Assembly (NCBI GenBank): GCA_018714485.1
Contig: DVNJ01000031.1
Location: 61,078-125,077, forward strand
From: Candidatus Caccalectryoclostridium excrementigallinarum
Lineage (GTDB): Bacteria; Bacillota; Clostridia; Christensenellales; UBA3700
Length of the DNA: 64,000 nt
Direction: 5' to 3'
The notes below the pieces were generated by a model, which was given only the letters and a program-made list of their open reading frames with translations, ran no database searches and was not told the DNA's origin. Position numbers and translations under genes: made by a program. This document shows, piece after piece, positions 1-64,000 of this stretch. Numbering within the stretch: position 1 is the first letter of the stretch; each line of letters starts with the position of its first letter.

Positions 1-258
1 ATGCATGAGGCGGTAAAGTTCCACGATCTGCTTGACGGTGAAGGGGGAAGTGGATTGCTGTCCGTCGCGGAAAGTCGTGTCCGTCATCCATATATCTTCG
101 GGCATATCCATGGGCGTGTTACGGAAGTTGAACGCCGTTTTGGGTATGCTGTCATAATCGTATATCTCTCTGAAGAGGTTGGGTTCGCTCACGTCCTGAA
201 GAGTGGGCGACCAGTTCCTGTCGGTCAAAACGTTTCTGTGCGAGTCCATTCTGATCAT
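1..258 (-). CDS. HMGL-like (isopropylmalate / homocitrate / Re-citrate synthase family) protein, N-terminal 86 codons only; the gene continues past the left edge
   Basis: Absent from the ORF track because no stop lies inside the window. My translation from ATG 258..256 is MIRMDSHRNVLTDRNWSPTLQDVSEPNLFREIYDYDSIPKTAFNFRNTPMDMPEDIWMTDTTFRDGQQSTSPFTVKQIVELYRLMH. TDTTFRDGQQ matches the (L/F)RDG(E/Q)Q signature of the pyruvate-carboxyltransferase fold. GGAGG lies 9 nt upstream, and the gene starts 17 nt after the prfA stop on the same strand. Confidence 0.6.
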   Translation of the reverse strand, partial: MIRMDSHRNVLTDRNWSPTLQDVSEPNLFREIYDYDSIPKTAFNFRNTPMDMPEDIWMTDTTFRDGQQSTSPFTVKQIVELYRLMH

Positions 259-275
259 ATCTTTCTTCCTCCGAA

Positions 276-1343
276 TTAGTTCTCCGATTTAAGGCGCTCC
301 GCCATGTCCGCTTCGCGCAACGCCTCTATCATCTCGCCTATATCGCCGTCCAAAAAGGCGTCAAGCGAATAAAGCGTCATTCCTATCCTATGGTCGGTGA
401 CCCTTCCCTGCGGATAATTATATGTCCTGATCCTCTCCGACCTGTCGCCCGTTCCGACCTGCATGCGCCTGTTTTGAGCATATTCGCTCTCCTGCAAGCT
501 GCGGTAATGATCGTAAAGGCGCGCTTTGAGCACCTGCATCGCGCTCTCGCGGTTCTTTATCTGACTGCGTTCGTTCTGGCATTCGACCACGATCCCCGTG
601 GGGATATGCGTGATACGAACGGCGGATTCTGTCTTGTTGACATGCTGTCCGCCCGCGCCGCTCGAACGATAATAATCTATTTTCAGATCCTTTTCGTTGA
701 TCTCCACGTCCACGTCCTTGACCTCGGGCAAGACCGCCACGGTCACGGTCGAGGTATGGATCCTGCCCTGCGACTCCGTCTGCGGCACGCGCTGCACGCG
801 GTGAACTCCGCTTTCGTATTTGAGCAGGGAAAACGCCCCTTTGCCCGAGATCATGAAAACGCTTTCCTTGATCCCGCCGAGGTCCGTTTCGTTTATGCTC
901 AGCTGTTCGCTCTTCCAGCGCATACGCTCGGCAAAACGCATATACATGCGCTGCAACACCGCGCCGAAAAGCCCCGCTTCTTCGCCGCCCGCGCCCGCTC
1001 TGATCTCGATGATGACGTTCTTATTGTCGTCGGGATCGGCGGGGAGCAGCAATTTTTTCATCTCCCCTTCAAGCTGAGTTTGACGCTCTTTGAGCGCGGC
1101 GACGTCGGCTTTTGCCAACTCGACAAGCTCTTCGTCCTCCTCCGCGCTTATTATCTCCTCGCAGCCGTCAATGTCCGCAAGCAGCTTTTTATATTGCCCG
1201 TAAAGCTGCATTATCGGCTCGTATTCCGAATGCTCGACGGCGAGCTTTTGCCATTTTCCTCTGTCCGCAAGGCAGTCGGGGTCGGCGAGCATAGCGGTCA
1301 GCTCGTCAAATCTCTCTTCGATCGCGCGCAGCTTCTCTATCAT
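276..1343 (-). CDS. prfA: Peptide chain release factor 1
   Basis: 355 aa. Contains the GGQ motif (SGAGGQHVNKTESAVRITHIPTG) and the RF1-type P-x-T region (VPQTESQGRIHTS). ATGA overlap with the upstream prmC fusion. Confidence 0.95.
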   Translation of the reverse strand: MIEKLRAIEERFDELTAMLADPDCLADRGKWQKLAVEHSEYEPIMQLYGQYKKLLADIDGCEEIISAEEDEELVELAKADVAALKERQTQLEGEMKKLLLPADPDDNKNVIIEIRAGAGGEEAGLFGAVLQRMYMRFAERMRWKSEQLSINETDLGGIKESVFMISGKGAFSLLKYESGVHRVQRVPQTESQGRIHTSTVTVAVLPEVKDVDVEINEKDLKIDYYRSSGAGGQHVNKTESAVRITHIPTGIVVECQNERSQIKNRESAMQVLKARLYDHYRSLQESEYAQNRRMQVGTGDRSERIRTYNYPQGRVTDHRIGMTLYSLDAFLDGDIGEMIEALREADMAERLKSEN

Positions 1344-3154
1344 TTTTTAACTCCGCAGACTATCCTTTCGATCCCCTGCATATCATTTGTCGTCGTGACC
1401 TTGAAGTCCGTGAGCATGTCAGCGACCGCCTGCGCCTGCCCTATCCCGACTTCGAGGAATATCCTGCCGCCCTCGTTGAGGTGCGACGCCGCCTCTTTGG
1501 CGATCGTGCGACAATAATTCAGTCCGTCATCTCCGCCGTCGAGCGCCGTCCTCGGCTCAAAATCCTTCACTTCTCTTTGCAAGCCGTCGATGTCGGCGGA
1601 AGGGATATAGGGCGGATTGCTTATTATCACGTCGAATTTTCCCTCAATGTCCGCAAACATATCCGACTTGACGAAGACTATCTTGTCTTCGAGCTTATGC
1701 TTTTGCGCGTTGTGCCTTGCCATATCGAGCGCTTTTTCCGAAATGTCGCTCGCCGTGACGCGCGCGCCCGTCTTTCCCGCAACGACGACGGCGATACAGC
1801 CGCTGCCCGTGCAGAGATCGAGCACCGAGCTTTCTTCGTTTATGACTTTGAGCGCCTCGTGGACGAGCTCTTCCGTTTCGGGACGGGGACAGAGGACGTT
1901 GCGGTCGATGTCTATCTCATAGCCGTAAAAATCCGCGTTGCCTATGATCTGCCAAAGCGGTTCTCCCGCCTGTCTGCGGCGAGCCATCTCCTCGAGCAGT
2001 TCGACCTTGGAATGCCTGATATAGGTGAGGCGATCGAGTTCGGAGCGCTTTTTGCCCGTGACGTGACAGATCATCCAATCCACGTCCGCCTTGTCTTCCA
2101 CCATGCTCTCGAGCTTTTTGCGCACGTTCGTATAAAGCTCGTTGGTGTCGAAAGAAAGCTCGGGAAGGTTCGGATCCGCGTCCATCGCCATCACCGTGGT
2201 GAAAGCGGCGATCGCCACTTCGACCATGGAATCGTCCGGTTCGCGCGTGGTCAGCTTTTGCATGAGCTTCCCGGGGAATTTCAGTGCGCGGACGAGGGCG
2301 TTGTCGAATTTCGCCAAAAATTTCAAGACCTCATAGCTTATGCCCATTATCGGCAGCATAAGCAAAAGCCGCCAGCCCAAGTCCGCCAAAAATTTGACCA
2401 CGCGGTTGGGCGCCCAATCGTCCGCCAAGCCGCATATCAGTTCGAGATCGCAAACGGAAAGCACGAGCACTCCTATTATCATGACCAAAACCATGAAGGT
2501 CGTGCCGCACCTGTCGTGATAGGTGCTCATGGTCTGCACGCTCTTCACTTCGAGCGGCAGTTCGTTTTCGTATGCGCTTATCGTCTTATGTTCGGCGCCG
2601 TGATACATATAGGTGCGCCTGATGTCCTTCATCAGCGACGTGAGAAAGATATACAAGATGAAGATGATCAGCCTGATCACGCCTTCGAGGAAGTTCAAGC
2701 CGATATTCACGCCGACCGAGCCTTGACTTTCCTGCGGGATAAGCGCCTCCACGCCGTTGCGGCAAAGCAGCGGCAGAAAGACGAACAGTCCCACCGCGAG
2801 CGCGACGCCGAGCAGGACGGAGATGAACATGACCACGCTGTAAATGTCCACCTTGAAAGTCTTGGCGAGCCATTTTTCGAATTTGGACGGTTCGCCCTCT
2901 TCGTCGCCGAAGACTTCTCCGCTGCGCATGAGCGTCTTTATACCCGTGACCATGGAGCCGAAAAAGTTGAGCACGCCGCGGATGATCGGTATGCGAAAGA
3001 GAACGTTTTTGTCCTTGGCGGGCTTGATGTAACGGCTCTCGACGGCGATCCCGCCCTCTTCGAGGCGCACGGCGGTGGCGATGCTGCGCTCGCCGCGCAT
3101 CATCACTCCCTCGATGACTGCCTGTCCGCCTATCTTACTGCTTCTCTTTCTCAT
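1340..3154 (-). CDS. prmC: Fusion protein: N-terminal DUF1385 (YqhQ-like membrane domain) plus C-terminal release-factor glutamine N5-methyltransferase PrmC/HemK
   Basis: Single 604-aa ORF. The N-terminus has IGGQAVIEGVMMRG and several hydrophobic helices, typical of DUF1385. The C-terminal ~280 aa has PLWQIIG, PRPETE, DLCTGSGCIA and the NPPY catalytic motif (IISNPPYIP). Confidence 0.85.
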   Translation of the reverse strand: MRKRSSKIGGQAVIEGVMMRGERSIATAVRLEEGGIAVESRYIKPAKDKNVLFRIPIIRGVLNFFGSMVTGIKTLMRSGEVFGDEEGEPSKFEKWLAKTFKVDIYSVVMFISVLLGVALAVGLFVFLPLLCRNGVEALIPQESQGSVGVNIGLNFLEGVIRLIIFILYIFLTSLMKDIRRTYMYHGAEHKTISAYENELPLEVKSVQTMSTYHDRCGTTFMVLVMIIGVLVLSVCDLELICGLADDWAPNRVVKFLADLGWRLLLMLPIMGISYEVLKFLAKFDNALVRALKFPGKLMQKLTTREPDDSMVEVAIAAFTTVMAMDADPNLPELSFDTNELYTNVRKKLESMVEDKADVDWMICHVTGKKRSELDRLTYIRHSKVELLEEMARRRQAGEPLWQIIGNADFYGYEIDIDRNVLCPRPETEELVHEALKVINEESSVLDLCTGSGCIAVVVAGKTGARVTASDISEKALDMARHNAQKHKLEDKIVFVKSDMFADIEGKFDVIISNPPYIPSADIDGLQREVKDFEPRTALDGGDDGLNYCRTIAKEAASHLNEGGRIFLEVGIGQAQAVADMLTDFKVTTTNDMQGIERIVCGVKK

Positions 3155-3190
3155 ATCGATTTAATTATTATTCGCGCGCGAATATAAATC

Positions 3191-3247
3191 AAGCAAGCGC
3201 TTGATACGCTTGCTTAAAAATAAAGTGCAAAGAAGGCTCTTTGCACT
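3191..3247 (-). terminator. Tandem hairpins downstream of rpmE (rho-independent terminator)
   Basis: On the minus strand, AGTGCAAAG-agcctt-CTTTGCACT is followed by TTTATTTTT. A second hairpin, AAGCAAGCG-n7-CGCTTGCTT, follows. Confidence 0.65.
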
Positions 3248-3260
3248 CCCGTCAAAAATC

Positions 3261-3470
3261 CTACTTGTTGCGGTTGAAGCGCTTGTTGAACTTCTCCACT
3301 CTGCCGCCGCTGTCCACGAGCTTTTGCTTGCCGGTGAAATAGGGATGGCACTTGTTGCAAACTTCCACTTTGATCACGTCGCCCTTCTTGGTCGTGCCGC
3401 AGACGAACTTGGATCCGCAAGCGCACTCAAAGACCGCGTCATGATATTCGGGCTGTATATTCTCGTTCAT
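3261..3470 (-). CDS. rpmE: 50S ribosomal protein L31 (Zn-ribbon type A)
   Basis: 69 aa, [22 protein letters not shown]...[37 protein letters not shown]. Confidence 0.95.
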
Positions 3471-3502
3471 GTTCTCACCTCGAATCTTTTATTGCGTAGA
3501 CA

Positions 3503-3531
3503 ATTATACATACTTTCGGCAGGCAAGTCAA
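3503..3531 (-). promoter_or_regulatory. Sigma-A type promoter for rpmE
   Basis: Minus strand TTGACT-17 nt-TATAAT (-35 at 3531..3526, -10 at 3508..3503), about 30 nt before the rpmE ATG. Confidence 0.6.
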
Positions 3532-3594
3532 GCGTAAAACAGATATAATTTTATTTTTTCGAGGCGGTCGATAAGAGCCTTTGAAGGAAAACTG

Positions 3595-3623
3595 TTGATA
3601 TTTGCGTCCGCAAGTGCTATAAT
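3595..3623 (+). promoter_or_regulatory. Sigma-A type promoter for the MDR-like gene
   Basis: TTGATA (3595..3600)-17 nt-TATAAT (3618..3623). GAGGAG RBS at 3635..3640 and ATG at 3646. Confidence 0.6.
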
Positions 3624-3645
3624 GGCATTACTGCGAGGAGAAGTT

Positions 3646-4599
3646 ATGAATTATTGGACTTTCGACGGAGACAACAGCGCCCGCCTCATCGGCGATGAAA
3701 CAGAGAACGAAAACTCAGGCTGCGCCAAAGTGAAGATCATTCGCTCGAGCATAGACAACAGCGATATTTTCGCTTATACGCGCAAAAAAGCGGTGAGCAT
3801 CGTCCCCTCGTCCTCGGCTGCGGGACTTATCAGCGAATGCCCCACGGGAGAATTCAAGAGCGGACAGCGCGTCTTTCTCTCCTGCTCGGGCAAGAGCGGA
3901 TCGGACGGCGCTTCGGGCGGCTATCTGCGCGATTACGTCAACGTCTCCACCGATTACATATACGAACTTCCCGACGTCATCGCCGACAACGACATCGTCT
4001 TCATCGACTCGATCGCCAAGGCATGCAACCTCATCGACAAATTGGAGATAAAGCCCGCCCAGACGGTCATCATCAACGGCGTTTCCGTGATAAATCTGAT
4101 CATCGCCCAGCTTTTGCGCTATCATCAGGCGCTGCCCATCATGATCGACAGCGACGACGAAAAACTCGGCTTGGCGCAAGATCTCGGCGTGGACTTCATC
4201 ATCAACAGCTCGCAGGAAAACGTTCCCTACATGGTGAAAAGTTTCACTTCGGGCAAGATGGCGAGCGCGCTCGTGGTCGACCTCGACATTCTCTCGGACA
4301 TGGACGAACTCCCCTACTGCTTGGCGATGGGCGGCAAGATCGCGCTCATCAACGCCAACAGCGCGCTCAAATGTTACAAGATAGACTTCATCAACATTCT
4401 CAACAAGGAGCTTTCCATCTTCGGGATCAAGGACGGCGACGGCAAGGTCTCCATGGCGATCAACCTCTTGGCGATGGAAAAAGTGAAAGTTTCTCCGCTC
4501 ATCGGCGATGTCGTGGGCTTTTCGGAAGTTCCCCAACTCATGGAAAAGTTCAAAGACGGCATCACTTTCAAGATGAACATCGTCAAATGCAACTGTTGA
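3646..4599 (+). CDS. Medium-chain dehydrogenase/reductase (zinc-ADH-like) fold protein with degenerate cofactor and metal motifs
   Basis: Start moved to MNYWTF (RBS and promoter just upstream). Overall MDR layout (GQRVF..., AQTVIINGVSVINLIIAQLL..., DSDDEKLGLAQDLGVDFIINS). The Zn ligands are absent and GxGxxG is reduced to NGVSVIN. Confidence 0.55.
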   Translation: MNYWTFDGDNSARLIGDETENENSGCAKVKIIRSSIDNSDIFAYTRKKAVSIVPSSSAAGLISECPTGEFKSGQRVFLSCSGKSGSDGASGGYLRDYVNVSTDYIYELPDVIADNDIVFIDSIAKACNLIDKLEIKPAQTVIINGVSVINLIIAQLLRYHQALPIMIDSDDEKLGLAQDLGVDFIINSSQENVPYMVKSFTSGKMASALVVDLDILSDMDELPYCLAMGGKIALINANSALKCYKIDFINILNKELSIFGIKDGDGKVSMAINLLAMEKVKVSPLIGDVVGFSEVPQLMEKFKDGITFKMNIVKCNC

Positions 4600-4614
4600 A
4601 TATCCGATGACTGC

Positions 4615-4640
4615 GGCGCCCGAGATCGGGCGCCTTTTTT
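4615..4640 (+). terminator. Rho-independent terminator
   Basis: GGCGCCCGA-ga-TCGGGCGCC followed by TTTTTT. It abuts the murC stop. Confidence 0.7.
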
Positions 4641-5991
4641 ACATATAGTCCGCGCAATCCCGCACGTTCCCCGCGCCGAGCATGAGGATAATATCTTCTC
4701 TGCCGCTCTTCGACAGCGCGAGCGCTGCCGCTTCTTTGTATCCGGGCGCATATTTCGCACGCACGCTCCCATAGGCATTCAGCCTGCAATACAGATCGTA
4801 ACCGCTCCCCGAGGGCGTATATTCCTCCCGCGCTTTGTAGGTGGGCAGCACGATCGCCTCGTCGGCGAGCGAGAGCGCGTCCACAAAATCCTTCATCAAG
4901 GCGCGGGTGCGTGAGAAAGTATGCGGCTCGAAGATGACGACTATCTTCCCTCGGCAAGTCTGCCGCGCCGTATTCACCGCCGCCTCTATCTCGGTCGGAT
5001 GATGGGCGTAATCATAGACAAGGCGCGCGCCCGACGCCGCCCTTCCCAAATGCTCGTATCTGCCCTTGACGCCCGAAAAACGCGAGAGCGCGGCGGCGCA
5101 GTCCGCGTCCGATATGCCGCATTCACCCGCCGCGGCGCAGGCGGCGAGCGCGTTCAGCACGTTATGTTTCCCCTCGATGTTCATTTCAATGCGCGAGCTT
5201 GCCTTTCCGCACCTGCAAAGATAAAAGGAATATTTCCCGCCGCGAAAATCAAGCTCTTCGGGATAGACGTCGCAGTCGCGGGAATAGCCGAACGTGACCG
5301 CCCTGCGTCCGTTTATCGCCAGCTCCTGCAAGAGCTGCCGATAGCAGACCACGCAACCGCTGACGCAGGTGTTGGCGACAAAGGCGTCGTAGGCTTTCTT
5401 CATGTCTTCCCGATCGCGATAACAGTCGGGATGGTCGAACTGCATGTTTAGAACGACGCTCACGAAGGGGGCGAGAGTGAGAAAGCTGCGGTTATATTCG
5501 CAGGCTTCGGTGATAAACCATTCACTTCCCGCCGTTATCAAGCCCGAACCGCACGCGCAGGTCTCGCCGCCGATATGCCCGGTAAAGGACGCTCCCGCCC
5601 GCTCGAAAATCGCGCAGATCATCGCCGTAACCGTCGTCTTGCCGTGCGTTCCGGCGACGGCGAGCGTCTTTCCGAACATCTTCGAGACAAACCCTAAGAA
5701 TGCTTTTCTCTCCAAGGTCGGGACATGAGCCGCCCGCGCGAAAGAAAGTTGCGGATTTGTCTGCGGCACAGCTGCCGAATAGACCACGACGTCGCATTCG
5801 GGAATAAAAGAGACGTCGTCGCAGGCGGCGATATGCACGCCGCATCGTTTGAGATCCGCGATCGCTTCGGGAGCCGCGAGATCACTCCCCGACACGAGCA
5901 TGCCGAAGGAAAGACAGAGCCTCGCCAAGGCGCGCATGCTCACCCCGCCGACGCCGACAAAATGAATGTTTTTGATTTTATTGAGATCCAT
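4639..5991 (-). CDS. murC: UDP-N-acetylmuramate--L-alanine ligase
   Basis: IHFVGVGGVSM N-terminal Rossmann motif, GTHGKTT P-loop, Mur ligase middle and C domains. Start placed at MDLNKIK (5991). The track start at 6030 would sit on the T-tract of the upstream terminator. Confidence 0.9.
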   Translation of the reverse strand: MDLNKIKNIHFVGVGGVSMRALARLCLSFGMLVSGSDLAAPEAIADLKRCGVHIAACDDVSFIPECDVVVYSAAVPQTNPQLSFARAAHVPTLERKAFLGFVSKMFGKTLAVAGTHGKTTVTAMICAIFERAGASFTGHIGGETCACGSGLITAGSEWFITEACEYNRSFLTLAPFVSVVLNMQFDHPDCYRDREDMKKAYDAFVANTCVSGCVVCYRQLLQELAINGRRAVTFGYSRDCDVYPEELDFRGGKYSFYLCRCGKASSRIEMNIEGKHNVLNALAACAAAGECGISDADCAAALSRFSGVKGRYEHLGRAASGARLVYDYAHHPTEIEAAVNTARQTCRGKIVVIFEPHTFSRTRALMKDFVDALSLADEAIVLPTYKAREEYTPSGSGYDLYCRLNAYGSVRAKYAPGYKEAAALALSKSGREDIILMLGAGNVRDCADYM

Positions 5992-6028
5992 AATCCCATT
6001 ATATGCGCCGAAACAAGCCGTTTTGCGC

Positions 6029-6054
6029 AAAAAAGAAGGGGCTTGCGCCCCTTC
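6029..6054 (-). terminator. Rho-independent terminator after the FGGY kinase gene
   Basis: Minus strand GAAGGGGC-gcaa-GCCCCTTC followed by TTTTTT. Confidence 0.7.
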
Positions 6055-6071
6055 GCGATTTCAACTTGTTT

Positions 6072-7628
6072 TTACAGCCGTCTTTTTTTGTTCATGTTAT
6101 AGATATTGAAATAGATATGCCTTACGGAAGGATATATCTTGACATACGCCTTTTCGTAAAGTTCGCGGTATTTGGCGGCGTTCTGCGGATCGGGCTTGAA
6201 CACGTCTTTCACATGCACCATGTTTTCCACGGCGTCCTGCCTGCCCTTGAAAACGCCCATGGCGATAAAGCACGCCATCGACGCGCCCAAACCGCTCGTT
6301 TCGAAGGTCTGAACGCGATAAACTTCCCTGTTGAATATGTCCGCCGCTATTTTGCATACGGCGTCGCTCGACGAACCGCCGCCCGAAAGCGCTATCCTCT
6401 TGACTTTTATGCCCGCGCGGCGCTCCATGTTCTCCAAGCCCTCGAGCAACGCGAAGTCTATGCCCTCGATGATCGCCCGATACATATGGTGACGGGTGTG
6501 CATATCCGAAAAGCCGAGCATGGCTCCTCTCGCCTCGGGCGTCGTCAGACCGGGACCCCAATAGGGCTGCACCAAAAGTCCCTTGCTGCCCGGAGGGATG
6601 CTTTCCATATATTCGTCGAGCACCTTTTCGGGGATCACTCCGCGCGCCTTCGCCTCTTCCTGTTCGTGAAGGGCGAACTGCTCGCGGAACCAGCTGACCA
6701 TCCAATAGCCGCGGAATATCTGTATTTCGGGATTGAACCTATGCGGCGCGACCGCCGTATAAGCGGGCATGAACGGCGTGGGTTCAACATATTTTTCCGT
6801 CGTTATCTGCACGGACGCCGCCGTTCCGTAAGAAACCGACGCCACGCTGCCGTCTATCGCGCCCACGCCGAAAGTCTCGCAGGCTTTATCCGCGCCCGAT
6901 GCGACCACGGGCGTCCCTTCGGGAAGTCCGCATTCCGCCGCCGCCTCGGCGGTCACCTTGCCGATAACGGTGCAAGGCTCGGCAAGCCCGCCCATCTTTT
7001 CAAGCGGCGTTCCGAACACGGGGAAAGTAAGCCCGCGGGGGCTCATCCATTCGCGCTTACGATAATCGTAAGGGAACTTTGCCGCCTGTCCCGCCTTACT
7101 GTCGACCAGCTTGCCGCAGAGCTTGAAAGTATAATAAGAAGCGGGCATGACTATCTTCGCCGTCTTCTCCCAAACGTCCGGCTCGTTGACGCGCACCCAA
7201 TTCGTGTAACAGGTGCGGCGCTGCACGTTGACGACCTCTTTCATGCCGACTATGCCGTAAAGTATCCTGTTGAAGAGCGGAAGCTTGTCGGGGCAGTCCA
7301 CTTCGCGCTTGTCCAGCCAGAAGATGGCTTTGCGCGTAGGCTCCCCGTCCTTATCCAAAAACACGAGCGAATTTCTGATCGACGTCACGGAGACGGCGAC
7401 GATATTATTCCAGCGCCCGCCCAATTTTTCTTTCGCTTCGAGCGACACTTTGCAAATGTCGCGCCAAACGGAGACGCAGTCCGCTTCCGCCCTCTGATCC
7501 CCATCGGATATATAAAGTTTTCCCGCCTGCTTGACGATGAGCACGGGATCGCCCTTCGTATCGAAAACAAGAGCGCGCGTTGCCTGCGTGCCCACGTCGA
7601 ATATGAGCGCAAGTTTTTCTTCTTTCAT
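6072..7628 (-). CDS. FGGY-family carbohydrate kinase (xylulokinase/glycerol-kinase-like; substrate unknown)
   Basis: 518 aa. N-terminal LIFDVGTQATRALVFD and C-terminal ALSGGGSSSD motifs typical of the FGGY N and C domains. Confidence 0.8.
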   Translation of the reverse strand: MKEEKLALIFDVGTQATRALVFDTKGDPVLIVKQAGKLYISDGDQRAEADCVSVWRDICKVSLEAKEKLGGRWNNIVAVSVTSIRNSLVFLDKDGEPTRKAIFWLDKREVDCPDKLPLFNRILYGIVGMKEVVNVQRRTCYTNWVRVNEPDVWEKTAKIVMPASYYTFKLCGKLVDSKAGQAAKFPYDYRKREWMSPRGLTFPVFGTPLEKMGGLAEPCTVIGKVTAEAAAECGLPEGTPVVASGADKACETFGVGAIDGSVASVSYGTAASVQITTEKYVEPTPFMPAYTAVAPHRFNPEIQIFRGYWMVSWFREQFALHEQEEAKARGVIPEKVLDEYMESIPPGSKGLLVQPYWGPGLTTPEARGAMLGFSDMHTRHHMYRAIIEGIDFALLEGLENMERRAGIKVKRIALSGGGSSSDAVCKIAADIFNREVYRVQTFETSGLGASMACFIAMGVFKGRQDAVENMVHVKDVFKPDPQNAAKYRELYEKAYVKIYPSVRHIYFNIYNMNKKRRL

Positions 7629-7637
7629 TTTCTTCCC

Positions 7638-8510
7638 TTAAAGATATTTTTCGATAAAGCCGCCCGGCTTCACCTCGTAGCCGTTGCGAAAAGCCGCGAC
7701 GCCGACAACGAAAATCACTATCATACTTATTATCGCACCAAAGGCGACGTCTGTCAAGTAATGCGCGCCGCACATAATGCGCGCAAGCAGGACGGCGCAG
7801 ATAAAGACGACGGACAAAACGAAATACATAACTCTGTATATCGGTTCGACGTTGTTGATCCTGAAAAGCGGCGCAAACGCCAAAAGCCCCATGCAGCAGG
7901 CGGCATGACCGGAGAAAAATGATTCGCCGCCCGCGTCCGAGGGCTTATACCACGGCGTGAAATTCGCGCCTTCCTTGACCTCGAAGGGACGCGCCCTGCC
8001 CCAAACCTGCTTGACAAGTTCGGTCAGGCAGACGATGACGACGGCGGCGACAATGACCGCGAGCGCCCATTTTTTGCATGCGTGCAGCTTTTGCGCGCTT
8101 ATGCGCGCGAAAATGAACGTCAAAAGCGTGAAGACGGCGGCTCCCGAAAGCGCGCACAAGGCGAGCGACATGAGCTTGCCCGAGGCGACGAGATCGAAAA
8201 GATCCATGAACATGAACGCGCAGGAAGCGACGCCGCCGAGCAGATAGACGGCTTTGACGATCGTCACGCGCACCTTTGCGCCCTTACTTCCGTCGCCGCG
8301 CGAAACAGTATAAAACGCCGTCGCACAGGCGATCCCGACCGCCAAAAACAGCGGCATCTTGCCGAAGATCTCCGCTCCCACTGTGACGACTCCGTCGCCC
8401 GTAAAGAGTATCTCCGCCGCCTGTACGTCGTAAACGCTGCCTATGCCCAAAAGCACGAAAGCCGCCGCGAGCGCGCAGACGAAAGCTATAATGCCGTTTC
8501 TCATGCTCAT
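7638..8510 (-). CDS. PAP2-family membrane phosphatase
   Basis: 290 aa, polytopic. PAP2 motifs are VWGRARP, FFSGHAAC and ARIMCGAHYLTDV. Confidence 0.8.
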   Translation of the reverse strand: MSMRNGIIAFVCALAAAFVLLGIGSVYDVQAAEILFTGDGVVTVGAEIFGKMPLFLAVGIACATAFYTVSRGDGSKGAKVRVTIVKAVYLLGGVASCAFMFMDLFDLVASGKLMSLALCALSGAAVFTLLTFIFARISAQKLHACKKWALAVIVAAVVIVCLTELVKQVWGRARPFEVKEGANFTPWYKPSDAGGESFFSGHAACCMGLLAFAPLFRINNVEPIYRVMYFVLSVVFICAVLLARIMCGAHYLTDVAFGAIISMIVIFVVGVAAFRNGYEVKPGGFIEKYL

Positions 8511-9538
8511 GCCTTCTCTTCTCCGTCGGAGATCTGCTTTTCCCCGTCCGCCTCTTGCTCTTCGGCGGGGGCGTTTTCTTCCGCCGCCTGCTCAGCCTTT
8601 TCTTTCGGGGCAAAGCGCGACAGATCGTATTCGTATTTTCCGTTGCGGAAGAAGATAAAGCGCACAAGCACGAAGATGAGATATGTACCGTAGCCGCCGA
8701 CGAGCACGTCGGAGAGGAAGTGCGCGCAGTTGACGATACGCGAGATCGCCACCACCGCAACAAAAATCGTGCAGAAGGAATTTATTATCGCCCTCGCCTT
8801 GAAACTTCTCAGCTTGGGAAAGACGTCGCACGCCGCCGCCAAAATAAAGATATTCGCGGCGGAAGAAGTATGCCCCGAAGGGAAAGACTTATATGCCTCC
8901 TCCGTGCCGCCGATATTGACCACATACCAAGGAGTGAACCCTTCGAAAGAGTCCGCCGCCAGCATATCGCGGAATCTCATGCGTCCCCAAAGCATTTTAA
9001 GCGCCTGCATGACCACGAGTGCGGAGACCATGAACACGAGCGAAAACACGGCGAATTTGAGCAGGCGGGTCATTATTTCCGGCTTGATGAGCGAGCCTAC
9101 CCACAAGCCGAAGGCGCCGCCGACAAAACCGCCGAAGACGGCGAACATCGCCAGCCCGGGAATGCCGTAGACCGCGTCTATCCTGCCCGGCTTTGTTCCC
9201 GCATATATCCACATAAAATAGCCCAGCCAACTCAACGCCAAGCCGAAAACGCGCATAAAGATACGAAACCGCTTGTCGGAAAAGTTTTTGGCATTATAAA
9301 AGAAAATGGGCGCGCAGAAAGGCAGCACCAAATAAGAGGGCGCCTCGCCGACCACCTCGAAAAAGGTCCCGAAGAGATTGGACATATCGCCGATCGCCTG
9401 ACTGAGCTGCAAGTCGTAAAACGCCGCGACCGCCATAAGCCCGGCAAAGCCGAAGAAAGAGGCGATGTTCAGACCGATATAGAGCTTGCGCCTGAATTTT
9501 GCGTCGTCGAGCCTGTTTTCCAGAGATACGTTTTCCAT
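8507..9538 (-). CDS. PAP2-family membrane phosphatase (paralogue), with an acidic C-terminal tail
   Basis: 343 aa. Motifs are LWGRMRFRD, FPSGHTSSA and SRIVNCAHFLSDV. ATGA overlap with the downstream PAP2 gene. Confidence 0.8.
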   Translation of the reverse strand: MENVSLENRLDDAKFRRKLYIGLNIASFFGFAGLMAVAAFYDLQLSQAIGDMSNLFGTFFEVVGEAPSYLVLPFCAPIFFYNAKNFSDKRFRIFMRVFGLALSWLGYFMWIYAGTKPGRIDAVYGIPGLAMFAVFGGFVGGAFGLWVGSLIKPEIMTRLLKFAVFSLVFMVSALVVMQALKMLWGRMRFRDMLAADSFEGFTPWYVVNIGGTEEAYKSFPSGHTSSAANIFILAAACDVFPKLRSFKARAIINSFCTIFVAVVAISRIVNCAHFLSDVLVGGYGTYLIFVLVRFIFFRNGKYEYDLSRFAPKEKAEQAAEENAPAEEQEADGEKQISDGEEKA

Positions 9539-9565
9539 ATTTGCTCCTTTTCGGCAGATATGCCG

Positions 9566-10801
9566 TTATTCTTCCTTTTCGCCGCTTTCGCCGAAAAGCT
9601 CTTCTTCATCCGCTCTCGCCGACCTTGCCTCGGCTTCGGCAAGCATTCTCTTTTTACCGCGCCTGCAAGCTATGACGATGAGCGTTATCGCCGCGGCGAG
9701 CAGCACAAGCGCTCCGACGATGATCCCGACTATCTCGCCCGTGGTCAAGACCACCGTTCCGGAAATTTCCTGCGCCGCGTCATAAAACTCGTTATTGCGC
9801 TTTATGCCGAAATTGTCCGTGAAGGCGTTTTCGTAATTTGACATGAGATAACCGCTCTCGCTCTCGTCGTAGGCAAAATAGACGTCCGCGTCATAGATGT
9901 TGCTCAGAGGAATGACCATAGAAAAATCATATTCTTCCAAGATGGAAATGCTCTTTATATGTCCGTCTTCCCACAAGACAAAGTCCATATGCAACGACTT
10001 GAACCGAACATTTCTGCCGTTTTCTTTGGCAAGATTGCGCTCTAAGACGTGGATGTAATTCTGCGTGGCGACTTCAATGTCGAAGTCCGCAGAAAAAGTG
10101 TAAACTCCCGCGTCTTTGTCGTAAACGGGATCGGTCGCTTCCTCGATTGTACCGGGGACAAGCGCCAAGGTCTTTGTGTCGAAAATGTCGTAAGTAAAAA
10201 CCTTCGTGGGGTCGTTACACACTTCGATGTTGTATTTTTCCAGATCGACGCCGTAATCCGTTTCCTTAAAGCCCGAGAAGTCCTTGACCTTGAGCATACC
10301 GATGGCGGAATCGTATTCGAGATACTTGTCGTTTACAATACCGCCTTCGACTATCCTGTATCTGAGATCCCCACCCACGACGAGCGCCTCTTCTATCTTG
10401 TTGGTCATGCTTCCCGCGGCGATGACCAAGTGATAAGTGTCGCTCGCCAAAGGATCGGACTCGGAATAAACGCCCTTTCTTATCTTGTAACCGTCGATAT
10501 ACTGAGTGTTGAAAGTGACGTCGCTGTTTTGCAATTTCGTGATATTATCGCTGTAATTTTCCGAAACGACAAAATCCGCGGCGTAATAATTGTAAAAACC
10601 GACTTCCATCATCTCCTGCGCGCTCATATCGGCGCTTATCGAACGCGCCGCGTCCGCTTTGGGCGCGCCCATATCGCGCACGGAAGTCATGATGTCCTTC
10701 GATTCGCCCAAACGTTCCCCGCAGGCGGCAAGAGCGATCGACGCCACCATGACGACGCAGAGCGCCGCGATCAAAATTTTCCCTCTCGATCTTCCCTTCA
10801 T
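9566..10801 (-). CDS. Hypothetical surface protein with N-terminal lipoprotein signal and C-terminal TM anchor
   Basis: 411 aa. Signal peptide with lipobox (SIALAAC). C-terminal helix IVGIIVGALVLLAAAITLIVIA followed by CRRGKKR and an acidic tail. No recognisable domain. Confidence 0.6.
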   Translation of the reverse strand: MKGRSRGKILIAALCVVMVASIALAACGERLGESKDIMTSVRDMGAPKADAARSISADMSAQEMMEVGFYNYYAADFVVSENYSDNITKLQNSDVTFNTQYIDGYKIRKGVYSESDPLASDTYHLVIAAGSMTNKIEEALVVGGDLRYRIVEGGIVNDKYLEYDSAIGMLKVKDFSGFKETDYGVDLEKYNIEVCNDPTKVFTYDIFDTKTLALVPGTIEEATDPVYDKDAGVYTFSADFDIEVATQNYIHVLERNLAKENGRNVRFKSLHMDFVLWEDGHIKSISILEEYDFSMVIPLSNIYDADVYFAYDESESGYLMSNYENAFTDNFGIKRNNEFYDAAQEISGTVVLTTGEIVGIIVGALVLLAAAITLIVIACRRGKKRMLAEAEARSARADEEELFGESGEKEE

Positions 10802-12072
10802 ATGTTCCCCTTTATTAAGCGCCGCTTGAACACGGGCGCTTTTTCTCCCGATTTTATCATTTCACGCGCCAAAAGCGCGCGCAATTTTTCTTTTATTTCC
10901 GCCGCGGCAGGCGAATTGATCAGGTTACGCCTTTCAAACTCGTCCGTTTTGCGGTCGTAAAGATAGTCGTCACGATAGGCTCTCGGGCAATAATTCGTAC
11001 CCGAAGAGACGCTGTAAGTATATCTGTCCGTGATGACGCACCTGCCGTTGTGGCTCTCGCTTATCTGCACGAAAACGCAGTCGCGTTCGCTCTTATCCTG
11101 CAACGCTATGCCCGAAAAGCTCTCGGGAACGTCTATCCCCGCGGCTTTGAGCAGCGTCGGCGGAAGATCGATAAGGCTCACGAGCCTGCTTGTGTCGCCC
11201 ATGTCCTCAAAGGCTCCGCCGCCGAATATCAGCGGTATATGCACCGAACCTTGATGACACGAGCGCTTATATTCGCCGTTTCGCGTCATAAAGTGGCAGC
11301 CGTGATCGGAGCAATAGACGATGAGCGTTTTTTCGTATCTACCCGACTCTTTTAGAAAACGCACTATCTTTCCCACGTTTTCGTCGAGAACCTTGCAGCA
11401 GCCGAGATAATCGGCATAATTTTCCCGATAGTTCCCTTTCAAGCCGGCAAGATCGCCCGGCACGGGAAAATCACGAAAGCGTTCGGCGTATCCCTGCGGA
11501 CATTCGAATCTTCCCGACGTGTTTTGCTGATGCGGCTCCAAAAAAGACAAAAACAAAAACACGGGTCTTTCTTTCGGCTTTTTCAGATATTCGAGCGCAA
11601 GATCTGTCATCTTGTCCGCTCTGACTCCGTCAAAACGCACCTCATTGCCCTCGCCGTCCCACAAGACGCCGCCTTCTCCGTTCGACGAGAACTCCAAAAG
11701 ATCCGCCGCCAGCCAATATTCGTAGCCGCCGCGCAGCTTCTTCGGCACGCCCTTGTCGCGATATTCAAGTCCGCGGGAAGCAAGATGCCATTTCCCGATA
11801 TATGCCGTCTCGTATCCCGCCGCGGTAAACAGATCGGCAAGATGAGCTCCGCGGTCGTCCATAGGGATCCCGTTGGTCACGCAGCCGTTTTGAGTGGCGT
11901 ATACCCCCGTTTGAAGACAAGCCCTCGCCGGACCGCAGACGGGCTGACAGGTATACGCGGAAGAGAACTTCGCGCCTTCCTCCGCCATTTTGCAAAGTTC
12001 GGGCGTTATCTCGGGCGAAACGGTATCCGCTCGCTGCTGATCGCTGAAGATGAATATTATATCGGGTCTCAT
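10798..12072 (-). CDS. Cys-type (formylglycine) sulfatase, no signal peptide
   Basis: 424 aa. Motifs are IFIFSDQQRAD, C-x-P-x-R (VCGPARACLQTG), GKWHL and CSDHGCH. AGAGGA RBS. Confidence 0.85.
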   Translation of the reverse strand: MRPDIIFIFSDQQRADTVSPEITPELCKMAEEGAKFSSAYTCQPVCGPARACLQTGVYATQNGCVTNGIPMDDRGAHLADLFTAAGYETAYIGKWHLASRGLEYRDKGVPKKLRGGYEYWLAADLLEFSSNGEGGVLWDGEGNEVRFDGVRADKMTDLALEYLKKPKERPVFLFLSFLEPHQQNTSGRFECPQGYAERFRDFPVPGDLAGLKGNYRENYADYLGCCKVLDENVGKIVRFLKESGRYEKTLIVYCSDHGCHFMTRNGEYKRSCHQGSVHIPLIFGGGAFEDMGDTSRLVSLIDLPPTLLKAAGIDVPESFSGIALQDKSERDCVFVQISESHNGRCVITDRYTYSVSSGTNYCPRAYRDDYLYDRKTDEFERRNLINSPAAAEIKEKLRALLAREMIKSGEKAPVFKRRLIKGNI

Positions 12073-12317
12073 GCTGTCCTCTTTAATATGCTGTCCTTTT
12101 TAATATAATGCACGAAATTTTTTACTTTGTCAATAAGTAACGCAAAACTTGCGTGCATCAAAAACGCGCGCAGGAGGCGAAAGTTTGAGAAAAATTGTCT
12201 GTTCTATGCATTTTTGCCGCTGAGCAACTTTTTCTCACCGAAAACCGACGCAGCGAAACAAAAGCGATAATTTATCGAAAAAAACGCGAAATATGCCGAA
12301 AGTGCAAATAAAAAACA

Positions 12318-12554
12318 TTATTTTCGCACATATTTGTTTTTGGTGGCGCGCCCGCCGCGCAGATGTCTTACGGACAAATTATATTCAAGTATCCTTCTCA
12401 CCCTCAGATAAAGTCCCTCATCCAGCTTTTTGAGTTTTTCGTTCATGTCGCTGTGAACGGTGCTCTTGCTCACGCCCATCACCTGCGCCGCTTGCCTTAT
12501 CGTCGCCTTGTTTTCCGTGATATAACGCGCCGTCGCCAAAACTCTCTCTTTCAT
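12318..12554 (-). CDS. spoIIID: Stage III sporulation protein D (mother-cell transcription factor)
   Basis: 78 aa. GVSKSTVHSDMNEKL helix-turn-helix and SVRHLRGGRATKNKY match the B. subtilis SpoIIID pattern (GVSKSTVHKDL ... SIRHLRGGEATKLKY, from memory). GGGGGA RBS. Confidence 0.9.
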   Translation of the reverse strand: MKERVLATARYITENKATIRQAAQVMGVSKSTVHSDMNEKLKKLDEGLYLRVRRILEYNLSVRHLRGGRATKNKYVRK

Positions 12555-12739
12555 GTTTCCCCCTTAATATCCGCTTTTGCGGACAAGACATTTTATTCTC
12601 TCAAAGGGAAAATAATGCACAAAAGAAAATATGCTCATATGAACGGGCGCGCATATTTCCTCTTTTGAGCATATGAACATATGCGCCGACGTACTTACCG
12701 AAAACGCCGCGCCGCGCAAACGATGAATGCGCAAAGGCG

Positions 12740-13216
12740 TTATTCGTCGAATCTTTGCTTAGGATAATATTCTCTTCCGCTCGCGCCCAAAATGCGGCAG
12801 TTGAGCGCGCTCGAAGGGGCGCTTTTCGGCTTGAAATTTTTCTTTGAACGCATCTTTTGCTTAACAGTCTTTCCCGCCTGCCAAAGCCCGAGCACGATCA
12901 GAAAGCCGCCGAAGCAGCGGGCAAGTATCTCGGAAGGGACTTCGGGCGCGAACCAGGCGCAAAGCGCACTGCCTGCGAGCGCGGGCTGCGCGGTCTTGAA
13001 GAGCGCGGGCATGTCGACGAGTCTGTTTTTGAAATGAATGACGAGCACGGGCGCAGCCATGACGACGAACGCGATCAGATTTATCGCCTGCGCGAGTTTT
13101 TGCTCCACGCCGAGCGCGAGCGTGAGCAGCGGAATGGTGAGCGTCCCGCCGCCCATGCCCATGCCCGCTATCACTCCGCCCGCGGCGCCCGCCAAGACAA
13201 ACCATATCGTCTTCAT
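12740..13216 (-). CDS. TSUP/TauE-SafE family transporter, C-terminal half (4 TM)
   Basis: Start placed at MKTIWFVLAG (13216). The Arg-rich upstream extension in the track is the out-of-frame overlap with the preceding gene. Contains the GMGGGTLTIPLL motif. Confidence 0.75.
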   Translation of the reverse strand: MKTIWFVLAGAAGGVIAGMGMGGGTLTIPLLTLALGVEQKLAQAINLIAFVVMAAPVLVIHFKNRLVDMPALFKTAQPALAGSALCAWFAPEVPSEILARCFGGFLIVLGLWQAGKTVKQKMRSKKNFKPKSAPSSALNCRILGASGREYYPKQRFDE

Positions 13217-13617
13217 CCCGTCACCATTTTGATCCCCGCGCCGATCATGACCGCGTAAAACAGCATGGACAGCCAAAAATTGTCCGCTTTTTTCAAAAGC
13301 AGCGCGCCGAGTATCCCGCCCGCGACGACTCCGCCGCCCACAGAAAGCGCGAGCGAAAGCTCGAAACAACCCTTGACCACATAGATGATCGCCGAGATCA
13401 GGCAGAGAGGCAAAATGACCGCGACGGCGGTCGCATGCGCTTTTTTCGCGTCAAGCCCGTATCCGGACAATATCGGAACGATGAGCATTCCCCCTCCGCC
13501 GCCGAAAAGCCCGTTGACGCAGCCCGCGACGGCGGACACGACGATCGCGCCCTTTTTGAGTATCTTTCCTTTTTTGAGGCTTTTTTGCCGCGCGTTTTTC
13601 TCCTCAATTTTCGCCAT
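13213..13617 (-). CDS. TSUP/TauE-SafE family transporter, N-terminal half (4 TM)
   Basis: 134 aa. Contains the GGGGGMLIVPIL motif after a Lys-rich N-terminus. ATGA overlap (13213..13216) with the C-half gene. Confidence 0.75.
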   Translation of the reverse strand: MAKIEEKNARQKSLKKGKILKKGAIVVSAVAGCVNGLFGGGGGMLIVPILSGYGLDAKKAHATAVAVILPLCLISAIIYVVKGCFELSLALSVGGGVVAGGILGALLLKKADNFWLSMLFYAVMIGAGIKMVTG

Positions 13618-13672
13618 ATTCGGATTATGTGCAATATTTTCATAAAATTTTAACTATTACTTCCTCATTCGT

Positions 13673-13701
13673 TTGACCAACCGCCTTTTATTTTATATAA
13701 T
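13673..13701 (+). promoter_or_regulatory. Sigma-A type promoter for the 1400-aa surface protein gene
   Basis: TTGACC (13673..13678)-17 nt-TATAAT (13696..13701). AAAGGTGG RBS before ATG 13744. Confidence 0.6.
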
Positions 13702-13743
13702 TAGGAAGACTTGTTATAAAGCAAATATAATAAAGGTGGTCAA

Positions 13744-16700
13744 ATGAGAAAGAAAAGTTTAACGTTTCTTATCCTTGTTATCGTGATGATAGCATCCCTC
13801 GCCGCGGCGCTCATCGCCTGCGATCCGGACGATCCCGCAGCAGACGACACGAGCTATTCCACGACGCTCATCGCCAACGGCAACTTCGACGAAGCTTCCG
13901 GGGACTCTCAACCGATGACTCCTTCGAGCTGGACGGGCGAAGAAGGCTCCACGTCTTCTTCCACGCAGTATAAGACGCCCAACGGTTCGAGCAACCTCTC
14001 CGCCGGCGTCATAGACCTTGCGGACGAACGCGGTTACAGGAACGACTTCGGCAGCATAGCTCCCGGCAAAAAGGGCGAAGACGACAATATCCTCGCCATC
14101 TATAACAAAACCGCCACGTCTTACAAGTACACGTCCGCGAGCGTAACTTTGTCTGCGGACAAGGTCTATAAGCTGAGCGTTTGGGTCAAGACGGACATTT
14201 ACACCGACGCATCCTACTATAATTCCTGGCTCAACAGAGACAGCGACGAAACGCAGGAACTCGACGAAAACCGTACGGGCGCCTATGTCTATGTCAACGG
14301 CGTTGCCTATGCGGCGTTCGAAGCGATCAACACGGGCGGTCAATGGCAGGAACTCGTCACTTATATCGACACGCACAATTCTTCGGGCGGCAGCATAACC
14401 GTCATTCTCTCCCTCGGCACGGGCAACTGGTCGACGGGCTATATGACCGCGGGCTATGCCTTCTTCGACAACATCACTCTCATCGATCTCAATGAAGAAT
14501 ATGCCGACGGCGACAGCGAATTCGTCGACGGCGACAGCTCTCTCGACGAAGACGCCGCCGACGCGAAAGCGATCGCCGACTTCAACGCGGCGACTGTCGG
14601 CACCGCGAAAGACGCCGAGGACGACCACTCCGTCCATACCGCCAAATACGATATGGGCAGCGGCGACACTTCTTTTGATTATGTGACCAAGACCTCCACT
14701 CCCTATTCCTCTTCACGTTGGACGGGCGCCGCGGGCAAAAAGACGGACGGCACCAATTTCAGCACCTCTTCGACCAATCTTCAAAGAGGCGTCATCGATG
14801 CCGAAAATGCCGACCTCTCCGTCATCTCCGGCGCGAGCGAATACGAAGGGCTTGTTCTCGACGCGCACGAGAGCGTGACTTACTCTTACGGCGAGAGCAA
14901 TTCGCGCAGCTATGGCAACGTCCTCTATATCCAGGGGCGCAACGAGAACGTCTACGGTTACTCATCCAACACCACCTATACGATAGAAGCAAACAATTAT
15001 TATAAGGTATCCGTTTGGGTCAAGACCTATATCAAGAACGGCAGCGGCGCCGCCGTCCGTCTCACCTCGGGCGACGACGACGAAAACATCGTCTCTTTGA
15101 GCAACATCTCCACAAACGGCGCTTGGCAGGAATACTCGCTCTATCTGCGCGGCAATCAGTACCGCGAGAATACGGTCACGCTCGAGCTTTGGCTGGGTGA
15201 AAGCAACACCGCGGGCACGAAGGGCATCGTCTTCTTCGACAGCGTTGCGATAAGCAAGATCTCCGCCGAGGATTACGCAGCCGCCGAGAAGGGCACGAAC
15301 GTCGCCAAGGACGACATGCTCACCCCCGAAGAAGATTACGAATATTACGGCATGAGCAGCGGCAAGAACGTCCTCGATTATGCGGCGAAAGCTTCCTCTT
15401 CCTCTTTTACGCAGCTTGCGAATGCGGGAGAGACGGCGGACGGCATCGCCGTCGATAAGGCGCTTCAAGACAGGGACGAGGACGGCGTTTGGCTCATCAA
15501 CAATAAGGTCCCCGCATATGCTTCGATCTCGCCCGTTGTCGACGTCGACGCGGACGCGGGAGTCGACACGAGCAACCTCATCAAGCTCGCTCCCAACAGC
15601 TATCTCGCGCTTTCCGTTTGGATCAAGACTTCCGAGATAACCAAGGGCGGACTCACCGTCACCCTTTACAACTATGACATCAAGGCGATCGAGGAAGACC
15701 TCGAAGAGTCGAATAAAACGGATTACAGCGACCTGTCTTCTTACAGAAGCTCTGTCTCTTCCCTCTCTTCGCTCACGTCCGAAACGCTCGAAGACTTCAA
15801 GATAGACGGCGTGAACGATTATATCATGGTCACCTTCATGGTCCAGAGCGGCAAGGAGACCGCCTACCTCGGCTTTGAATTTGCCTTAGGCTCGGGCACT
15901 CCTTCCAACAGCTCTTCCTATGTCAAGGGATACGCGATGATCTCCAACGTGATGACGGAAAAGATAACGGCAGCGGATTATTCCTCCGCCTCTTCCGCCT
16001 CCAACTTGGCGAAGGGATCGATCTCCGGCTCTTCTTCGAGCGTTGAGATCGCTTCCAATGGCTATTTCAACACTTCGGACATCTCCGGCACCAACAGCCT
16101 TTACGCCGACGACGACAATGAGTTTGATTTCAGCACCAACAGGAAAGACAACGTCCTCGCCCTGCCCGACGGCTGGTCGGCGACGGACAGCTCTCTGCTC
16201 AAGGCTTATCTCGACAGGGACGACGCGAGCGATCCCGCGCAGAATTACGCCTTCGGCGGCGTGCTCGACCTTGACGGCGACATGAGCGGCTATACGGAGG
16301 ATATCGCGGGTGTGAACAGCAGCATCAAAGAGCTTCTTGGCGACACTTCGACGATGTTTGAAAGCGCGGGCGAATATTCCGGTCTGAACGCGGGCAACAA
16401 CGTCCTCGCGCTCTATTCGCACCGCCTCGCGGCGTTCGGTTTCAGCTCGGACGAGTTCACCCTCTCTGCCAACTCATATTACAGAGTGAGCGTTTGGGCA
16501 TATGCTCCCGAGACTCCCGTTTCCGTCATGATCTCGACGGGCAGCGACGACTCGGACCACGGCTATCCCAACACCGTGAGCACGAAAGACGGCTGGACGG
16601 AATATGTGTTCTATATCCAGACGGGCGTGAGCAGCGTGAGCGCTTCTCTCTCCCTCTATGTCGGTAACTGCAATTACGCTACGGACAACACGGGCGAGAG

Positions 16701-17946
16701 CGATTATTCCGCGCTCTTCACCGGCGCGACTTATCAGTCGATGACCGAAGAGGACTTCGATTCTCTCGTGTCTGTCGAGCGTGAAAACACGCAGACGCTC
16801 TCCATGCTCGTCGACACCATGGACAACGTCAGCGAAAACGACGACGACCTCAACACCCCTTCCGATTGGACGGGCAGCATGATCGATTCCGACGCGAGCG
16901 ACGATGACGTTTCCGCGGGCGTGTTCGACAGGCAGAACCACGATTGGGAAGAACTTCTCGATCTGAACATCGCCTCGGGCGAAGCGGACGAAGCGATCGC
17001 AAGCGCCATCTACAATTCGGGCGTGGTCGACAAGAATATCAACAACTCTTCCGTCGAGACGGGCATCGGCGACATGGTCCTTGTCATCTATAACCATGAC
17101 GACGTGCGCGACGACGAAGGCAACCTCACGGGCGGAGCTTACAGCTTCAACTCCGCGAGCATGTCCCTCAGCGCGGGTAAATATTACAAGATAACCGTTT
17201 GGGTGCTCACTTACAAGCTGGGCAAGGACGACAGCGCGAGAGTCATTCTCACGCTCGGCAACTCCACCTACACCTTCGGCGCGAGCGTGGATGAGGACTC
17301 CTCCGCCGTTGACAAGGCGCGCAGGATAAACACCTCGACCTATGACGAAGACGGAAATGAGACGGTGGGCAGCTGGCAGGAGATCTCCTTCTACGTCTAT
17401 ATCGACGAGGACGTTGAAGAGAGCGTCAGCGGCACTCTCACCTTGCAGCTGGGTGACAAGGACGAATGGGTGAGCGGATATGCCTTCTTCGACAACTTCT
17501 CCTGCGTCGAGATAAGCGAAAGGACGGAAGGCGAAACGACCGTTACTCCCGCCAAGATAGTCAGCGACATGGTCGGATTCGACGTTGTCTATACCGACAG
17601 CGAGAACGCGGAGAACAATAACGTCTTCTGCGACGAAAACGCATTCAACGAAGACGGCAGCATCAAGGACGACGCCAAGCTCGCCGGCAACTATATCGTG
17701 CGCTATACGCAAGCCGACGCCGAAAAGGCTCCCGAGGAAGAGGATCCGGACGGCGATGGCGACAGCACGAGCGATCTCTTGTGGCTTTATATCGTCTCCG
17801 GTATTATCGGCGGACTCATCGTCATTGCCGTGATAGTCGTTATCGCGCGCAAAGTCATGAGCAAGCGCAAGCGTCAGAAGGACGTGAGCAAGAAGTCGGA
17901 GTTCGACCGTAACTACGGCGGCAGATCGAACGCGCGCAAGAAGTAA
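13744..17946 (+). CDS. 1400-aa cell-surface protein with five CBM4/9-like (jelly-roll) modules, a lipoprotein signal and a C-terminal TM anchor
   Basis: Lipobox AALIAC. Recurring module signature five times: NG-F...W(T/S)G start; YKLSVWVKT / YKVSVWVKT / LALSVWIKT / YRVSVWAYA / YKITVWVLT core; W(Q/T)E(L/Y/I); module end AFFDNITL / VFFDSVAI / AFFDNFSC (clear in modules 1, 2 and 5 only). C-terminal helix LLWLYIVSGIIGGLIVIAVIVVIA plus a KR-rich tail. Confidence 0.85.
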   Translation: MRKKSLTFLILVIVMIASLAAALIACDPDDPAADDTSYSTTLIANGNFDEASGDSQPMTPSSWTGEEGSTSSSTQYKTPNGSSNLSAGVIDLADERGYRNDFGSIAPGKKGEDDNILAIYNKTATSYKYTSASVTLSADKVYKLSVWVKTDIYTDASYYNSWLNRDSDETQELDENRTGAYVYVNGVAYAAFEAINTGGQWQELVTYIDTHNSSGGSITVILSLGTGNWSTGYMTAGYAFFDNITLIDLNEEYADGDSEFVDGDSSLDEDAADAKAIADFNAATVGTAKDAEDDHSVHTAKYDMGSGDTSFDYVTKTSTPYSSSRWTGAAGKKTDGTNFSTSSTNLQRGVIDAENADLSVISGASEYEGLVLDAHESVTYSYGESNSRSYGNVLYIQGRNENVYGYSSNTTYTIEANNYYKVSVWVKTYIKNGSGAAVRLTSGDDDENIVSLSNISTNGAWQEYSLYLRGNQYRENTVTLELWLGESNTAGTKGIVFFDSVAISKISAEDYAAAEKGTNVAKDDMLTPEEDYEYYGMSSGKNVLDYAAKASSSSFTQLANAGETADGIAVDKALQDRDEDGVWLINNKVPAYASISPVVDVDADAGVDTSNLIKLAPNSYLALSVWIKTSEITKGGLTVTLYNYDIKAIEEDLEESNKTDYSDLSSYRSSVSSLSSLTSETLEDFKIDGVNDYIMVTFMVQSGKETAYLGFEFALGSGTPSNSSSYVKGYAMISNVMTEKITAADYSSASSASNLAKGSISGSSSSVEIASNGYFNTSDISGTNSLYADDDNEFDFSTNRKDNVLALPDGWSATDSSLLKAYLDRDDASDPAQNYAFGGVLDLDGDMSGYTEDIAGVNSSIKELLGDTSTMFESAGEYSGLNAGNNVLALYSHRLAAFGFSSDEFTLSANSYYRVSVWAYAPETPVSVMISTGSDDSDHGYPNTVSTKDGWTEYVFYIQTGVSSVSASLSLYVGNCNYATDNTGESDYSALFTGATYQSMTEEDFDSLVSVERENTQTLSMLVDTMDNVSENDDDLNTPSDWTGSMIDSDASDDDVSAGVFDRQNHDWEELLDLNIASGEADEAIASAIYNSGVVDKNINNSSVETGIGDMVLVIYNHDDVRDDEGNLTGGAYSFNSASMSLSAGKYYKITVWVLTYKLGKDDSARVILTLGNSTYTFGASVDEDSSAVDKARRINTSTYDEDGNETVGSWQEISFYVYIDEDVEESVSGTLTLQLGDKDEWVSGYAFFDNFSCVEISERTEGETTVTPAKIVSDMVGFDVVYTDSENAENNNVFCDENAFNEDGSIKDDAKLAGNYIVRYTQADAEKAPEEEDPDGDGDSTSDLLWLYIVSGIIGGLIVIAVIVVIARKVMSKRKRQKDVSKKSEFDRNYGGRSNARKK

Positions 17947-17963
17947 GACGCAAAACAACTTGA

Positions 17964-17992
17964 AGGACCTGCCCTGCGGCGGGTCCTTTTTC
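17964..17992 (+). terminator. Rho-independent terminator
   Basis: AGGACC-tGCCctgcGGCg-GGTCCT followed by TTTTT. Confidence 0.65.
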
Positions 17993-18044
17993 GCGGCGAG
18001 GTCGGATCAGGCGATCGCGGCGAAACAAGCATTAGGAGAAAAAT

Positions 18045-18608
18045 ATGACCGCAAAAGAATTCAACGAGATCGCCGCAAGGGGCGGCATTCTTCCCTCCGA
18101 TTCGCAGTTGCACGAATTCATGCACGAGAGCGCAAGTCGGGCGCAACGCATCACCGCCGAGATAAATTCGGGTTTTCACACGCAACAAGAGCTGCGCGCG
18201 CTCATGTCCGAGCTGCTCGGCTATGAACTCGACGAAACATTCAGGCTCTTTCCGCCTTTTTATACCGATTACGGCAGAAATTTGCAGATAGGAAAAAACG
18301 TCTTTATCAATTCGGGCTGCTGTTTTCAGGATCAGGGCGGGATCGAGATCGGCGACGGCTGTCTCATCGGGCATCAGGTCGTGATCGCCACTCTCGATCA
18401 TCATCCCGATCCCCAAAGGCGCGGCGATATGCTGCCGAAAAAAGTCTCTCTCGGCAAGAATGTCTGGATAGGTTCGCACGCCACGATATTGTCGGGAGTG
18501 ACCATAGGCGACGGCGCGATCGTCGCCGCGGGCGCGGTCGTGACCAAAGACGTCCCGCCGGGATGCGTCGTTGCCGGCGTCCCCGCCAAAGTCATAAAGA
18601 GCGTCTAA
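18045..18608 (+). CDS. Maltose/galactoside O-acetyltransferase family (left-handed beta-helix) enzyme
   Basis: 187 aa. Has the Mac N-terminal domain pattern and hexapeptide repeats ([53 protein letters not shown]). AGGAG RBS. Confidence 0.85.
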
Positions 18609-18895
18609 ACATAGAGCTTTTGACCGATAAAGAGGGTCGGCGAAGTCAAGGCGTTGTTTTCGAGGATATGTTTTTCGCTCACGTTGAACCGCCGCGCGAC
18701 TGACGACAGCGAATCGAAGGGGCGCACGACATATTCTCTCCCCTCCGCCTGCGCGATCAGCAGGCGCACGCCCTCTTCGATCTGCTCCTCGCGGCAGTTG
18801 TTCAGCGCGCATATCCTGCGCGCCGCAACGCCTGTTTTGCGGGCAACGTCCTCCGCATTCTCCCCCTTCCTCACCCGATAGATCAAGTATTCCAT
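18605..18895 (-). CDS. Small protein with two LysM peptidoglycan-binding domains
   Basis: 96 aa. The two LysM-like units are [28 protein letters not shown] and [29 protein letters not shown]...GQKLYV. GGAGG RBS. Confidence 0.7.
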
Positions 18896-18945
18896 TTTCG
18901 CCTCCGCTAAATTATATTTTCCCGCCGCAGATAATATCCTATAAT

Positions 18946-20433
18946 ATGAAAAAGATATTCAAGGCGTTTTTCACCGTAACTTCCGTTTCCGTTGTCACGC
19001 GCGGCATTTCCTTTATCTTCAAGATCTTCATCTCGCGCGAACTGGGCGCGGAAGTGATGGGCGTCTATCAGATATGCTTTTCCGTCTTTGCCATGTTCGC
19101 GGCGCTCGCCGCGGGCGGCATACCCGTCACTCTCTCCCGCATCACGGCGGAGACGCAGGCTTTGGGCGATCTCAAAGCCCAACGCTCGGCGGTGACGACA
19201 GCCATGATGATAAGCCTGATGATCTCCATGGCGGTCTGCACGCTTTTTTACAGCTTTCCTTCCATTCTCGACCTACTCTTTTCCGACGCGCGCTGCCGAA
19301 AACTCTTTTTGATAATCCTGCCCACGATGATCGCCACCTCCGTCTATGCCGTTATCCGCAGCTGGTTTTGGGGAAGGCAGAATTATTTTGTCTTTTCGCT
19401 CTCGGAAGCCGCCGACGAGATCATTAAAGTCGCCGTCTGCGCCTTGATGATATTTTTGCTCGCCGACCTTGTCGCGCTCGAATATTCTCTCGCCTATGCC
19501 ATTTTGATCAGCGATTTCATCGCCGCGGGCTTGCTCATTTTTCTCTTTTTCAAAAGCGGCGGCAGAGCGGGCGCGCCCACCATGTGCGCTCCGATCTTGC
19601 GCTCGGCGGCGCCGCTGACCGTGACGCGGCTTTGCGGAAGTCTGATGGCGGTCTTCGTCTCGCTCGCCCTGCCCGCCGTCCTGACGGGCGCCTACGGTCT
19701 GACGAGCGCGGAAGCCACGGCGGAATACGGCAGAGCGTCGGGAATGGTCATGCCGCTTCTGCTCGCCCCCTCTTCGGTAGTCGGTTCGCTTTCCGTGGTC
19801 ATGATCCCCGAGATCGCCTCGCGCAACGCCGGCGGCGACAAGAATCTCTCTTCGGCGATACGCCGTTCGGCAGACTTCACCTGCGCCGTCGCCTGCGCGG
19901 CGTTCATCGTCTTTGCCTCCTGCGGCGATCAGATAGGAAATCTGCTCTATGCTGACGAAAAGGTGGGCAGCCAGCTTTCCTTCGCCGCCTTTATCGTTCT
20001 CCCGCTCTCGCTCAACTCCATGGCGGCGACCTCGCTCAATTCGCTCGGCAGGGAGAGCCGCACCTTTTTCAGCAGCGCGGCGGGCTATCTCTTCCTCGCC
20101 GCGGGAATACTGCTTTTGCCGCGTTTTATGGGCATATACGGCTATTATACCGCCTTTTTTTGCTACCACTGCGCCTCACTATTTTGCAACGTTATGCAGC
20201 TCAAGCGCGTTTTCCCGCAAGGAGTCGGTCACGGCAAATATTCCGCCCTCATCGCTGTCTCCTGCGCAGTTGCGCTCTTTGTCGGCGCGATCTCCTCTTG
20301 GACGCGCGGCTTAGGCGACCTGCTCTCCTGCCTTATCTGCCTCCCCGTCGCGGCGCTGCTTTACTTTGTCGCGCTGCGCCTGACGGGATATATGCCCAAG
20401 CCCTCGCTGCTGATAGGTTATATCAGAAAATAG
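18946..20433 (+). CDS. MOP-superfamily polysaccharide/lipid II flippase, SpoVB/MurJ-like
   Basis: 495 aa, about 14 TM. The N-terminus VVTRGISFIFKIFISRELGAEVMGVYQICFSVF...GIPVTLSRITAE follows the SpoVB pattern (VTRMLGFVNRVVIARFIGEEGVGLYMMA...GLPVAISKLVAE, from memory). Confidence 0.65.
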   Translation: MKKIFKAFFTVTSVSVVTRGISFIFKIFISRELGAEVMGVYQICFSVFAMFAALAAGGIPVTLSRITAETQALGDLKAQRSAVTTAMMISLMISMAVCTLFYSFPSILDLLFSDARCRKLFLIILPTMIATSVYAVIRSWFWGRQNYFVFSLSEAADEIIKVAVCALMIFLLADLVALEYSLAYAILISDFIAAGLLIFLFFKSGGRAGAPTMCAPILRSAAPLTVTRLCGSLMAVFVSLALPAVLTGAYGLTSAEATAEYGRASGMVMPLLLAPSSVVGSLSVVMIPEIASRNAGGDKNLSSAIRRSADFTCAVACAAFIVFASCGDQIGNLLYADEKVGSQLSFAAFIVLPLSLNSMAATSLNSLGRESRTFFSSAAGYLFLAAGILLLPRFMGIYGYYTAFFCYHCASLFCNVMQLKRVFPQGVGHGKYSALIAVSCAVALFVGAISSWTRGLGDLLSCLICLPVAALLYFVALRLTGYMPKPSLLIGYIRK

Positions 20434-20466
20434 CATAAAAGGCGCGCGGGAGCAGATACTAAGCTC

Positions 20467-21171
20467 ATGCTGATCGTATTCGTGCGCGCCATACTCATCT
20501 ATATCTTTCTGCTCGTCGCCATGCGGCTGATGGGCAAAAAGCAGTTGGGCGAACTTCAACCCTTCGAATTCGCCGTCACGCTCATCATGGCGGAGCTTGC
20601 CTGCATTCCCATGTCGGACACGACCGTCCCCGTCATCTACGGACTCGTGCCCATCTTCACCCTCTTCATCGTGCAATTCGCCCTGACCAAGCTCATCAAG
20701 CACTCCTTGAAGGCAAGGCGGCTCATCAACGGCAAGCCCGTGATCGTCATCAATCCCTGCGGCATAGATTACCGCGCGATAAGCATGCTCGACCTCACCG
20801 TGAACGACCTTCTGGAAGCGCTCAGGGAAAAGAACTATCTTTCGCCCGAAGAACTCGAATACGCCATTTTCGAGACCAACGGCGACGTGAGCGTGATACC
20901 CAAAGCCCGCCCGCTGACCACGGAGGATATGCATCTTAACGCGCCGCCCGCACAGCTGCCTTACGCCGTCATTTGCGAAGGCAAGAAGATGTCGGACAAT
21001 ATCCGCAAGGGCAAAATAGATTACGCCTTGGTGGAAAAAGTTCTGAAAGCGCACGACCTCAAACAAAAAAACGTCTTGCTCATGACGGTGACGGGCGGAG
21101 AGAATTTCTATTTGCAGCCCAAATCGGGAAGATATATCACGGGCAGATTGGAGGAAGAGAATGCGGGGTAA
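20467..21171 (+). CDS. DUF421 (YetF/YdfS-like) membrane protein
   Basis: 234 aa. Contains IFLLVAMRLMGKKQLGELQPFEFAVTLIMAELA, typical of the YetF N-terminal region, followed by a DUF421 soluble domain. Confidence 0.75.
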   Translation: MLIVFVRAILIYIFLLVAMRLMGKKQLGELQPFEFAVTLIMAELACIPMSDTTVPVIYGLVPIFTLFIVQFALTKLIKHSLKARRLINGKPVIVINPCGIDYRAISMLDLTVNDLLEALREKNYLSPEELEYAIFETNGDVSVIPKARPLTTEDMHLNAPPAQLPYAVICEGKKMSDNIRKGKIDYALVEKVLKAHDLKQKNVLLMTVTGGENFYLQPKSGRYITGRLEEENAG

Positions 21172-21544
21172 GGTTTGGCTTGCGCTGATAATATTGGCGC
21201 TCATCGTGGGGCTGGGGATAGGCGAACAGGTCTATATCAACAAGACGTTCGACGCCGCGATTCAAAAGAGCGAAGAGATAACCGCGCTCATCCGCGCGAA
21301 AAATTACGCGGGCGCAAGCGCCGCCGCCGAAGCGATGTCCGATTGGTGGAAAAACGAGCGCGACGTCTTGGAATTTCTCTGCCCCAACAACGACGTCAAA
21401 GGGATCATGACCGCCATCAGCGATCTTCAAGGCTCGCTCGCCGCCAAGACCTACGACGACTCTCTTCAACGCAGCATTTCGCTCACGGGCAACGTGGAAA
21501 ACAGCAAAAACCTGCTCACTTTCAAATGGAAAAACGTGCTTTGA
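21161..21544 (+). CDS. DUF4363-like small membrane-anchored protein
   Basis: 127 aa. One N-terminal TM, then a helical region with the W-W-K motif (MSDWWKNERDVLEF). 11-nt overlap with the DUF421 gene, which is the usual pairing in Clostridia. Confidence 0.6.
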   Translation: MRGKVWLALIILALIVGLGIGEQVYINKTFDAAIQKSEEITALIRAKNYAGASAAAEAMSDWWKNERDVLEFLCPNNDVKGIMTAISDLQGSLAAKTYDDSLQRSISLTGNVENSKNLLTFKWKNVL

Positions 21545-21555
21545 ATTTAGGGGGT

Positions 21556-21583
21556 AAAAAAGCGGCGTCGATGCCGCTTTTTT
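21556..21583. terminator. Bidirectional rho-independent terminator between DUF4363 (+) and uvrA (-)
   Basis: AAAAAA-GCGGC-gtcgat-GCCGC-TTTTTT. Confidence 0.7.
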
Positions 21584-24399
21584 CACATTCCCAACTTGCC
21601 GCGCAGATACCGACCCGTGTAGCTGCCTTTGACGCGGGCGACCTCTTCGGGAGTGCCTTGCGCCACGATCCTGCCGCCCTTGTTGCCGCCCTCGGGTCCC
21701 AAATCGATGATGTGATCCGCGACCTTGATGACGTCCAAATTGTGCTCGATGACTATCACCGTATTGCCCTTGTCCACGAACTTATCCAAAATGGCGATAA
21801 GACGCTTGACATCGTCGGTATGAAGTCCCGTCGTAGGTTCGTCCAAAATATAGACCGTCTTGCCCGTGCCGCGCTTGGAAAGCTCGGTGGCGAGCTTCAC
21901 TCTCTGCGCTTCGCCGCCCGAGAGCGTCGTGGCGGGCTGTCCGAGCTTGACATAGCCCAAGCCCACCTGCTGCAACGTGCTTATCTTGTTATATATCTGC
22001 GGCACGTTTTGAAAAAATTCGCAGGCTTCGTCAATAGTCATCTCGAGAACGTCGAAAATGCTCTTGCCCTTATATTTCACTTCCAGCGTTTCGCGGTTAT
22101 AGCGCTTTCCGCCGCAGACTTCGCAGGGCACGTAGACGTCCGAGAGAAAATGCATCTCTATCTTGATTATGCCGTCGCCGCCGCAATTTTCGCATCTGCC
22201 GCCCGAGACGTTGAAGGAAAACCTGCCCGCCGTATATCCGCGCGCCTTGGCGTCGGGCAGCTTGGAAAACAGCTCCCTGATGGGCGTGAAAACGCCCGTA
22301 TAAGTGGCGGGGTTGGAGCGCGGCGTCCTGCCGATCGGACTTTGATCTATGCTGATGACCTTGTCTAAATTCTCGATCCCCGAAACTTCCTCGCATTCCA
22401 CGTTCACCGTGCGCGCGCCGTTGAGCTTCGCCGCCAAAGCGGGTTGAAGTATCTCGCCGATGAGAGAGCTTTTGCCGCTGCCCGACACGCCCGTGACCGC
22501 CACGAACTTTCCCAGCGGTATGCGCACGTCTATGCCTTTGAGATTGTTCTTTCTCGCCCCTTTGACAACGATGAACTTCCCGTTGCCCTCCCTGCGCTCC
22601 TGCGGCACGGGAATGCTCTTTCTGCCGCTGAGATAATCGCCCGTTATCGATCTTCTGCAAGCCGCGACCTGAGCGGGAGTCCCCGCCACGACCACTTCGC
22701 CGCCGTGCACGCCCGCGCCGGGACCTATGTCCACGATGAAGTCGGACTTCGCCATCGTCTCTTCGTCGTGCTCCACCACCACGAGCGTATTGCCTAAATC
22801 GCGCAAGCGGGTGAGCGTGTCCAAAAGCCTGCCGTTGTCGCGCTGATGAAGCCCTATGCTCGGTTCGTCGAGGATATATAAAACTCCCGTAAGTCCGCTG
22901 CCTATCTGCGTCGCCAAGCGTATGCGCTGGCTCTCTCCGCCCGAAAGCGTGGAGGACGAACGCGAAAGCGTGAGATAATCAAGTCCCACGTTGACCATGA
23001 ATCCCAGCCTGCCCTTGATCTCCTTGATGACCTGGGCGGCGATCGTGTTTTCCCTGTCGCTGAGTTTCAACTCGTTGAAGAATTTGAGTTCTTCGTCGAT
23101 AGGCAGATCGCAAAGCTGAGCGATATTCAGCCCGCCCACGGTCACGGAGAGAGCCTCCTTTTTCAGGCGCTTACCGTGGCACATATCGCAGGGCACGGGC
23201 GACATAAAGCGCTCAAGCTCCATCTTGGTGAGGTCGGACGTGGTCTCGTTATATCTGCGGCGCATGATGTTGCAAACGCCCTCGTAAACTTTGGAATAAA
23301 AGCCGTTGTTGAACACGCCGCGCATATCCGCGTCCAAAGGTTCGTTGTCGCCGTAAAGCACTATCTTTTGTATTTTCTCGGGAAGGTCTTTGAAGGGCAC
23401 GGTGAGCGAAAACCCGTATTTTTTCGCCAAGGCGCGCATCATGGCTGCGTTCACCTTACAGGTGTCGAAGCTCCAGCCTTTGATGTCCACCGCGCCTTCG
23501 GAAAGCGACTTGTCCCACTTGACGAACTTGTTGAGATCGGGGACCATGCCGAAGCCCAGCCCGAAGCATTTCGGGCACGCTCCGTAAGGCGAGTTGAAGG
23601 AGAAAAAGCGCGGGGTCAGCTCTTCCATGGAGATGTCGCAGTCGGGGCAGGCATATTTTGTGGAATAGAGCGTGTGCTCCTCGCCGTTCACGCATTCCGC
23701 CAAGCCGCCCGAGAGTTTGAGCGCTGCCTCCAAGCTGTCCGTCAAACGGCGCGTCATGCCCTCTTTGACGATCAGCCTGTCCACGACGACCGAGATGGTA
23801 TGCTTGACGTTCTTGTCCAGATCCGCCCCTTCCGCGCCGTCGTCATAGCGAACGCCGTCCACTTCGATACGCATATAACCGCTCTTTCTCAGGCTTTCGA
23901 GCAACTTGGTAAATTCGCCTTTCCTGCCGCGCACGACGGGAGAGACTATCATTATCCTGCTCCCCTCGGGCAGCGACGCTATCTTGTCGGCTATCTGATC
24001 GACAGTCTGCCTGACTATTTCCTTGCCGCACTTGGGACAATGGGGAACACCGATACGCGCATAGAGCAGGCGCAGATAGTCATATATCTCCGTGACCGTG
24101 CCCACGGTCGAGCGCGGATTGTGCGAAGTCGTCTTTTGATCTATGGATATAGCGGGGGAAAGCCCCTCGATATAGTCCACGTCCGGCTTGTCCATCTGTC
24201 CCAAAAACTGCCGCGCGTAAGAGGAAAGCGACTCCATATATCTGCGCTGACCTTCCGCAAAAAGCGTGTCGAAGGCGAGCGACGACTTTCCCGAACCGCT
24301 CAGCCCCGTGAACACGACGAGCTTGTCGCGCGGAATGGTCACGTCGATATTTTTGAGATTGTGCACCCTTGCGCCTTTGATGATTATCTTATCCTGCAT
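21583..24399 (-). CDS. uvrA: Excinuclease ABC subunit A
   Basis: 938 aa. [45 protein letters not shown], two ABC ATPase modules and zinc-finger Cys clusters. Confidence 0.97.
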
Positions 24400-24400
24400 A

Positions 24401-26362
24401 TCACTTTTTCCTCTTGCTCTCCGACTTTCTCTTCAAGGCGGCGATCTCCTCGCGGTACTTTATGGCAAGCTCGAAATCGAGACTGCTCGCCGCGAGTTTC
24501 ATCGAGGAAGTGAGCCGTTCTATCTCCGCCCTGATCTGCGCGGGATCTTCGAGCGGCTTTTCCTCCGCCTTCTTGCTTATCTCGATGGTGTTGGTTATCG
24601 GCTTGATTATCGTCTTGGGCGTGATGTGGTGCTCTTCGTTATATTTTTTCTGCACCGTCCTTCTGCGCTCCGTCTCGTCGATCGCGCGGCGCATACTGCC
24701 CGTTATCACGTCCGCATACATTATCACCTTTGCCTCGGCGTTGCGCGCCGCTCTGCCTATCGTCTGCACGAGCGCGGTCTCGCTGCGCAAAAAGCCCTCC
24801 TTGTCCGCGTCGAGGATCGCCACAAGTTTGACTTCGGGCAGATCCAGCCCCTCGCGCAGCAGATTGATGCCCACGAGCACGTCAAAGTCGCCCTTTCGCA
24901 GCGACGTTATGATGTCTATCCTCTCCAAGGTGTCTATGTCCGAATGCATATAGCGCACTTTGATCTGGTTGTCGTTCAAAAACGCGGTGAGATCTTCCGC
25001 CATCTTTTTAGTGAGCGTCGTGACGAGCACTCTGCCGCCGCTGCCCGTGACCTCGTTTATCCTGCCGATGAGGTCGTCTATCTGACCCTTTACGGGCAGG
25101 ACAATAACTTCGGGATCGACAAGTCCCGTGGGACGAATGAGCTGCTCCACGACCTGCCCCGCCTGCTGCATCTCGTAAGGTCCGGGCGTGGCGGAGACGC
25201 AGATCATCTGCCCCACGCGCTCGTCGAACTCGTCGAATTTGAGCGGACGGTTGTCGTAAGCCGCGGGCAGACGGAATCCGTAATCCACCAGATTTTTCTT
25301 GCGCGCCAGATCGCCGTTATACATCGCCCTTATCTGAGGGAGAGTCATATGGCTCTCGTCGATAAAGAGCAGGAAATCTTCGGGGAAAAAGTCGAGAAGC
25401 GTATAAGGCGGCTGCCCTTCGCTCCTGCCGTCGAAATAGCGGGAATAATTTTCTATCCCGCTGCAATAGCCCATCTCCCTGATCATCTCCATATCGTAAC
25501 TCACGCGCTCGCGTATGCGCTGCGCCTCGATGAGTTTTCCCCTTTCCTTGAAATATTTCACTCTCTCGATCATATCCGCGCCTATCTGTCTCAACGCCGC
25601 CTCGCGCTTTTCCTTTTCCACGACATAGTGGCTGGCGGGAAAAATGTTGACGTGTTTGAGGCGCGCGATCGCCTTACCCGTGAGCGGATCTATCTGCGTT
25701 ATGCTCTCGATCTCGTCGCCGAAAAACTCAATCTTCAAGGCTATCTTATCGTTTTCGACGGGGACTATCTCCACGACGTCGCCGCGCACGCGGAAAGAGG
25801 CGCGCTGCAAGTCGAGATCGCTGCGGTCGTATTGGATCTCGATAAGCCTGTCGATCAGCTCGTCCCTGTCCTGAGTCATGCCTTCGCGCAGCGAGATCGC
25901 CATGCTGAAATATTCCATAGGCGCGCCCAAGCCGTAAATGCAGGACACGGAGGCGACGACGATGACGTCCCTGCGCTCGCAGAGCGAACTCGTCGCCGAA
26001 TTGCGCAGGCGGTCGATCTCGTCGTTGACGGACATATCCTTTTCGATATAGGTATCGCTGCGCGGGATATATGCCTCGGGTTGATAATAATCGTAATAGG
26101 AGACAAAATACTCCACTCTGTTTTCGGGGAAAAATTCGCGGAACTCGTTGCAAAGCTGCGCCGCCAAAGTCTTGTTGTGCGCGATGACGAGAGCGGGTCT
26201 GTTCAGCCTCTTGATGACGTTCGCCATGGTGAAGGTCTTGCCGCTGCCCGTGACGCCGAGCAAGACCTGGGTGCGAAGTCCGTCCTTCACGCCCTCGACG
26301 AGTTTTTCTATCGCCTGCGGCTGATCGCCGCGCGGCTCGTAGCTTGATCTCAGTTCAAACAT
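24401..26362 (-). CDS. uvrB: Excinuclease ABC subunit B
   Basis: 653 aa. [37 protein letters not shown], helicase motifs and a C-terminal UVR domain. Confidence 0.97.
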
Positions 26363-26373
26363 ATATCGAAAGA

Positions 26374-26392
26374 ATTATAGCACATATGTTCG
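26374..26392 (-). promoter_or_regulatory. uvrB -10 element with an overlapping LexA (Cheo/SOS) box
   Basis: Minus strand CGAACATATGTGC directly followed by TATAAT. Two mismatches to the Firmicute LexA consensus CGAACnnnnGTTCG. The ATG lies 11 nt after the -10. Confidence 0.6.
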
Positions 26393-26406
26393 CCTAAGGC
26401 AATCGT

Positions 26407-26769
26407 TTAAGAAAAGATACTGCGCAATATCATGCCGATGACAAAGCTCAAAACGGCGCCCGCGACGGTGAGCGCTATCTTGAAAATTATCTGTCTGCGC
26501 TCGTTTTTGATCTGCCTGATCACCGCATAGCCGTTTTGATGCAGCGTGAAGCAATAATACATGTCGCCCTTCTTGTCCGTCTCTATCATCTCGAAATAGT
26601 CGTCTGTCTGCAAGGAGCGCAGATAGGCGGGCAATTCGCCGCGCTTGAACCGCACGGAATAAGGGATCGCGGACAAAAGCTCGACGGGACGAATGAGGCA
26701 GGTGCCGCCCTTGTCCGCCGCCCGCTTGTAGATCGCGCTCATTATCGCTTTTTGCGTTCTGTTTATCAT
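26407..26769 (-). CDS. Hypothetical tail-anchored protein (soluble ~80-aa N-domain, possibly winged-helix-like, plus C-terminal TM)
   Basis: 120 aa. C-terminal helix IIFKIALTVAGAVLSFVIGMILRSIF. ATGA overlap with the upstream paralogous-architecture gene. Confidence 0.55.
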   Translation of the reverse strand: MINRTQKAIMSAIYKRAADKGGTCLIRPVELLSAIPYSVRFKRGELPAYLRSLQTDDYFEMIETDKKGDMYYCFTLHQNGYAVIRQIKNERRQIIFKIALTVAGAVLSFVIGMILRSIFS

Positions 26770-27143
26770 GCCGTCACCGCTAAGATGAGATACATCACCG
26801 CGCCGCCTATCACGCCGCCGAACAAGCCCGCGATCGCCGCGATCACCGCGGTGCGCACGCGCTGCCAGAGCGACCCTTTCGCCGCTCCCGAAAGCTCTTC
26901 GTTGGGCGGAGCGCTCTCCTGCGCGCGGGACGCGGCGGCTCCCGCCGCCCTGCCGCTCGAGGTCACGCAGAGGCAGATCTCGCCCTCGTCCATATATTTT
27001 ATGACCGCGTATCCGCTCGTTTTCAATATTTCGAGCGCGCTCGGAAGATCTTCGCAGACGGCGGCAAGTTCGCCGACGTCAAAGACCTTGAACTTGTCGC
27101 CCGAAGTTTTTTCGCAGAGATATTCCAGCAGCGCCCGCTCCAT
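26766..27143 (-). CDS. Hypothetical tail-anchored protein (same architecture as 26407..26769)
   Basis: 125 aa. N-domain is ALEILKTSGYAVIKYMDEGEICLCVTSSG, followed by an Ala/Ser-rich linker and the C-terminal helix VIAAIAGLFGGVIGGAVMYLILAV. GGAGAG RBS. Confidence 0.55.
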   Translation of the reverse strand: MERALLEYLCEKTSGDKFKVFDVGELAAVCEDLPSALEILKTSGYAVIKYMDEGEICLCVTSSGRAAGAAASRAQESAPPNEELSGAAKGSLWQRVRTAVIAAIAGLFGGVIGGAVMYLILAVTA

Positions 27144-28418
27144 TTATCTCTCCACTCTGATCACGTTTTCCACGCTTATCACGTTGGACAGGCGGGAGAT
27201 CTCCTCGACCGACTTGGTCATGGCTTTTTCCGTCGTCAGATGAGTGATGAAGACGATGGGGATCACCTCTTTTCCCTCGTCCTGTCTCATCTGCGCGATC
27301 GAGACCTTGTGCTTTTTGAACACGTTGGCGATGTCCGCGACCACGCCGGGGACGTCGTGCACGTTGAGGCGCAGATAATAGCGCGAGGAGAAATCGGAGA
27401 TTATGTCCTTTTCCGTCATGCTGTTGTTCATCTCGCCGTAACGGGCGTGCTCGATCTGGCGCGCGCAATAGACGATGTCGGAAACGATCGCGCTGCCCGT
27501 GGGCAGATCGCCCGCTCCCCTGCCGTAAAGCATGATGTCGCCCACCGCGTCACCCACGAGAAACACGCCGTTGAAGGAGCCGTTCACGCTGGCGAGCGGA
27601 TGATCCTTGGGCAAAAAGACGGGATGGACGCGCGCTTCTATCTTGCCGTCCGCGCCGTTTTTGGCGATGGCGAGCAGCTTGATGACATAGCCGAGCTTGT
27701 CCGCCAAAGCTATGTCCGTGGAAGTGATATGCGTGATGCCTTCGCGGAAAATGAGGTCGACGGGGACGCGCTTGTTGAAAGCAAGGCTCGCAAGAATGCT
27801 CAGCTTGTAACTCGAATCGTATCCCTCGACGTCCGCCACGGGATTTGCCTCGGCATATCCCAGCGCCTGCGCGTCTTTGAGTATCTCGCCGTAATCGAGA
27901 CCCTCCTGCGCCATGCGCGTGAGGATATAGTTGGTCGTACCGTTTATTATCGCCTTGATCTCCAAGATCCTGTTCGCCTGCATAGCCGCGGTCATGACTC
28001 TGATGATGGGCATGCCGCCGCCCGTGGTCGCTTCGTAATAAAGTCCCGCGCCCGTGGGAGCCGCCGCCGCTTCGAGTTCGGGCCAGCTCTTGGCGAACAT
28101 TTCCTTGTTCGAAGTGACGATGCTCTTACCCGCCGCGAGCGCCTTGATCAAAAAGCTCTTCGCGGGTTCGACGCCGCCCATGCATTCGACCACGATGTCG
28201 ACGTTGTCGTTTGCCGCTATCTCGTCGATCGAGCTTGCAAGCAGCGAAAGATCCGCGCCCGCATCGGTAACGCGGGAAGGGACCTTGTCCAGCACGGCGA
28301 CGACTTCCACGTCCACGCCGTATTCATCCATTATCGCCTGTCTTCTTTCTTTGAGTATTTTGTAAGTACCGCCGCCAACGACGCCCATTCCCAAAATTGC
28401 TACTCCGGCTCTTTTCAT
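27144..28418 (-). CDS. hom: Homoserine dehydrogenase with C-terminal ACT domain
   Basis: 424 aa. VAILGMGVVGGG NAD-binding motif, a central catalytic domain and an ACT-like C-terminus (YYLRLNVHDVPGVVADI). Confidence 0.9.
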   Translation of the reverse strand: MKRAGVAILGMGVVGGGTYKILKERRQAIMDEYGVDVEVVAVLDKVPSRVTDAGADLSLLASSIDEIAANDNVDIVVECMGGVEPAKSFLIKALAAGKSIVTSNKEMFAKSWPELEAAAAPTGAGLYYEATTGGGMPIIRVMTAAMQANRILEIKAIINGTTNYILTRMAQEGLDYGEILKDAQALGYAEANPVADVEGYDSSYKLSILASLAFNKRVPVDLIFREGITHITSTDIALADKLGYVIKLLAIAKNGADGKIEARVHPVFLPKDHPLASVNGSFNGVFLVGDAVGDIMLYGRGAGDLPTGSAIVSDIVYCARQIEHARYGEMNNSMTEKDIISDFSSRYYLRLNVHDVPGVVADIANVFKKHKVSIAQMRQDEGKEVIPIVFITHLTTEKAMTKSVEEISRLSNVISVENVIRVER

Positions 28419-28421
28419 ATC

Positions 28422-29207
28422 TTACTCCTTTGTCTGTTTGGTATTCATATCGTATATTATCTTCAATCCCTTCAAGGTGAGAGATCTGTCCACAATGTCG
28501 ATTATCTTCTCTTCGGGCACGGAGCGCACGAGTTCGCTCAAACCGCCCGTCGCCACGACTTTGACATCCTTTTCGCCGCATTCTTTCTTCATGCGCGCGA
28601 GTATATACTGCACAAGCCCCGTATAACCGTAAATAAGCCCCGCCTGCATATTATTGCCCGTGTTGCGGCAGATTATAGTTTCGGGCTTTATCAGCTCTAT
28701 CTTGGGCAGGCGCGCCGTATGCTCGACGAGGCTGTCGAGGCTCGTCTTGATCCCGGGCGCGATACAGCCGCCCATGAACTCCCCTTCCGCCGTCACATAG
28801 TTGAACGTGGTCGCCGTGCCGAAATCCACGACGATACAAGGTCCCTTATAGAGCTTGTAAGCCGCCACGCAGTTGACTATCCTGTCCGCGCCCACTTCCT
28901 GCGGGTTGGTATATTTTATCTTCAAGCCCGTCTTTATGCCCACGCTCACGGTTATCGGCTTGAAACCGAAATAATATTGGCAGGCGTGCTCCATGGTGTA
29001 ATTGAGGTCGGGCTGAACGGAAGACATGATGATGCCGCTTATGCGCGAGATGTCTTCTATCTCGTTCATGAGCAGCATTTTCAGCTCCGCGCCTATCTCG
29101 TCGGCGGTGCGCAGCGTGACGGAAAAACGCCATGCGTGCACCAGCTCGTCCTTGTTGAACAAGCCGACTTTGATATTCGTATTGCCTATGTCTATCGCAA
29201 GTATCAT
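28422..29207 (-). CDS. coaX: Type III pantothenate kinase
   Basis: 261 aa. MILAIDIGNTNIKVGLF and the ASKHA-fold motifs VDFGTATT and ATGGLS. Confidence 0.92.
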   Translation of the reverse strand: MILAIDIGNTNIKVGLFNKDELVHAWRFSVTLRTADEIGAELKMLLMNEIEDISRISGIIMSSVQPDLNYTMEHACQYYFGFKPITVSVGIKTGLKIKYTNPQEVGADRIVNCVAAYKLYKGPCIVVDFGTATTFNYVTAEGEFMGGCIAPGIKTSLDSLVEHTARLPKIELIKPETIICRNTGNNMQAGLIYGYTGLVQYILARMKKECGEKDVKVVATGGLSELVRSVPEEKIIDIVDRSLTLKGLKIIYDMNTKQTKE

Positions 29208-29872
29208 CTTCTTTTCCTGCCTTCGCGCCCGTATCCCGCCTTATTGAGCGCCGCCACTATCGGCGGCACGAGGATCGTGAACGCCGCGACCTCTATGCTC
29301 GCATTGACCGCGAGCGTCACCTGAAAGAACTGCGGCAGGATCGCGCTGCTTATCGGCATGTCGCCCACGATATAGCAAAGCCAGATCATCAGGCAGACAA
29401 GCCCCGTGTTCGTCACCGTACCGATAAAAGCGGTAAGGCTCGCAACTCCGTATGCCGCCGCGCTCTTCTTGCGCGCAAGTTTTTTGTATTCCTCTCCGCC
29501 CTTTTCGCATTGCGCCATGGGCGCGTCGAAGCGCTTTTGCACTATCTTCATCAAGCCGTTGAAAGAAAGATAGGACACGACTCCGACCATGAGGCGGGGC
29601 GGGATCGCCACGAGCGGGTTTTGGAACACGGGCGCGGTCAGCGTTCCCGCGCGCACCGTGTAAGCCGCGGTGAACATTCCCAGCGCCATCACTGTCGTGA
29701 GGAACGCCGTAACTCCCCTTTTGCGCATCATCGCCGCCACGAACACGGGCACGAGGCAGAACGCCAAGCTCGCGCCGGCAATGGGCGGTATGGGCGCAAA
29801 GACGAACACGAGTTCGAGCGCCGTAAGCACCGCGGTCAACGCTATCGTCGCCGCCGAAATTTTAATTTTCAT
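29204..29872 (-). CDS. ECF-transporter S-component-like membrane protein (substrate unknown; PanT-like by context only)
   Basis: 222 aa, about 6 TM. General S-component layout. ATGA overlap with coaX. Confidence 0.5.
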   Translation of the reverse strand: MKIKISAATIALTAVLTALELVFVFAPIPPIAGASLAFCLVPVFVAAMMRKRGVTAFLTTVMALGMFTAAYTVRAGTLTAPVFQNPLVAIPPRLMVGVVSYLSFNGLMKIVQKRFDAPMAQCEKGGEEYKKLARKKSAAAYGVASLTAFIGTVTNTGLVCLMIWLCYIVGDMPISSAILPQFFQVTLAVNASIEVAAFTILVPPIVAALNKAGYGREGRKRR

Positions 29873-29980
29873 CGCTCTCTCCGATTAGGCTCGCAAGGAT
29901 ACCTATCTAAGACTTTATTGCACCGCGAACTCTTCGCCGTGCGGTCGTCGTACCGCCGACGGCATTCGCCGTACCGTTAA
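29873..29980 (-). promoter_or_regulatory. Structured ~105-nt 5' leader of the S-component/coaX operon (candidate cis-regulatory RNA, class unknown)
   Basis: The leader contains hairpins ACGGC-gaat-GCCGT and GCAC-g-GCGAA-gag-TTCGC-g-GTGC, plus a direct repeat CGGTACG x2. No terminator T-run. GGAGAGAG RBS at the 3' end. Confidence 0.3.
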
Positions 29981-30009
29981 ATTATAACAAATGCGCGCGC
30001 ATTTTACAA
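29981..30009 (-). promoter_or_regulatory. Sigma-A type promoter
   Basis: Minus strand TTGTAA-17 nt-TATAAT. Confidence 0.6.
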
Positions 30010-30101
30010 GCAATTAAAGCGCAAAAGACGCCGAGCCCGATTTACCCGCAAAAGGCTCGTCTTGCCCGCATTCGACGCGCGGGCGCCGAGGAGAGAAAAC
30101 C

Positions 30102-30407
30102 TTAAGCGGAATGCTTTTTCTTTTTGAGTGAAATTTTACGCGGATACCCTTCTTTGAGGCAGCCGTTTTCGTCGAAAGCGCCTATGCGGCGATAGTAGAA
30201 ATAGATAGCGGCGTCCCACGTCAGCCCGACGGCGGCGAAAGGGAGCGCGAAACAGAGAAAATACCACCCGACAAGATCGGTAAAGACGAACTGCGCGCAA
30301 AGCCACATGATGAAAAGGAGCGGAAAGACTGTCATCACCCAAAGGCGATAAGAAAGCGGCTTACCGTCATAGCTTATCATCCAGGTGAAAAAGTTGAATT
30401 TTCTCAT
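30102..30407 (-). CDS. Hypothetical 101-aa two-TM membrane protein, probably leaderless
   Basis: Start moved to MRKFNFF (30407). A perfect TTGACA-17-TATAAT promoter and the terminator of the upstream micro-ORF lie inside the 5' extension given in the track. Confidence 0.6.
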   Translation of the reverse strand: MRKFNFFTWMISYDGKPLSYRLWVMTVFPLLFIMWLCAQFVFTDLVGWYFLCFALPFAAVGLTWDAAIYFYYRRIGAFDENGCLKEGYPRKISLKKKKHSA

Positions 30408-30413
30408 GCTTTG

Positions 30414-30442
30414 ATTATAGCGCGGCAAGAGATTTTTGTCAA
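30414..30442 (-). promoter_or_regulatory. Perfect consensus sigma-A promoter ending 6 nt before ATG 30407
   Basis: Minus strand TTGACA (30442..30437)-17 nt-TATAAT (30419..30414)-caaagc-ATG. Confidence 0.7.
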
Positions 30443-30450
30443 TGAAAGCG

Positions 30451-30481
30451 TAAATAAAAATCAGCCCCGCCGCGGCGGGGC
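30451..30481 (-). terminator. Rho-independent terminator of the Cys-rich micro-ORF
   Basis: Minus strand GCCCCGCC-GC-GGCGGGGC followed by tgaTTTTTATTT. Confidence 0.65.
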
Positions 30482-30540
30482 CGAGTGCGCGCAGATCCCC
30501 CAACGGAGCGCGCCCTATGATGTACTTTCCCGCTCTGAAC

Positions 30541-30705
30541 TCAGTTGCAGGAATTGCCGCAGCCGCCGCAGCAGCTGAGCGCGACGAGCACGGGGATTAT
30601 GTTGCAGTTGCAGCTGCCGCCGCAGTTGTTGCCCAGACCGCCGCAGCACATGAGCAAGAGAATGAGCCACAAGCAGTCGCAGCCGCCGAAATCGAAATTA
30701 TTCAT
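30541..30705 (-). CDS. 54-aa cysteine/glycine-rich hydrophobic micro-protein (not in the ORF track)
   Basis: My translation is MNNFDFGGCDCLWLILLLMCCGGLGNNCGGSCNCNIIPVLVALSCCGGCGNSCN, then TGA. GGAGG lies 6 nt upstream of the ATG. It has a dedicated terminator downstream and uniform GC3-rich codons (all Cys are TGC; Gly are GGC/GGT). Confidence 0.6.
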   Translation of the reverse strand: MNNFDFGGCDCLWLILLLMCCGGLGNNCGGSCNCNIIPVLVALSCCGGCGNSCN

Positions 30706-30785
30706 GTTTCGCCTCCATATTTTTGACGGATTTCCGCCTTTCCTAATTCACAATACGCAAAATGACTTAAAAGTGTTACCGTCGA

Positions 30786-30814
30786 TTGACAAACGCGCGC
30801 GAGGGCGTTATAAT
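30786..30814 (+). promoter_or_regulatory. Perfect consensus sigma-A promoter for glyQS
   Basis: TTGACA (30786..30791)-17 nt-TATAAT (30809..30814). 32-nt leader with a GGAG RBS. Confidence 0.7.
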
Positions 30815-30846
30815 AGCAGGGAATCATTTTAACAACGGAGCGTGTT

Positions 30847-32232
30847 ATGGCACAACTGACAATGGACAAATTGGTCGCCCTTTGCAAAGGCAGGGGCTTT
30901 ATTTATCCCGGCAGCGAAATTTACGGCGGTCTCGCCAACACCTGGGACTACGGTCCTCTCGGCGTCGAGCTGAAAAACAACGTAAAGCGCGCCTGGTGGA
31001 AAAAATTCGTGCAGGAAAATACTCTCAACACGGGTATCGACTGCGCCATTTTGATGAATCCCAACGTTTGGGTCGCGAGCGGTCACGTCGGCGGATTCAG
31101 TGATCCGCTCATGGATTGCAGAGCCTGCAAGTCCCGTCACCGCGCGGATAATCTCATCGAAGATTATATGAAAAAGCATCATTGCGAAGAGAGCATCGCC
31201 GGCTGGGACAACGCCAAAATGGAAAATTATATCCGTGAAAAGCAGATCCCCTGCCCCGTTTGCGGCAAGAGCGACTTCACGGGCGTGAGGCAGTTCAACC
31301 TGATGTTCAAGACTTTCCAGGGCGTCACGGAAGACAGCGTCAGTACCCTTTATCTGCGTCCCGAGACCGCACAGGGCATTTTCGTCAACTTCCTCAACGT
31401 CCAACGCACGTCGCGCATGAAGGTGCCCTTCGGCATAGCTCAGGTGGGCAAGAGCTTCAGAAACGAGATCACTCCCGGCAACTTCATCTTCCGCGTGAGA
31501 GAATTCGAACAGATGGAGCTGGAATTCTTCTGCAAGCCCGGCACCGACCTCGAATGGTTCGCCTATTGGAAAGAGTTCTGCAAAAATTGGCTGCTCGGCT
31601 TGGGTATCAAGGAAGAAAACCTCAAACTGCGCGACCACGATCCCGAAGAACTCGCCTTTTATTCCAACGCCACGACCGACTTCGAATTCAAGTTCCCCTT
31701 CGGTTGGGGCGAACTCTGGGGCGTCGCGGACAGGACGGATTACGACCTCAAAGCGCACATGAAAGTGAGCGGCAAATCGCTCGAATACACCGATCCCAAC
31801 ACGGGAGAAAAATATGTCCCTTATGTCATCGAACCCTCGCTCGGCGTGGAAAGAATGGTCCTCGCCATTCTCTGCAACGCCTACGAAGAGGAAGAGACGG
31901 ATTCGGAAACGCGCGTCGTGCTCAAACTTCATCACGCGCTCGCTCCTTATAAGGTCGCAGTTTTGCCCTTGCAGAAAAAAGCTCTCGGCGAAAAGTCGGA
32001 AGAGATCTACCGCACTCTCTGCAAGGAATTCTCCTGCACCTATGACGAAGCAGGCTCTATCGGCAAGCGTTACAGAAGACAGGACGAGATAGGCACTCCC
32101 TATTGCGTGACGGTGGACTTCGAAACGCTCGACAACGGCACTGTCACCGTGCGCGAACGCGACTCCATGGCGCAGATAAGGCTCCCCATCGAACGCCTTG
32201 TCGATTACTTCAAGGAAAACTTGGCATACTAA
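30847..32232 (+). CDS. glyQS: Glycine--tRNA ligase (homodimeric class II, GlyQS type)
   Basis: 461 aa. [45 protein letters not shown] plus class II motifs and an anticodon-binding C-domain. Confidence 0.95.
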
Positions 32233-32237
32233 AACGC

Positions 32238-32266
32238 TCGCGCCGCATAAAGCGGCGCGATTTTTT
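32238..32266 (+). terminator. Rho-independent terminator of glyQS
   Basis: TCGCGCCGC-ataaa-GCGGCGCGA followed by TTTTTT. Confidence 0.8.
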
Positions 32267-32276
32267 AACACGTTAA

Positions 32277-32390
32277 GTGCATAAAGCATACATAATATTT
32301 TACGCTCTTTTTTCGGCGTGATTCAACACTTTTTCGACTTATATGATATTTTTTGACAATATAGTGCAAAAAGCATACATAATATTTTAC
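32277..32390. repeat. Two copies of a 27-nt direct repeat (GTGCA[T/A]AAAGCATACATAATATTTTAC), 87 nt apart
   Basis: Copies at 32277..32303 and 32364..32390 differ at one position. Each is preceded by a -35-like hexamer (TTAACA / TTGACA at 32353..32358). Confidence 0.7.
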
Positions 32391-32438
32391 CGCCCGACAA
32401 TTCAGCGAGAACAAGCACGATCACGGGATCGGACAAAG

Positions 32439-32491
32439 CAGATCTCGCTAAAAAGCAGATCACGCTAAAAAGCAAATCTCACGCTCGCAAG
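32439..32491. repeat. Short tandem repeat CAGATC(T/A)CGCTAAAAAG x2 plus a degenerate third unit
   Basis: Units at 32439..32455 and 32456..32472 (17 nt each, 1 mismatch), then 32473..32491 (CAAATCTCACGCTCGCAAG). Confidence 0.7.
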
Positions 32492-32533
32492 CAAAACAAC
32501 TATCTGAAATTGGATATACATAAAAAGAGCATC

Positions 32534-32560
32534 AAAAAAGCGGCTCGATGAGCCGCTTTT
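32534..32560. terminator. Bidirectional-looking terminator hairpin after guaB
   Basis: AAAAAA-GCGGCT-cgatg-AGCCGC-TTTT. Confidence 0.7.
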
Positions 32561-32573
32561 ACTTTCCGAATGC

Positions 32574-34091
<1,518 letters not shown>

Positions 34092-34184
34092 TCAAACACA
34101 TTGCGCCATTTTGCCGCATAAAGCGAGCAATTTTGCGACAAAAGAATGTTTTAATAATATATTTTATTTTATGCGTGCGTAAGA

Positions 34185-34213
34185 TTGAAAAATTTCGGCG
34201 CATTTGTTATACT
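34185..34213 (+). promoter_or_regulatory. Sigma-A type promoter for the GH3 gene
   Basis: TTGAAA (34185..34190)-17 nt-TATACT (34208..34213). Confidence 0.55.
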
Positions 34214-34243
34214 ATATTGAACGAACTTTTATCGGAGAGAAAA

Positions 34244-36898
34244 ATGAACGTCGAAAAACCAAACCTCGATGAGCTCATCTCGAAGATGACCTTGGAAGAA
34301 AAAGCAAGCCTTTGCAGCGGACGCGACTATTGGACGACCAAGCCGATAGCCCGTCTCGGCGTACCTTCGGGACGCATGTCCGACGGCCCGCACGGACTGA
34401 GGTTGGAAAAAGAAGACAACGACAAGTCCATGAACGAGTCCTATCCCGCCACGGCGTTCCCGCCCGCGGTGACCTTTGCCAGCTCCTGGGACGTTTCGAT
34501 CGCCAAGCAGCTGGGCGAAGAGATAGCCGTCCAATGCCTCGATCAGGACGTCTCCGTGATCTTGGGACCTGGCGTCAATATCAAGCGCTCTCCCCTTTGC
34601 GGCCGCAATTTCGAATATCTCAGCGAAGACCCTTATCTGTCATCTCGCATGTGCGTTTCTTATGTCAACGGCGTGCAAAAGCACAACGTGGGCACTTCGG
34701 TCAAACATTTTTGCGTAAACAACCAGGAATCGCGCCGCATGACGATAAGCGCGGTCGTGGACGAGCGCGCCCTGCGCGAGATATACTTCCCCGCCTTCGA
34801 AAGCGCGGTCAAGGAAGCTCAGCCTTGGACGATAATGTGCTCGTATAACCGCATAAACGGCGTTTACGCTTCGGACAACAAGCACCTGCTCACCGACGTT
34901 TTACGCAAGGAATGGGGATTCAAGGGAATTGTCGTCAGCGACTGGAACGCCACCAACAACCGCGTCGAAGGCGTCAAGGCGGGGCTCGATCTCGAGATGC
35001 CTTATTCGGGCGGACTCACGGATAAATACATAGTCAAGGCGGTCAAAGCGGGCGAACTCGACGAAAAAGATCTCGACAAAACGGTCAAGAGAGTCCTCGA
35101 ATTCGTCTATAAATGCGCCTCCAATCAGCAAAGCGGCGTTGCGGCGGATTACGATCGCGCGCACCTGCTCGCCCGCCATATCGCCGAAAACTCGGCGGTC
35201 CTGCTCAAAAACGAGAACAAAGCCCTTCCCCTTGACGATGAGGCGGACATCGCCCTCATCGGCGAACTCGCGCGCACGAGCAGATATCAAGGCTCGGGAA
35301 GCTCGCGCATAAATCCCTATAAGCTCGTCTCGCTCACGGAGGCGATGACGGCGGAGGGCAAAAAGTTCGCCTTTGCGCCCGGTTACAGCGTCAACAACTC
35401 CAATCCCGATGAATCGCTCATCGCGGACGCGATCAAGCTCGCAAAGAGCAAAAAGATCGTCGTCGCCGCCATCGGTCTCACGGAAGACTACGAATGCGAA
35501 GGCTACGACCGCTCTCACCTCGATCTCCCCGCCGCGCAAAACAAGCTGATCGAAGCACTCTGTGCGGCTTGCGACAACGTGATCATCGTGCTCTACGGCG
35601 GCAGCCCGGTGACCATGCCCTGGATAGACAAAGTCAGCGCCGTTCTCAACGCCTACCTGCCCGGAGAAGCGGGCGGCGAGGCGGTTTGCCGCCTGCTCTA
35701 CGGAAAGGTCAATCCGAGCGGCAAGCTCGCGGAGACTTATCCGCTCGCGCTCGAAGACTATCTCGCCTCGCGCTATTTCGGCATGGGACCGCGCGTGGTC
35801 GAGCACCGCGAGAGCATTTATGTAGGCTACCGCTATTACGACAGTGCGGAAAAGCCCGTGCTCTTCCCCTTCGGCTTCGGTCTTTCTTACACGACTTTCG
35901 ATTATTCCGACCTGAAAATAGAGGGGAACAAGGTCTCCTTCACCGTCACCAACACGGGCGAGAGAGACGGCGCGGAAGTCTGCCAGCTCTATATCGGCGC
36001 GAAAAATTCCCGCGTTTTCAGGGCGAAAAAGGAATTGAAGCGCTTTGCGAAAGTCTTCCTCGAAAAGGGACAGTCCACGCGCGTGAGTTTCACGCTCGAC
36101 GACAGGTGCTTTGCTTTCTATAACACCGAGATCAACGATTGGTACGTGGAAAACTGCGACTATGAGATACTCGTGGGCGCAAGCTCGCGCGACATACGCC
36201 TCAAAGGTCTGTTCACGATAAGCACGCGCCCCGTCGCGCCCATGCCCGATTATGTGAGCAAATGCCCTTCTTATTTCGACATCGGCGCGCAGACGGAGAT
36301 AAGCGACGAAGAGTTTTCCCGCCTTTACGGCAAGCCTCTGCCCTCGAACGAACCCGCCAAACGCGGCGAATTCGATCTCACGACCACGCTCGGCGAATTG
36401 TCCTGCTGCCTGATCGGTAAGCTGATAATCAAGATAGCTCCCTCGGTCATCAAGGGACAGGTGGAAAATCCCGACATGACGACCATGCTCATGCTCATGC
36501 AGGGCATGAAGGAACTGCCCCTGCGCGGACTCATCGGCATCTCGGGCGGCATCGCAGACATCAAGGTCATTCGCGGCATGATGGAATGGGGCAACAGGCA
36601 TCGCCTCAAAGGATTTTTCCTCATCATCGCCGGGCTTTTCTCGACGATCGGGAACGTTTCCAAGCAAAAGGCGGAAAAGGCGTTAAAGCGCACGGAGCGC
36701 CGCGAAGCGCGCGAGGCGACAGCCCGCGCCAAGGCGGAAGCAAAGGCGAAAGCGGAAGCCGAAGCCGCGGCGGCAAAAGCGGAAAAAGCCGCAAAAAAGG
36801 CGGAAGTGAAAGCCAATTCCCCTTCGATGCGCGAGCGTTTCACCAATTTCTTCACGAGCGACGAGAAGAAAGACAAGCCGGACAAGAAAGACAAGTAA
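34244..36898 (+). CDS. GH3 beta-glucosidase (BglX-like), no signal peptide, with a ~200-aa C-terminal extension ending in an Ala/Glu/Lys-rich tail
   Basis: Start placed at MNVEKPNLDELISKMTLEEKASL (GGAGAG RBS). GH3 N-domain with nucleophile motif GIVVSDWNA, followed by the GH3 C-domain and a Fn3-like domain. The extra tail reads ...AKAEAKAKAEAEAAAAKAEKAAKKAE...KKDKPDKKDK. Confidence 0.9.
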   Translation: MNVEKPNLDELISKMTLEEKASLCSGRDYWTTKPIARLGVPSGRMSDGPHGLRLEKEDNDKSMNESYPATAFPPAVTFASSWDVSIAKQLGEEIAVQCLDQDVSVILGPGVNIKRSPLCGRNFEYLSEDPYLSSRMCVSYVNGVQKHNVGTSVKHFCVNNQESRRMTISAVVDERALREIYFPAFESAVKEAQPWTIMCSYNRINGVYASDNKHLLTDVLRKEWGFKGIVVSDWNATNNRVEGVKAGLDLEMPYSGGLTDKYIVKAVKAGELDEKDLDKTVKRVLEFVYKCASNQQSGVAADYDRAHLLARHIAENSAVLLKNENKALPLDDEADIALIGELARTSRYQGSGSSRINPYKLVSLTEAMTAEGKKFAFAPGYSVNNSNPDESLIADAIKLAKSKKIVVAAIGLTEDYECEGYDRSHLDLPAAQNKLIEALCAACDNVIIVLYGGSPVTMPWIDKVSAVLNAYLPGEAGGEAVCRLLYGKVNPSGKLAETYPLALEDYLASRYFGMGPRVVEHRESIYVGYRYYDSAEKPVLFPFGFGLSYTTFDYSDLKIEGNKVSFTVTNTGERDGAEVCQLYIGAKNSRVFRAKKELKRFAKVFLEKGQSTRVSFTLDDRCFAFYNTEINDWYVENCDYEILVGASSRDIRLKGLFTISTRPVAPMPDYVSKCPSYFDIGAQTEISDEEFSRLYGKPLPSNEPAKRGEFDLTTTLGELSCCLIGKLIIKIAPSVIKGQVENPDMTTMLMLMQGMKELPLRGLIGISGGIADIKVIRGMMEWGNRHRLKGFFLIIAGLFSTIGNVSKQKAEKALKRTERREAREATARAKAEAKAKAEAEAAAAKAEKAAKKAEVKANSPSMRERFTNFFTSDEKKDKPDKKDK

Positions 36899-36928
36899 GA
36901 AAAAACTCCGCCGAGGCGGAGTTTTTTT
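36899..36928. terminator. Bidirectional rho-independent terminator
   Basis: AAAAA-CTCCGCC-ga-GGCGGAG-TTTTTTT, between convergent genes. Confidence 0.8.
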
Positions 36929-36939
36929 GACCCTTTCTC

Positions 36940-37674
36940 TCAGACGGGGATCTCGTCCGTGGCGACCGTCTCCTCGCTCTCGCTCGCCGCGCTCTTGCGC
37001 GTCGAGATCACCTCTCCCGTCTTACTGTCTATGAGCGCCGCCCAATAGTCGTCTCTGTCGGCGATGAAGGAGACGAACCAATAATAGCCGCCCGCGGGAT
37101 CGTGGTCGTTGCGCACGAGTTTCACATACGTTTCGCGTCCGAAGCCGCCCGACGCCAAAGCCGCGTCAATGTCCTCTTTGAAGGTCTCGGCGGCTATTTC
37201 GAGCGCCCTGACGTTGTCTATCTCCGTGATCGCGTTTTCGAGCGCGACTTCCGCCGTCGTCTCGCCGTAGGTCACGGCGACGGAAAGTATCTTGCCGATA
37301 TTCTCCGCTCCCTGAAGCTCGGCGGTAAAAGTTACGCCGAAGTTATCTTTTTGCAAATTTCCCTGCAAGCTCCCCGATTCGCCCGTGAGCACATAGGCGT
37401 ATTCGTAATTGAGCATGGCGGGTTTGAGCGGGCGCAATGAGATATTCACGCTGTCCTTCTTCTCTCCCACCTTTCCGTCCGAGATGAACAGCTCTTCCTT
37501 GTTCACGCCCGTGACGCTCAGTTCGAGATCGTCCGTCTTGCCGAAATAAAACATATATTGGTCGTAGCTGAGGGTGTTCTTTATGTCGAAGCTCTCTTCG
37601 TCGCACGCCGCCAAACAAAAAGCCGCCGCAAGCGCGAGCAGTAAGACGACGGCGATAAGTATTCTTTTTTTCAT
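36940..37674 (-). CDS. Lipoprotein with a PepSY-like C-terminal domain
   Basis: Start placed at ATG (MKKRILIAVV) after an AGGAG RBS. Lipobox FCLAAC. C-terminus is YYWFVSFIADRDDYWAALIDSKTGEVISTRK. Confidence 0.6.
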   Translation of the reverse strand: MKKRILIAVVLLLALAAAFCLAACDEESFDIKNTLSYDQYMFYFGKTDDLELSVTGVNKEELFISDGKVGEKKDSVNISLRPLKPAMLNYEYAYVLTGESGSLQGNLQKDNFGVTFTAELQGAENIGKILSVAVTYGETTAEVALENAITEIDNVRALEIAAETFKEDIDAALASGGFGRETYVKLVRNDHDPAGGYYWFVSFIADRDDYWAALIDSKTGEVISTRKSAASESEETVATDEIPV

Positions 37675-37721
37675 ACGCACCTCCTGTGACGCTAAATCAT
37701 ATGACGGTGCGCGGGAATATA

Positions 37722-38354
37722 TTACTTGTTTTCTATCATGCTTTTGACTTTCATCAATCTGACCGTCGCCGCTCTCTCGTTTTCGTCAAGTTTCATCGTT
37801 ATGAAGCGAATGGTCTCTTCCGTCTGCGGGATCATGACATATTCGAGCGCGTTGACACGGCGGCGGTTCTTTTCTATCTCTATGGCGAGCATATTGCAGG
37901 TTTTTTCTATCTGCGCCAGCTCTATCATCTTTGACGCGAGCCTGCTTACGGTGAGAACGGAATCGTCGAGCTGCGCCGTCACCTGCGCAAAGGAATAGGG
38001 AAATTCCTCGCCGCCCTCTTCCCGTTCGATGCTCATTTTCGGCACGACGACGCTCATGAGATTATCCGTGTCGGCATTTATCTTCAACGCCGACGAGGGC
38101 ATGGCGAGCGCCTCTTCGATGACGTGATCTTCGCAGCACGCCCGCGCGAGCGCAAAGCCGCGCAGCGCGGACGCGAGCTCCTCTTCCACCTCTTCGCGCA
38201 GGCGCTTGTTCTCCTTGGCAAGTTCCACGAAACGGCGCACCATCTCGTCCGACTTGTCTTTGAGCATCTTATGCCCCTTGACAGCCGTGGCGAGCCTGCG
38301 TTTGAGGTTGCGCAGCTCCATTCGCGTGGGATTTACGTTCAGCCTTTCCGCCAT
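37722..38354 (-). CDS. ntpD: V-type ATPase subunit D
   Basis: 210 aa. [34 protein letters not shown]. Confidence 0.92.
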   Translation of the reverse strand: MAERLNVNPTRMELRNLKRRLATAVKGHKMLKDKSDEMVRRFVELAKENKRLREEVEEELASALRGFALARACCEDHVIEEALAMPSSALKINADTDNLMSVVVPKMSIEREEGGEEFPYSFAQVTAQLDDSVLTVSRLASKMIELAQIEKTCNMLAIEIEKNRRRVNALEYVMIPQTEETIRFITMKLDENERAATVRLMKVKSMIENK

Positions 38355-39757
38355 TATCTATCCTCTGCACTCGCGCGCGCCTCGAGGGCGGGACGATAAT
38401 ATTTTTCCAAAAATTCGTCCCTTACGCGCTTCATCTCGCTCTCGGGCAGCATCGCCAGCAGTTTCCAGCCCAAGTCGAGAGTCTCTTCTATGCTGCGGTT
38501 TTTGTTGAATCTCTGATTGAGATACTGCTTTTCGAATTCCTGCGCAAAAGCCGCATAGAGCCTGTCCGTGGGCGTGAGCGCCGCGTCTCCGAGCACGGCG
38601 GCGAGCTCCTTGGCGTCCTTGCCCTGCGCATATGCGGAAAACAGCTGGTTCATATTGTCCGAATGATCCTCTCTCGTCTTGCCCTTGCCTATGCCCTTTT
38701 GTTTGAGGCGCGAAAGCGACGGCAGCACGTCCACGGGAGGATTTATGCTCTTTTTATAAAGCTCCCTGCTCAAAATTATCTGCCCTTCGGTTATATATCC
38801 CGTGAGGTCGGGGATGGGGTGGGTCTTGTCGTCCTCGGGCATGGTCAGAATGGGGATCTGCGTTATCGAGCCTTTCTTGCCGATTATCCTGCCCGCGCGC
38901 TCATACATTGTCGCAAGGTCGGTATAGAGATAACCGGGATAACCTCTCCTGCCCGGGACTTCCTTGCGCGCCGCGGAGACCTCGCGCAAAGCCTCGCAAT
39001 AGTTGGTTATGTCCGTCATGATGACAAGGACGTGCATATCCTTTTCAAACGCCAGATACTCCGCGGCGGTGAGCGCCATGCGCGGAGTGGAAATGCGTTC
39101 CACGGCGGGATCGTCGGCGAGATTGATGAACATCACGCTGCGCTCGATCGCGCCCGTACGGCGGAAATCGCTCATGAAGAAGTCCGCCTCTTCATAGGTG
39201 ATGCCCATGGCGGCAAAGACGACGGCGAATTTTCCCGAATCGTCGAGCACCTTCGCCTGCCTCGCTATCTGCGCCGCAAGCTCGGCATGCGGCAGCCCCG
39301 ACATACTGAACACGGGCAGCTTTTGACCCCTGACGAGCGTGTTGAGTCCGTCGATCGCGGAGATACCCGTTTGGATAAATTCGTCGGGGAAGTCGCGCGC
39401 GGCGGGGTTTATCGGTCTGCCGTTTATGTCCAACCTCTGCTCGGCTATCACCGGCGCGCCGCCGTCCTTGGGACGCCCTAACCCGTCGAACACCCTGCCG
39501 AGCATATCTTCGCTCACGCCCAGCTCGAGGCTCCTGCCCAAAAAGCGCGCTTTCGAGGTGGACATCTGAATGCCCTGCGAGCTTTCGAAAAGCTGGACCA
39601 TGGCTTTGTCGCCGTCTATTTCGAGGACTTTGCCCAACCTCACCGAACCGTCGCGGGCGGCTATTTCCACAAGTTCGTCGTATTTGACCCCCTCGACGCC
39701 CTCGACGAGCATCAACGGTCCGACTATCTCTCTTATCGTCTTATATTCTTTCAGCAT
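38354..39757 (-). CDS. ntpB: V-type ATPase subunit B
   Basis: Start placed at [21 protein letters not shown] after a GAGGTGG RBS. Non-catalytic A/B-family nucleotide-binding fold. Confidence 0.95.
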
Positions 39758-39765
39758 GTTCCACC

Positions 39766-41535
39766 TCACAAACTCACGAGCGCGTTTATCTCTTCCGTCA
39801 TCTGCTTTTCTATCTCTTCAAAGCGGCTCGTCTGTCTTTCGGGAATATATTTGCATCTGCCGATCGCCTCGCGGCTCTTGATCGCCAGCAGGTCGTCGAG
39901 ATCGGCGCCCTTTTCCAAGGCGCTTTTTGACAGGGTATAGCAATCGAGAATGAGCTTGAGCATGCGGAACTGCTTTTGCAGCGAAGCATAGGTGTCCACT
40001 TCGTTGAAAGCGTCCTGATGCAGATAATCTTCTCTGATCGACTTTGCCGTTTCCATGGTGAGCCTGTCCTCGGCGGAAAGCGCGTCCATGCCCACGAGCC
40101 TGACTATCTCGTTCAGTCCCGACTCTTCCTGCAAAATGCTCATGGCGCGGTTGCGGTACTCCACCCACTTGGAGTTGACGTGATCGTTATACCAATCGGT
40201 CATCTTGTCGCCGTAAAGCGAATAACTCGCTATCCAGTCGATGGCGGGGAAATGGCGCTTGTAGGCGAGCGCGGAGGAAAGTCCCCAGAACACTTTGACT
40301 ATGCGCAGCGTCGCCTGGGAGACAGGCTCGGAAAGGTCGCCGCCGGGAGGAGAAACGGCTGAGATCGCCGTGACCGAACCTATGCGGTTGTCCGTGCCGA
40401 GCGTGCGCACCACGCCCGCGCGCTCATAATAACTTGCAAGGCGCGAGGACAGATACGCGGGATAACCCTCTTCGCCGGGCATCTCTTCGAGCCTGCCCGA
40501 CATCTCGCGCAGCGCTTCCGCCCAACGGGAGGAGGAATCCGCCATGATAGCCACGTTATAGCCCATATCGCGGAAATATTCGGCAATGGTGATGCCCGTA
40601 TAAATGGACGCTTCGCGCGCGGCGACGGGCATATCCGAGGTGTTGGCTATGAGCACGGTGCGCTTCATCAGCGGCTCTCCGCTCCGCGGATCGACCAGCT
40701 CGGGAAATTCGTTGAGCACGTCGGTCATCTCGTTTCCGCGTTCGCCGCAGCCCACATAGACGATTATGTCCGCGTCCGCCCATTTGGCGAGCTGATGCTG
40801 AACGACAGTCTTGCCGCTGCCGAAGGGACCGGGAATGCATGCCGCGCCGCCCTTCGCCACGGGGAAAAAGGTGTCTATCACCCTCTGCCCGGAAATGAGC
40901 GGCATGGAAGGGGACATTTTGCCCTTGTAAGGTCTGCCTATCCTGACGGGCCATTTTTGCAGCATGGTGAGCTTTATCTCGCCCTTTTCGCCTTCGAGCA
41001 CGCACACGGTCTCGTCCACGGTGAAGGCGCCCTCTTTTATGCTCTTGACCTTTCCTTTGACCTCGGGCGGGACCATTATCCTATGCTCGACGACGCTGTT
41101 TTCCCTGACCGTGCCGATTATGTCGCCCGCCGCCACTTCGGCGCCCTTTTTCACGACAGGCTTGAACTCCCACTTTTTTTCATGGTCGAGCGCGGGCATA
41201 TCTATGCCTCGCCCTATCCTCTCTCCGCTCGCCTGCATGAGCTTTCTGAGCGGGCGCTGGATACCGTCGTAAATGCCTTCCAAAAGCCCGGGTCCCAGCT
41301 CGACCGAGAGGGGCGCGCCCGTCGAAACCACCTCTTCGCCGGGTCCGAGTCCGCCCGTCTCTTCATAGACCTGCACGGACGCCCTGTCTCCCCTCATCTC
41401 GATAACTTCGCCGATGAGGTTGCGCGAACTCACGCGCACGACGTCGAACATCTTGCAATCGTCCAACCCTTCGGCGACGATGAGCGGTCCCGCGACTTTA
41501 ACTATCCTGCCTTTTTTCTGCTTTGTCTGCGCCAT
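39766..41535 (-). CDS. ntpA: V-type ATPase catalytic subunit A
   Basis: Start placed at [18 protein letters not shown] (AAGGAAG RBS). Walker A motif GPFGSGKTV. Confidence 0.95.
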
Positions 41536-41537
41536 GG

Positions 41538-41864
41538 TCAATCTTCCTTGTTAAACAATATATCCGTGCCTACGGCACGCTCCACGTCGGCTTTTATCCC
41601 CGACATTCCCAGCCCCGTCGTCCCCGACGAAGAAGGAATGGGTATCACGGTCGGATAAGCCTTACGCTTATATTTTTCCAAACTTTCCTTCATTCCCGCC
41701 GCCAGATCTTCCGTCACGAAAATGACGCAGTGATCCTTGGCGTGCTTTTTGAGCGCCGCTTCCGCCTGCTCGACGGTCGAGGCGGGAAAAACGTCCATGC
41801 CCGCGGCTTTGAAAGCGAGCACGATGTCTTTATCCCCTATCACCGCAGCCTTGTCGCTATACAT
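41538..41864 (-). CDS. ntpG: V-type ATPase subunit F (E. hirae NtpG equivalent)
   Basis: 108 aa. [37 protein letters not shown]. Confidence 0.85.
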
Positions 41865-42822
41865 AAAACTCCCTCAGCCTCTCCTTGATGAGCGCCTTTT
41901 CCGCGCCTATCTTCAAGAGCGTCGTTATCATTTTCACCGCTTTTAGTTCGGACTTTTTCGCCACATAATAACCCGCGACGGGCGCCACGCCGAAAAGATC
42001 GTAGCGATCTTTCTTGAAGATCTCGAGCTGCTCGTCGTCCTTGCAAGCCTCAAAGCGGGCAAACGACTTCAAAGGGGCATATTCGCGTATCCCCCTGCCG
42101 ACGCAGGTATAGCTCAGTTTTTCGATCACGGTCTCGTCCGTCTCTTCCATGAGCGGCAGGAAGACGTCTATCCCTATCTCGCCGCCTGAGATGAAGGCGT
42201 CTTTGAATCCGCGTTCGCTCCCGCCCGACTTTCTCAGGCGCAGGAATATCTGCGTGTTGGCATAGTCTATCTCTATGCGCCAATATTTTTCTATGCTGCG
42301 CGCCTTTTTGCTCACGGCGAGAACGTGGGCGTACATCGCCTTGTCCAAGACCTCGTCGATATGCCTGCCGGAACGGGGCGCGGAGGCAAACGCCGCGTCT
42401 ATTTCGGCAAGCGCTTTCGCCATAAGATCGGGCAAGGCGCCGTATTCGTCGTTCATCACGGCGTCTTTCAGCGCGTCGACTTCCAAAGTTCCCGCGGGCG
42501 CGAGCATGAACGAGGCGTCCTCTATCCCCGCGTATTTCGCCTTCATGAGCGCCTTTGCATTGTGATAATCGTTGCGCAGCGCAAAAGACTCCAAGCCCTT
42601 TATCCCTTCCGCTTCCTTCATAAAGCGGGCGAGTTTAAGCTCTTCCGCCGCTATCATGGCGTCCACGCCGCCCTCACTCATATTGCCGAATCCGCTTTCG
42701 GCGAGAATTTTCAGCGCGTCTTCATATGACTCGGCAAAGACCATTCTCGTGATCTTCTCCGAGCCTAAAAGCGTGTTTTCCAGCGACCTTGCGATCGACG
42801 CGACATAGATGAGTTCGGACAT
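41857..42822 (-). CDS. ntpC: V-type ATPase subunit C (V0 d-like)
   Basis: 321 aa helical protein in the conserved operon position. AAAGGAG RBS. Confidence 0.8.
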   Translation of the reverse strand: MSELIYVASIARSLENTLLGSEKITRMVFAESYEDALKILAESGFGNMSEGGVDAMIAAEELKLARFMKEAEGIKGLESFALRNDYHNAKALMKAKYAGIEDASFMLAPAGTLEVDALKDAVMNDEYGALPDLMAKALAEIDAAFASAPRSGRHIDEVLDKAMYAHVLAVSKKARSIEKYWRIEIDYANTQIFLRLRKSGGSERGFKDAFISGGEIGIDVFLPLMEETDETVIEKLSYTCVGRGIREYAPLKSFARFEACKDDEQLEIFKKDRYDLFGVAPVAGYYVAKKSELKAVKMITTLLKIGAEKALIKERLREFYV

Positions 42823-43407
42823 TTATTCTCCTTTGAACAGCGCCTCGGCGACGAGCGTTTCGCAATCGCCGCGCAGCGCGCGCAGATCTTCTTCGAGAGT
42901 CAGGTTCTTGTCGTACTTCTCTCCCGAGAGGATAACGCCGCCGAGAAAATCTCCGCGCTCCTTGGCGAGCTTTATCTTCACTTTCGCGCTCTTGGCGATC
43001 GCGGCGACAAAAGCCGCCGTCACGACCTTTTCGTCGCTCTTTGCCGCGATCACCTCGTCGCCGTCCTCTGCGGCGGCGCTTATCGCTGCGGTGAGATAAG
43101 CCTTGTAAGCCTTCTTATCCCTTTTCAGCTCTTCTCCCGCCAAAGCGAAGACGTCGTCCAAGAGCGCGCTCTTGCAAGCGGAGATCTCACGCCTCGTGTC
43201 GAGGGCGTCCACTCCGCGCGAGCGCATGAGAATGAGCTGCCTTTGAGCGTCTTGGTCGGCGAGCATCTCGCGCGCATATGCCTCGGCTTTGCGGCGCGCG
43301 CTTTCCGTGAGCGCTTCCGCGCGCTCGCGGGCGGCGCTCTCTTCCGCCGCTGCCGCCGCTTCCGCGTCCGAGATTATCTTGTCGATAACAGCTTTCTTGT
43401 CGTTCAT
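42823..43407 (-). CDS. ntpE: V-type ATPase subunit E (peripheral stalk)
   Basis: 194 aa. Long N-terminal charged helix (AAAAEESAARERAEALTESARRKAEAYAREM) and a globular C-domain. Confidence 0.8.
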   Translation of the reverse strand: MNDKKAVIDKIISDAEAAAAAEESAARERAEALTESARRKAEAYAREMLADQDAQRQLILMRSRGVDALDTRREISACKSALLDDVFALAGEELKRDKKAYKAYLTAAISAAAEDGDEVIAAKSDEKVVTAAFVAAIAKSAKVKIKLAKERGDFLGGVILSGEKYDKNLTLEEDLRALRGDCETLVAEALFKGE

Positions 43408-43411
43408 CGTC

Positions 43412-45892
<2,481 letters not shown>

Positions 45893-45903
<11 letters not shown>

Positions 45904-46246
45904 ATTTTTCGCTCAATTTCCCCAATATTATTTTTACCGCTTCCGTCGAGTTTTCTTTGGCAAGCTCTTCAAGCCGCCTTTTTTCGCCCTCGCATTCCTC
46001 TTTCGCCGTAAGGCTCGCCTTGCCCGCGTCAAGCTCCGCGTCAGTTTTAAGCTGCCTGAGCCTTGCCGTCACGTCCTCTTCCGCGCGCGCCTCGATCGCG
46101 GCGGCTTCGGCTTCCGCCCGGGCGATCAGCCTCTTGCTCTCCGCCCTGCCGCGCTCTCTTATCTCCTCCGCCCGTGCCTCGGCTTGCAGGATATTCCTTA
46201 TCACTTCGCCCATGTCGGGCGCGTTCACTTCGACTTGCTTTCCCAT
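45893..46246 (-). CDS. ntpF: V-type ATPase small stalk subunit (G/H-like; E. hirae NtpF equivalent)
   Basis: 117 aa Ala/Glu/Arg-rich coiled-coil protein, first gene of the operon. Confidence 0.7.
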
Positions 46247-46247
46247 A

Positions 46248-46697
46248 TCACTTGAAATATTTTTCTTCGATCGCCGAGATCTTATCCACGCGCGACTGAT
46301 GCCGTCCGCCGCCGAAAGGAGTGTCGAGCCAAATGCCGACCATCTCGGCGGCCTGCTCGGGAGTCAATATCCTCCCGCCGAGGGCGATGATGTTCGCCTT
46401 GTTGTGCTCCGCGCTCATCGCCGCCGTGAACATGTCGTGGCAAACGGCGCAGCGTATCCCCTTCACCTTGTTCGCGGCGATGGAGATACCTATCCCCGTT
46501 CCGCACATGAGCACGCCCCTTTCGCAGGCGCCCGAGGCGACCTCTTCCGCGACAGCCAAGGCGTAATCGGGATAATCCACGGACGACGTGTCCGCGCAGC
46601 CCTTGTCGACTATCTCTATCCCTCTTTTTCTCAATTCCGCGATCACCGCTTCTTTGAGCGCGTAACCGCCGTGATCGCATCCGACCGCTATTTTCAT
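46248..46697 (-). CDS. rpiB: Ribose-5-phosphate isomerase B
   Basis: 149 aa. MKIAVGCDHGGYALKEAV ... LMCGTGIGISIAANK. Confidence 0.93.
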   Translation of the reverse strand: MKIAVGCDHGGYALKEAVIAELRKRGIEIVDKGCADTSSVDYPDYALAVAEEVASGACERGVLMCGTGIGISIAANKVKGIRCAVCHDMFTAAMSAEHNKANIIALGGRILTPEQAAEMVGIWLDTPFGGGRHQSRVDKISAIEEKYFK

Positions 46698-46719
46698 AAG
46701 CCCTCCGTATTATACATCA

Positions 46720-46748
46720 ATTATATCATGAGAAAGAAAATTATGCAA
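46720..46748 (-). promoter_or_regulatory. Sigma-A type promoter for rpiB and the ntp operon
   Basis: Minus strand TTGCAT-17 nt-TATAAT. A second TGtATAAT lies 3 nt further downstream, and a GGAGGG RBS precedes the ATG. Confidence 0.6.
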
Positions 46749-46842
46749 TACTCGTAATGCGGCAAAATTCTGCCCTTTGTCGATTAAGAGACTTTTTTGC
46801 CCTCATATGGCAATAACTTTGAAAAATTTTTACCTTTGCGCT

Positions 46843-47295
46843 TTAATTCCCGAGAGAAAATCTGCCTTTGAGATAAGAGATCAGATATTCGACGGCTTTT
46901 TCCAGCGTGGCGGCGCACTTGTCGTAAACTTCCTCGTCCCCGCCGTAAGGATCGATAATGTCCCCGAAGGGCGCGACCTCGCAAAAAGCGACCAGCTTTT
47001 CGTCGTCGACCACCGTGGCGAGCGCGGCGCGCTGCTGCCAAGTCATCGTGACGATGAGATCGCTCTCGTCGATAAGGCGGGGCGTAACGGGCTGAGATGT
47101 GTGAGAAAATCCGCTTATACCAAGCTTTTTCAGCGCCTCGATCGCCTTGGGGTTCACTCTTTCGCCATAGGTCATCATGATTGCGGCGCTGTCGGCGGTT
47201 ATGTCGAGCCTTTCCTCTTTCGCCTTGCGCTGCAAAATTGCCTGCGCCATCGGCGAACGGCAGGTGTTACCCGTGCAGACGAATAAAACTTTCAT
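46843..47295 (-). CDS. ywlE: Low-molecular-weight phosphatase, YwlE (protein arginine phosphatase)-type P-loop
   Basis: 150 aa. MKVLFVCTGNTCRSPMAQ (C-x5-R loop with Thr at the position reported to favour phospho-arginine). Confidence 0.75.
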   Translation of the reverse strand: MKVLFVCTGNTCRSPMAQAILQRKAKEERLDITADSAAIMMTYGERVNPKAIEALKKLGISGFSHTSQPVTPRLIDESDLIVTMTWQQRAALATVVDDEKLVAFCEVAPFGDIIDPYGGDEEVYDKCAATLEKAVEYLISYLKGRFSLGN

Positions 47296-48284
47296 ATCCT
47301 CTTACCTCCCGCGGCTTTATTTACCCTGTTCATGACGGACGCCGCAACGCCCTTGTCGCCTAAATCTTCGCAGATGATATAGTCTGCTATCTTTTCCGCA
47401 TTGTGCAGCGCGGCATACATATTGCGGCAAACTTCGGCGTCGTCCTGCCCCAAGGCGATGCATCTCGCGCCGCCCGACTTTTTCACGTTTTCGCTGCGGC
47501 ATAAGATCATCGGCGATCTGCCCTCGGCGAGACGCTCCGCGTAACATGCGAGCGCGGCGGACATATCGGACGCCACGACGCAGTCGCAGGCGGGGGCGTA
47601 ATGCTTATATTTCATGCCGGGCGCGGGCGCGGCGGCGATCACCTTGCCGCTGTGCGCCTTGACGTCGACGTTGAGCACGCCCGCGATCATCTCCGCCGTC
47701 ACGGCTCCCGGGCGCAGCACGACGGGAGTTTCGCCCGTGATATCGAGCACGGTGGATTCTATCCCCACGCTGCATTCCCCGCCGTCGATGATGAGCGGGA
47801 TCCTGCCCTTCATGTCCTCATAGACGTGTTCGGCGGTCGTGGGGCTTATGTGCGTGGACAGGTTCGCCGACGGCGCCGCGACGGGGACTTTGCACGCCGC
47901 CAGAAAGCGCGAGCCGACGGGCGAGGACGGGATCCTCACGCCCACCGTGTCAAGCCCCGCCGTGACCTCGTCGGGAATACAGCTTTTCCGCGGCATGACG
48001 AGCGTGAGCGGTCCGGGCATGAAAGCGGCGATGAGCGCGTCATATTTTTTGTCGTATCCGCTCGTGACGAGCGGGATATCGTTCTTACTTGCAAGATGCA
48101 CGATGAGCGGATTGTCCGCGGGTCTGCCCTTGGCGGCAAAGACCGCCCTCACCGCCTGCGGATCGAACGCATTCGCCGCAAGTCCGTAGACCGTCTCCGT
48201 GGGGAACGCCACGACTCCGCCCGCGCGCACAATCCGTGCCCCTTCTTGTATTCCCTGCTCTCCTTTAACTATCCTCGTTTCCAT
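47292..48284 (-). CDS. tsaC: L-threonylcarbamoyladenylate synthase (Sua5/YwlC type, with Sua5 C-domain)
   Basis: 330 aa. GGVVAFPTETVYGLAANAFD. Confidence 0.9.
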   Translation of the reverse strand: METRIVKGEQGIQEGARIVRAGGVVAFPTETVYGLAANAFDPQAVRAVFAAKGRPADNPLIVHLASKNDIPLVTSGYDKKYDALIAAFMPGPLTLVMPRKSCIPDEVTAGLDTVGVRIPSSPVGSRFLAACKVPVAAPSANLSTHISPTTAEHVYEDMKGRIPLIIDGGECSVGIESTVLDITGETPVVLRPGAVTAEMIAGVLNVDVKAHSGKVIAAAPAPGMKYKHYAPACDCVVASDMSAALACYAERLAEGRSPMILCRSENVKKSGGARCIALGQDDAEVCRNMYAALHNAEKIADYIICEDLGDKGVAASVMNRVNKAAGGKRI

Positions 48285-48285
48285 A

Positions 48286-49053
48286 TCACTCCGCCAGCCA
48301 TAATATCAGCGCGCCCGCAACGATGCCGACGATCGCGCAGACGGCGACCCATTTGCACTTCACGCGCGCATACGCCTCCGCAAACATATCGTCGAAAATT
48401 ATATATAACATCGCGCCCGCGGAAAGCGCCAAACATATGCTCAAAAGCACGCCCGAGACCGCGCTGACGAAAAATCCCGCGATCGCGCCTATCACCGTCG
48501 CTATGCCCGTTGAGGCGGCGATGAGCACGGCGGGAACGCGCTTTAAGCCCGCCCTGCAAAACATGGCGGACATGGCAAGCCCCTCGGGGATATTGTGGAG
48601 CGCGATGAGCAGAGCGGCGAGCCACGCCGAACCGCTCGCGGACAAAGACCCGACCAGCATGCCCTCGGGAATGTTATGCAGCACGAGCGCCACCGCGAGC
48701 GAAAGCCCGACATAAAGGTCGCGTTTTCCTTCCGCCTCGTCCGCGATCTCCGCCTCGATATGCGGCGCATGCTTATGCTCGCCCGATTTTTTGTCCAGCA
48801 GCAGTCCCGCGGCAAAGACGATCGCCGCGCCGACGAGCGTGATCAAAAGCGTGAGCCATATCTTCCCGCCCGCTTCGAGCGATTCGGGGAGCACGTCCAA
48901 AAAAACGAGCGCCGCCATAAATCCAGCGGTGAACGCCATGAGCAGGCTGAGAACTTTTTCTCCCTTTCCGTGCACGGAGATCGGGATAAGCGCTCCGATC
49001 AGCGTTCCGCCCACGCCCGCAAGCAAACTCCACAATAAGGCTTCCCACCACAT
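48286..49053 (-). CDS. ZIP-family divalent metal transporter (ZupT-like)
   Basis: 255 aa. Two HNIPEG motifs ([21 protein letters not shown]). Confidence 0.88.
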
Positions 49054-49059
49054 GGCTAT

Positions 49060-49088
49060 ATTTTAGTCCTTTTCGGCGCGATATGCAA
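49060..49088 (-). promoter_or_regulatory. Sigma-A type promoter ending 6 nt before the ZIP start codon
   Basis: Minus strand TTGCAT (49088..49083)-17 nt-TAAAAT (49065..49060)-atagcc-ATG (49053). No Shine-Dalgarno site. Confidence 0.6.
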
Positions 49089-49169
49089 GCGATATTTTTA
49101 CGCGCCCCTCGCAAGAAAAAAAATATTAGACACAATGTTGAATTTTTTTGTAAAATCTTTTGTAAACCG

Positions 49170-49198
49170 TTTACTTTTCGCGCGCGCGATGATATAAT
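49170..49198 (+). promoter_or_regulatory. Sigma-A type promoter for the YegP-domain gene
   Basis: TTTACT (49170..49175)-17 nt-TATAAT (49193..49198). Confidence 0.6.
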
Positions 49199-49226
49199 AA
49201 TAGTACCAAAAAAAGGAGAGATTTTT

Positions 49227-50597
49227 ATGGATCAGTTTACCAACTTAATGACAACCGAATTGTTCAAGATCGGCGACGCGTCCTTCCCCTTCTGGGCATT
49301 GCTCGTAGTCGCCATCGGTCTTATCGTCATCATCGCCGTTTGCGGCGGATGCGCTACCGCAAAGCACAACAAAAAGATGAAAGCTCAGGCGGCAGAAAAC
49401 GCCGAAGCCGAGCAGGCAGCCGCCGAACAGGCAGCTCAGGAAGAAGCCGCCCGCAAAGCAGCCGAAGAAGAGGCTGCGCGCAAGGCTGCCGAAGAAGAAG
49501 CCGCTCGTAAGGCTGCCGAGGAAGAAGCCGCTCGCAAGGCTGCCGAGGAAGAAGCCGCTCGCAAGGCTGCCGAAGAAGAGGCCGCCCGCAAAGCCGCGGA
49601 GGAAGAAGCCGCTCGCAAGGCTGCCGAAGAAGAAGCTGCTCGCAAAGCCGCCGAGGAAGAGGCCGCGCGCAAAGCCGACGAGGAAGAAGCTGCCCGCAAG
49701 GCCGCCGAGGAAGAGGCTGCTCGCAAAGCCGCCGAGGAAGAGGCTGCTCGTAAAGCCGCAGAAGAAGAGGCTGCGCGCAAGGCTGCCGAGGAAGAAGCCG
49801 CCCGCAAGGCTGCGGAGCAAGAGGCTGCGCGCAAGGCTGCGGAGCAAGAGGCTGCCCGCGAAGCCGCGGAGCAAGAAGCCGCCCGCAAGGCTGCCGAAGA
49901 AGAAGCCGCTAAGCAGCAGGAAGTTGCCGCAACTCAGGCGCCCGCTCCCAAGAAGAGCACGACGAGAAAGCCCGCTTCCGCCACCAAGAAAGCCGAAGAG
50001 GAAAAACCGGCAGAACCTGCCGCCGAGAATAAGGAGGAAGAACCCGTGAAAGAAAAGAAGTCGACCACCAAGAAGCCCGCTTCCGCGACCAAGAAGCCCG
50101 CGGCGAAGAAAGCCGAGGAAAAGAAGCCCGCTGCCGCAGCAAAGAAGCCCGCGGAGAAGAAGGCGGCCCCCGTTAAGAAGGTCGAAGAGCCTGCTCCCGC
50201 TCCCGAGAAGAACAACATCATCCTGCTCACCGACGAGCCCGCTAAGCCCGCAGGCGGCAGATATGTCATCGTCACGGACGACACCAATCCCGTAAAGCCT
50301 TACAAGTTCCAGCTCAAAGCGAACAACGGTCAGGTGCTCTACGAATCCGAAGGCTACAAGGTCAAGCCCAAGAAGGCGTCCATCAACGCTTTCAAGAAAG
50401 CCGTCGAACAGGGAACGATCGCCATCGACAAGGAGAAGAACGGCACTTTCCGTTATAAGCTCTATAAGGCAGACGGTACTCTGCTCGGCGTCGGCGAAAG
50501 CTATTCCGCCAAGGCGAGAGCCGAAAGCTCTGCCGAATCCGTCAAGGCTTTTGCCGCCAGCGCAAACTTCATCGAAGATCTGACGATCGAAGACTGA
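49227..50597 (+). CDS. Membrane-anchored protein: N-terminal TM, 17 x (E/Q)EAARKAAE repeats, Lys/Pro/Ala-rich tract, two C-terminal YegP/DUF1508 domains
   Basis: Start placed at MDQFTNLM (AAGGAGAG RBS). TM helix [21 protein letters not shown] followed by KHNKKMK. C-terminus [36 protein letters not shown] and [35 protein letters not shown] fit the DUF1508 pattern. Confidence 0.85.
49440..49922 (+). repeat. In-frame 27-bp tandem repeat, 17 full units plus a partial 18th
   Basis: Units are phased exactly on codons from 49440. Units 1-14 encode EEAARKAAE (unit 9 is EEAARKADE). Units 15-17 encode QEAAR(K/E)AAE. The partial unit is EEAAKQQE. Neighbouring units differ mostly at synonymous sites (GCC/GCT/GCG, CGC/CGT, AAA/AAG, GAA/GAG). 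Confidence 0.95.
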
Positions 50598-50617
50598 TTG
50601 CGTCAATACATAATAAA

Positions 50618-50648
50618 TACCGCCGCTTTTTGCGGCGGTATTTTTTTT
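50618..50648 (+). terminator. Rho-independent terminator
   Basis: TACCGCCGC-ttttt-GCGGCGGTA followed by T8. Confidence 0.85.
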
Positions 50649-50649
50649 G

Positions 50650-50929
50650 TTTGACGTGCTTTTTTCTGCGGCAAAAAAGCGCGTCAAACGCTCTGAAAAA
50701 TCTTTTCGAAAGCTCTTCGTCACTTTTTCTTTTTCTGCGGCATAACGTGCAATATATTGCGTATGTGTTCATTATTTTGATTTGACGTGCTTTTTTAAGC
50801 GTTAAAAAGCACGTCAAACGCATCTTTTCATGCTCACAAAAAGCGGCTTTAAGGTCGATTTTTCTGCCGCTGCTTTTTGCGAAATAATTAGGCGTGAAAA
50901 AGCGCGTCAAACGACTATTTGACGCGCTT
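50650..50929. repeat. Three copies of a long palindromic element built from TTTGACG(T/C)GC and GC(A/G)CGTCAAA
   Basis: Copy A: 50650..50665 with 50673..50688 (16-nt arms, one G-U position). Copy B: 50781..50796 with 50804..50818. Copy C, with the arms in inverted order: 50897..50911 with 50918..50929. Confidence 0.8.
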
Positions 50930-50970
50930 ATTAAATACGATAAATATATTATATTATAATATTATAATAC

Positions 50971-51921
50971 TTACACGCGCGCGGAGATGAGTTTCATCTC
51001 GCCGCGCAGCGAGAACTCTCCCAGCCCGGCGGGCAGGAAATAGGTGTCGCCGCGCTCGATCCTCAGCTCCTCTTCTCCCCAAACGAGCACGCCGTCGCCC
51101 TTGATACAGGTGAGCGAAAGGAAGCAGTCTTCGTCCACGCTGCCCTTGAAAAGCGGATCGACGCTTATCTCTCTCACCGTGAAATATTTGTTTTCCGCCA
51201 GGCGGCGCACGTTTTCCGATTCGCGCACGACGCTTTCGTTCACCTTGCAGACGGCGGAAGTATTCACGACTTTAAGCGCCTTTTCGATATGCAATTCGCG
51301 CTTTTTGCCCGTCTTATCCACCCTGTCGTAATCGTAAAGGCGATAAGTAAGCGAGGAATTTTGCTGAACTTCGCAGATGAGCAAGCCGCCGCAGATGGCG
51401 TGCACCGTCCCCGAAGGGATATAGATGCAGTCCCCTTCTTTCACGGGAATAAAGTTGAGCAGCGGCAGGATCTCTCCCGCATAGAGAGCTTTTTTCAGCT
51501 GCTCCTTGTCGATCTCTTTTTTGAAGCCGCAATAGACGCCCGCGCCCTCGCTCGCCTCGACGACATACCACATTTCGCTCTTGCCGTACTGCCCTTCGTT
51601 GGCGAGCGCATATTCGTCCGAGGGGTGCACCTGCACGGAAAGATTGCTGCTTGCGTCGATGAGCTTGATGAGAATGGGGAAAAACTCGAACTGCTCGCAC
51701 GCCTTTCCCTTATAGATAGGCATATGCGCCAGCATTTCGCCGAGCGGCATGCCCGCATATTCGCCGTTTTCGATGACGCTCATGCCGTCGTTATGGCAGG
51801 AAAGCTCCCAGCTCTCGGCGATGACGTCGCCCTCGGCGGGCTTGTTCCAGCCGCTCTTCAATCTCTTTCCGCCCCAGACATAATCCTTAGTCGCGGGACG
51901 CAGTTTCATCGGATATATCAT
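50971..51921 (-). CDS. manA: Class I mannose-6-phosphate isomerase (cupin, Bacillus ManA/Pmi type)
   Basis: Start placed at MIYPMKLRPATKDYVWGG (AGGAGG RBS). Contains FPILIKLIDA..LSVQVHPSDEYA and GKSEMWYV. Its 5' end overlaps the HK gene 3' end by 35 nt. Confidence 0.88.
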   Translation of the reverse strand: MIYPMKLRPATKDYVWGGKRLKSGWNKPAEGDVIAESWELSCHNDGMSVIENGEYAGMPLGEMLAHMPIYKGKACEQFEFFPILIKLIDASSNLSVQVHPSDEYALANEGQYGKSEMWYVVEASEGAGVYCGFKKEIDKEQLKKALYAGEILPLLNFIPVKEGDCIYIPSGTVHAICGGLLICEVQQNSSLTYRLYDYDRVDKTGKKRELHIEKALKVVNTSAVCKVNESVVRESENVRRLAENKYFTVREISVDPLFKGSVDEDCFLSLTCIKGDGVLVWGEEELRIERGDTYFLPAGLGEFSLRGEMKLISARV

Positions 51922-53662
51922 CTCTTTCTTCCTCCTTTCCCGATAAAAGTTTAACGGTGAATCTCGAACCCTTGCCCAGCTCGCTTTCAAGCGTTATGTC
52001 GCCGCCGTGCATATTGACGATGATATGTTTGACGATGGCAAGTCCGAGCCCCGTACTCAATTCTTCATTGCGCGTATGCGCCTTGTCCGCCTTGAAAAAT
52101 CTTTCGAAAACGCGCGGTTTGTCCTCGTCCGCGATACCGACGCCGTTGTCGGTCACGGAGATATAGGAAAAGCCGCCCTCTTCCCAAACCTTGACCCAAA
52201 CGCTTCCGCCCTCGCGGTTATATTTGACCGCATTGCTGACCAGATTCGTGATCGCCGTGGTCATCATTTTCGGATAACAGACGGCGCCAGCGCCGCCCGA
52301 GCAGCTTATCTTCACGCCCGCGTTTTGCGCGGCGCCGCTCATGTCGTCGCAGATACTTTCGCACATGGCGCCCAAATCGACAAATTGTTTTTCTTCGTTG
52401 ACGATATTGGCGTCAAGGCGGCTGATATAGAGCATGTCGTTGATCAGAACGCCCATCTTTTCGGCGTTATGCTCGATCTCTCTCACGCAGCGCGAGATAT
52501 TCTTTTCGCTCTGCCCGGGCAGGGCGAGAAGCTCGGAATAGCCCTTTATCACGGTGAGCGGAGTTTTCAGCTCATGCGAGGCGTTGGCGAAAAATTCGCT
52601 CCTGATGTCGGCGGACTTGCTCTCTTGCGTTATGTCGGTGAAGGTGAGCAGCAGGGCGATACTGTTGAAGTTCTCAAACCACGAACCGCTCGCCGTCAAC
52701 GTTTCCACCCTGTAAACGCTGCCGCCGCGCCTGAATTCGCAAACGCCCTTTTCGCCGCTCTCCTGCGTCTTGTCCGTCGCCGAGAGAATGCCTTCGTCGC
52801 TCGTCACGTCTTCGAGCCGCAGTCCCGCGATACTCCCCTGCAAGCCAAAAATATTCAAGACGGCGTTGTTATACATGAGAATGGCGTGAGTGTCCGAGAG
52901 CGCGATTATGCCCTGCCCGATATTGTCGAGCAAAAAGGCGGCTTTGCGCTGCTCGTATTTGACCGTACCCAGCGAATCGGAGATCTTTCCGCTCAGATCG
53001 CTTATCTGACCGACTATGCCGCGAAATTCGTCGTAATCCGTGCTGATGGTTATGCCGTGAAAATTGCCGTTGTTGATGTCCTGCAAGCCCTTTTGCACGG
53101 CGATGAGCGGGCGCATGGCGCGCTTTATATAGAGATTTGTTATGCCGAGCGCCAGCAGTATGAGCACGGCGGCGACGGCGATACTGCTGCCGAAGAAGAT
53201 CCAGAAATTATCCGACGCCCAATCCGCGGGCATCATCGTGCGCAAAAATATCCGTCCGTTGACGTCGATATTCTCGCCCACGTTCACGCGCACCGTGCAT
53301 GAGAGCATGGTCACGCCCTCGTACTCGACCGTGTTGAAGACCTCGCCGCCCGTCGAGGCGGTTTGAAGGTCGCTGAGATTTTCCTTTTCGGGCGGCGGCG
53401 CGTTGGAGGTGATCAGCCTGCCGTTGCTGTCATAGATGAAGATCATCACCGAACGGGGCGGGAGCCAATTCAAGGCGTTTTCCAACTCGTAACGGTGATC
53501 GACGTCTTCGAGCCTGCGCACGTATTCGGCGGTGAAATTGCTCATCGACGTCCTCATCGTAAGATAACTCGCCAGCAGGTATCCCCCGCAGGCGAGCAAA
53601 ATTACCAAAATAAGCGTTATGCTTACCGTTGAAACTATTTGACGCGCTAACTTACTGCGCAT
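51887..53662 (-). CDS. Sensor histidine kinase (2 TM, HAMP, PAS-like, HisKA, HATPase)
   Basis: 591 aa. H-box FFANASHELKTPLTVIKGYSELL, N-box NAVKYNREGG, G-boxes DNGVGI and GLGLAIV. Confidence 0.9.
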   Translation of the reverse strand: MRSKLARQIVSTVSITLILVILLACGGYLLASYLTMRTSMSNFTAEYVRRLEDVDHRYELENALNWLPPRSVMIFIYDSNGRLITSNAPPPEKENLSDLQTASTGGEVFNTVEYEGVTMLSCTVRVNVGENIDVNGRIFLRTMMPADWASDNFWIFFGSSIAVAAVLILLALGITNLYIKRAMRPLIAVQKGLQDINNGNFHGITISTDYDEFRGIVGQISDLSGKISDSLGTVKYEQRKAAFLLDNIGQGIIALSDTHAILMYNNAVLNIFGLQGSIAGLRLEDVTSDEGILSATDKTQESGEKGVCEFRRGGSVYRVETLTASGSWFENFNSIALLLTFTDITQESKSADIRSEFFANASHELKTPLTVIKGYSELLALPGQSEKNISRCVREIEHNAEKMGVLINDMLYISRLDANIVNEEKQFVDLGAMCESICDDMSGAAQNAGVKISCSGGAGAVCYPKMMTTAITNLVSNAVKYNREGGSVWVKVWEEGGFSYISVTDNGVGIADEDKPRVFERFFKADKAHTRNEELSTGLGLAIVKHIIVNMHGGDITLESELGKGSRFTVKLLSGKEEERDDISDETASRD

Positions 53663-53665
53663 ATG

Positions 53666-54358
53666 TCATTGATTTTGCGAGAACTTATAACCGACGCCCC
53701 TGACCGTGTGGATATATTGCACGGGCGTGAATTGCGCGATCTTGCTGCGCAGAGACTTGATATGCATGTCGAGAGTTCTCGTCTCGCCCACATAGTCGTA
53801 ATCCCAGACCGCGTTCAATATCTTTTCCCTCGTCACCACGTTGTTGCATCTTTCCATGAGCAGCTTGAGCAGCTTGTATTCTTTGAGCGTGAGCTGGACG
53901 TGATGCCCCGCGACGGTCACTTCGTGCTCGTTGTTGTTGACGGTTATCTCGCCGATCGAGATGATCTCGCTGTTTCCGAGAGCGAACTTGCGAATATTGG
54001 CTTTGACGCGCGCGATCAGTTCGAGCATGCCGAAAGGCTTGGAGATATAATCGTCCGCGCCGAGGTTAAGCCCTTCCACCTTGTCTTTTTCGTCGCCTTT
54101 CGCGCTGACGATGATGACGGGGATAGGCTTTGTGTTTTCAGAAGATTTGAGGATCTTGAGCGCATCCAGACCGCTCATGCCGGGCAGCATCAGGTCGAGA
54201 ATGATGATGTCGCAGCTCTCGCCTTTTTCGAAAGCGTCGAACATTCCCTCCGCCTTTTCAAAGCAGGCGACCTCGAATTCGTCATTATCGAAAGCTATTT
54301 CATAAAGACCGCTGATACTCCTGTCGTCTTCAACAACGAAGATCTTGTGTTTGTTCAA
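53666..54358 (-). CDS. OmpR-family response regulator
   Basis: 230 aa. Receiver domain (FVVEDD, DLMLPGMSG, SAKG) plus a winged-helix C-domain (HTVRGVGYKF). Apparent TTG start 8 nt after GGAGGT. Confidence 0.92.
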   Translation of the reverse strand: MNKHKIFVVEDDRSISGLYEIAFDNDEFEVACFEKAEGMFDAFEKGESCDIIILDLMLPGMSGLDALKILKSSENTKPIPVIIVSAKGDEKDKVEGLNLGADDYISKPFGMLELIARVKANIRKFALGNSEIISIGEITVNNNEHEVTVAGHHVQLTLKEYKLLKLLMERCNNVVTREKILNAVWDYDYVGETRTLDMHIKSLRSKIAQFTPVQYIHTVRGVGYKFSQNQ

Positions 54359-54542
54359 AATTCTTTACCTCCGAATTGTTGTTTACATTATAACACGCAG
54401 ATCGCGCAATGTAAATTACAATTTTGCACTTCTTACATAAAATATACAAAATCGCGCTTAATGTCGCGTATTTTGCCCGATAACGTGCAGTTTTCCGCCA
54501 TTTGCTAAAATAGGCTTTTAGTTTTGATTTGTTTTTGCGTGC

Positions 54543-54573
54543 AAAAGGCGGAGAGAAAATTCCCCCGCCTTTT
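54543..54573. terminator. Terminator hairpin after the alpha-glucosidase gene
   Basis: AAAA-GGCGG-agagaaaattccc-CCGCC-TTTT. Confidence 0.6.
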
Positions 54574-54585
54574 AATTTGTTTAAG

Positions 54586-56244
54586 TTATTTCACGATCTC
54601 GAACACGACCGCTTCATAGGGGCGCAGCGAGCAAGAAAGCTCACTTCCCGCATAATTTGAAAGCAAAACTCTCCCCTTCGAAAACCCTTCGGGCAGGGCG
54701 AAACTCGCCTCCTTGTTCTTGAAGTTGGCGACGACGAGCAGCGTTTTACCCTCAAAAGTGCGCGTATAGGCGAAGACGTTTTTGTTCTTTTTGTCGAGTT
54801 GCTTAAAGTCGCCGCATTTGACGATCTCGTTGCCGCGACGGAAGGCATGCAGGCGCGCATAGAAGTTATATATCGACCTCTCGCCCGCTTTGAGATCCGC
54901 CTCGACGTTTATCTCCCCGAAAGAGGGATTGAGCATCATCCAGGGCTTTCCCGACGTGAATCCCGCGTTCTTCTCCGCGCTCCACTGCATGGGCGTGCGC
55001 GCATGGTCGCGGGCGCGGCGCGCCAGGCAATAGCGCGCGATCGTCTTCCCCAGCGGGATCTTCGAGGCTATATCAAAGACCTGTCGCGCCATCACGTCGA
55101 GATAATCCTCGTCGCGGAATTTGCAATTTATCATGCCTATCTCCTGCCCCTGATAGACATATGGCGTCCCTTTTTGCATCTGCATCGCCACGGCGAGCAT
55201 TGTCGCCGCCTCAAAGCGCCTCTCGCCGAAGTCGCCCGTGAAGCGTCCCAAAGAGCGCGGCTGATCGTGATTTTCCAAAAACAGCGTGTTCCAGCAGGTA
55301 TCGGGCAGGCTCTGCCACTTTGAAAGCACCTTGGTGAAGCGAGGCAGCTTGAACTTATGCGGCACGACTTCCATATACATATCCGTGCACATATGCTCAA
55401 ATCCGAAAATGGTGTCCAGCTCGCGCCTGTTCTCGTCTATGCATTCGGGCGCCTTTTCGAAAGTTATGCCCGTGGACTCGCCCACGGTATAGGAATCGTA
55501 TTTAGACCACGAGTTTTCGTTCAGCTCGCGTATGAATTCGTGATAGCGCGGTCCGAGCACGAAATGCTCGTCGCCGCACATGATCGGATTGAACTTGCCC
55601 TTGGGCAGTCCGTCCGCCTTGGAGATATAGGTGATGACATCGCAACGGAAGCCGTCCACGCCCTTATCCATCCAAAAATTGCAGATGTCGGCGATCTCGC
55701 GGCGCACGGCGGGATTTTCCCAATTCAGGTCGGGTTGCTTTTTGCTGAACAGGTGCAAATACCATTCCCCCGTCTTTTCGTCGTATGCCCAGGCGCTGCC
55801 GCCGAAGCGCGACGTCCAGTTGTTGGGCGGCTTGCGTCCGTCCTTTCCCCTGCCCTTGCGCCAGATATAATAGTCGCGGTAAGGGTTCTCCTTGGATTCG
55901 CGGCTCTTGACGAACCATTCGTGCTCGTCCGAGGTATGGTTGGCGACAAGGTCCATGATCAGCTTTATGCCGCGCTCATGCATGCCCTCGAGCATCTCGT
56001 CGAAGTCCGCCATCGTTCCGAATTCGTCCATGATGTCGCGGTAATTGCTTATGTCGTAACCGTTGTCGTCGTTGGGCGACTTATAGATAGGCGAAAGCCA
56101 GACTGCGTTCACGCCCAAATTTTTGATATAGTCGAGCTTGGAGATTATCCCGCGCAGATCGCCTATCCCGTCGCCGTTCGAATCGCAGAAACTGCGCGGA
56201 TAGATCTGATAGACCACCGCGTCCTTATACCATCTTGTCTTCAT
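54586..56244 (-). CDS. GH13 alpha-glucosidase / oligo-1,6-glucosidase
   Basis: Start placed at MKTRWYKDAVVYQIYPRSF (GGAGG RBS). Conserved regions are DLVANHTS, GFRCDVI, TVGE and FLENHDQPR. Confidence 0.92.
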   Translation of the reverse strand: MKTRWYKDAVVYQIYPRSFCDSNGDGIGDLRGIISKLDYIKNLGVNAVWLSPIYKSPNDDNGYDISNYRDIMDEFGTMADFDEMLEGMHERGIKLIMDLVANHTSDEHEWFVKSRESKENPYRDYYIWRKGRGKDGRKPPNNWTSRFGGSAWAYDEKTGEWYLHLFSKKQPDLNWENPAVRREIADICNFWMDKGVDGFRCDVITYISKADGLPKGKFNPIMCGDEHFVLGPRYHEFIRELNENSWSKYDSYTVGESTGITFEKAPECIDENRRELDTIFGFEHMCTDMYMEVVPHKFKLPRFTKVLSKWQSLPDTCWNTLFLENHDQPRSLGRFTGDFGERRFEAATMLAVAMQMQKGTPYVYQGQEIGMINCKFRDEDYLDVMARQVFDIASKIPLGKTIARYCLARRARDHARTPMQWSAEKNAGFTSGKPWMMLNPSFGEINVEADLKAGERSIYNFYARLHAFRRGNEIVKCGDFKQLDKKNKNVFAYTRTFEGKTLLVVANFKNKEASFALPEGFSKGRVLLSNYAGSELSCSLRPYEAVVFEIVK

Positions 56245-57040
56245 AAAAACCTCCGTATAAAGTATTCGCCGTCTGCCTTGTCGAAGCATAAGTGAGGACC
56301 TTGACGAACGCGGCGCCGCACTTATACGCCATGCGCGCAAGTTCGCTCGCCGTTGCGCCCGTGGTGAGAACGTCGTCGACGATGAGCACTCCCGCGCCTT
56401 TCAGTCGCGCCGCGCCCGCGCCCTTGGCATAGGCGCCTTTGACGTTTTCTTCCCTCTCCTTTCCGCTCAAACCCGCCTGGGCGGCGATATTCTTTTCCTT
56501 TATTATCGCGTCTTTCAAAAGGGGCAGGGAGAGCATCTCCGAAAGATATTCGCATATCAATTCGATATGGTCGAATCCCCGCTCGAGCACGCGCTCTTTC
56601 GCCGTCGGCGAAGGCACGATCACGCTGCAACCCATCTGCGCCGCCTCGTAAAGCTCCGCCATGTCGCGCGCCATATAACGCGCCGCGTAAAGCTGCGCGC
56701 CGTATTTATAACCCGTCACGACGCGGCGTATGCCGCCCTCATAGACATAGCACGAACGGGCGCAGTCGAACTCGCGCTCGCGCTCGCGGCATATTTCGCA
56801 AAACCGCTCCTCGGCGATCAGGGCGCGTCCGCATTTTTGACATACCCTGCCCGTATTTTCCCTTATCTCGCGGCGGCAGTTTTCGCAAAAACCGCCGTGA
56901 GAGCATTCGCCCTGTTCGTCGCCGCACAAAAGACAGCTCACGTCGAAGGGATAGAGAAATTCCGTCGCCGCCGACGTTTTGACGTATCTAAGGGAACTTA
57001 TCGCCTTTTTCCTTCTCACGTCTTTATTATAGCACAGCAA
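56225..57040 (-). CDS. comFC: ComF-family protein (ComFC; Zn-finger plus phosphoribosyltransferase fold); start uncertain
   Basis: Cys clusters CLLCG...CENC...CQKCG...CEIC and the PRTase motif VLIVDDVLTTGAT. The track start at 57040 is a TTG inside a consensus promoter. An in-frame GTG at 57019 is the more likely start. Confidence 0.8.
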   Translation of the reverse strand: MLCYNKDVRRKKAISSLRYVKTSAATEFLYPFDVSCLLCGDEQGECSHGGFCENCRREIRENTGRVCQKCGRALIAEERFCEICREREREFDCARSCYVYEGGIRRVVTGYKYGAQLYAARYMARDMAELYEAAQMGCSVIVPSPTAKERVLERGFDHIELICEYLSEMLSLPLLKDAIIKEKNIAAQAGLSGKEREENVKGAYAKGAGAARLKGAGVLIVDDVLTTGATASELARMAYKCGAAFVKVLTYASTRQTANTLYGGFYEDKMV

Positions 57041-57054
57041 AAGGAGCGTGTAAA
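57026..57054 (-). promoter_or_regulatory. Sigma-A type promoter ending 6 nt before an in-frame GTG of comFC
   Basis: Minus strand TTTACA (57054..57049)-17 nt-TATAAT (57031..57026)-aaagac-GTG (57019). Confidence 0.55.
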
Positions 57055-57146
57055 TACCGCATTTTTCCGTTTAAGGCAAATCGCGCTCAAAATGAACAGA
57101 GCGCATCGAATCTCGACGCGCTCCGTATTGGGGGAAGAAGACGGAA

Positions 57147-57680
57147 TCATTCCGTCAAGAGTTTGTATTCCGTTTTGACCACGATGATAAAGTCGTTCGC
57201 TTCGCCTTCGAACGTGTAAGTCACGTCGACTGCGGTCGCCCTCATCGCCTCGGTGTCGATCGTCGCCACGATGCTCGCGTCGGCATAATCGCCGTCCCTG
57301 CCGAGGAAGCTCTCCATGTCGGAGATCTGCGCCGTGTAAGTCGCAACGTTGCCGTTAACGACAAGCGCGGCGTCGCTGAAATAACCCGAATCATAGCTGA
57401 ACGTGGACGCGCCGTTGAGGTCGGGCACCAACGAGGTGACGATACCTGCGATCTCGTCGGGAACGTTCGCCGCGGGTTCGGGATAAGAATAGATCACCTG
57501 ACTTGTTGAGGCTTCGGTGACGGTCACGGTCACGGACGGGATCGCCACGCTCGACGACGTGTCCGCAAGACAGGCGAGCGCGTCATTGAGCGTCATGGGT
57601 TCCACGCATGCCGCCGCAAAGACGGCGACAAGCCCGATCACGAGTACAGTTAAGATGATAACCGCTTTTTTCTTAGTCAT
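57147..57680 (-). CDS. Hypothetical 177-aa lipoprotein, translationally coupled to the giant surface protein gene
   Basis: Signal peptide with lipobox VFAAAC. GGAGGAAG RBS inside the last codons of the upstream gene (8-nt overlap). Confidence 0.65.
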   Translation of the reverse strand: MTKKKAVIILTVLVIGLVAVFAAACVEPMTLNDALACLADTSSSVAIPSVTVTVTEASTSQVIYSYPEPAANVPDEIAGIVTSLVPDLNGASTFSYDSGYFSDAALVVNGNVATYTAQISDMESFLGRDGDYADASIVATIDTEAMRATAVDVTYTFEGEANDFIIVVKTEYKLLTE

Positions 57681-60600
57681 TGAGGTCTTCCTCCTTGCTC
57701 TTCCTTTTACGCGCCGCGGCGAAGATAAATCCTATTCCCAGCGCTGCGGGCATTGCCGCGCCGCCGACGACAGCCGCCGTTCCGACCGCGGAAACGCCGA
57801 TGCCCTTACCGGTCGCCTTTTCCGCCGTGTCGACAGCCGAGTCGATCGCCGCTTGCAGATCCGCCATATATTCGCTGCGCGCCTCTTCGATCGCCGCGAG
57901 CGCTTCTTCTATCTCTTCCGCTCTCGCCTCACGGTCGGCTACGCTGACGGAGTTGAGATCGTCCATCAGCTCCACATACCTTCCAAAGCCGGTACTGCTG
58001 AAGCTGTCCGCCAGCTCTTGAGCTTGCGCCAAGATGTCGTCCACGTTCGTCGTGGTGTCGACGGAGAGTTGGACGTCCAGCTTAACTTCGGTCTCGCCAT
58101 CCGAGCCGACATAGTTGGAGTCGTTCATTCTGAAGATGATCGTATAGTGTTCCGAAGGAGTGAGACCGGTGACGGTGTTCTCGCCCTTGTATGCCTTGAC
58201 CCAGGTCGTGCCGTCAATCGAATACTCATAGCCGTTCGCCTTGCCGTCGATGACAAAGGTCGCGTTGTTGCTGTTGACTTCGGTCAGGACGGCGTTCACA
58301 CTATCGGCGACCGCCGCCGCGCTTGCGGGCTGAACGGTCACTTCGCAGACATCTCTGCCGCTCACGTCGGTGTTGATCTCGCCGCCGGACGTGATGTCTT
58401 CATATTCGCAGCTGAACGACAGGTCGAGATAATAAGTGCCCGCGTTGACTGCGCCCACGCCGCCGAAGACCACGATGAAGGTTCCGCCCTCCGTGCTCTG
58501 ACTTTCGAACCTGAGCTGCGAGACCGTTCTATTGCCTTCATCGACGAGCCTGATCGCGGCGGCGTCGAAGGCGAGATGGATATCATTGATGATGTCCGCG
58601 GAGCCGGGCGCCAGGGAGTTGACCGCGAGCTTGACGGTGATCTTGTTGTCCGCGCCGTAAGTGAGCGCCGCGGGGGCTTCGGTGGGACCGACGGAAGCGC
58701 CGATATAGTAAGTTCCCTCGATCGTGCCCTCGAAGTTGCCCTTGCCCGTGACCTTGAAGTGGTATTCGCCGGTATATTTACCACCCTCTTCGGTATAATT
58801 ACCCGCTTCGTCGACAAATGCCAGCTCGTAATCCGTGCCGACCTCGAGCAACGTGTCGCGGTTATAGTAAGCGATGAAGTTGATGCCTTCCTTGGTCACG
58901 GCAACGGCTTCGCCGTTCGCGCTCTTAAAGTCGAAGGAGTCGCGATAAGACCAGCGGATCGAGCTGTCCGAGATATCGCGGGCTACGATCGTTATCTTGA
59001 CGTCCTCGGAATAGAAAGTCGCGCCGTCTTCGAGGTTAGGCATAGTCGCGCTGTCGACGATAAGCTTGAAGGTGTATACGCCCGCGTTCGCCAGCATCGC
59101 CCTCTGCTCATCCGTCATGTTCACGACGCCGCCTTCGACCGCGTATGTGAAGAGTTCCTCGCCGTCCTTAATCACTCTGACGCTGTAAGAGTTCACCTTC
59201 TGCGTATGCGTGACGCCCGAAAGCTTTTCCTCGACCGTGATCTTGAAATCGAAGGAAGGAACGATGGACGAGCCGTTGTAGGTCATGCTGCTCTTGGACC
59301 TGTTGCTTATTTCCGCATCGACACTCTCCGCCTGAGCGGGAGTGATTTTCAGCTTCGCCACTTCGGTCCTCTCCGCCATGTTATCCATGTTTACATTGAC
59401 GATCAAGGTGTAATCGCCGGCATATATGATCGAGCCGCCGACCGCTTTGTCGCCCGCGAGCGTCACCTTGACGCCCTTTGCGAACACGCCGTCCGTCGCG
59501 TCGCCGAGAGTGGTCCTCTTGAGCTGTACTTCTCCCGTGAGGGCGTTCGCGCCCTGAGGTATCTCATAGCGATAGACCTCGAGATAGTTGCCCATGATCG
59601 TCCTTGCTTTGATGGTCATGCCGTCGAACTCTCTCTCCCAGACCCCGTCGTTGTTTTTAGTGAACAAGTCCGCGTCCGCACCTTCGGGATCGAGATTGAG
59701 ATTGACCTCGAGCGCCTCGGAAGGCGAGATGGTGATATTGACGTCGATGGCGGAAGAGCGCGACTTGTCTGCCCTCTCGAACTCATAGTTGGTGCTCGAA
59801 ATGGCGAGATGGAAGCTGTATTCGCCCGCCGCGGCAAGCATGCCGCTCTCGCCGTCCGTAACGACGATACCCAGCTCGGTAGCATTGATGATGTCGCCGA
59901 GCTTTACCTGCTGATCGTAAACGCCGTAAGGCACCCATTCGCTGCCGTTATAATAACCGCTTTGAATGAGCAGGCGCTCGTTCCTTCTGAAGTTACGGCC
60001 CGTATACATCGTGGCATATTCCCACCAGCCTTGATGCTCGCCGCTGCCCGCGTTCACGTCCTCGCGGTAGGTCTCGCTGAGCCACTTGTAGGTAAGCACG
60101 TCGAAGTCCACTCTAAGCACGGCTTTCGCCACATCGAGCGAGACGGGGACGGAATAAGGCGTACCGTCGATCGAGCCGAGCGTCGTCAGCTTGCTCGCGC
60201 CGTCATAGAGGTCGATGGTATAGTTGGCGTTGTTGAGCGCGAAGTCGACGCTGCTCGAATAGCTGCCCGCGATCATCGCGCCGCCCTCGGCGAGCGTGCC
60301 CGACATCGTGACGGTCAAAACGCCGTATTTGCCGCTGCCCGCCTCGACCACGGTATCGTCATAGCCCTCGCCCTTGATGCCGAAGACAAAGTCGTCGCCG
60401 ACAACGAGCTCGAGCGTACCGAAGGACGAACCGTTGTAAACGCCGTTAAACTTCACTCCGCCCGCGACAAGCGCCTTCTGGCCACTCTTTCCGAGCTCCA
60501 CCGCAACGTCGCCGATTTTGACGTCGACGGACTTCTTTGCGACGGTCAGGTCGAGGAAGTCGGGCGTGTAGATAAGCTCGAAGTTGTTATATTCGCCCTC

Positions 60601-63600
60601 ATCGTAAGTGAGTTCGACGTTGAGCTGGAAGGCGCTGGAATAAGTTCCCGCGGCATTGCCGGGGGCATAGACGTTGCGGTTGATGAGCGACAACGCTATG
60701 TTCGCGCCCGTAGCGGCGGAGAAGTCGTCGATATTGCCGATCGTACTATATACGGGCTGACCGTCGCTGCCGACGCCGACCTGCTCGTTCCAAAGCAGAG
60801 TTGCATATTGAGAGACAACGTCATTGCCCGTAATGTCGTCGTCTATCGAGTCGCCGTAGGTGATCTCGTAATTGACGTTATAGACCATCTCCACTCTCAA
60901 AGCGGCGGGCGTGATGACAAATTCGGGATAAACGCCGTTGTCGATCAAGCGCGCGGACTTGTTGAAGTTCGTGTCGCCGCCGTAAACAACGATCGGATAA
61001 TAAGTTCCGACGTCGGTCGCGGCGTTCGTTCCGTTCACCGAGGTGAACTCATAACCCGCGTAAGTTTCGGCGTTTTCTTCGAGCCATTGAGTTATCGTCA
61101 ACGCCTCATTGCCTTCAAGCGCGGCGAGATAAGCCGCGACGAACTCTTGAACAGCCGTCTGATCGGCAGCGCCGCGCAGATAATATATCTCCGTCACGCC
61201 GCTCGGCGTTATGCTTCTGCCGTTAAGCTCGTAAGTGTAGATATTGCCGACGGTGTTGCCGCTTGCCCTGTTGTAAACGGCGGAATAGCTCTCGCCCGCG
61301 AACCTGACCCTCAGATCCGCCTTTTCGATCGTTATCGTGACAAACTCGGAAGCCGTGACGTTATAGTTCGCGCTGCCCGTGACGGAGACGGCGATATAAT
61401 AAGTACCCGCGTCGCGCACGAATTCGACCTTGGAGCTTTCGACGGGCGCGCCCGCGCCATCGTTCGCGTCCTCATCGAACTGAGTATAGATATTGAACTT
61501 AGGCGTTCCGGCAAGAGCCGCCGCAGGCACCACTTCGCCGGTCGCGTCGTCTCTGACCTCGAAGAAGGAGTCGAGAGCGAATTGCGCGCCCGTATACTGC
61601 TGTCCGTTCAGCTCGTCGATGTTGATGATGTAAGCCGTGGCGCTGATCTTGGTCACGGTGAAGGTGAGGCTGTAAGGCGCTTCGCCCACGAGGTTGTCGT
61701 CCGTGGAGACGAAGGAGATACGGTACTGACCGACCGCGCCGATCGAGCTGCCCGTGAGCATGCCCCATCCGGACTCGGCGGAGACCCTGTACTGCACTTC
61801 GCTCACGGCGAGCGCGTTGCTTGCATAATATTCGCCGACAGGCGCGCCCTCGGTATCCTTATACTTCAAGCCGAGCATGACCTGCGAGAGGAGATCGTCC
61901 GTCCAGTCGTAACCCGCGCGGTATGCGGAATCCGCGATTATCTTCTCATCTGCGTAATATTCGCTCGAACCGTCCGTTTTGAGCAGGAGCTCGGGCTTGG
62001 CGGGCGTGACCACGATACGGCTGTCGGAAGTTTCCATGATGACTTCGAGGTTGTCATTCACGGACTCATAGACATAGTAGATATAGTAGTCGCCGACGGG
62101 CGTCTTGTAGCCGCTGTATTCGGTCGCGCCGCCGCCGGAAGTTCCGACAAGCTTGATGAAGCCGTCGAGCGCGCTTTGATCCCCGTCCTTGAAGTTCTCG
62201 AAAGCGGTCACGAAGGCATCGTAAGAACCGGTGACGACGGCGTTTTCGCCCGTTTCAAGCTCGATCTCGAGCTGATCCTGCAAGCCGCTCACGTCAAATT
62301 CCGTACCGAACTCAACGGTGAGGTTTGCGCCAGCGGTCTCGGAGACCACGATATGGTATTCTGCCTTCTGCTGCACGAAATCGCAGGAATAGGAATAAGC
62401 GGAATACTTGCCGGGCATGCCGTCGAAGGTGATGCTTATCCTGTACGTTCCCGCGTCGGTGATGCCGCCGTTCTGACTGCCTGTATCATCTGTGTAAACA
62501 ACGTTGCCCTCCGAGTCGGTTATGGTGATATGCAGATTGCCCGTACTTATCCTTTCGTAATAATATCCGCCGACGGAATAGTTCGCGCTCTCCACGTTGC
62601 CGCCGTAACCGTTGCCGCCGATTATGCCGCTGACGCCCGCATTGGAGACCATATAGGCGCCGTCCGTACCGACCGCAGATCCCAAAACGGGAGCATTGGC
62701 GAACGCCTCGGGAGCGATCTGCGCGCCGCGAATGAAGAAGTGGGCGCCGCTGAGCCATTCGTCCAAAAGTTCAACGGGAACGCCTTCGGCTTTTTCCATG
62801 AGTTCGTTAAGCTCTTTGTAGCCGTTCTCCAACATATCCGCGCCGCTTTGATAGAAGTCGGAGGTATAGAACAGCTCGAACTGCGTTTCGGCGGGCGCGA
62901 TATTCACGCCGCCGGAAGCGGTGTGAGGTCCGTCAACGTAAACGGGGTCATCGTTGTCGTCGGTCACGATTTGTCCGTTTTCATCATACTTCACGGTTTG
63001 AGCGGGCGAATAATAGCTGCCGTTCACCGTGTTATCCACGGAAACGGAGATGAGATAGGTCGCGGTCGACAAGCCGTCGGAGTAACCGAAATCGTAAATA
63101 CCGTTCACGGGACCCTTGGTCTGGACGTTAGCCGTAACTTCCGTCGTCAGCTGCACGTCTTCCATTATCGGCCTGGTGTAAACCGTCTTTGTCGGCTCGG
63201 ACCTGCCATCTTCCGCGCCGCCGTTTCTGAGCCATTTCCAAGTATAAAGCGTGCTGTAAAGCGGAACTCCCGTCTGTTCATGGTTTCCGAAATAGACGGC
63301 GACGTCGATGGTTATGTCGCCCACTTTAAGCTCGGAGATGAGGTTGGTCATGCTCGCGAGGTCGACGCCGACAAAGGTGATGATCTCGGTGTTGATGCGC
63401 CAAAGTCCGTCTTCGTCCTTATAGATAACGTCGCGTCCATTGAAGCCGGAGAGACCGTTATATTCCGCGGTCGAGCCGGAATTGACGCGGATCAGCATGG
63501 AACCGGTCGTGATTTGGAACACGAGCGGCGAGCCGCCTTCGAGAACGAGGTCGAGCGTTATGTCTGCGGCATAGTTGGAATCGAACTGCCCGCCGGGGTT

Positions 63601-64000
63601 AAAGGTCACCCTGACATAGTAATAATCAGGCGTAACGGCGGTTTTTTGTCCCGCGGGATCCGCGACCTTGACCGTATTTTCCGCGAAAGATATCTCCGTG
63701 CCGTTCTCGTCTCTGACAAAGAAGGTAAATTCGAAGGCGGAATTGTCGGTCACGATGATCTCGGCTGCCGCGCCGCGCAGACCGGATATGGTCGCTTCGA
63801 CGTTGGGATAAAGCGGACCGCCCGTATAATACTTGGCGTTCTCGCCCGCGCCCGCGTCGGCGGTGACAAATCCGTTAAGGTCGATACTGTCGTTGGGAGC
63901 GATCACGAGCGTGCCTTCGCTCTCGGCGGAGACATAAGATACGTCGGCGGTCTTGATCGTCACCTTGACCGCGTAAGACGCGGCGTTGACGGGTGCGGAA
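57673..64000 (-). CDS. Giant (>2100 aa) surface protein of tandem Ig-like/MBG-type repeats with C-terminal coiled coil and TM anchor; N-terminus lies outside the window
   Basis: The frame is open to the window edge. The codons upstream of the track's GTG start read SAPVNAASYAVK with no stop. Recurrent motifs include ITPAALRV, ITIEKADLRV, KITPAQAESV, MTYNGSSIVPS and VTGKGNFEGTIEGTYYI. The C-terminus is a helical Ala/Glu-rich segment, then GAAMPAALGIGFIFAAARKRKSKEEDLND. Confidence 0.85.
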   Translation of the reverse strand, partial: SAPVNAASYAVKVTIKTADVSYVSAESEGTLVIAPNDSIDLNGFVTADAGAGENAKYYTGGPLYPNVEATISGLRGAAAEIIVTDNSAFEFTFFVRDENGTEISFAENTVKVADPAGQKTAVTPDYYYVRVTFNPGGQFDSNYAADITLDLVLEGGSPLVFQITTGSMLIRVNSGSTAEYNGLSGFNGRDVIYKDEDGLWRINTEIITFVGVDLASMTNLISELKVGDITIDVAVYFGNHEQTGVPLYSTLYTWKWLRNGGAEDGRSEPTKTVYTRPIMEDVQLTTEVTANVQTKGPVNGIYDFGYSDGLSTATYLISVSVDNTVNGSYYSPAQTVKYDENGQIVTDDNDDPVYVDGPHTASGGVNIAPAETQFELFYTSDFYQSGADMLENGYKELNELMEKAEGVPVELLDEWLSGAHFFIRGAQIAPEAFANAPVLGSAVGTDGAYMVSNAGVSGIIGGNGYGGNVESANYSVGGYYYERISTGNLHITITDSEGNVVYTDDTGSQNGGITDAGTYRISITFDGMPGKYSAYSYSCDFVQQKAEYHIVVSETAGANLTVEFGTEFDVSGLQDQLEIELETGENAVVTGSYDAFVTAFENFKDGDQSALDGFIKLVGTSGGGATEYSGYKTPVGDYYIYYVYESVNDNLEVIMETSDSRIVVTPAKPELLLKTDGSSEYYADEKIIADSAYRAGYDWTDDLLSQVMLGLKYKDTEGAPVGEYYASNALAVSEVQYRVSAESGWGMLTGSSIGAVGQYRISFVSTDDNLVGEAPYSLTFTVTKISATAYIINIDELNGQQYTGAQFALDSFFEVRDDATGEVVPAAALAGTPKFNIYTQFDEDANDGAGAPVESSKVEFVRDAGTYYIAVSVTGSANYNVTASEFVTITIEKADLRVRFAGESYSAVYNRASGNTVGNIYTYELNGRSITPSGVTEIYYLRGAADQTAVQEFVAAYLAALEGNEALTITQWLEENAETYAGYEFTSVNGTNAATDVGTYYPIVVYGGDTNFNKSARLIDNGVYPEFVITPAALRVEMVYNVNYEITYGDSIDDDITGNDVVSQYATLLWNEQVGVGSDGQPVYSTIGNIDDFSAATGANIALSLINRNVYAPGNAAGTYSSAFQLNVELTYDEGEYNNFELIYTPDFLDLTVAKKSVDVKIGDVAVELGKSGQKALVAGGVKFNGVYNGSSFGTLELVVGDDFVFGIKGEGYDDTVVEAGSGKYGVLTVTMSGTLAEGGAMIAGSYSSSVDFALNNANYTIDLYDGASKLTTLGSIDGTPYSVPVSLDVAKAVLRVDFDVLTYKWLSETYREDVNAGSGEHQGWWEYATMYTGRNFRRNERLLIQSGYYNGSEWVPYGVYDQQVKLGDIINATELGIVVTDGESGMLAAAGEYSFHLAISSTNYEFERADKSRSSAIDVNITISPSEALEVNLNLDPEGADADLFTKNNDGVWEREFDGMTIKARTIMGNYLEVYRYEIPQGANALTGEVQLKRTTLGDATDGVFAKGVKVTLAGDKAVGGSIIYAGDYTLIVNVNMDNMAERTEVAKLKITPAQAESVDAEISNRSKSSMTYNGSSIVPSFDFKITVEEKLSGVTHTQKVNSYSVRVIKDGEELFTYAVEGGVVNMTDEQRAMLANAGVYTFKLIVDSATMPNLEDGATFYSEDVKITIVARDISDSSIRWSYRDSFDFKSANGEAVAVTKEGINFIAYYNRDTLLEVGTDYELAFVDEAGNYTEEGGKYTGEYHFKVTGKGNFEGTIEGTYYIGASVGPTEAPAALTYGADNKITVKLAVNSLAPGSADIINDIHLAFDAAAIRLVDEGNRTVSQLRFESQSTEGGTFIVVFGGVGAVNAGTYYLDLSFSCEYEDITSGGEINTDVSGRDVCEVTVQPASAAAVADSVNAVLTEVNSNNATFVIDGKANGYEYSIDGTTWVKAYKGENTVTGLTPSEHYTIIFRMNDSNYVGSDGETEVKLDVQLSVDTTTNVDDILAQAQELADSFSSTGFGRYVELMDDLNSVSVADREARAEEIEEALAAIEEARSEYMADLQAAIDSAVDTAEKATGKGIGVSAVGTAAVVGGAAMPAALGIGFIFAAARKRKSKEEDLND

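Follow-up and report, generated by a model that had tools for sequence, protein, structure and literature searches.

Start-adjacent sigma-A promoters suggest leaderless mRNAs in a Christensenellaceae-like member of Clostridia

TA-led genes were reported in 2011 by Zheng et al. for 56 of 209 Firmicutes, where they represented 2.4-16.6% of genes (PMC3160421), and in 2018 the GeneMarkS-2 study of Lomsadze et al. assigned 36 of 1064 Firmicutes (3.4%) to its leaderless group C (PMC6028130), a group that also takes in 717 of 4930 human-microbiome species bins (PMC8153819). The published signature of leaderless genes in bacteria is a -10 box lying 6-8 nt from the start codon (PMC3160421; PMC6028130; PMC12340547; 10.1101/2022.07.25.500264), with a mean spacer of 6 nt (10.1101/2022.07.25.500264). 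In Deinococcus, -10 motifs adjacent to ORFs go back to de Groot et al. (2014), as cited in PMC12340547.

In the window analysed here, meaning the whole 64-kb stretch of DNA (GC 55%), 54 genes with a strong GC3 bias (about 0.72) were called and 53 start codons were curated. Close genome relatives were found in three MAGs only, named "uncultured Christensenellaceae bacterium" (L002, L003 and L004, with MurC identities of 70%, 49% and 44%, respectively), and gene order is kept between them and the window. The MurC identities and the kept gene order indicate that the host is a Christensenellaceae-like member of Clostridia, which agrees with the Clostridia-like genome supposed in an earlier note on the same DNA. 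An ORF of more than 2100 aa (57673-63999, minus strand) runs past the window end and overlaps by 8 nt the start of a downstream 177-aa gene.

The earlier note had singled out five genes in which a -10 hexamer ends exactly 6 nt before the start codon, and all five motifs were recovered (30442-30405, 49088-49051, 57054-57017, 6003-5989 and 13629-13615; all on the minus strand). The same holds for its two near variants, located ahead of uvrB (TATAAT-11-ATG) and of a DUF1385-prmC fusion gene (TTGATT-17-AATAAT-9-ATG). One additional case at 6 nt (DUF421/YetF, 20467, plus strand) and one additional near case (Polysacc_synt, 18946, plus strand) had escaped it. The sites, with the terminator-like hairpins that precede some of them, are the following:

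30405-30442, minus strand: promoter and start of the membrane protein gene (101 aa; gene 30102-30407), TTGACA-17-TATAAT-caaagc-ATG; consensus 12/12 in an independent promoter scan (30442-30414).
30461-30484, minus strand: terminator-like hairpin of the gene upstream of the membrane protein gene, 10 pairs with a T-run, ending about 18 nt before the -35 hexamer.
49051-49088, minus strand: promoter and start of the ZIP metal transporter gene (48286-49053; Pfam ZIP), TTGCAT-17-TAAAAT-atagcc-ATG.
57017-57054, minus strand: promoter and GTG start of the comFC-like gene (56225-57019), TTTACA-17-(TGc)TATAAT-aaagac-GTG; 11/12 plus a TG extended -10 in the scan (57054-57026).
57096-57126, minus strand: terminator-like hairpin upstream of the comFC promoter, 14 pairs, with equivalents visible in the orthologous loci L086-L088.
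5989-6003, minus strand: -10 hexamer and start of murC (4639-5991), TATAAT-gggatt-ATG, with no recognisable -35.
6035-6054, minus strand: terminator-like hairpin before murC, 8 pairs with TTTTTT, ending about 38 nt before the ATG.
13615-13653, minus strand: promoter and start of the first TauE/TSUP half-gene (13213-13617), TTAAAA-18-CATAAT-ccgaat-ATG; 9/12 in the scan (13653-13624).
20455-20469, plus strand: candidate at DUF421/YetF (20467-21171), GATACT-aagctc-ATG, with a weak -10, no -35 and no SD.
26360-26402, minus strand: near-leaderless candidate uvrB (24401-26362), TTGCCT-17-(TGc)TATAAT-11 nt-ATG without SD; 10/12 plus TG in the scan (26402-26374).
3152-3192, minus strand: near-leaderless candidate DUF1385-prmC fusion gene (1340-3154), TTGATT-17-AATAAT-9 nt-ATG without SD; 9/12 in the scan (3192-3164).
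18930-18948, plus strand: ambiguous SD-less head of the Polysacc_synt gene (18946-20433), GATAAT 10 nt before the ATG and a TATAAT abutting it (0 nt).

Pfam confirmed the identities of the ZIP, ComF-like, MurC, TauE (both halves), UvrB and DUF1385-PrmC products; the ComF-like protein joins a double zinc ribbon to a PRTase, and the ZIP gene heads a ZIP-tsaC(Sua5)-LMWPc cluster. The TauE/TSUP transporter (12740-13617, minus strand) is encoded by two half-size ORFs overlapping by 4 nt (ATGA), a split shared by L002. The first ORF, labelled "TSUP N-half" in the earlier note, actually aligns with positions 119-237 of Pfam TauE, in its C-terminal half, and the second with positions 2-114, in its N-terminal half, an order permuted with respect to the model. 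DUF1385-PrmC is a single 604-aa ORF (1340-3154, minus strand), fused likewise in L002, while in L004 (12880-15050) the gene is SD-led and the matches to DUF1385 and PrmC form two segments with about 200 nt between them.

The exact pattern TATAAT-N6-RTG occurs three times on both strands of the window (128 kb) against 0.34 occurrences expected, and all three lie at predicted gene starts. When a -10-like hexamer was defined as a match of at least 5/6, with A2 and T6 required, and d as the number of nucleotides from the end of the hexamer to the start codon, five such hexamers were found at d=6 before the 53 curated starts, and no more than two at any other d from 0 to 60. For the window, the binomial P of this peak is 5e-4 if the distance is set a priori and a modest 0.03 if any distance is allowed. 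The value of 6 is not arbitrary, since with it the start codon opens at the 7th position after the -10 hexamer; it is also the published leaderless spacer. The arrangement is unlikely to be due to chance. The opposite reading, in which A/T-rich hexamers fell near starts by accident or the examples were picked by the reader, can draw on that window-only family-wise P of 0.03 and on how common the relaxed motif is: start-agnostic histograms of the relaxed -10 (5/6) before any ATG or GTG with a long ORF were noisy, being dominated by intragenic matches and a 3-nt periodicity, and became informative only with exact TATAAT. The three exact matches, all at gene starts where 0.34 were expected anywhere, tell against it, as do the orthologous loci described below, and it is regarded as scarcely credible.

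A second line of evidence comes from the way in which the hexamers and SD sequences are distributed among genes. An SD core, taken as any substring of at least 4 nt of AAGGAGGTGA located 3-13 nt upstream of the start, is present in 40 of the 53 window genes and absent from the five sites of the earlier note, as it had stated, and from DUF421; the sole exception is an AAGGA 13 nt before the ZIP start, which lies upstream of the -10 box. If genes with a divergent neighbour, or with 30 nt or more to the gene upstream, are taken as transcription-unit heads, the window has about 25 heads, 16 with an SD core and nine without. A -10-like hexamer stands 0-12 nt before every one of the nine, in six of them at exactly d=6 (membrane protein, ZIP, comFC, murC, TauE and DUF421) and in the others at 11 nt (uvrB), 9 nt (DUF1385-prmC) and 10 or 0 nt (Polysacc_synt), whereas at d=5-8 a hexamer of at least 5/6 is missing from all 16 SD-led heads. 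The two sets of heads separate cleanly, which agrees with the proposal that two initiation modes coexist in this DNA. Carriers of the signature, from the six strict cases to nine if d=9-11 is included, amount to 11-17% of the genes and 24-36% of the roughly 25 heads of this one 64-kb window.

The strong promoters of the window form two classes, one lying 6 nt and the other 22-42 nt from the start codon. The SD-led genes that have strong promoters show uniformly short leaders, with 5' UTRs of about 15-35 nt, alongside which a separate class with a predicted zero-length leader exists. No Rfam family or tRNA was found in the 64-kb window, so that no riboswitch or leader RNA accounts for the SD-less heads. 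The RNA structure and GC of the first 40 nt did not differ significantly between candidates and other genes (P=0.17 and 0.25). This counts against the leaderless reading to the extent that no lower degree of structure was detected at the candidate 5' ends than at other genes.

Terminator-like hairpins stand directly before the murC, membrane protein and comFC promoters, with a hairpin-to-start gap of only about 20-40 nt, and the ZIP and TauE genes are preceded by divergent intergenic regions. Hairpins and divergent neighbours mean that each gene needs a promoter of its own in the short space (about 40 nt) before its start, and in those gaps the start-adjacent hexamer is the only promoter candidate. 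The murC, membrane protein, comFC, ZIP and TauE genes are accordingly placed as first genes, DUF421 less clearly so. A -35 and a -10 hexamer 16-18 bp apart, the spacing of sigma-A/sigma-70 promoters, are found at 30442, 57054, 26402 (uvrB), 13653 and 3192.

It could be argued, nevertheless, that these genes are translated by an SD-independent route from leadered or read-through transcripts, the A/T-rich hexamer serving as an unstructured, S1-type enhancer and not as a promoter. Non-SD initiation with A-rich upstream regions is indeed known in other phyla (GeneMarkS-2 group B, PMC6028130). In the window, murC, TauE and DUF421 lack a convincing -35 (2-4/6 matches), and DUF421 has a -10 matching at only 4/6 and follows a co-oriented gene after a gap of just 33 nt. 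An enhancer of this kind, however, would need neither an exact TATAAT or TAAAAT at a fixed 6 nt nor a conserved -35 at exactly 17 nt from it. Terminator-like hairpins ahead of three of the sites also speak against this explanation, and SD-less genes inside operons (43407, 45903, 46246 and 53662) have no hexamer of at least 5/6 within 12 nt. It is considered distinctly improbable.

Whether the codons next to the -10 boxes are the ones used was assessed gene by gene. MurC enters its Mur_ligase domain at residue 8, so that a protein initiated at the following in-frame ATG would lack the GxGG nucleotide-binding motif, and the sole upstream start falls within the terminator hairpin. The ZIP N-terminus MWWEALLWS is conserved among orthologues of 61-76% identity, one of which (L090) has no other in-frame start. 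In comFC, the residues ahead of the next GTG are part of the zinc-ribbon domain, and in the orthologues P0122 and P0123 an ATG is the start, or falls exactly in the alignment, where the window has its GTG. In the L002 TauE gene the ATG adjacent to the -10 is the only usable start, and orthologues of the membrane protein retain the N-terminus MRKFNFFTW, even the one in L100, for which a downstream ATG had been called as the start. Taken together, Pfam boundaries, N-terminal alignments and absent alternatives point to the codons beside the -10 boxes as the true translation starts. The GTG of comFC is a point against the leaderless reading, since in E. coli GTG is a poor leaderless start, although the comFC orthologues have ATG.

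These observations bear on another alternative, according to which the promoters are real but the ATG or GTG at +1 goes unused, translation beginning at an internal start served by an SD-like sequence within the first codons, such as the TTG at 49035 in ZIP or the ATG at codon 10 of the membrane protein. The ZIP TTG is in frame and does have a GGTGG 9 nt upstream, and gene callers did take downstream starts in several orthologues (P0004, P0006 and P0007 for ZIP, P0244 for the membrane protein). Yet the residues from the +1 codon to these alternative starts are conserved as protein (MWWEAL, MRKFNFFTW), and the lack of any other in-frame start in L090 removes the rival ZIP start. The next in-frame starts of murC and TauE would cost conserved domain or transmembrane segments, and the comFC orthologues begin precisely at the aligned position. 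Initiation at internal codons is thus distinctly improbable, and initiation at the promoter-proximal codons is the reading retained here.

The strongest evidence for a functional arrangement came from orthologous loci in related Christensenellaceae MAGs and metagenome contigs, with 44-86% protein identity, in which the following was seen:

murC: TATAAT-6-ATG in L002; TATAAT-5-ATG in L003 and L004.
TauE: CATAAT-tttcat-ATG (d=6) in L002.
comFC: TTTACA-17-TGnTATAAT-6-ATG in L086, L087 and L088.
ZIP: TTGCA(T/A)-17-TAAAAT-6-ATG in L089, L092-L099 and L090.
Membrane protein: TTGACT-17-TATAAT-6-ATG in L100; TTGACC-18-TATAAT-6-ATG in L102.
DUF421: GATACT-aagcat-ATG (d=6) in L100.
dinB, just outside the window: TTTACA-17-TATAAT-6-ATG in L001 and L002.

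Even the ZIP -35, TTGCAT, with only 3/6 consensus matches, is conserved. Across 11 orthologue pairs, identity to the reference reached 66/66 (100%) for the -10 and 64/66 (97%) for the -35, as opposed to 56% for the 17-nt spacer and 52% for the 6-nt spacer, both of invariant length. Hexamers and distances that stay fixed while the spacers drift are what one expects when selection maintains the hexamers and how far they lie from the start codon, and the hexamers and both spacings are, judging from these alignments, under purifying selection across the related species. Neither chance nor a generic A/T-rich enhancer easily accounts for such a pattern. In an outgroup control, a metagenome scan with a MurC alignment whose patterns were so generic that they brought up distant murC genes only (32-38% identity), a relaxed -10 hexamer at d=5-7 was seen in 4 of 77 distant murC loci, and an exact one in none. 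Since all the close orthologues examined share the geometry although their spacers have diverged, and since it is absent from 73 of the 77 distant murC loci, the chance explanation can be regarded as effectively refuted by the orthologue comparison.

The near-leaderless candidates are less rigid. The uvrB orthologues have d=9 (L100) and d=10 (L102), both without SD, and DUF1385 is preceded by TTGATT-17-AATATT-5-ATG in L002 and by a GGAGG SD instead in the more distant L004. In L103 and L104, more distant contigs of 41-45% GC, comFC and ZIP are operon-internal or SD-led, which implies that the arrangement is not ancient for these two genes; each contig offers one new candidate and no more. The arrangement thus fades in remoter relatives, as DUF1385 in L004 and comFC and ZIP in L103 and L104 show. 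The dinB gene (DNA polymerase IV, IMS) lies in L001 at 19628-20878 (minus strand), about 4.9 kb beyond window position 1, and in L002 at 20880 (minus strand), and its product has the canonical MKTILHCDANNFYASV N-terminus. Its divergent neighbour, an M60-like gene, has a TGtTATAAT 8 nt before an ATG.

Transcription usually begins 7 nt after the -10 box, from which a start at the start codon itself is predicted for the d=6 genes. Where transcription starts in these genes, and how ribosomes are recruited, is inferred. In the proposed model, the position of a sigma-A/sigma-70 type promoter would make the opening A or G of the start codon, which is the 7th base after the -10 hexamer, the initial nucleotide transcribed by RNA polymerase. 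The resulting transcripts would have no 5' UTR and no SD sequence, and their 5'-terminal AUG or GUG would be bound directly by the ribosome with initiator tRNA, that is, through the SD-independent leaderless route. This mode would operate beside ordinary SD-led initiation, at about 6 of the 25 heads in the window, and three further heads (uvrB, DUF1385-prmC and Polysacc_synt) would have a 5' UTR of only about 2-5 nt. It is considered quite probable that the six d=6 genes are made in this way, as leaderless mRNAs from housekeeping sigma-A promoters that start on the start codon. The leaderless reading put forward in the earlier note is therefore favoured by the start codons, the orthologue geometry, the hairpins and divergent regions and the split between SD and -10, all of which agree at the sequence level with what it predicts.

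The uvrB promoter has an additional feature, a conserved CGAACATATGTGC (26380-26392, minus strand) lying between the -35 and -10, with the same element found before uvrB in L100 and L102. CGAACATATGTGC resembles the Gram-positive LexA/Cheo box (CGAAC-N4-GTTCG), which suggests possible SOS repression of the near-leaderless uvrB. Matches to the LexA-box pattern number three in the window where 1.8 would be expected, an excess without significance. Within the coding sequence of an ECF-transporter gene (29803-29816), the perfect 14-nt palindrome CGAACACGAGTTCG fits the pattern too, and is probably fortuitous as a LexA box.

Existing annotations of the orthologues contain errors of both signs. In homologues of comFC and of the membrane protein (P0121, P0123, P0125, P0241, P0243 and P0245), ORFs were called upstream through their own promoters (corresponding to 57019-57040 and 30407-30503 in the window), giving artefactual N-termini: the residues ahead of the true Met, "CYN" or "RYN" and two more, are a translation of the TATAAT and 6-nt spacer. 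In P0004, P0006, P0007 and P0244, on the contrary, gene callers cut the orthologues back to downstream starts. Such extensions and truncations point to start sites in Christensenellaceae MAG catalogues being biased by Prodigal-type callers.

In summary, the window provides a new example, at the level of lineage, of a known mechanism and not a new mechanism. Wide use of leaderless mRNAs would thereby extend to a gut-associated lineage of Clostridia for which it has apparently not been described; in the literature searched, no paper was found that ties leaderless expression to Christensenellaceae. On a wider reading, to which about even chances are given, a genus- to family-level Christensenellaceae clade of about 55% GC would have gene starts of the Actinobacteria/Deinococcus-like group C type. 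One quarter to one third of its transcription units would be truly leaderless, with full-consensus sigma-A promoters and a rigid 6-nt spacing, including murC, uvrB, dinB and at least one GTG message. If this clade-wide reading is true, the ribosome or the initiation factors would have been tuned specifically in this lineage, and start codons would be misannotated systematically across catalogues of gut MAGs. The sites could also represent compact, ready-made promoter/start cassettes for work on Christensenella-like bacteria, which attract interest as health-associated gut taxa.

Among described systems, the window comes closest to the TA-led genes and group C genomes (PMC3160421; PMC6028130). 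In both, a TANNNT or TATAAT ends about 6-8 nt before operon-first starts without SD, SD-led genes coexist, and the full TAtaaT form is found in mid-GC genomes. For group C, 25-50% of operons have been reported; the 24-36% of heads counted here come from one 64-kb window, not from a genome, and the corresponding 11-17% of genes stands at the top of the 2011 Firmicutes range (2.4-16.6%). Group C differs in being dominated by Actinobacteria and Deinococcus-Thermus, with only 3.4% of Firmicutes belonging to it. The earlier note's remark that such a density is unusual for Clostridia is thus fair, but the case is not unprecedented, considering the 36 of 1064 Firmicutes in group C (PMC6028130) and the 56 of 209 with TA-led genes (PMC3160421).

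The Deinococcus-Thermus "-10 motif adjacent to ORFs" (Zhong et al. 2025, PMC12340547) is similar in lying 6-7 bp upstream, in being conserved among orthologues and in that annotated ORFs are often wrongly extended across it. That motif is TANNNT, most commonly TACACT, and usually occurs without a -35, whereas several window sites have the full TTGACA-17-TATAAT; the Deinococcus case also has RNA-seq and reporter support (PMC12340547), while the window case is a prediction from sequence. Transcripts that begin at the A or G of AUG or GUG, GUG messages included, also make up a large share in Mycobacterium tuberculosis (Cortes et al. 2013, PMC3898074). In this high-GC actinobacterium they were established by transcription start site mapping, whereas here they are predicted from sequence for Clostridia DNA of 55% GC. 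Clostridium phytofermentans (PMC5171806) and Clostridioides difficile (PMC7438776) share with the host the class Clostridia, promoters of the sigma-A type and short 5' UTRs. In the former, about 4% of intergenic start sites are potentially leaderless, mostly keeping an RBS and another start site (PMC5171806), and in the latter 15 potentially leaderless genes were counted (PMC7438776). Leaderless transcripts are therefore rare in the mapped model Clostridia, whereas about one quarter of the heads in the window carry the signature without an SD.

Follow-up and report, generated by a model that had tools for sequence, protein, structure and literature searches.

The window, that is, the whole 64-kb stretch of DNA that was analysed, carries on its minus strand a coding sequence of 54 codons plus TGA (30541..30705), and direct translation from 30705 to 30541 gives the peptide MNNFDFGGCDCLWLILLLMCCGGLGNNCGGSCNCNIIPVLVALSCCGGCGNSCN followed by the stop codon. 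The limits of this ORF and its content of 11 Cys, 10 Gly and 8 Asn are exactly those given in the first-pass annotation of the window. Cysteine accounts for 20% of the residues, Asp5 and Asp10 are the only charged residues, and His is absent. Two hydrophobic cores are present, CLWLILLLM at residues 11-19 and IIPVLVALS at residues 36-44, each of which has CxC at one end and is followed by CCGG at the other. Their Kyte-Doolittle maxima are 3.00 and 2.71 over nine residues, and 1.89 and 1.51 over 19 residues. The ORF is also rich in G+C at third codon positions, as had been noted (GC3 of 0.855, compared with 0.70-0.76 in neighbouring genes). No paralogue emerged when the 64-kb window was scanned for small ORFs rich in Cys.

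The coding sequence lies within a stand-alone transcription unit on the minus strand (30779..30451), which consists of a promoter, a 5′ stem-loop leader, GGAGG, the 54-codon ORF and a terminator. The promoter (30749..30779), conserved upstream of the ORF, has a -35 element GTAACA at 30779..30774 (with its AC at 30776..30775), a spacer of 17 nt and a -10 element CGTATTGTG at 30757..30749. The stem-loop GGCGG-AAAT-CCGTC (30725..30738) begins approximately 10 nt past the -10 element, and the Shine-Dalgarno sequence GGAGG (30712..30716), present together with the start codon in all orthologues, lies 6 nt 5′ of the ATG. Beyond the stop codon, an intrinsic terminator with a T-run (30451..30484) has a G+C-rich stem of 10 base pairs, eight of them G-C (30484..30461), followed by TTTTTATTT; this stem is kept among relatives with compensatory changes. 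The next gene has its own minus-strand promoter at 30442..30414, a 12/12 match to TTGACA-17-TATAAT in the promoter scan. Thus, the ribosome-binding site, the GC-rich hairpin with T-run and the separate downstream promoter, from which a stand-alone unit had been proposed, are all borne out, and the gene is a monocistronic micro-gene.

Downstream of the stop codon and ahead of the terminator, eight orthologues share a sequence-conserved block in the 3′-UTR, TACAT-N2-3-TAGGG[CT]G[CT]G-N2-CCG (30505..30524, minus strand), of which distant members retain TACATA only. No consensus structure was found for this block, as the consensus fold gave the terminator alone, and there is no second copy in the window. 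A scan of 29800..31000 against Rfam returned no match.

On the upstream side, glyQS is divergent from the micro-gene and has its own promoter (TTGACA-17-TATAAT, 30786..30814). Past the terminator, the window and its close relatives carry genes for a small membrane protein, the S component of an ECF transporter, coaX and hom. In distant members glyQS is retained in two lineages (L017 and L032) and coaX-hom in two others (L014 and L031), while the rest of the neighbourhood differs. The genes of the wider family in Lachnospiraceae, described below, stand in unrelated contexts, and searches with their unfamiliar neighbours gave no informative family. Across the loci examined, no maturase, transporter, immunity, sigma/anti-sigma or metal gene travels with the family, and the family gene is a self-contained unit.

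That the ORF is a real and conserved micro-protein gene can be stated with very high confidence. Among uncultured gut Clostridia (Christensenellales-like metagenome-assembled genomes, MAGs), intact orthologues were recovered from at least 12 lineages of species level. Scanning a single genome for each GTDB species yielded seven species-level loci, all in uncultured Clostridia, with hosts assigned to "Christensenellaceae" or to Ca. Alloclostridium intestinigallinarum. Further lineages were added by profile searching, by an exhaustive HMM search and by scanning metagenomes (four additional loci), and the frame is kept everywhere. The exhaustive HMM search, conducted against 1.84 billion representatives, gave five matches at E<=1e-3, and the core family is therefore narrow. 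The ORF is open in every orthologue, with indels that are all multiples of three and limited to the G/C/N spacers. Pairwise dN/dS between close orthologues is 0.02-0.10 at dS of 0.4-1.2. When pN/pS was compared in all six frames, the sense frame had the lowest value (0.196), followed by the antisense frame that shares its wobble positions (0.304), and the other four frames gave 1.0 or more. Variable columns at codon positions 1, 2 and 3 number 23, 10 and 36, out of 45 columns each. The gene is single-copy, holds a syntenic chromosomal position and is under strong purifying selection across species.

The description of the gene as unannotated holds for the track of ORFs of at least 60 aa from which the first reading was made, but not for public MAG annotations, which already call it, as they do relatives that differ from it by indels. 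A protein 98% identical to the window peptide (P0001) occurs on 46 indexed blocks of the sequence collection and was gene-called in all 24 contigs that were read, one of which is NCBI GCA_947856195.1. The same track lists two ORFs on the plus strand overlapping the micro-gene, and these had been taken for poly-Ala antisense shadows. They are antisense shadows, but only one is poly-Ala (69 aa, Ala-rich, 30517..30726), and the other is Gln/Pro-rich (95 aa, 30545..30832).

The 5′ leader is conserved in structure. MAFFT alignment left the hairpins unaligned, and the leaders were therefore folded one by one, which revealed a hairpin at the matching position, 7-11 nt after the -10 element, in 13 of the 13 clade leaders. 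The stem sequences vary (GGCGG/CCGTC, GGCG/CGCC, ACGG/CCGT, GGGTAGC/GCTAC, GAGCGG/CCGCTC and ACGGG/CCCGT), and folding z-scores range from -1.5 to -6.1. G-U pairs in the leaders of the window and of L009 are compatible with minus-strand RNA only. The varying stems read as covariation in an RNA transcribed from the minus strand.

The strictly hydrophobic stretches of the peptide are too short for classical membrane-spanning helices. An AlphaFold2 model built from a 20-sequence alignment placed helices at residues 10-21 and 36-45 with a mean pLDDT of 48.5, a low confidence, and the helices are for this reason taken as merely compatible with the sequence. The label "transmembrane" is therefore doubtful, given cores of just 8-9 residues and a model of this quality. 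The two cores and their Cys/Gly flanks could form a thin helical hairpin with approximately four thiols at each end. Six residues are invariant in 20 family members (W13, C20, C21, P38, C45 and C53). A lipoprotein was also considered and rejected: VALSC fits a lipobox loosely, but the N-terminus has no Lys or Arg, and the -1 residue Ser is swapped for C, N, E, Q or L in relatives, such that the lipobox is unconserved.

Neither Pfam nor NCBIfam contains a match for the peptide (E<=10) or for 10 of its relatives, and a profile search against the PDB returned only a chance match (E 3.6). Nevertheless, profile searches reached proteins of 63-88 aa from Lachnospiraceae and other Clostridia that carry two C-LWIILLL-x-CCGG units. 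These belong to a family of 50-90 aa micro-proteins found in Blautia, Dorea, [Ruminococcus] torques, Claveliimonas bilis and others, which like the window peptide have G/C/N-rich spacers, and HMM matches to its named members score 28-37 bits. Comparison of the window family with the Lachnospiraceae peptides by hhalign gave a probability of 98.6% (E 1.4e-15) over 50 columns with both cores in register; compositional bias may inflate these hhalign and HMM scores, and the architecture agrees with them. The window peptide reads C11-LWLILLLM-CCGG and C34-N-IIPVLVALS-CCGG, with the second core a Pro-containing variant. The first-pass annotation had described two copies of one pattern, and the wider family makes this explicit, since its members consist of two near-identical C-LWIILLL-CCGG units with which the profile alignment sets both window cores in register. 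As judged from these alignments, the peptide belongs, as a divergent member, to an uncharacterised family of clostridial micro-proteins with twin C-LWIILLL-CCGG units (twin-CCGG family).

The window subfamily differs from the wider family in its start (MNNF instead of MSDL), in a diverged second core, IIPVLVAL, which contains an invariant Pro, and in its -10 element, CGTA. The relatives are, like the window gene, monocistronic, with a promoter of the form AC-N16/17-CATA---TG. The twin-CCGG family has no Pfam or NCBIfam model and is labelled "chorion class high-cysteine HCB protein 13" at NCBI. No paper on bacterial "chorion class" proteins was found, and the sole paper under this name concerns the silkworm; the name is therefore regarded as an artefact of composition.

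The promoter is the main clue to when the gene is expressed. The motif GGTAACACTTTT-N11-GCGTATTGTG is invariant across eight species-level orthologues, and the window contains one copy in 64 kb against zero expected from shuffles. All further clade members have GTAACAYT-N12-15-C[G/A/T]TATT. A relaxed pattern, AC-N15-17-C[AGT]TA-NNN-T[AG], located 57-81 nt 5′ of the ATG, is found at 19 of the 19 family loci examined, against a chance expectation of approximately 0.03-0.06 per 130-nt region (an information-content estimate, with loci that are not all independent). The window shares the promoter feature of the twin-CCGG family in this relaxed form, with CGTA instead of CATA. Strict CATA occurs at seven loci (L017, L020, L021, L028, L029, L030 and L032). 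The Lachnospiraceae promoters read CACAC-N14-CATATGATG in Claveliimonas, CACC-N15-CATAGTATG in Blautia, CACAC-N14-CATATTATG in Dorea and AACAC-N14-CATAATATA in [R.] torques; the Dorea locus (L028) has the canonical CATATTAT, and the -35 element is mACmC throughout.

Mother-cell promoters of C. difficile share a -10 element like CATATTAT or CATATAAT (Saujet 2013, PMC3789822). In that species CATATTAT is the canonical mother-cell -10 element, sigma-K promoters are marked by AC in the -35 element and CATATAAT in the -10 element, and sigma-E promoters by ATA (PMC3789822). A matching two-block layout was described in B. subtilis by Eichenberger et al. (PMC517825). The promoter of the twin-CCGG family fits the mother-cell sigma-K type, and from these motifs transcription of the sigma-K type appears probable.

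A serious rival to sigma-K is an ECF sigma factor, to which the GTAAC-N17-CGTA of the window clade could also belong. The hallmarks of ECF promoters are AAC in the -35 element and CGT in the -10 element, as in the B. subtilis promoters of sigW (TGAAAC-N16-CGTA) and sigX (TGTAAC-N17-CGAC). GTAAC, a spacer of exactly 17 nt and CGTA are present at nearly every distinct locus of the clade, the exceptions being the lineages L017/L025 and L014-L016, and the peptide is hydrophobic. An ECF factor would make the gene product an envelope-stress peptide, produced in vegetative cells and inserted into the cytoplasmic membrane, comparable to the small peptides of the B. subtilis sigW regulon. However, the CGT core is broken within the clade itself (CATA in L017/L025 and CTTA in L014-L016), the Lachnospiraceae relatives combine CACAC or CACC with CATA and have neither AAC nor CGT, and none of the loci examined has a sigma or anti-sigma gene nearby. 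Because of these clade exceptions and the form of the Lachnospiraceae promoters, sigma-K is the common denominator of the family, and the envelope-stress reading is considered unlikely.

The genomic context of sporulation was examined in the window and in the relatives. In Blautia, the family gene directly follows a gene for a Csp-type germination subtilase (E 4e-90 to CspBA and 8e-84 to CspC), which indicates that this host, at least, has spore machinery. In the window, a double-LysM gene (18605..18895, minus strand), identified by the family and motif scan, is preceded by AC-N17-CATATTAT and adjoins genes for a SpoVB-like flippase, a DUF421/YetF protein and a DUF4363 protein. The SpoVB match scored 190.8 bits, below the cut-off of 372.3, and this sub-threshold match together with LysM, DUF421 and DUF4363 was the whole sporulation-related yield of NCBIfam and Pfam searches on 20 window proteins. 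In C. difficile, the DUF421 operon CD1789-CD1788 is controlled by sigma-G (PMC3789822). Occurrences of the strict sigma-K pattern in the window do not exceed chance (two against 2.3 expected). Cultured Christensenella have been reported as non-sporulating, and predictions for Christensenellales MAGs are mixed, with some predicted to sporulate (PMC11536998, PMC12536801).

The main reading of the gene is that its product, made late in sporulation, belongs to the spore envelope or coat and is cross-linked there by its cysteines, and a probability of roughly 0.4 is given to this mechanism as a whole. A late mother-cell sigma factor of the sigma-K type would read the gene during sporulation from AC-N17-C[G/A]TATTGTG, and the 5′ hairpin would stabilise the 5′ end of the message to give an abundant and stable mRNA. 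The greasy peptide would next settle in the hydrophobic outer layers of the developing spore, for which the outer forespore membrane and the inner coat are the two candidates. Upon lysis of the mother cell, its 11 thiols would lock the peptide, and possibly partners, in place by disulfide cross-links. Both this localisation and the cross-linking we infer purely from composition. The peptide would act in the manner of SscA, of the sigma-K-dependent YjcZ and of Cys-rich clostridial coat or exosporium proteins, without homology to them. Extended to the family, the proposal is somewhat less probable: twin-CCGG micro-proteins may represent an unrecognised, Clostridia-wide class of sigma-K-driven spore-envelope peptides, each a helical hairpin with thiol clusters at its ends, which would form a disulfide-hardened layer when spores meet oxygen.

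Three other explanations do without sporulation. The cysteine content of 20%, the CxC and CC clusters flanking both cores and the invariance of C20, C21, C45 and C53 would suit a thiol-rich metal or redox peptide of the membrane, in which the clusters at the ends of a helical hairpin would bind Zn, Cu or Fe or serve as a sacrificial thiol buffer, independently of sporulation. Such a role is judged improbable: the peptide has no Pfam or NCBIfam match to a metallothionein or metal-binding family and no relative in the PDB, no metal transporter or regulator is linked to it in the contexts examined, and the ZupT-like gene of the window is unlinked, approximately 18 kb away. A toxic or antimicrobial peptide, whether a type I toxin, a bacteriocin or a RiPP precursor (sactipeptide or ranthipeptide), is more improbable still. 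The window peptide is small, hydrophobic and Cys-rich, and the databases attach the label "putative type I toxin" to one YjcZ-like protein; against this, no maturase, transporter or immunity gene adjoins the micro-gene (neighbours being glyQS, coaX, hom, hflX and similar), the N-terminus is not leader-like, the promoter scan gave no plus-strand promoter inside or 3′ of the ORF, and a single-copy, syntenic gene under strong purifying selection across species does not fit. Finally, it is scarcely credible that the sense ORF is non-functional, with the plus-strand ORF 30517..30726 as the gene (its frame stays open in almost every orthologue and ranks second from the bottom in pN/pS, and TACAT of the 3′-UTR block reads ATGTA on the plus strand at the start of this ORF) or with the Cys/Gly/Asn codons forming a leader peptide that attenuates downstream genes, since the sense frame has the lowest pN/pS and its peptide is conserved at the protein level even in lineages with diverged DNA, the antisense frame is interrupted by a stop in L014 and lacks a conserved Shine-Dalgarno sequence or promoter, and attenuation is excluded because downstream genes vary between lineages, with a strong terminator and the independent 12/12 sigma-A promoter standing between the ORF and the next gene.

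The peptide was already present in public MAGs as a hypothetical protein, and the wider family exists at NCBI under a wrong name, so no new category is created here. The new elements are a connection between the peptides of Christensenellales and Lachnospiraceae type, the exclusion of the peptide from the YjcZ family, the common promoter of mother-cell type and the covarying 5′ hairpin. Small proteins that fall under annotation cut-offs are systematically missed, and the twin-CCGG family illustrates this with a name borrowed from insects in public databases, no model and no literature. Should the sigma-K-driven class of spore-envelope peptides be real, the peptide and its promoter would mark the Christensenellales-like, uncultured lineages of the gut as genuine endospore formers. 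A true sporulation link would also make the pair a simple sporulation marker for uncultured gut Clostridia, and the peptide a very small and abundant anchor for spore display in anaerobes. Should the promoter instead be of the ECF type, the peptide would be a new envelope-stress effector.

Several known systems were compared with the peptide. SCIFF/ranthipeptides and Cys-rich RiPP precursors were rejected, as no maturase adjoins the gene and NCBIfam gave no match. The bacterial metallothioneins (SmtA/BmtA) were likewise rejected on the lack of a Pfam or NCBIfam match and of a PDB relative, on the absence of His and on the presence of two hydrophobic cores. Among clostridial coat and exosporium proteins, CdeC and CdeM of C. 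difficile are high in cysteine, expressed late in the mother cell and presumed to be cross-linked by disulfides. To our knowledge, both are much larger than the window peptide and soluble, with no detectable similarity to it.

The first-pass annotation had been reminded of the small sporulation peptides of the YjcZ type. Both are tiny, and in both an N-terminal region rich in G and C leads into a strongly hydrophobic core and small residues. However, YjcZ proteins have a single core with the consensus GFALIVVLFILLIIVG, whereas the window family has two, LWLILLLMCC and IIPVLVALSCC, and the core that typifies YjcZ (approximately FALIVVLFILLIIVG, with an invariant terminal Gly) is absent from the window family. 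The models TIGR01732 and PF09680 gave no match to the peptide at E<=10, and hhalign against 26 aligned YjcZ proteins, from a reference set composed entirely of Bacillales proteins with PF09680, gave a probability of 2.7% (0.9% in a second comparison). A synthetic YjcZ consensus used as a control scored 38.7 bits with TIGR01732 against a cut-off of 21.35, and the model therefore works on tiny peptides. Because the HMMs fail and hhalign gives 2.7%, the peptide is not a YjcZ protein.

What remains of the sporulation idea is an analogy to YjcZ. The yjcZ gene of B. subtilis is a member of the sigma-K regulon (PMC517825), a dependence that parallels the promoter type proposed for the window gene. 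SscA (YhzE) of B. subtilis, a highly expressed, hydrophobic inner-coat peptide of 28 aa that is required for assembly of CotB, CotG and CotH (PMC13417171), may serve as a functional model. It is half the size of the window peptide, to which it is likened by description only, and its function was shown experimentally, whereas that of the window peptide we infer. If the link to sporulation is true, the window peptide would be the clostridial counterpart of the barely studied coat micro-peptides of the SscA/YjcZ type.

The 3'-UTR of the 54-codon micro-ORF (window 30705..30541, minus strand), which encodes a Cys/Gly-rich hydrophobic peptide, contains a block of the form TACAT-N2-3-TAGGG[CT]G[CT]G-N2-CCG (window 30505..30524, minus strand), located between the stop codon and the terminator. 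Its sequence is conserved in eight species, and in distant relatives TACATA is the sole remnant. No consensus structure was found for this block and no second copy is present in the window; its plus-strand position coincides with that at which the antisense shadow ORF begins.

The downstream membrane-protein gene is publicly called at window 30102..30503 (minus strand; 133 aa), with a TTG start at 30503 that falls within the micro-ORF terminator. Between this TTG and an ATG at 30407 lies a sigma-A promoter with a 12/12 match (30442..30414), its end 6 nt from that ATG, and thus the true product is probably a 101-aa protein made from an mRNA that has no leader or almost none. The protein matched no Pfam or NCBIfam family. 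On the plus strand, glyQS (glycyl-tRNA synthetase; window 30847..32232) has a consensus sigma-A promoter within 30786..30847, only ~33 nt upstream of its ATG. Rfam detected no T-box leader in window 29800..31000, and the lack of such a leader is unusual for a Firmicute glyQS.

Members of the micro-ORF family systematically carry the NCBI name "chorion class high-cysteine HCB protein 13" (protein records P0031, P0032, P0048, P0051, P0067, P0099, P0108 and P0112), which derives from a silkmoth eggshell protein. For these bacterial micro-proteins the name is a mis-annotation driven by composition. The mis-naming spreads via RefSeq and UniRef.

Among the Lachnospiraceae, in a Blautia metagenome contig (region 3236..5243 of L021) two S8 peptidase genes stand directly 5' of the family gene, one of them for a Csp-type germination subtilase (564 aa; E 4e-90 to CspBA and 8e-84 to CspC), and an S8 peptidase also adjoins the family copy in [R.] torques (L029). 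These two loci share with L020 and the Dorea locus (L028) a leader, (GTA)CTGTAAACA or GTGTAAACA, which directly follows the -10 box, ~20-35 nt upstream of the ATG. The same pair of conserved genes of unknown function (~165 aa and ~93 aa) lies downstream in L020, L028 and L029, with an additional convergent ORF of 50-51 aa in L028 and L029.

Elsewhere in the window, a cluster (18605..21544) groups a minus-strand gene for a small protein with two LysM domains with genes for DUF421/YetF, DUF4363 and a flippase that resembles SpoVB but does not reach the equivalog cut-off. Upstream of the LysM gene stands AC-N17-CATATTAT (window 18967..18941, minus strand), with a textbook mother-cell -10 box. This is a hint of sporulation sigma factors in the organism, but as a lone motif match it is not significant in 64 kb.
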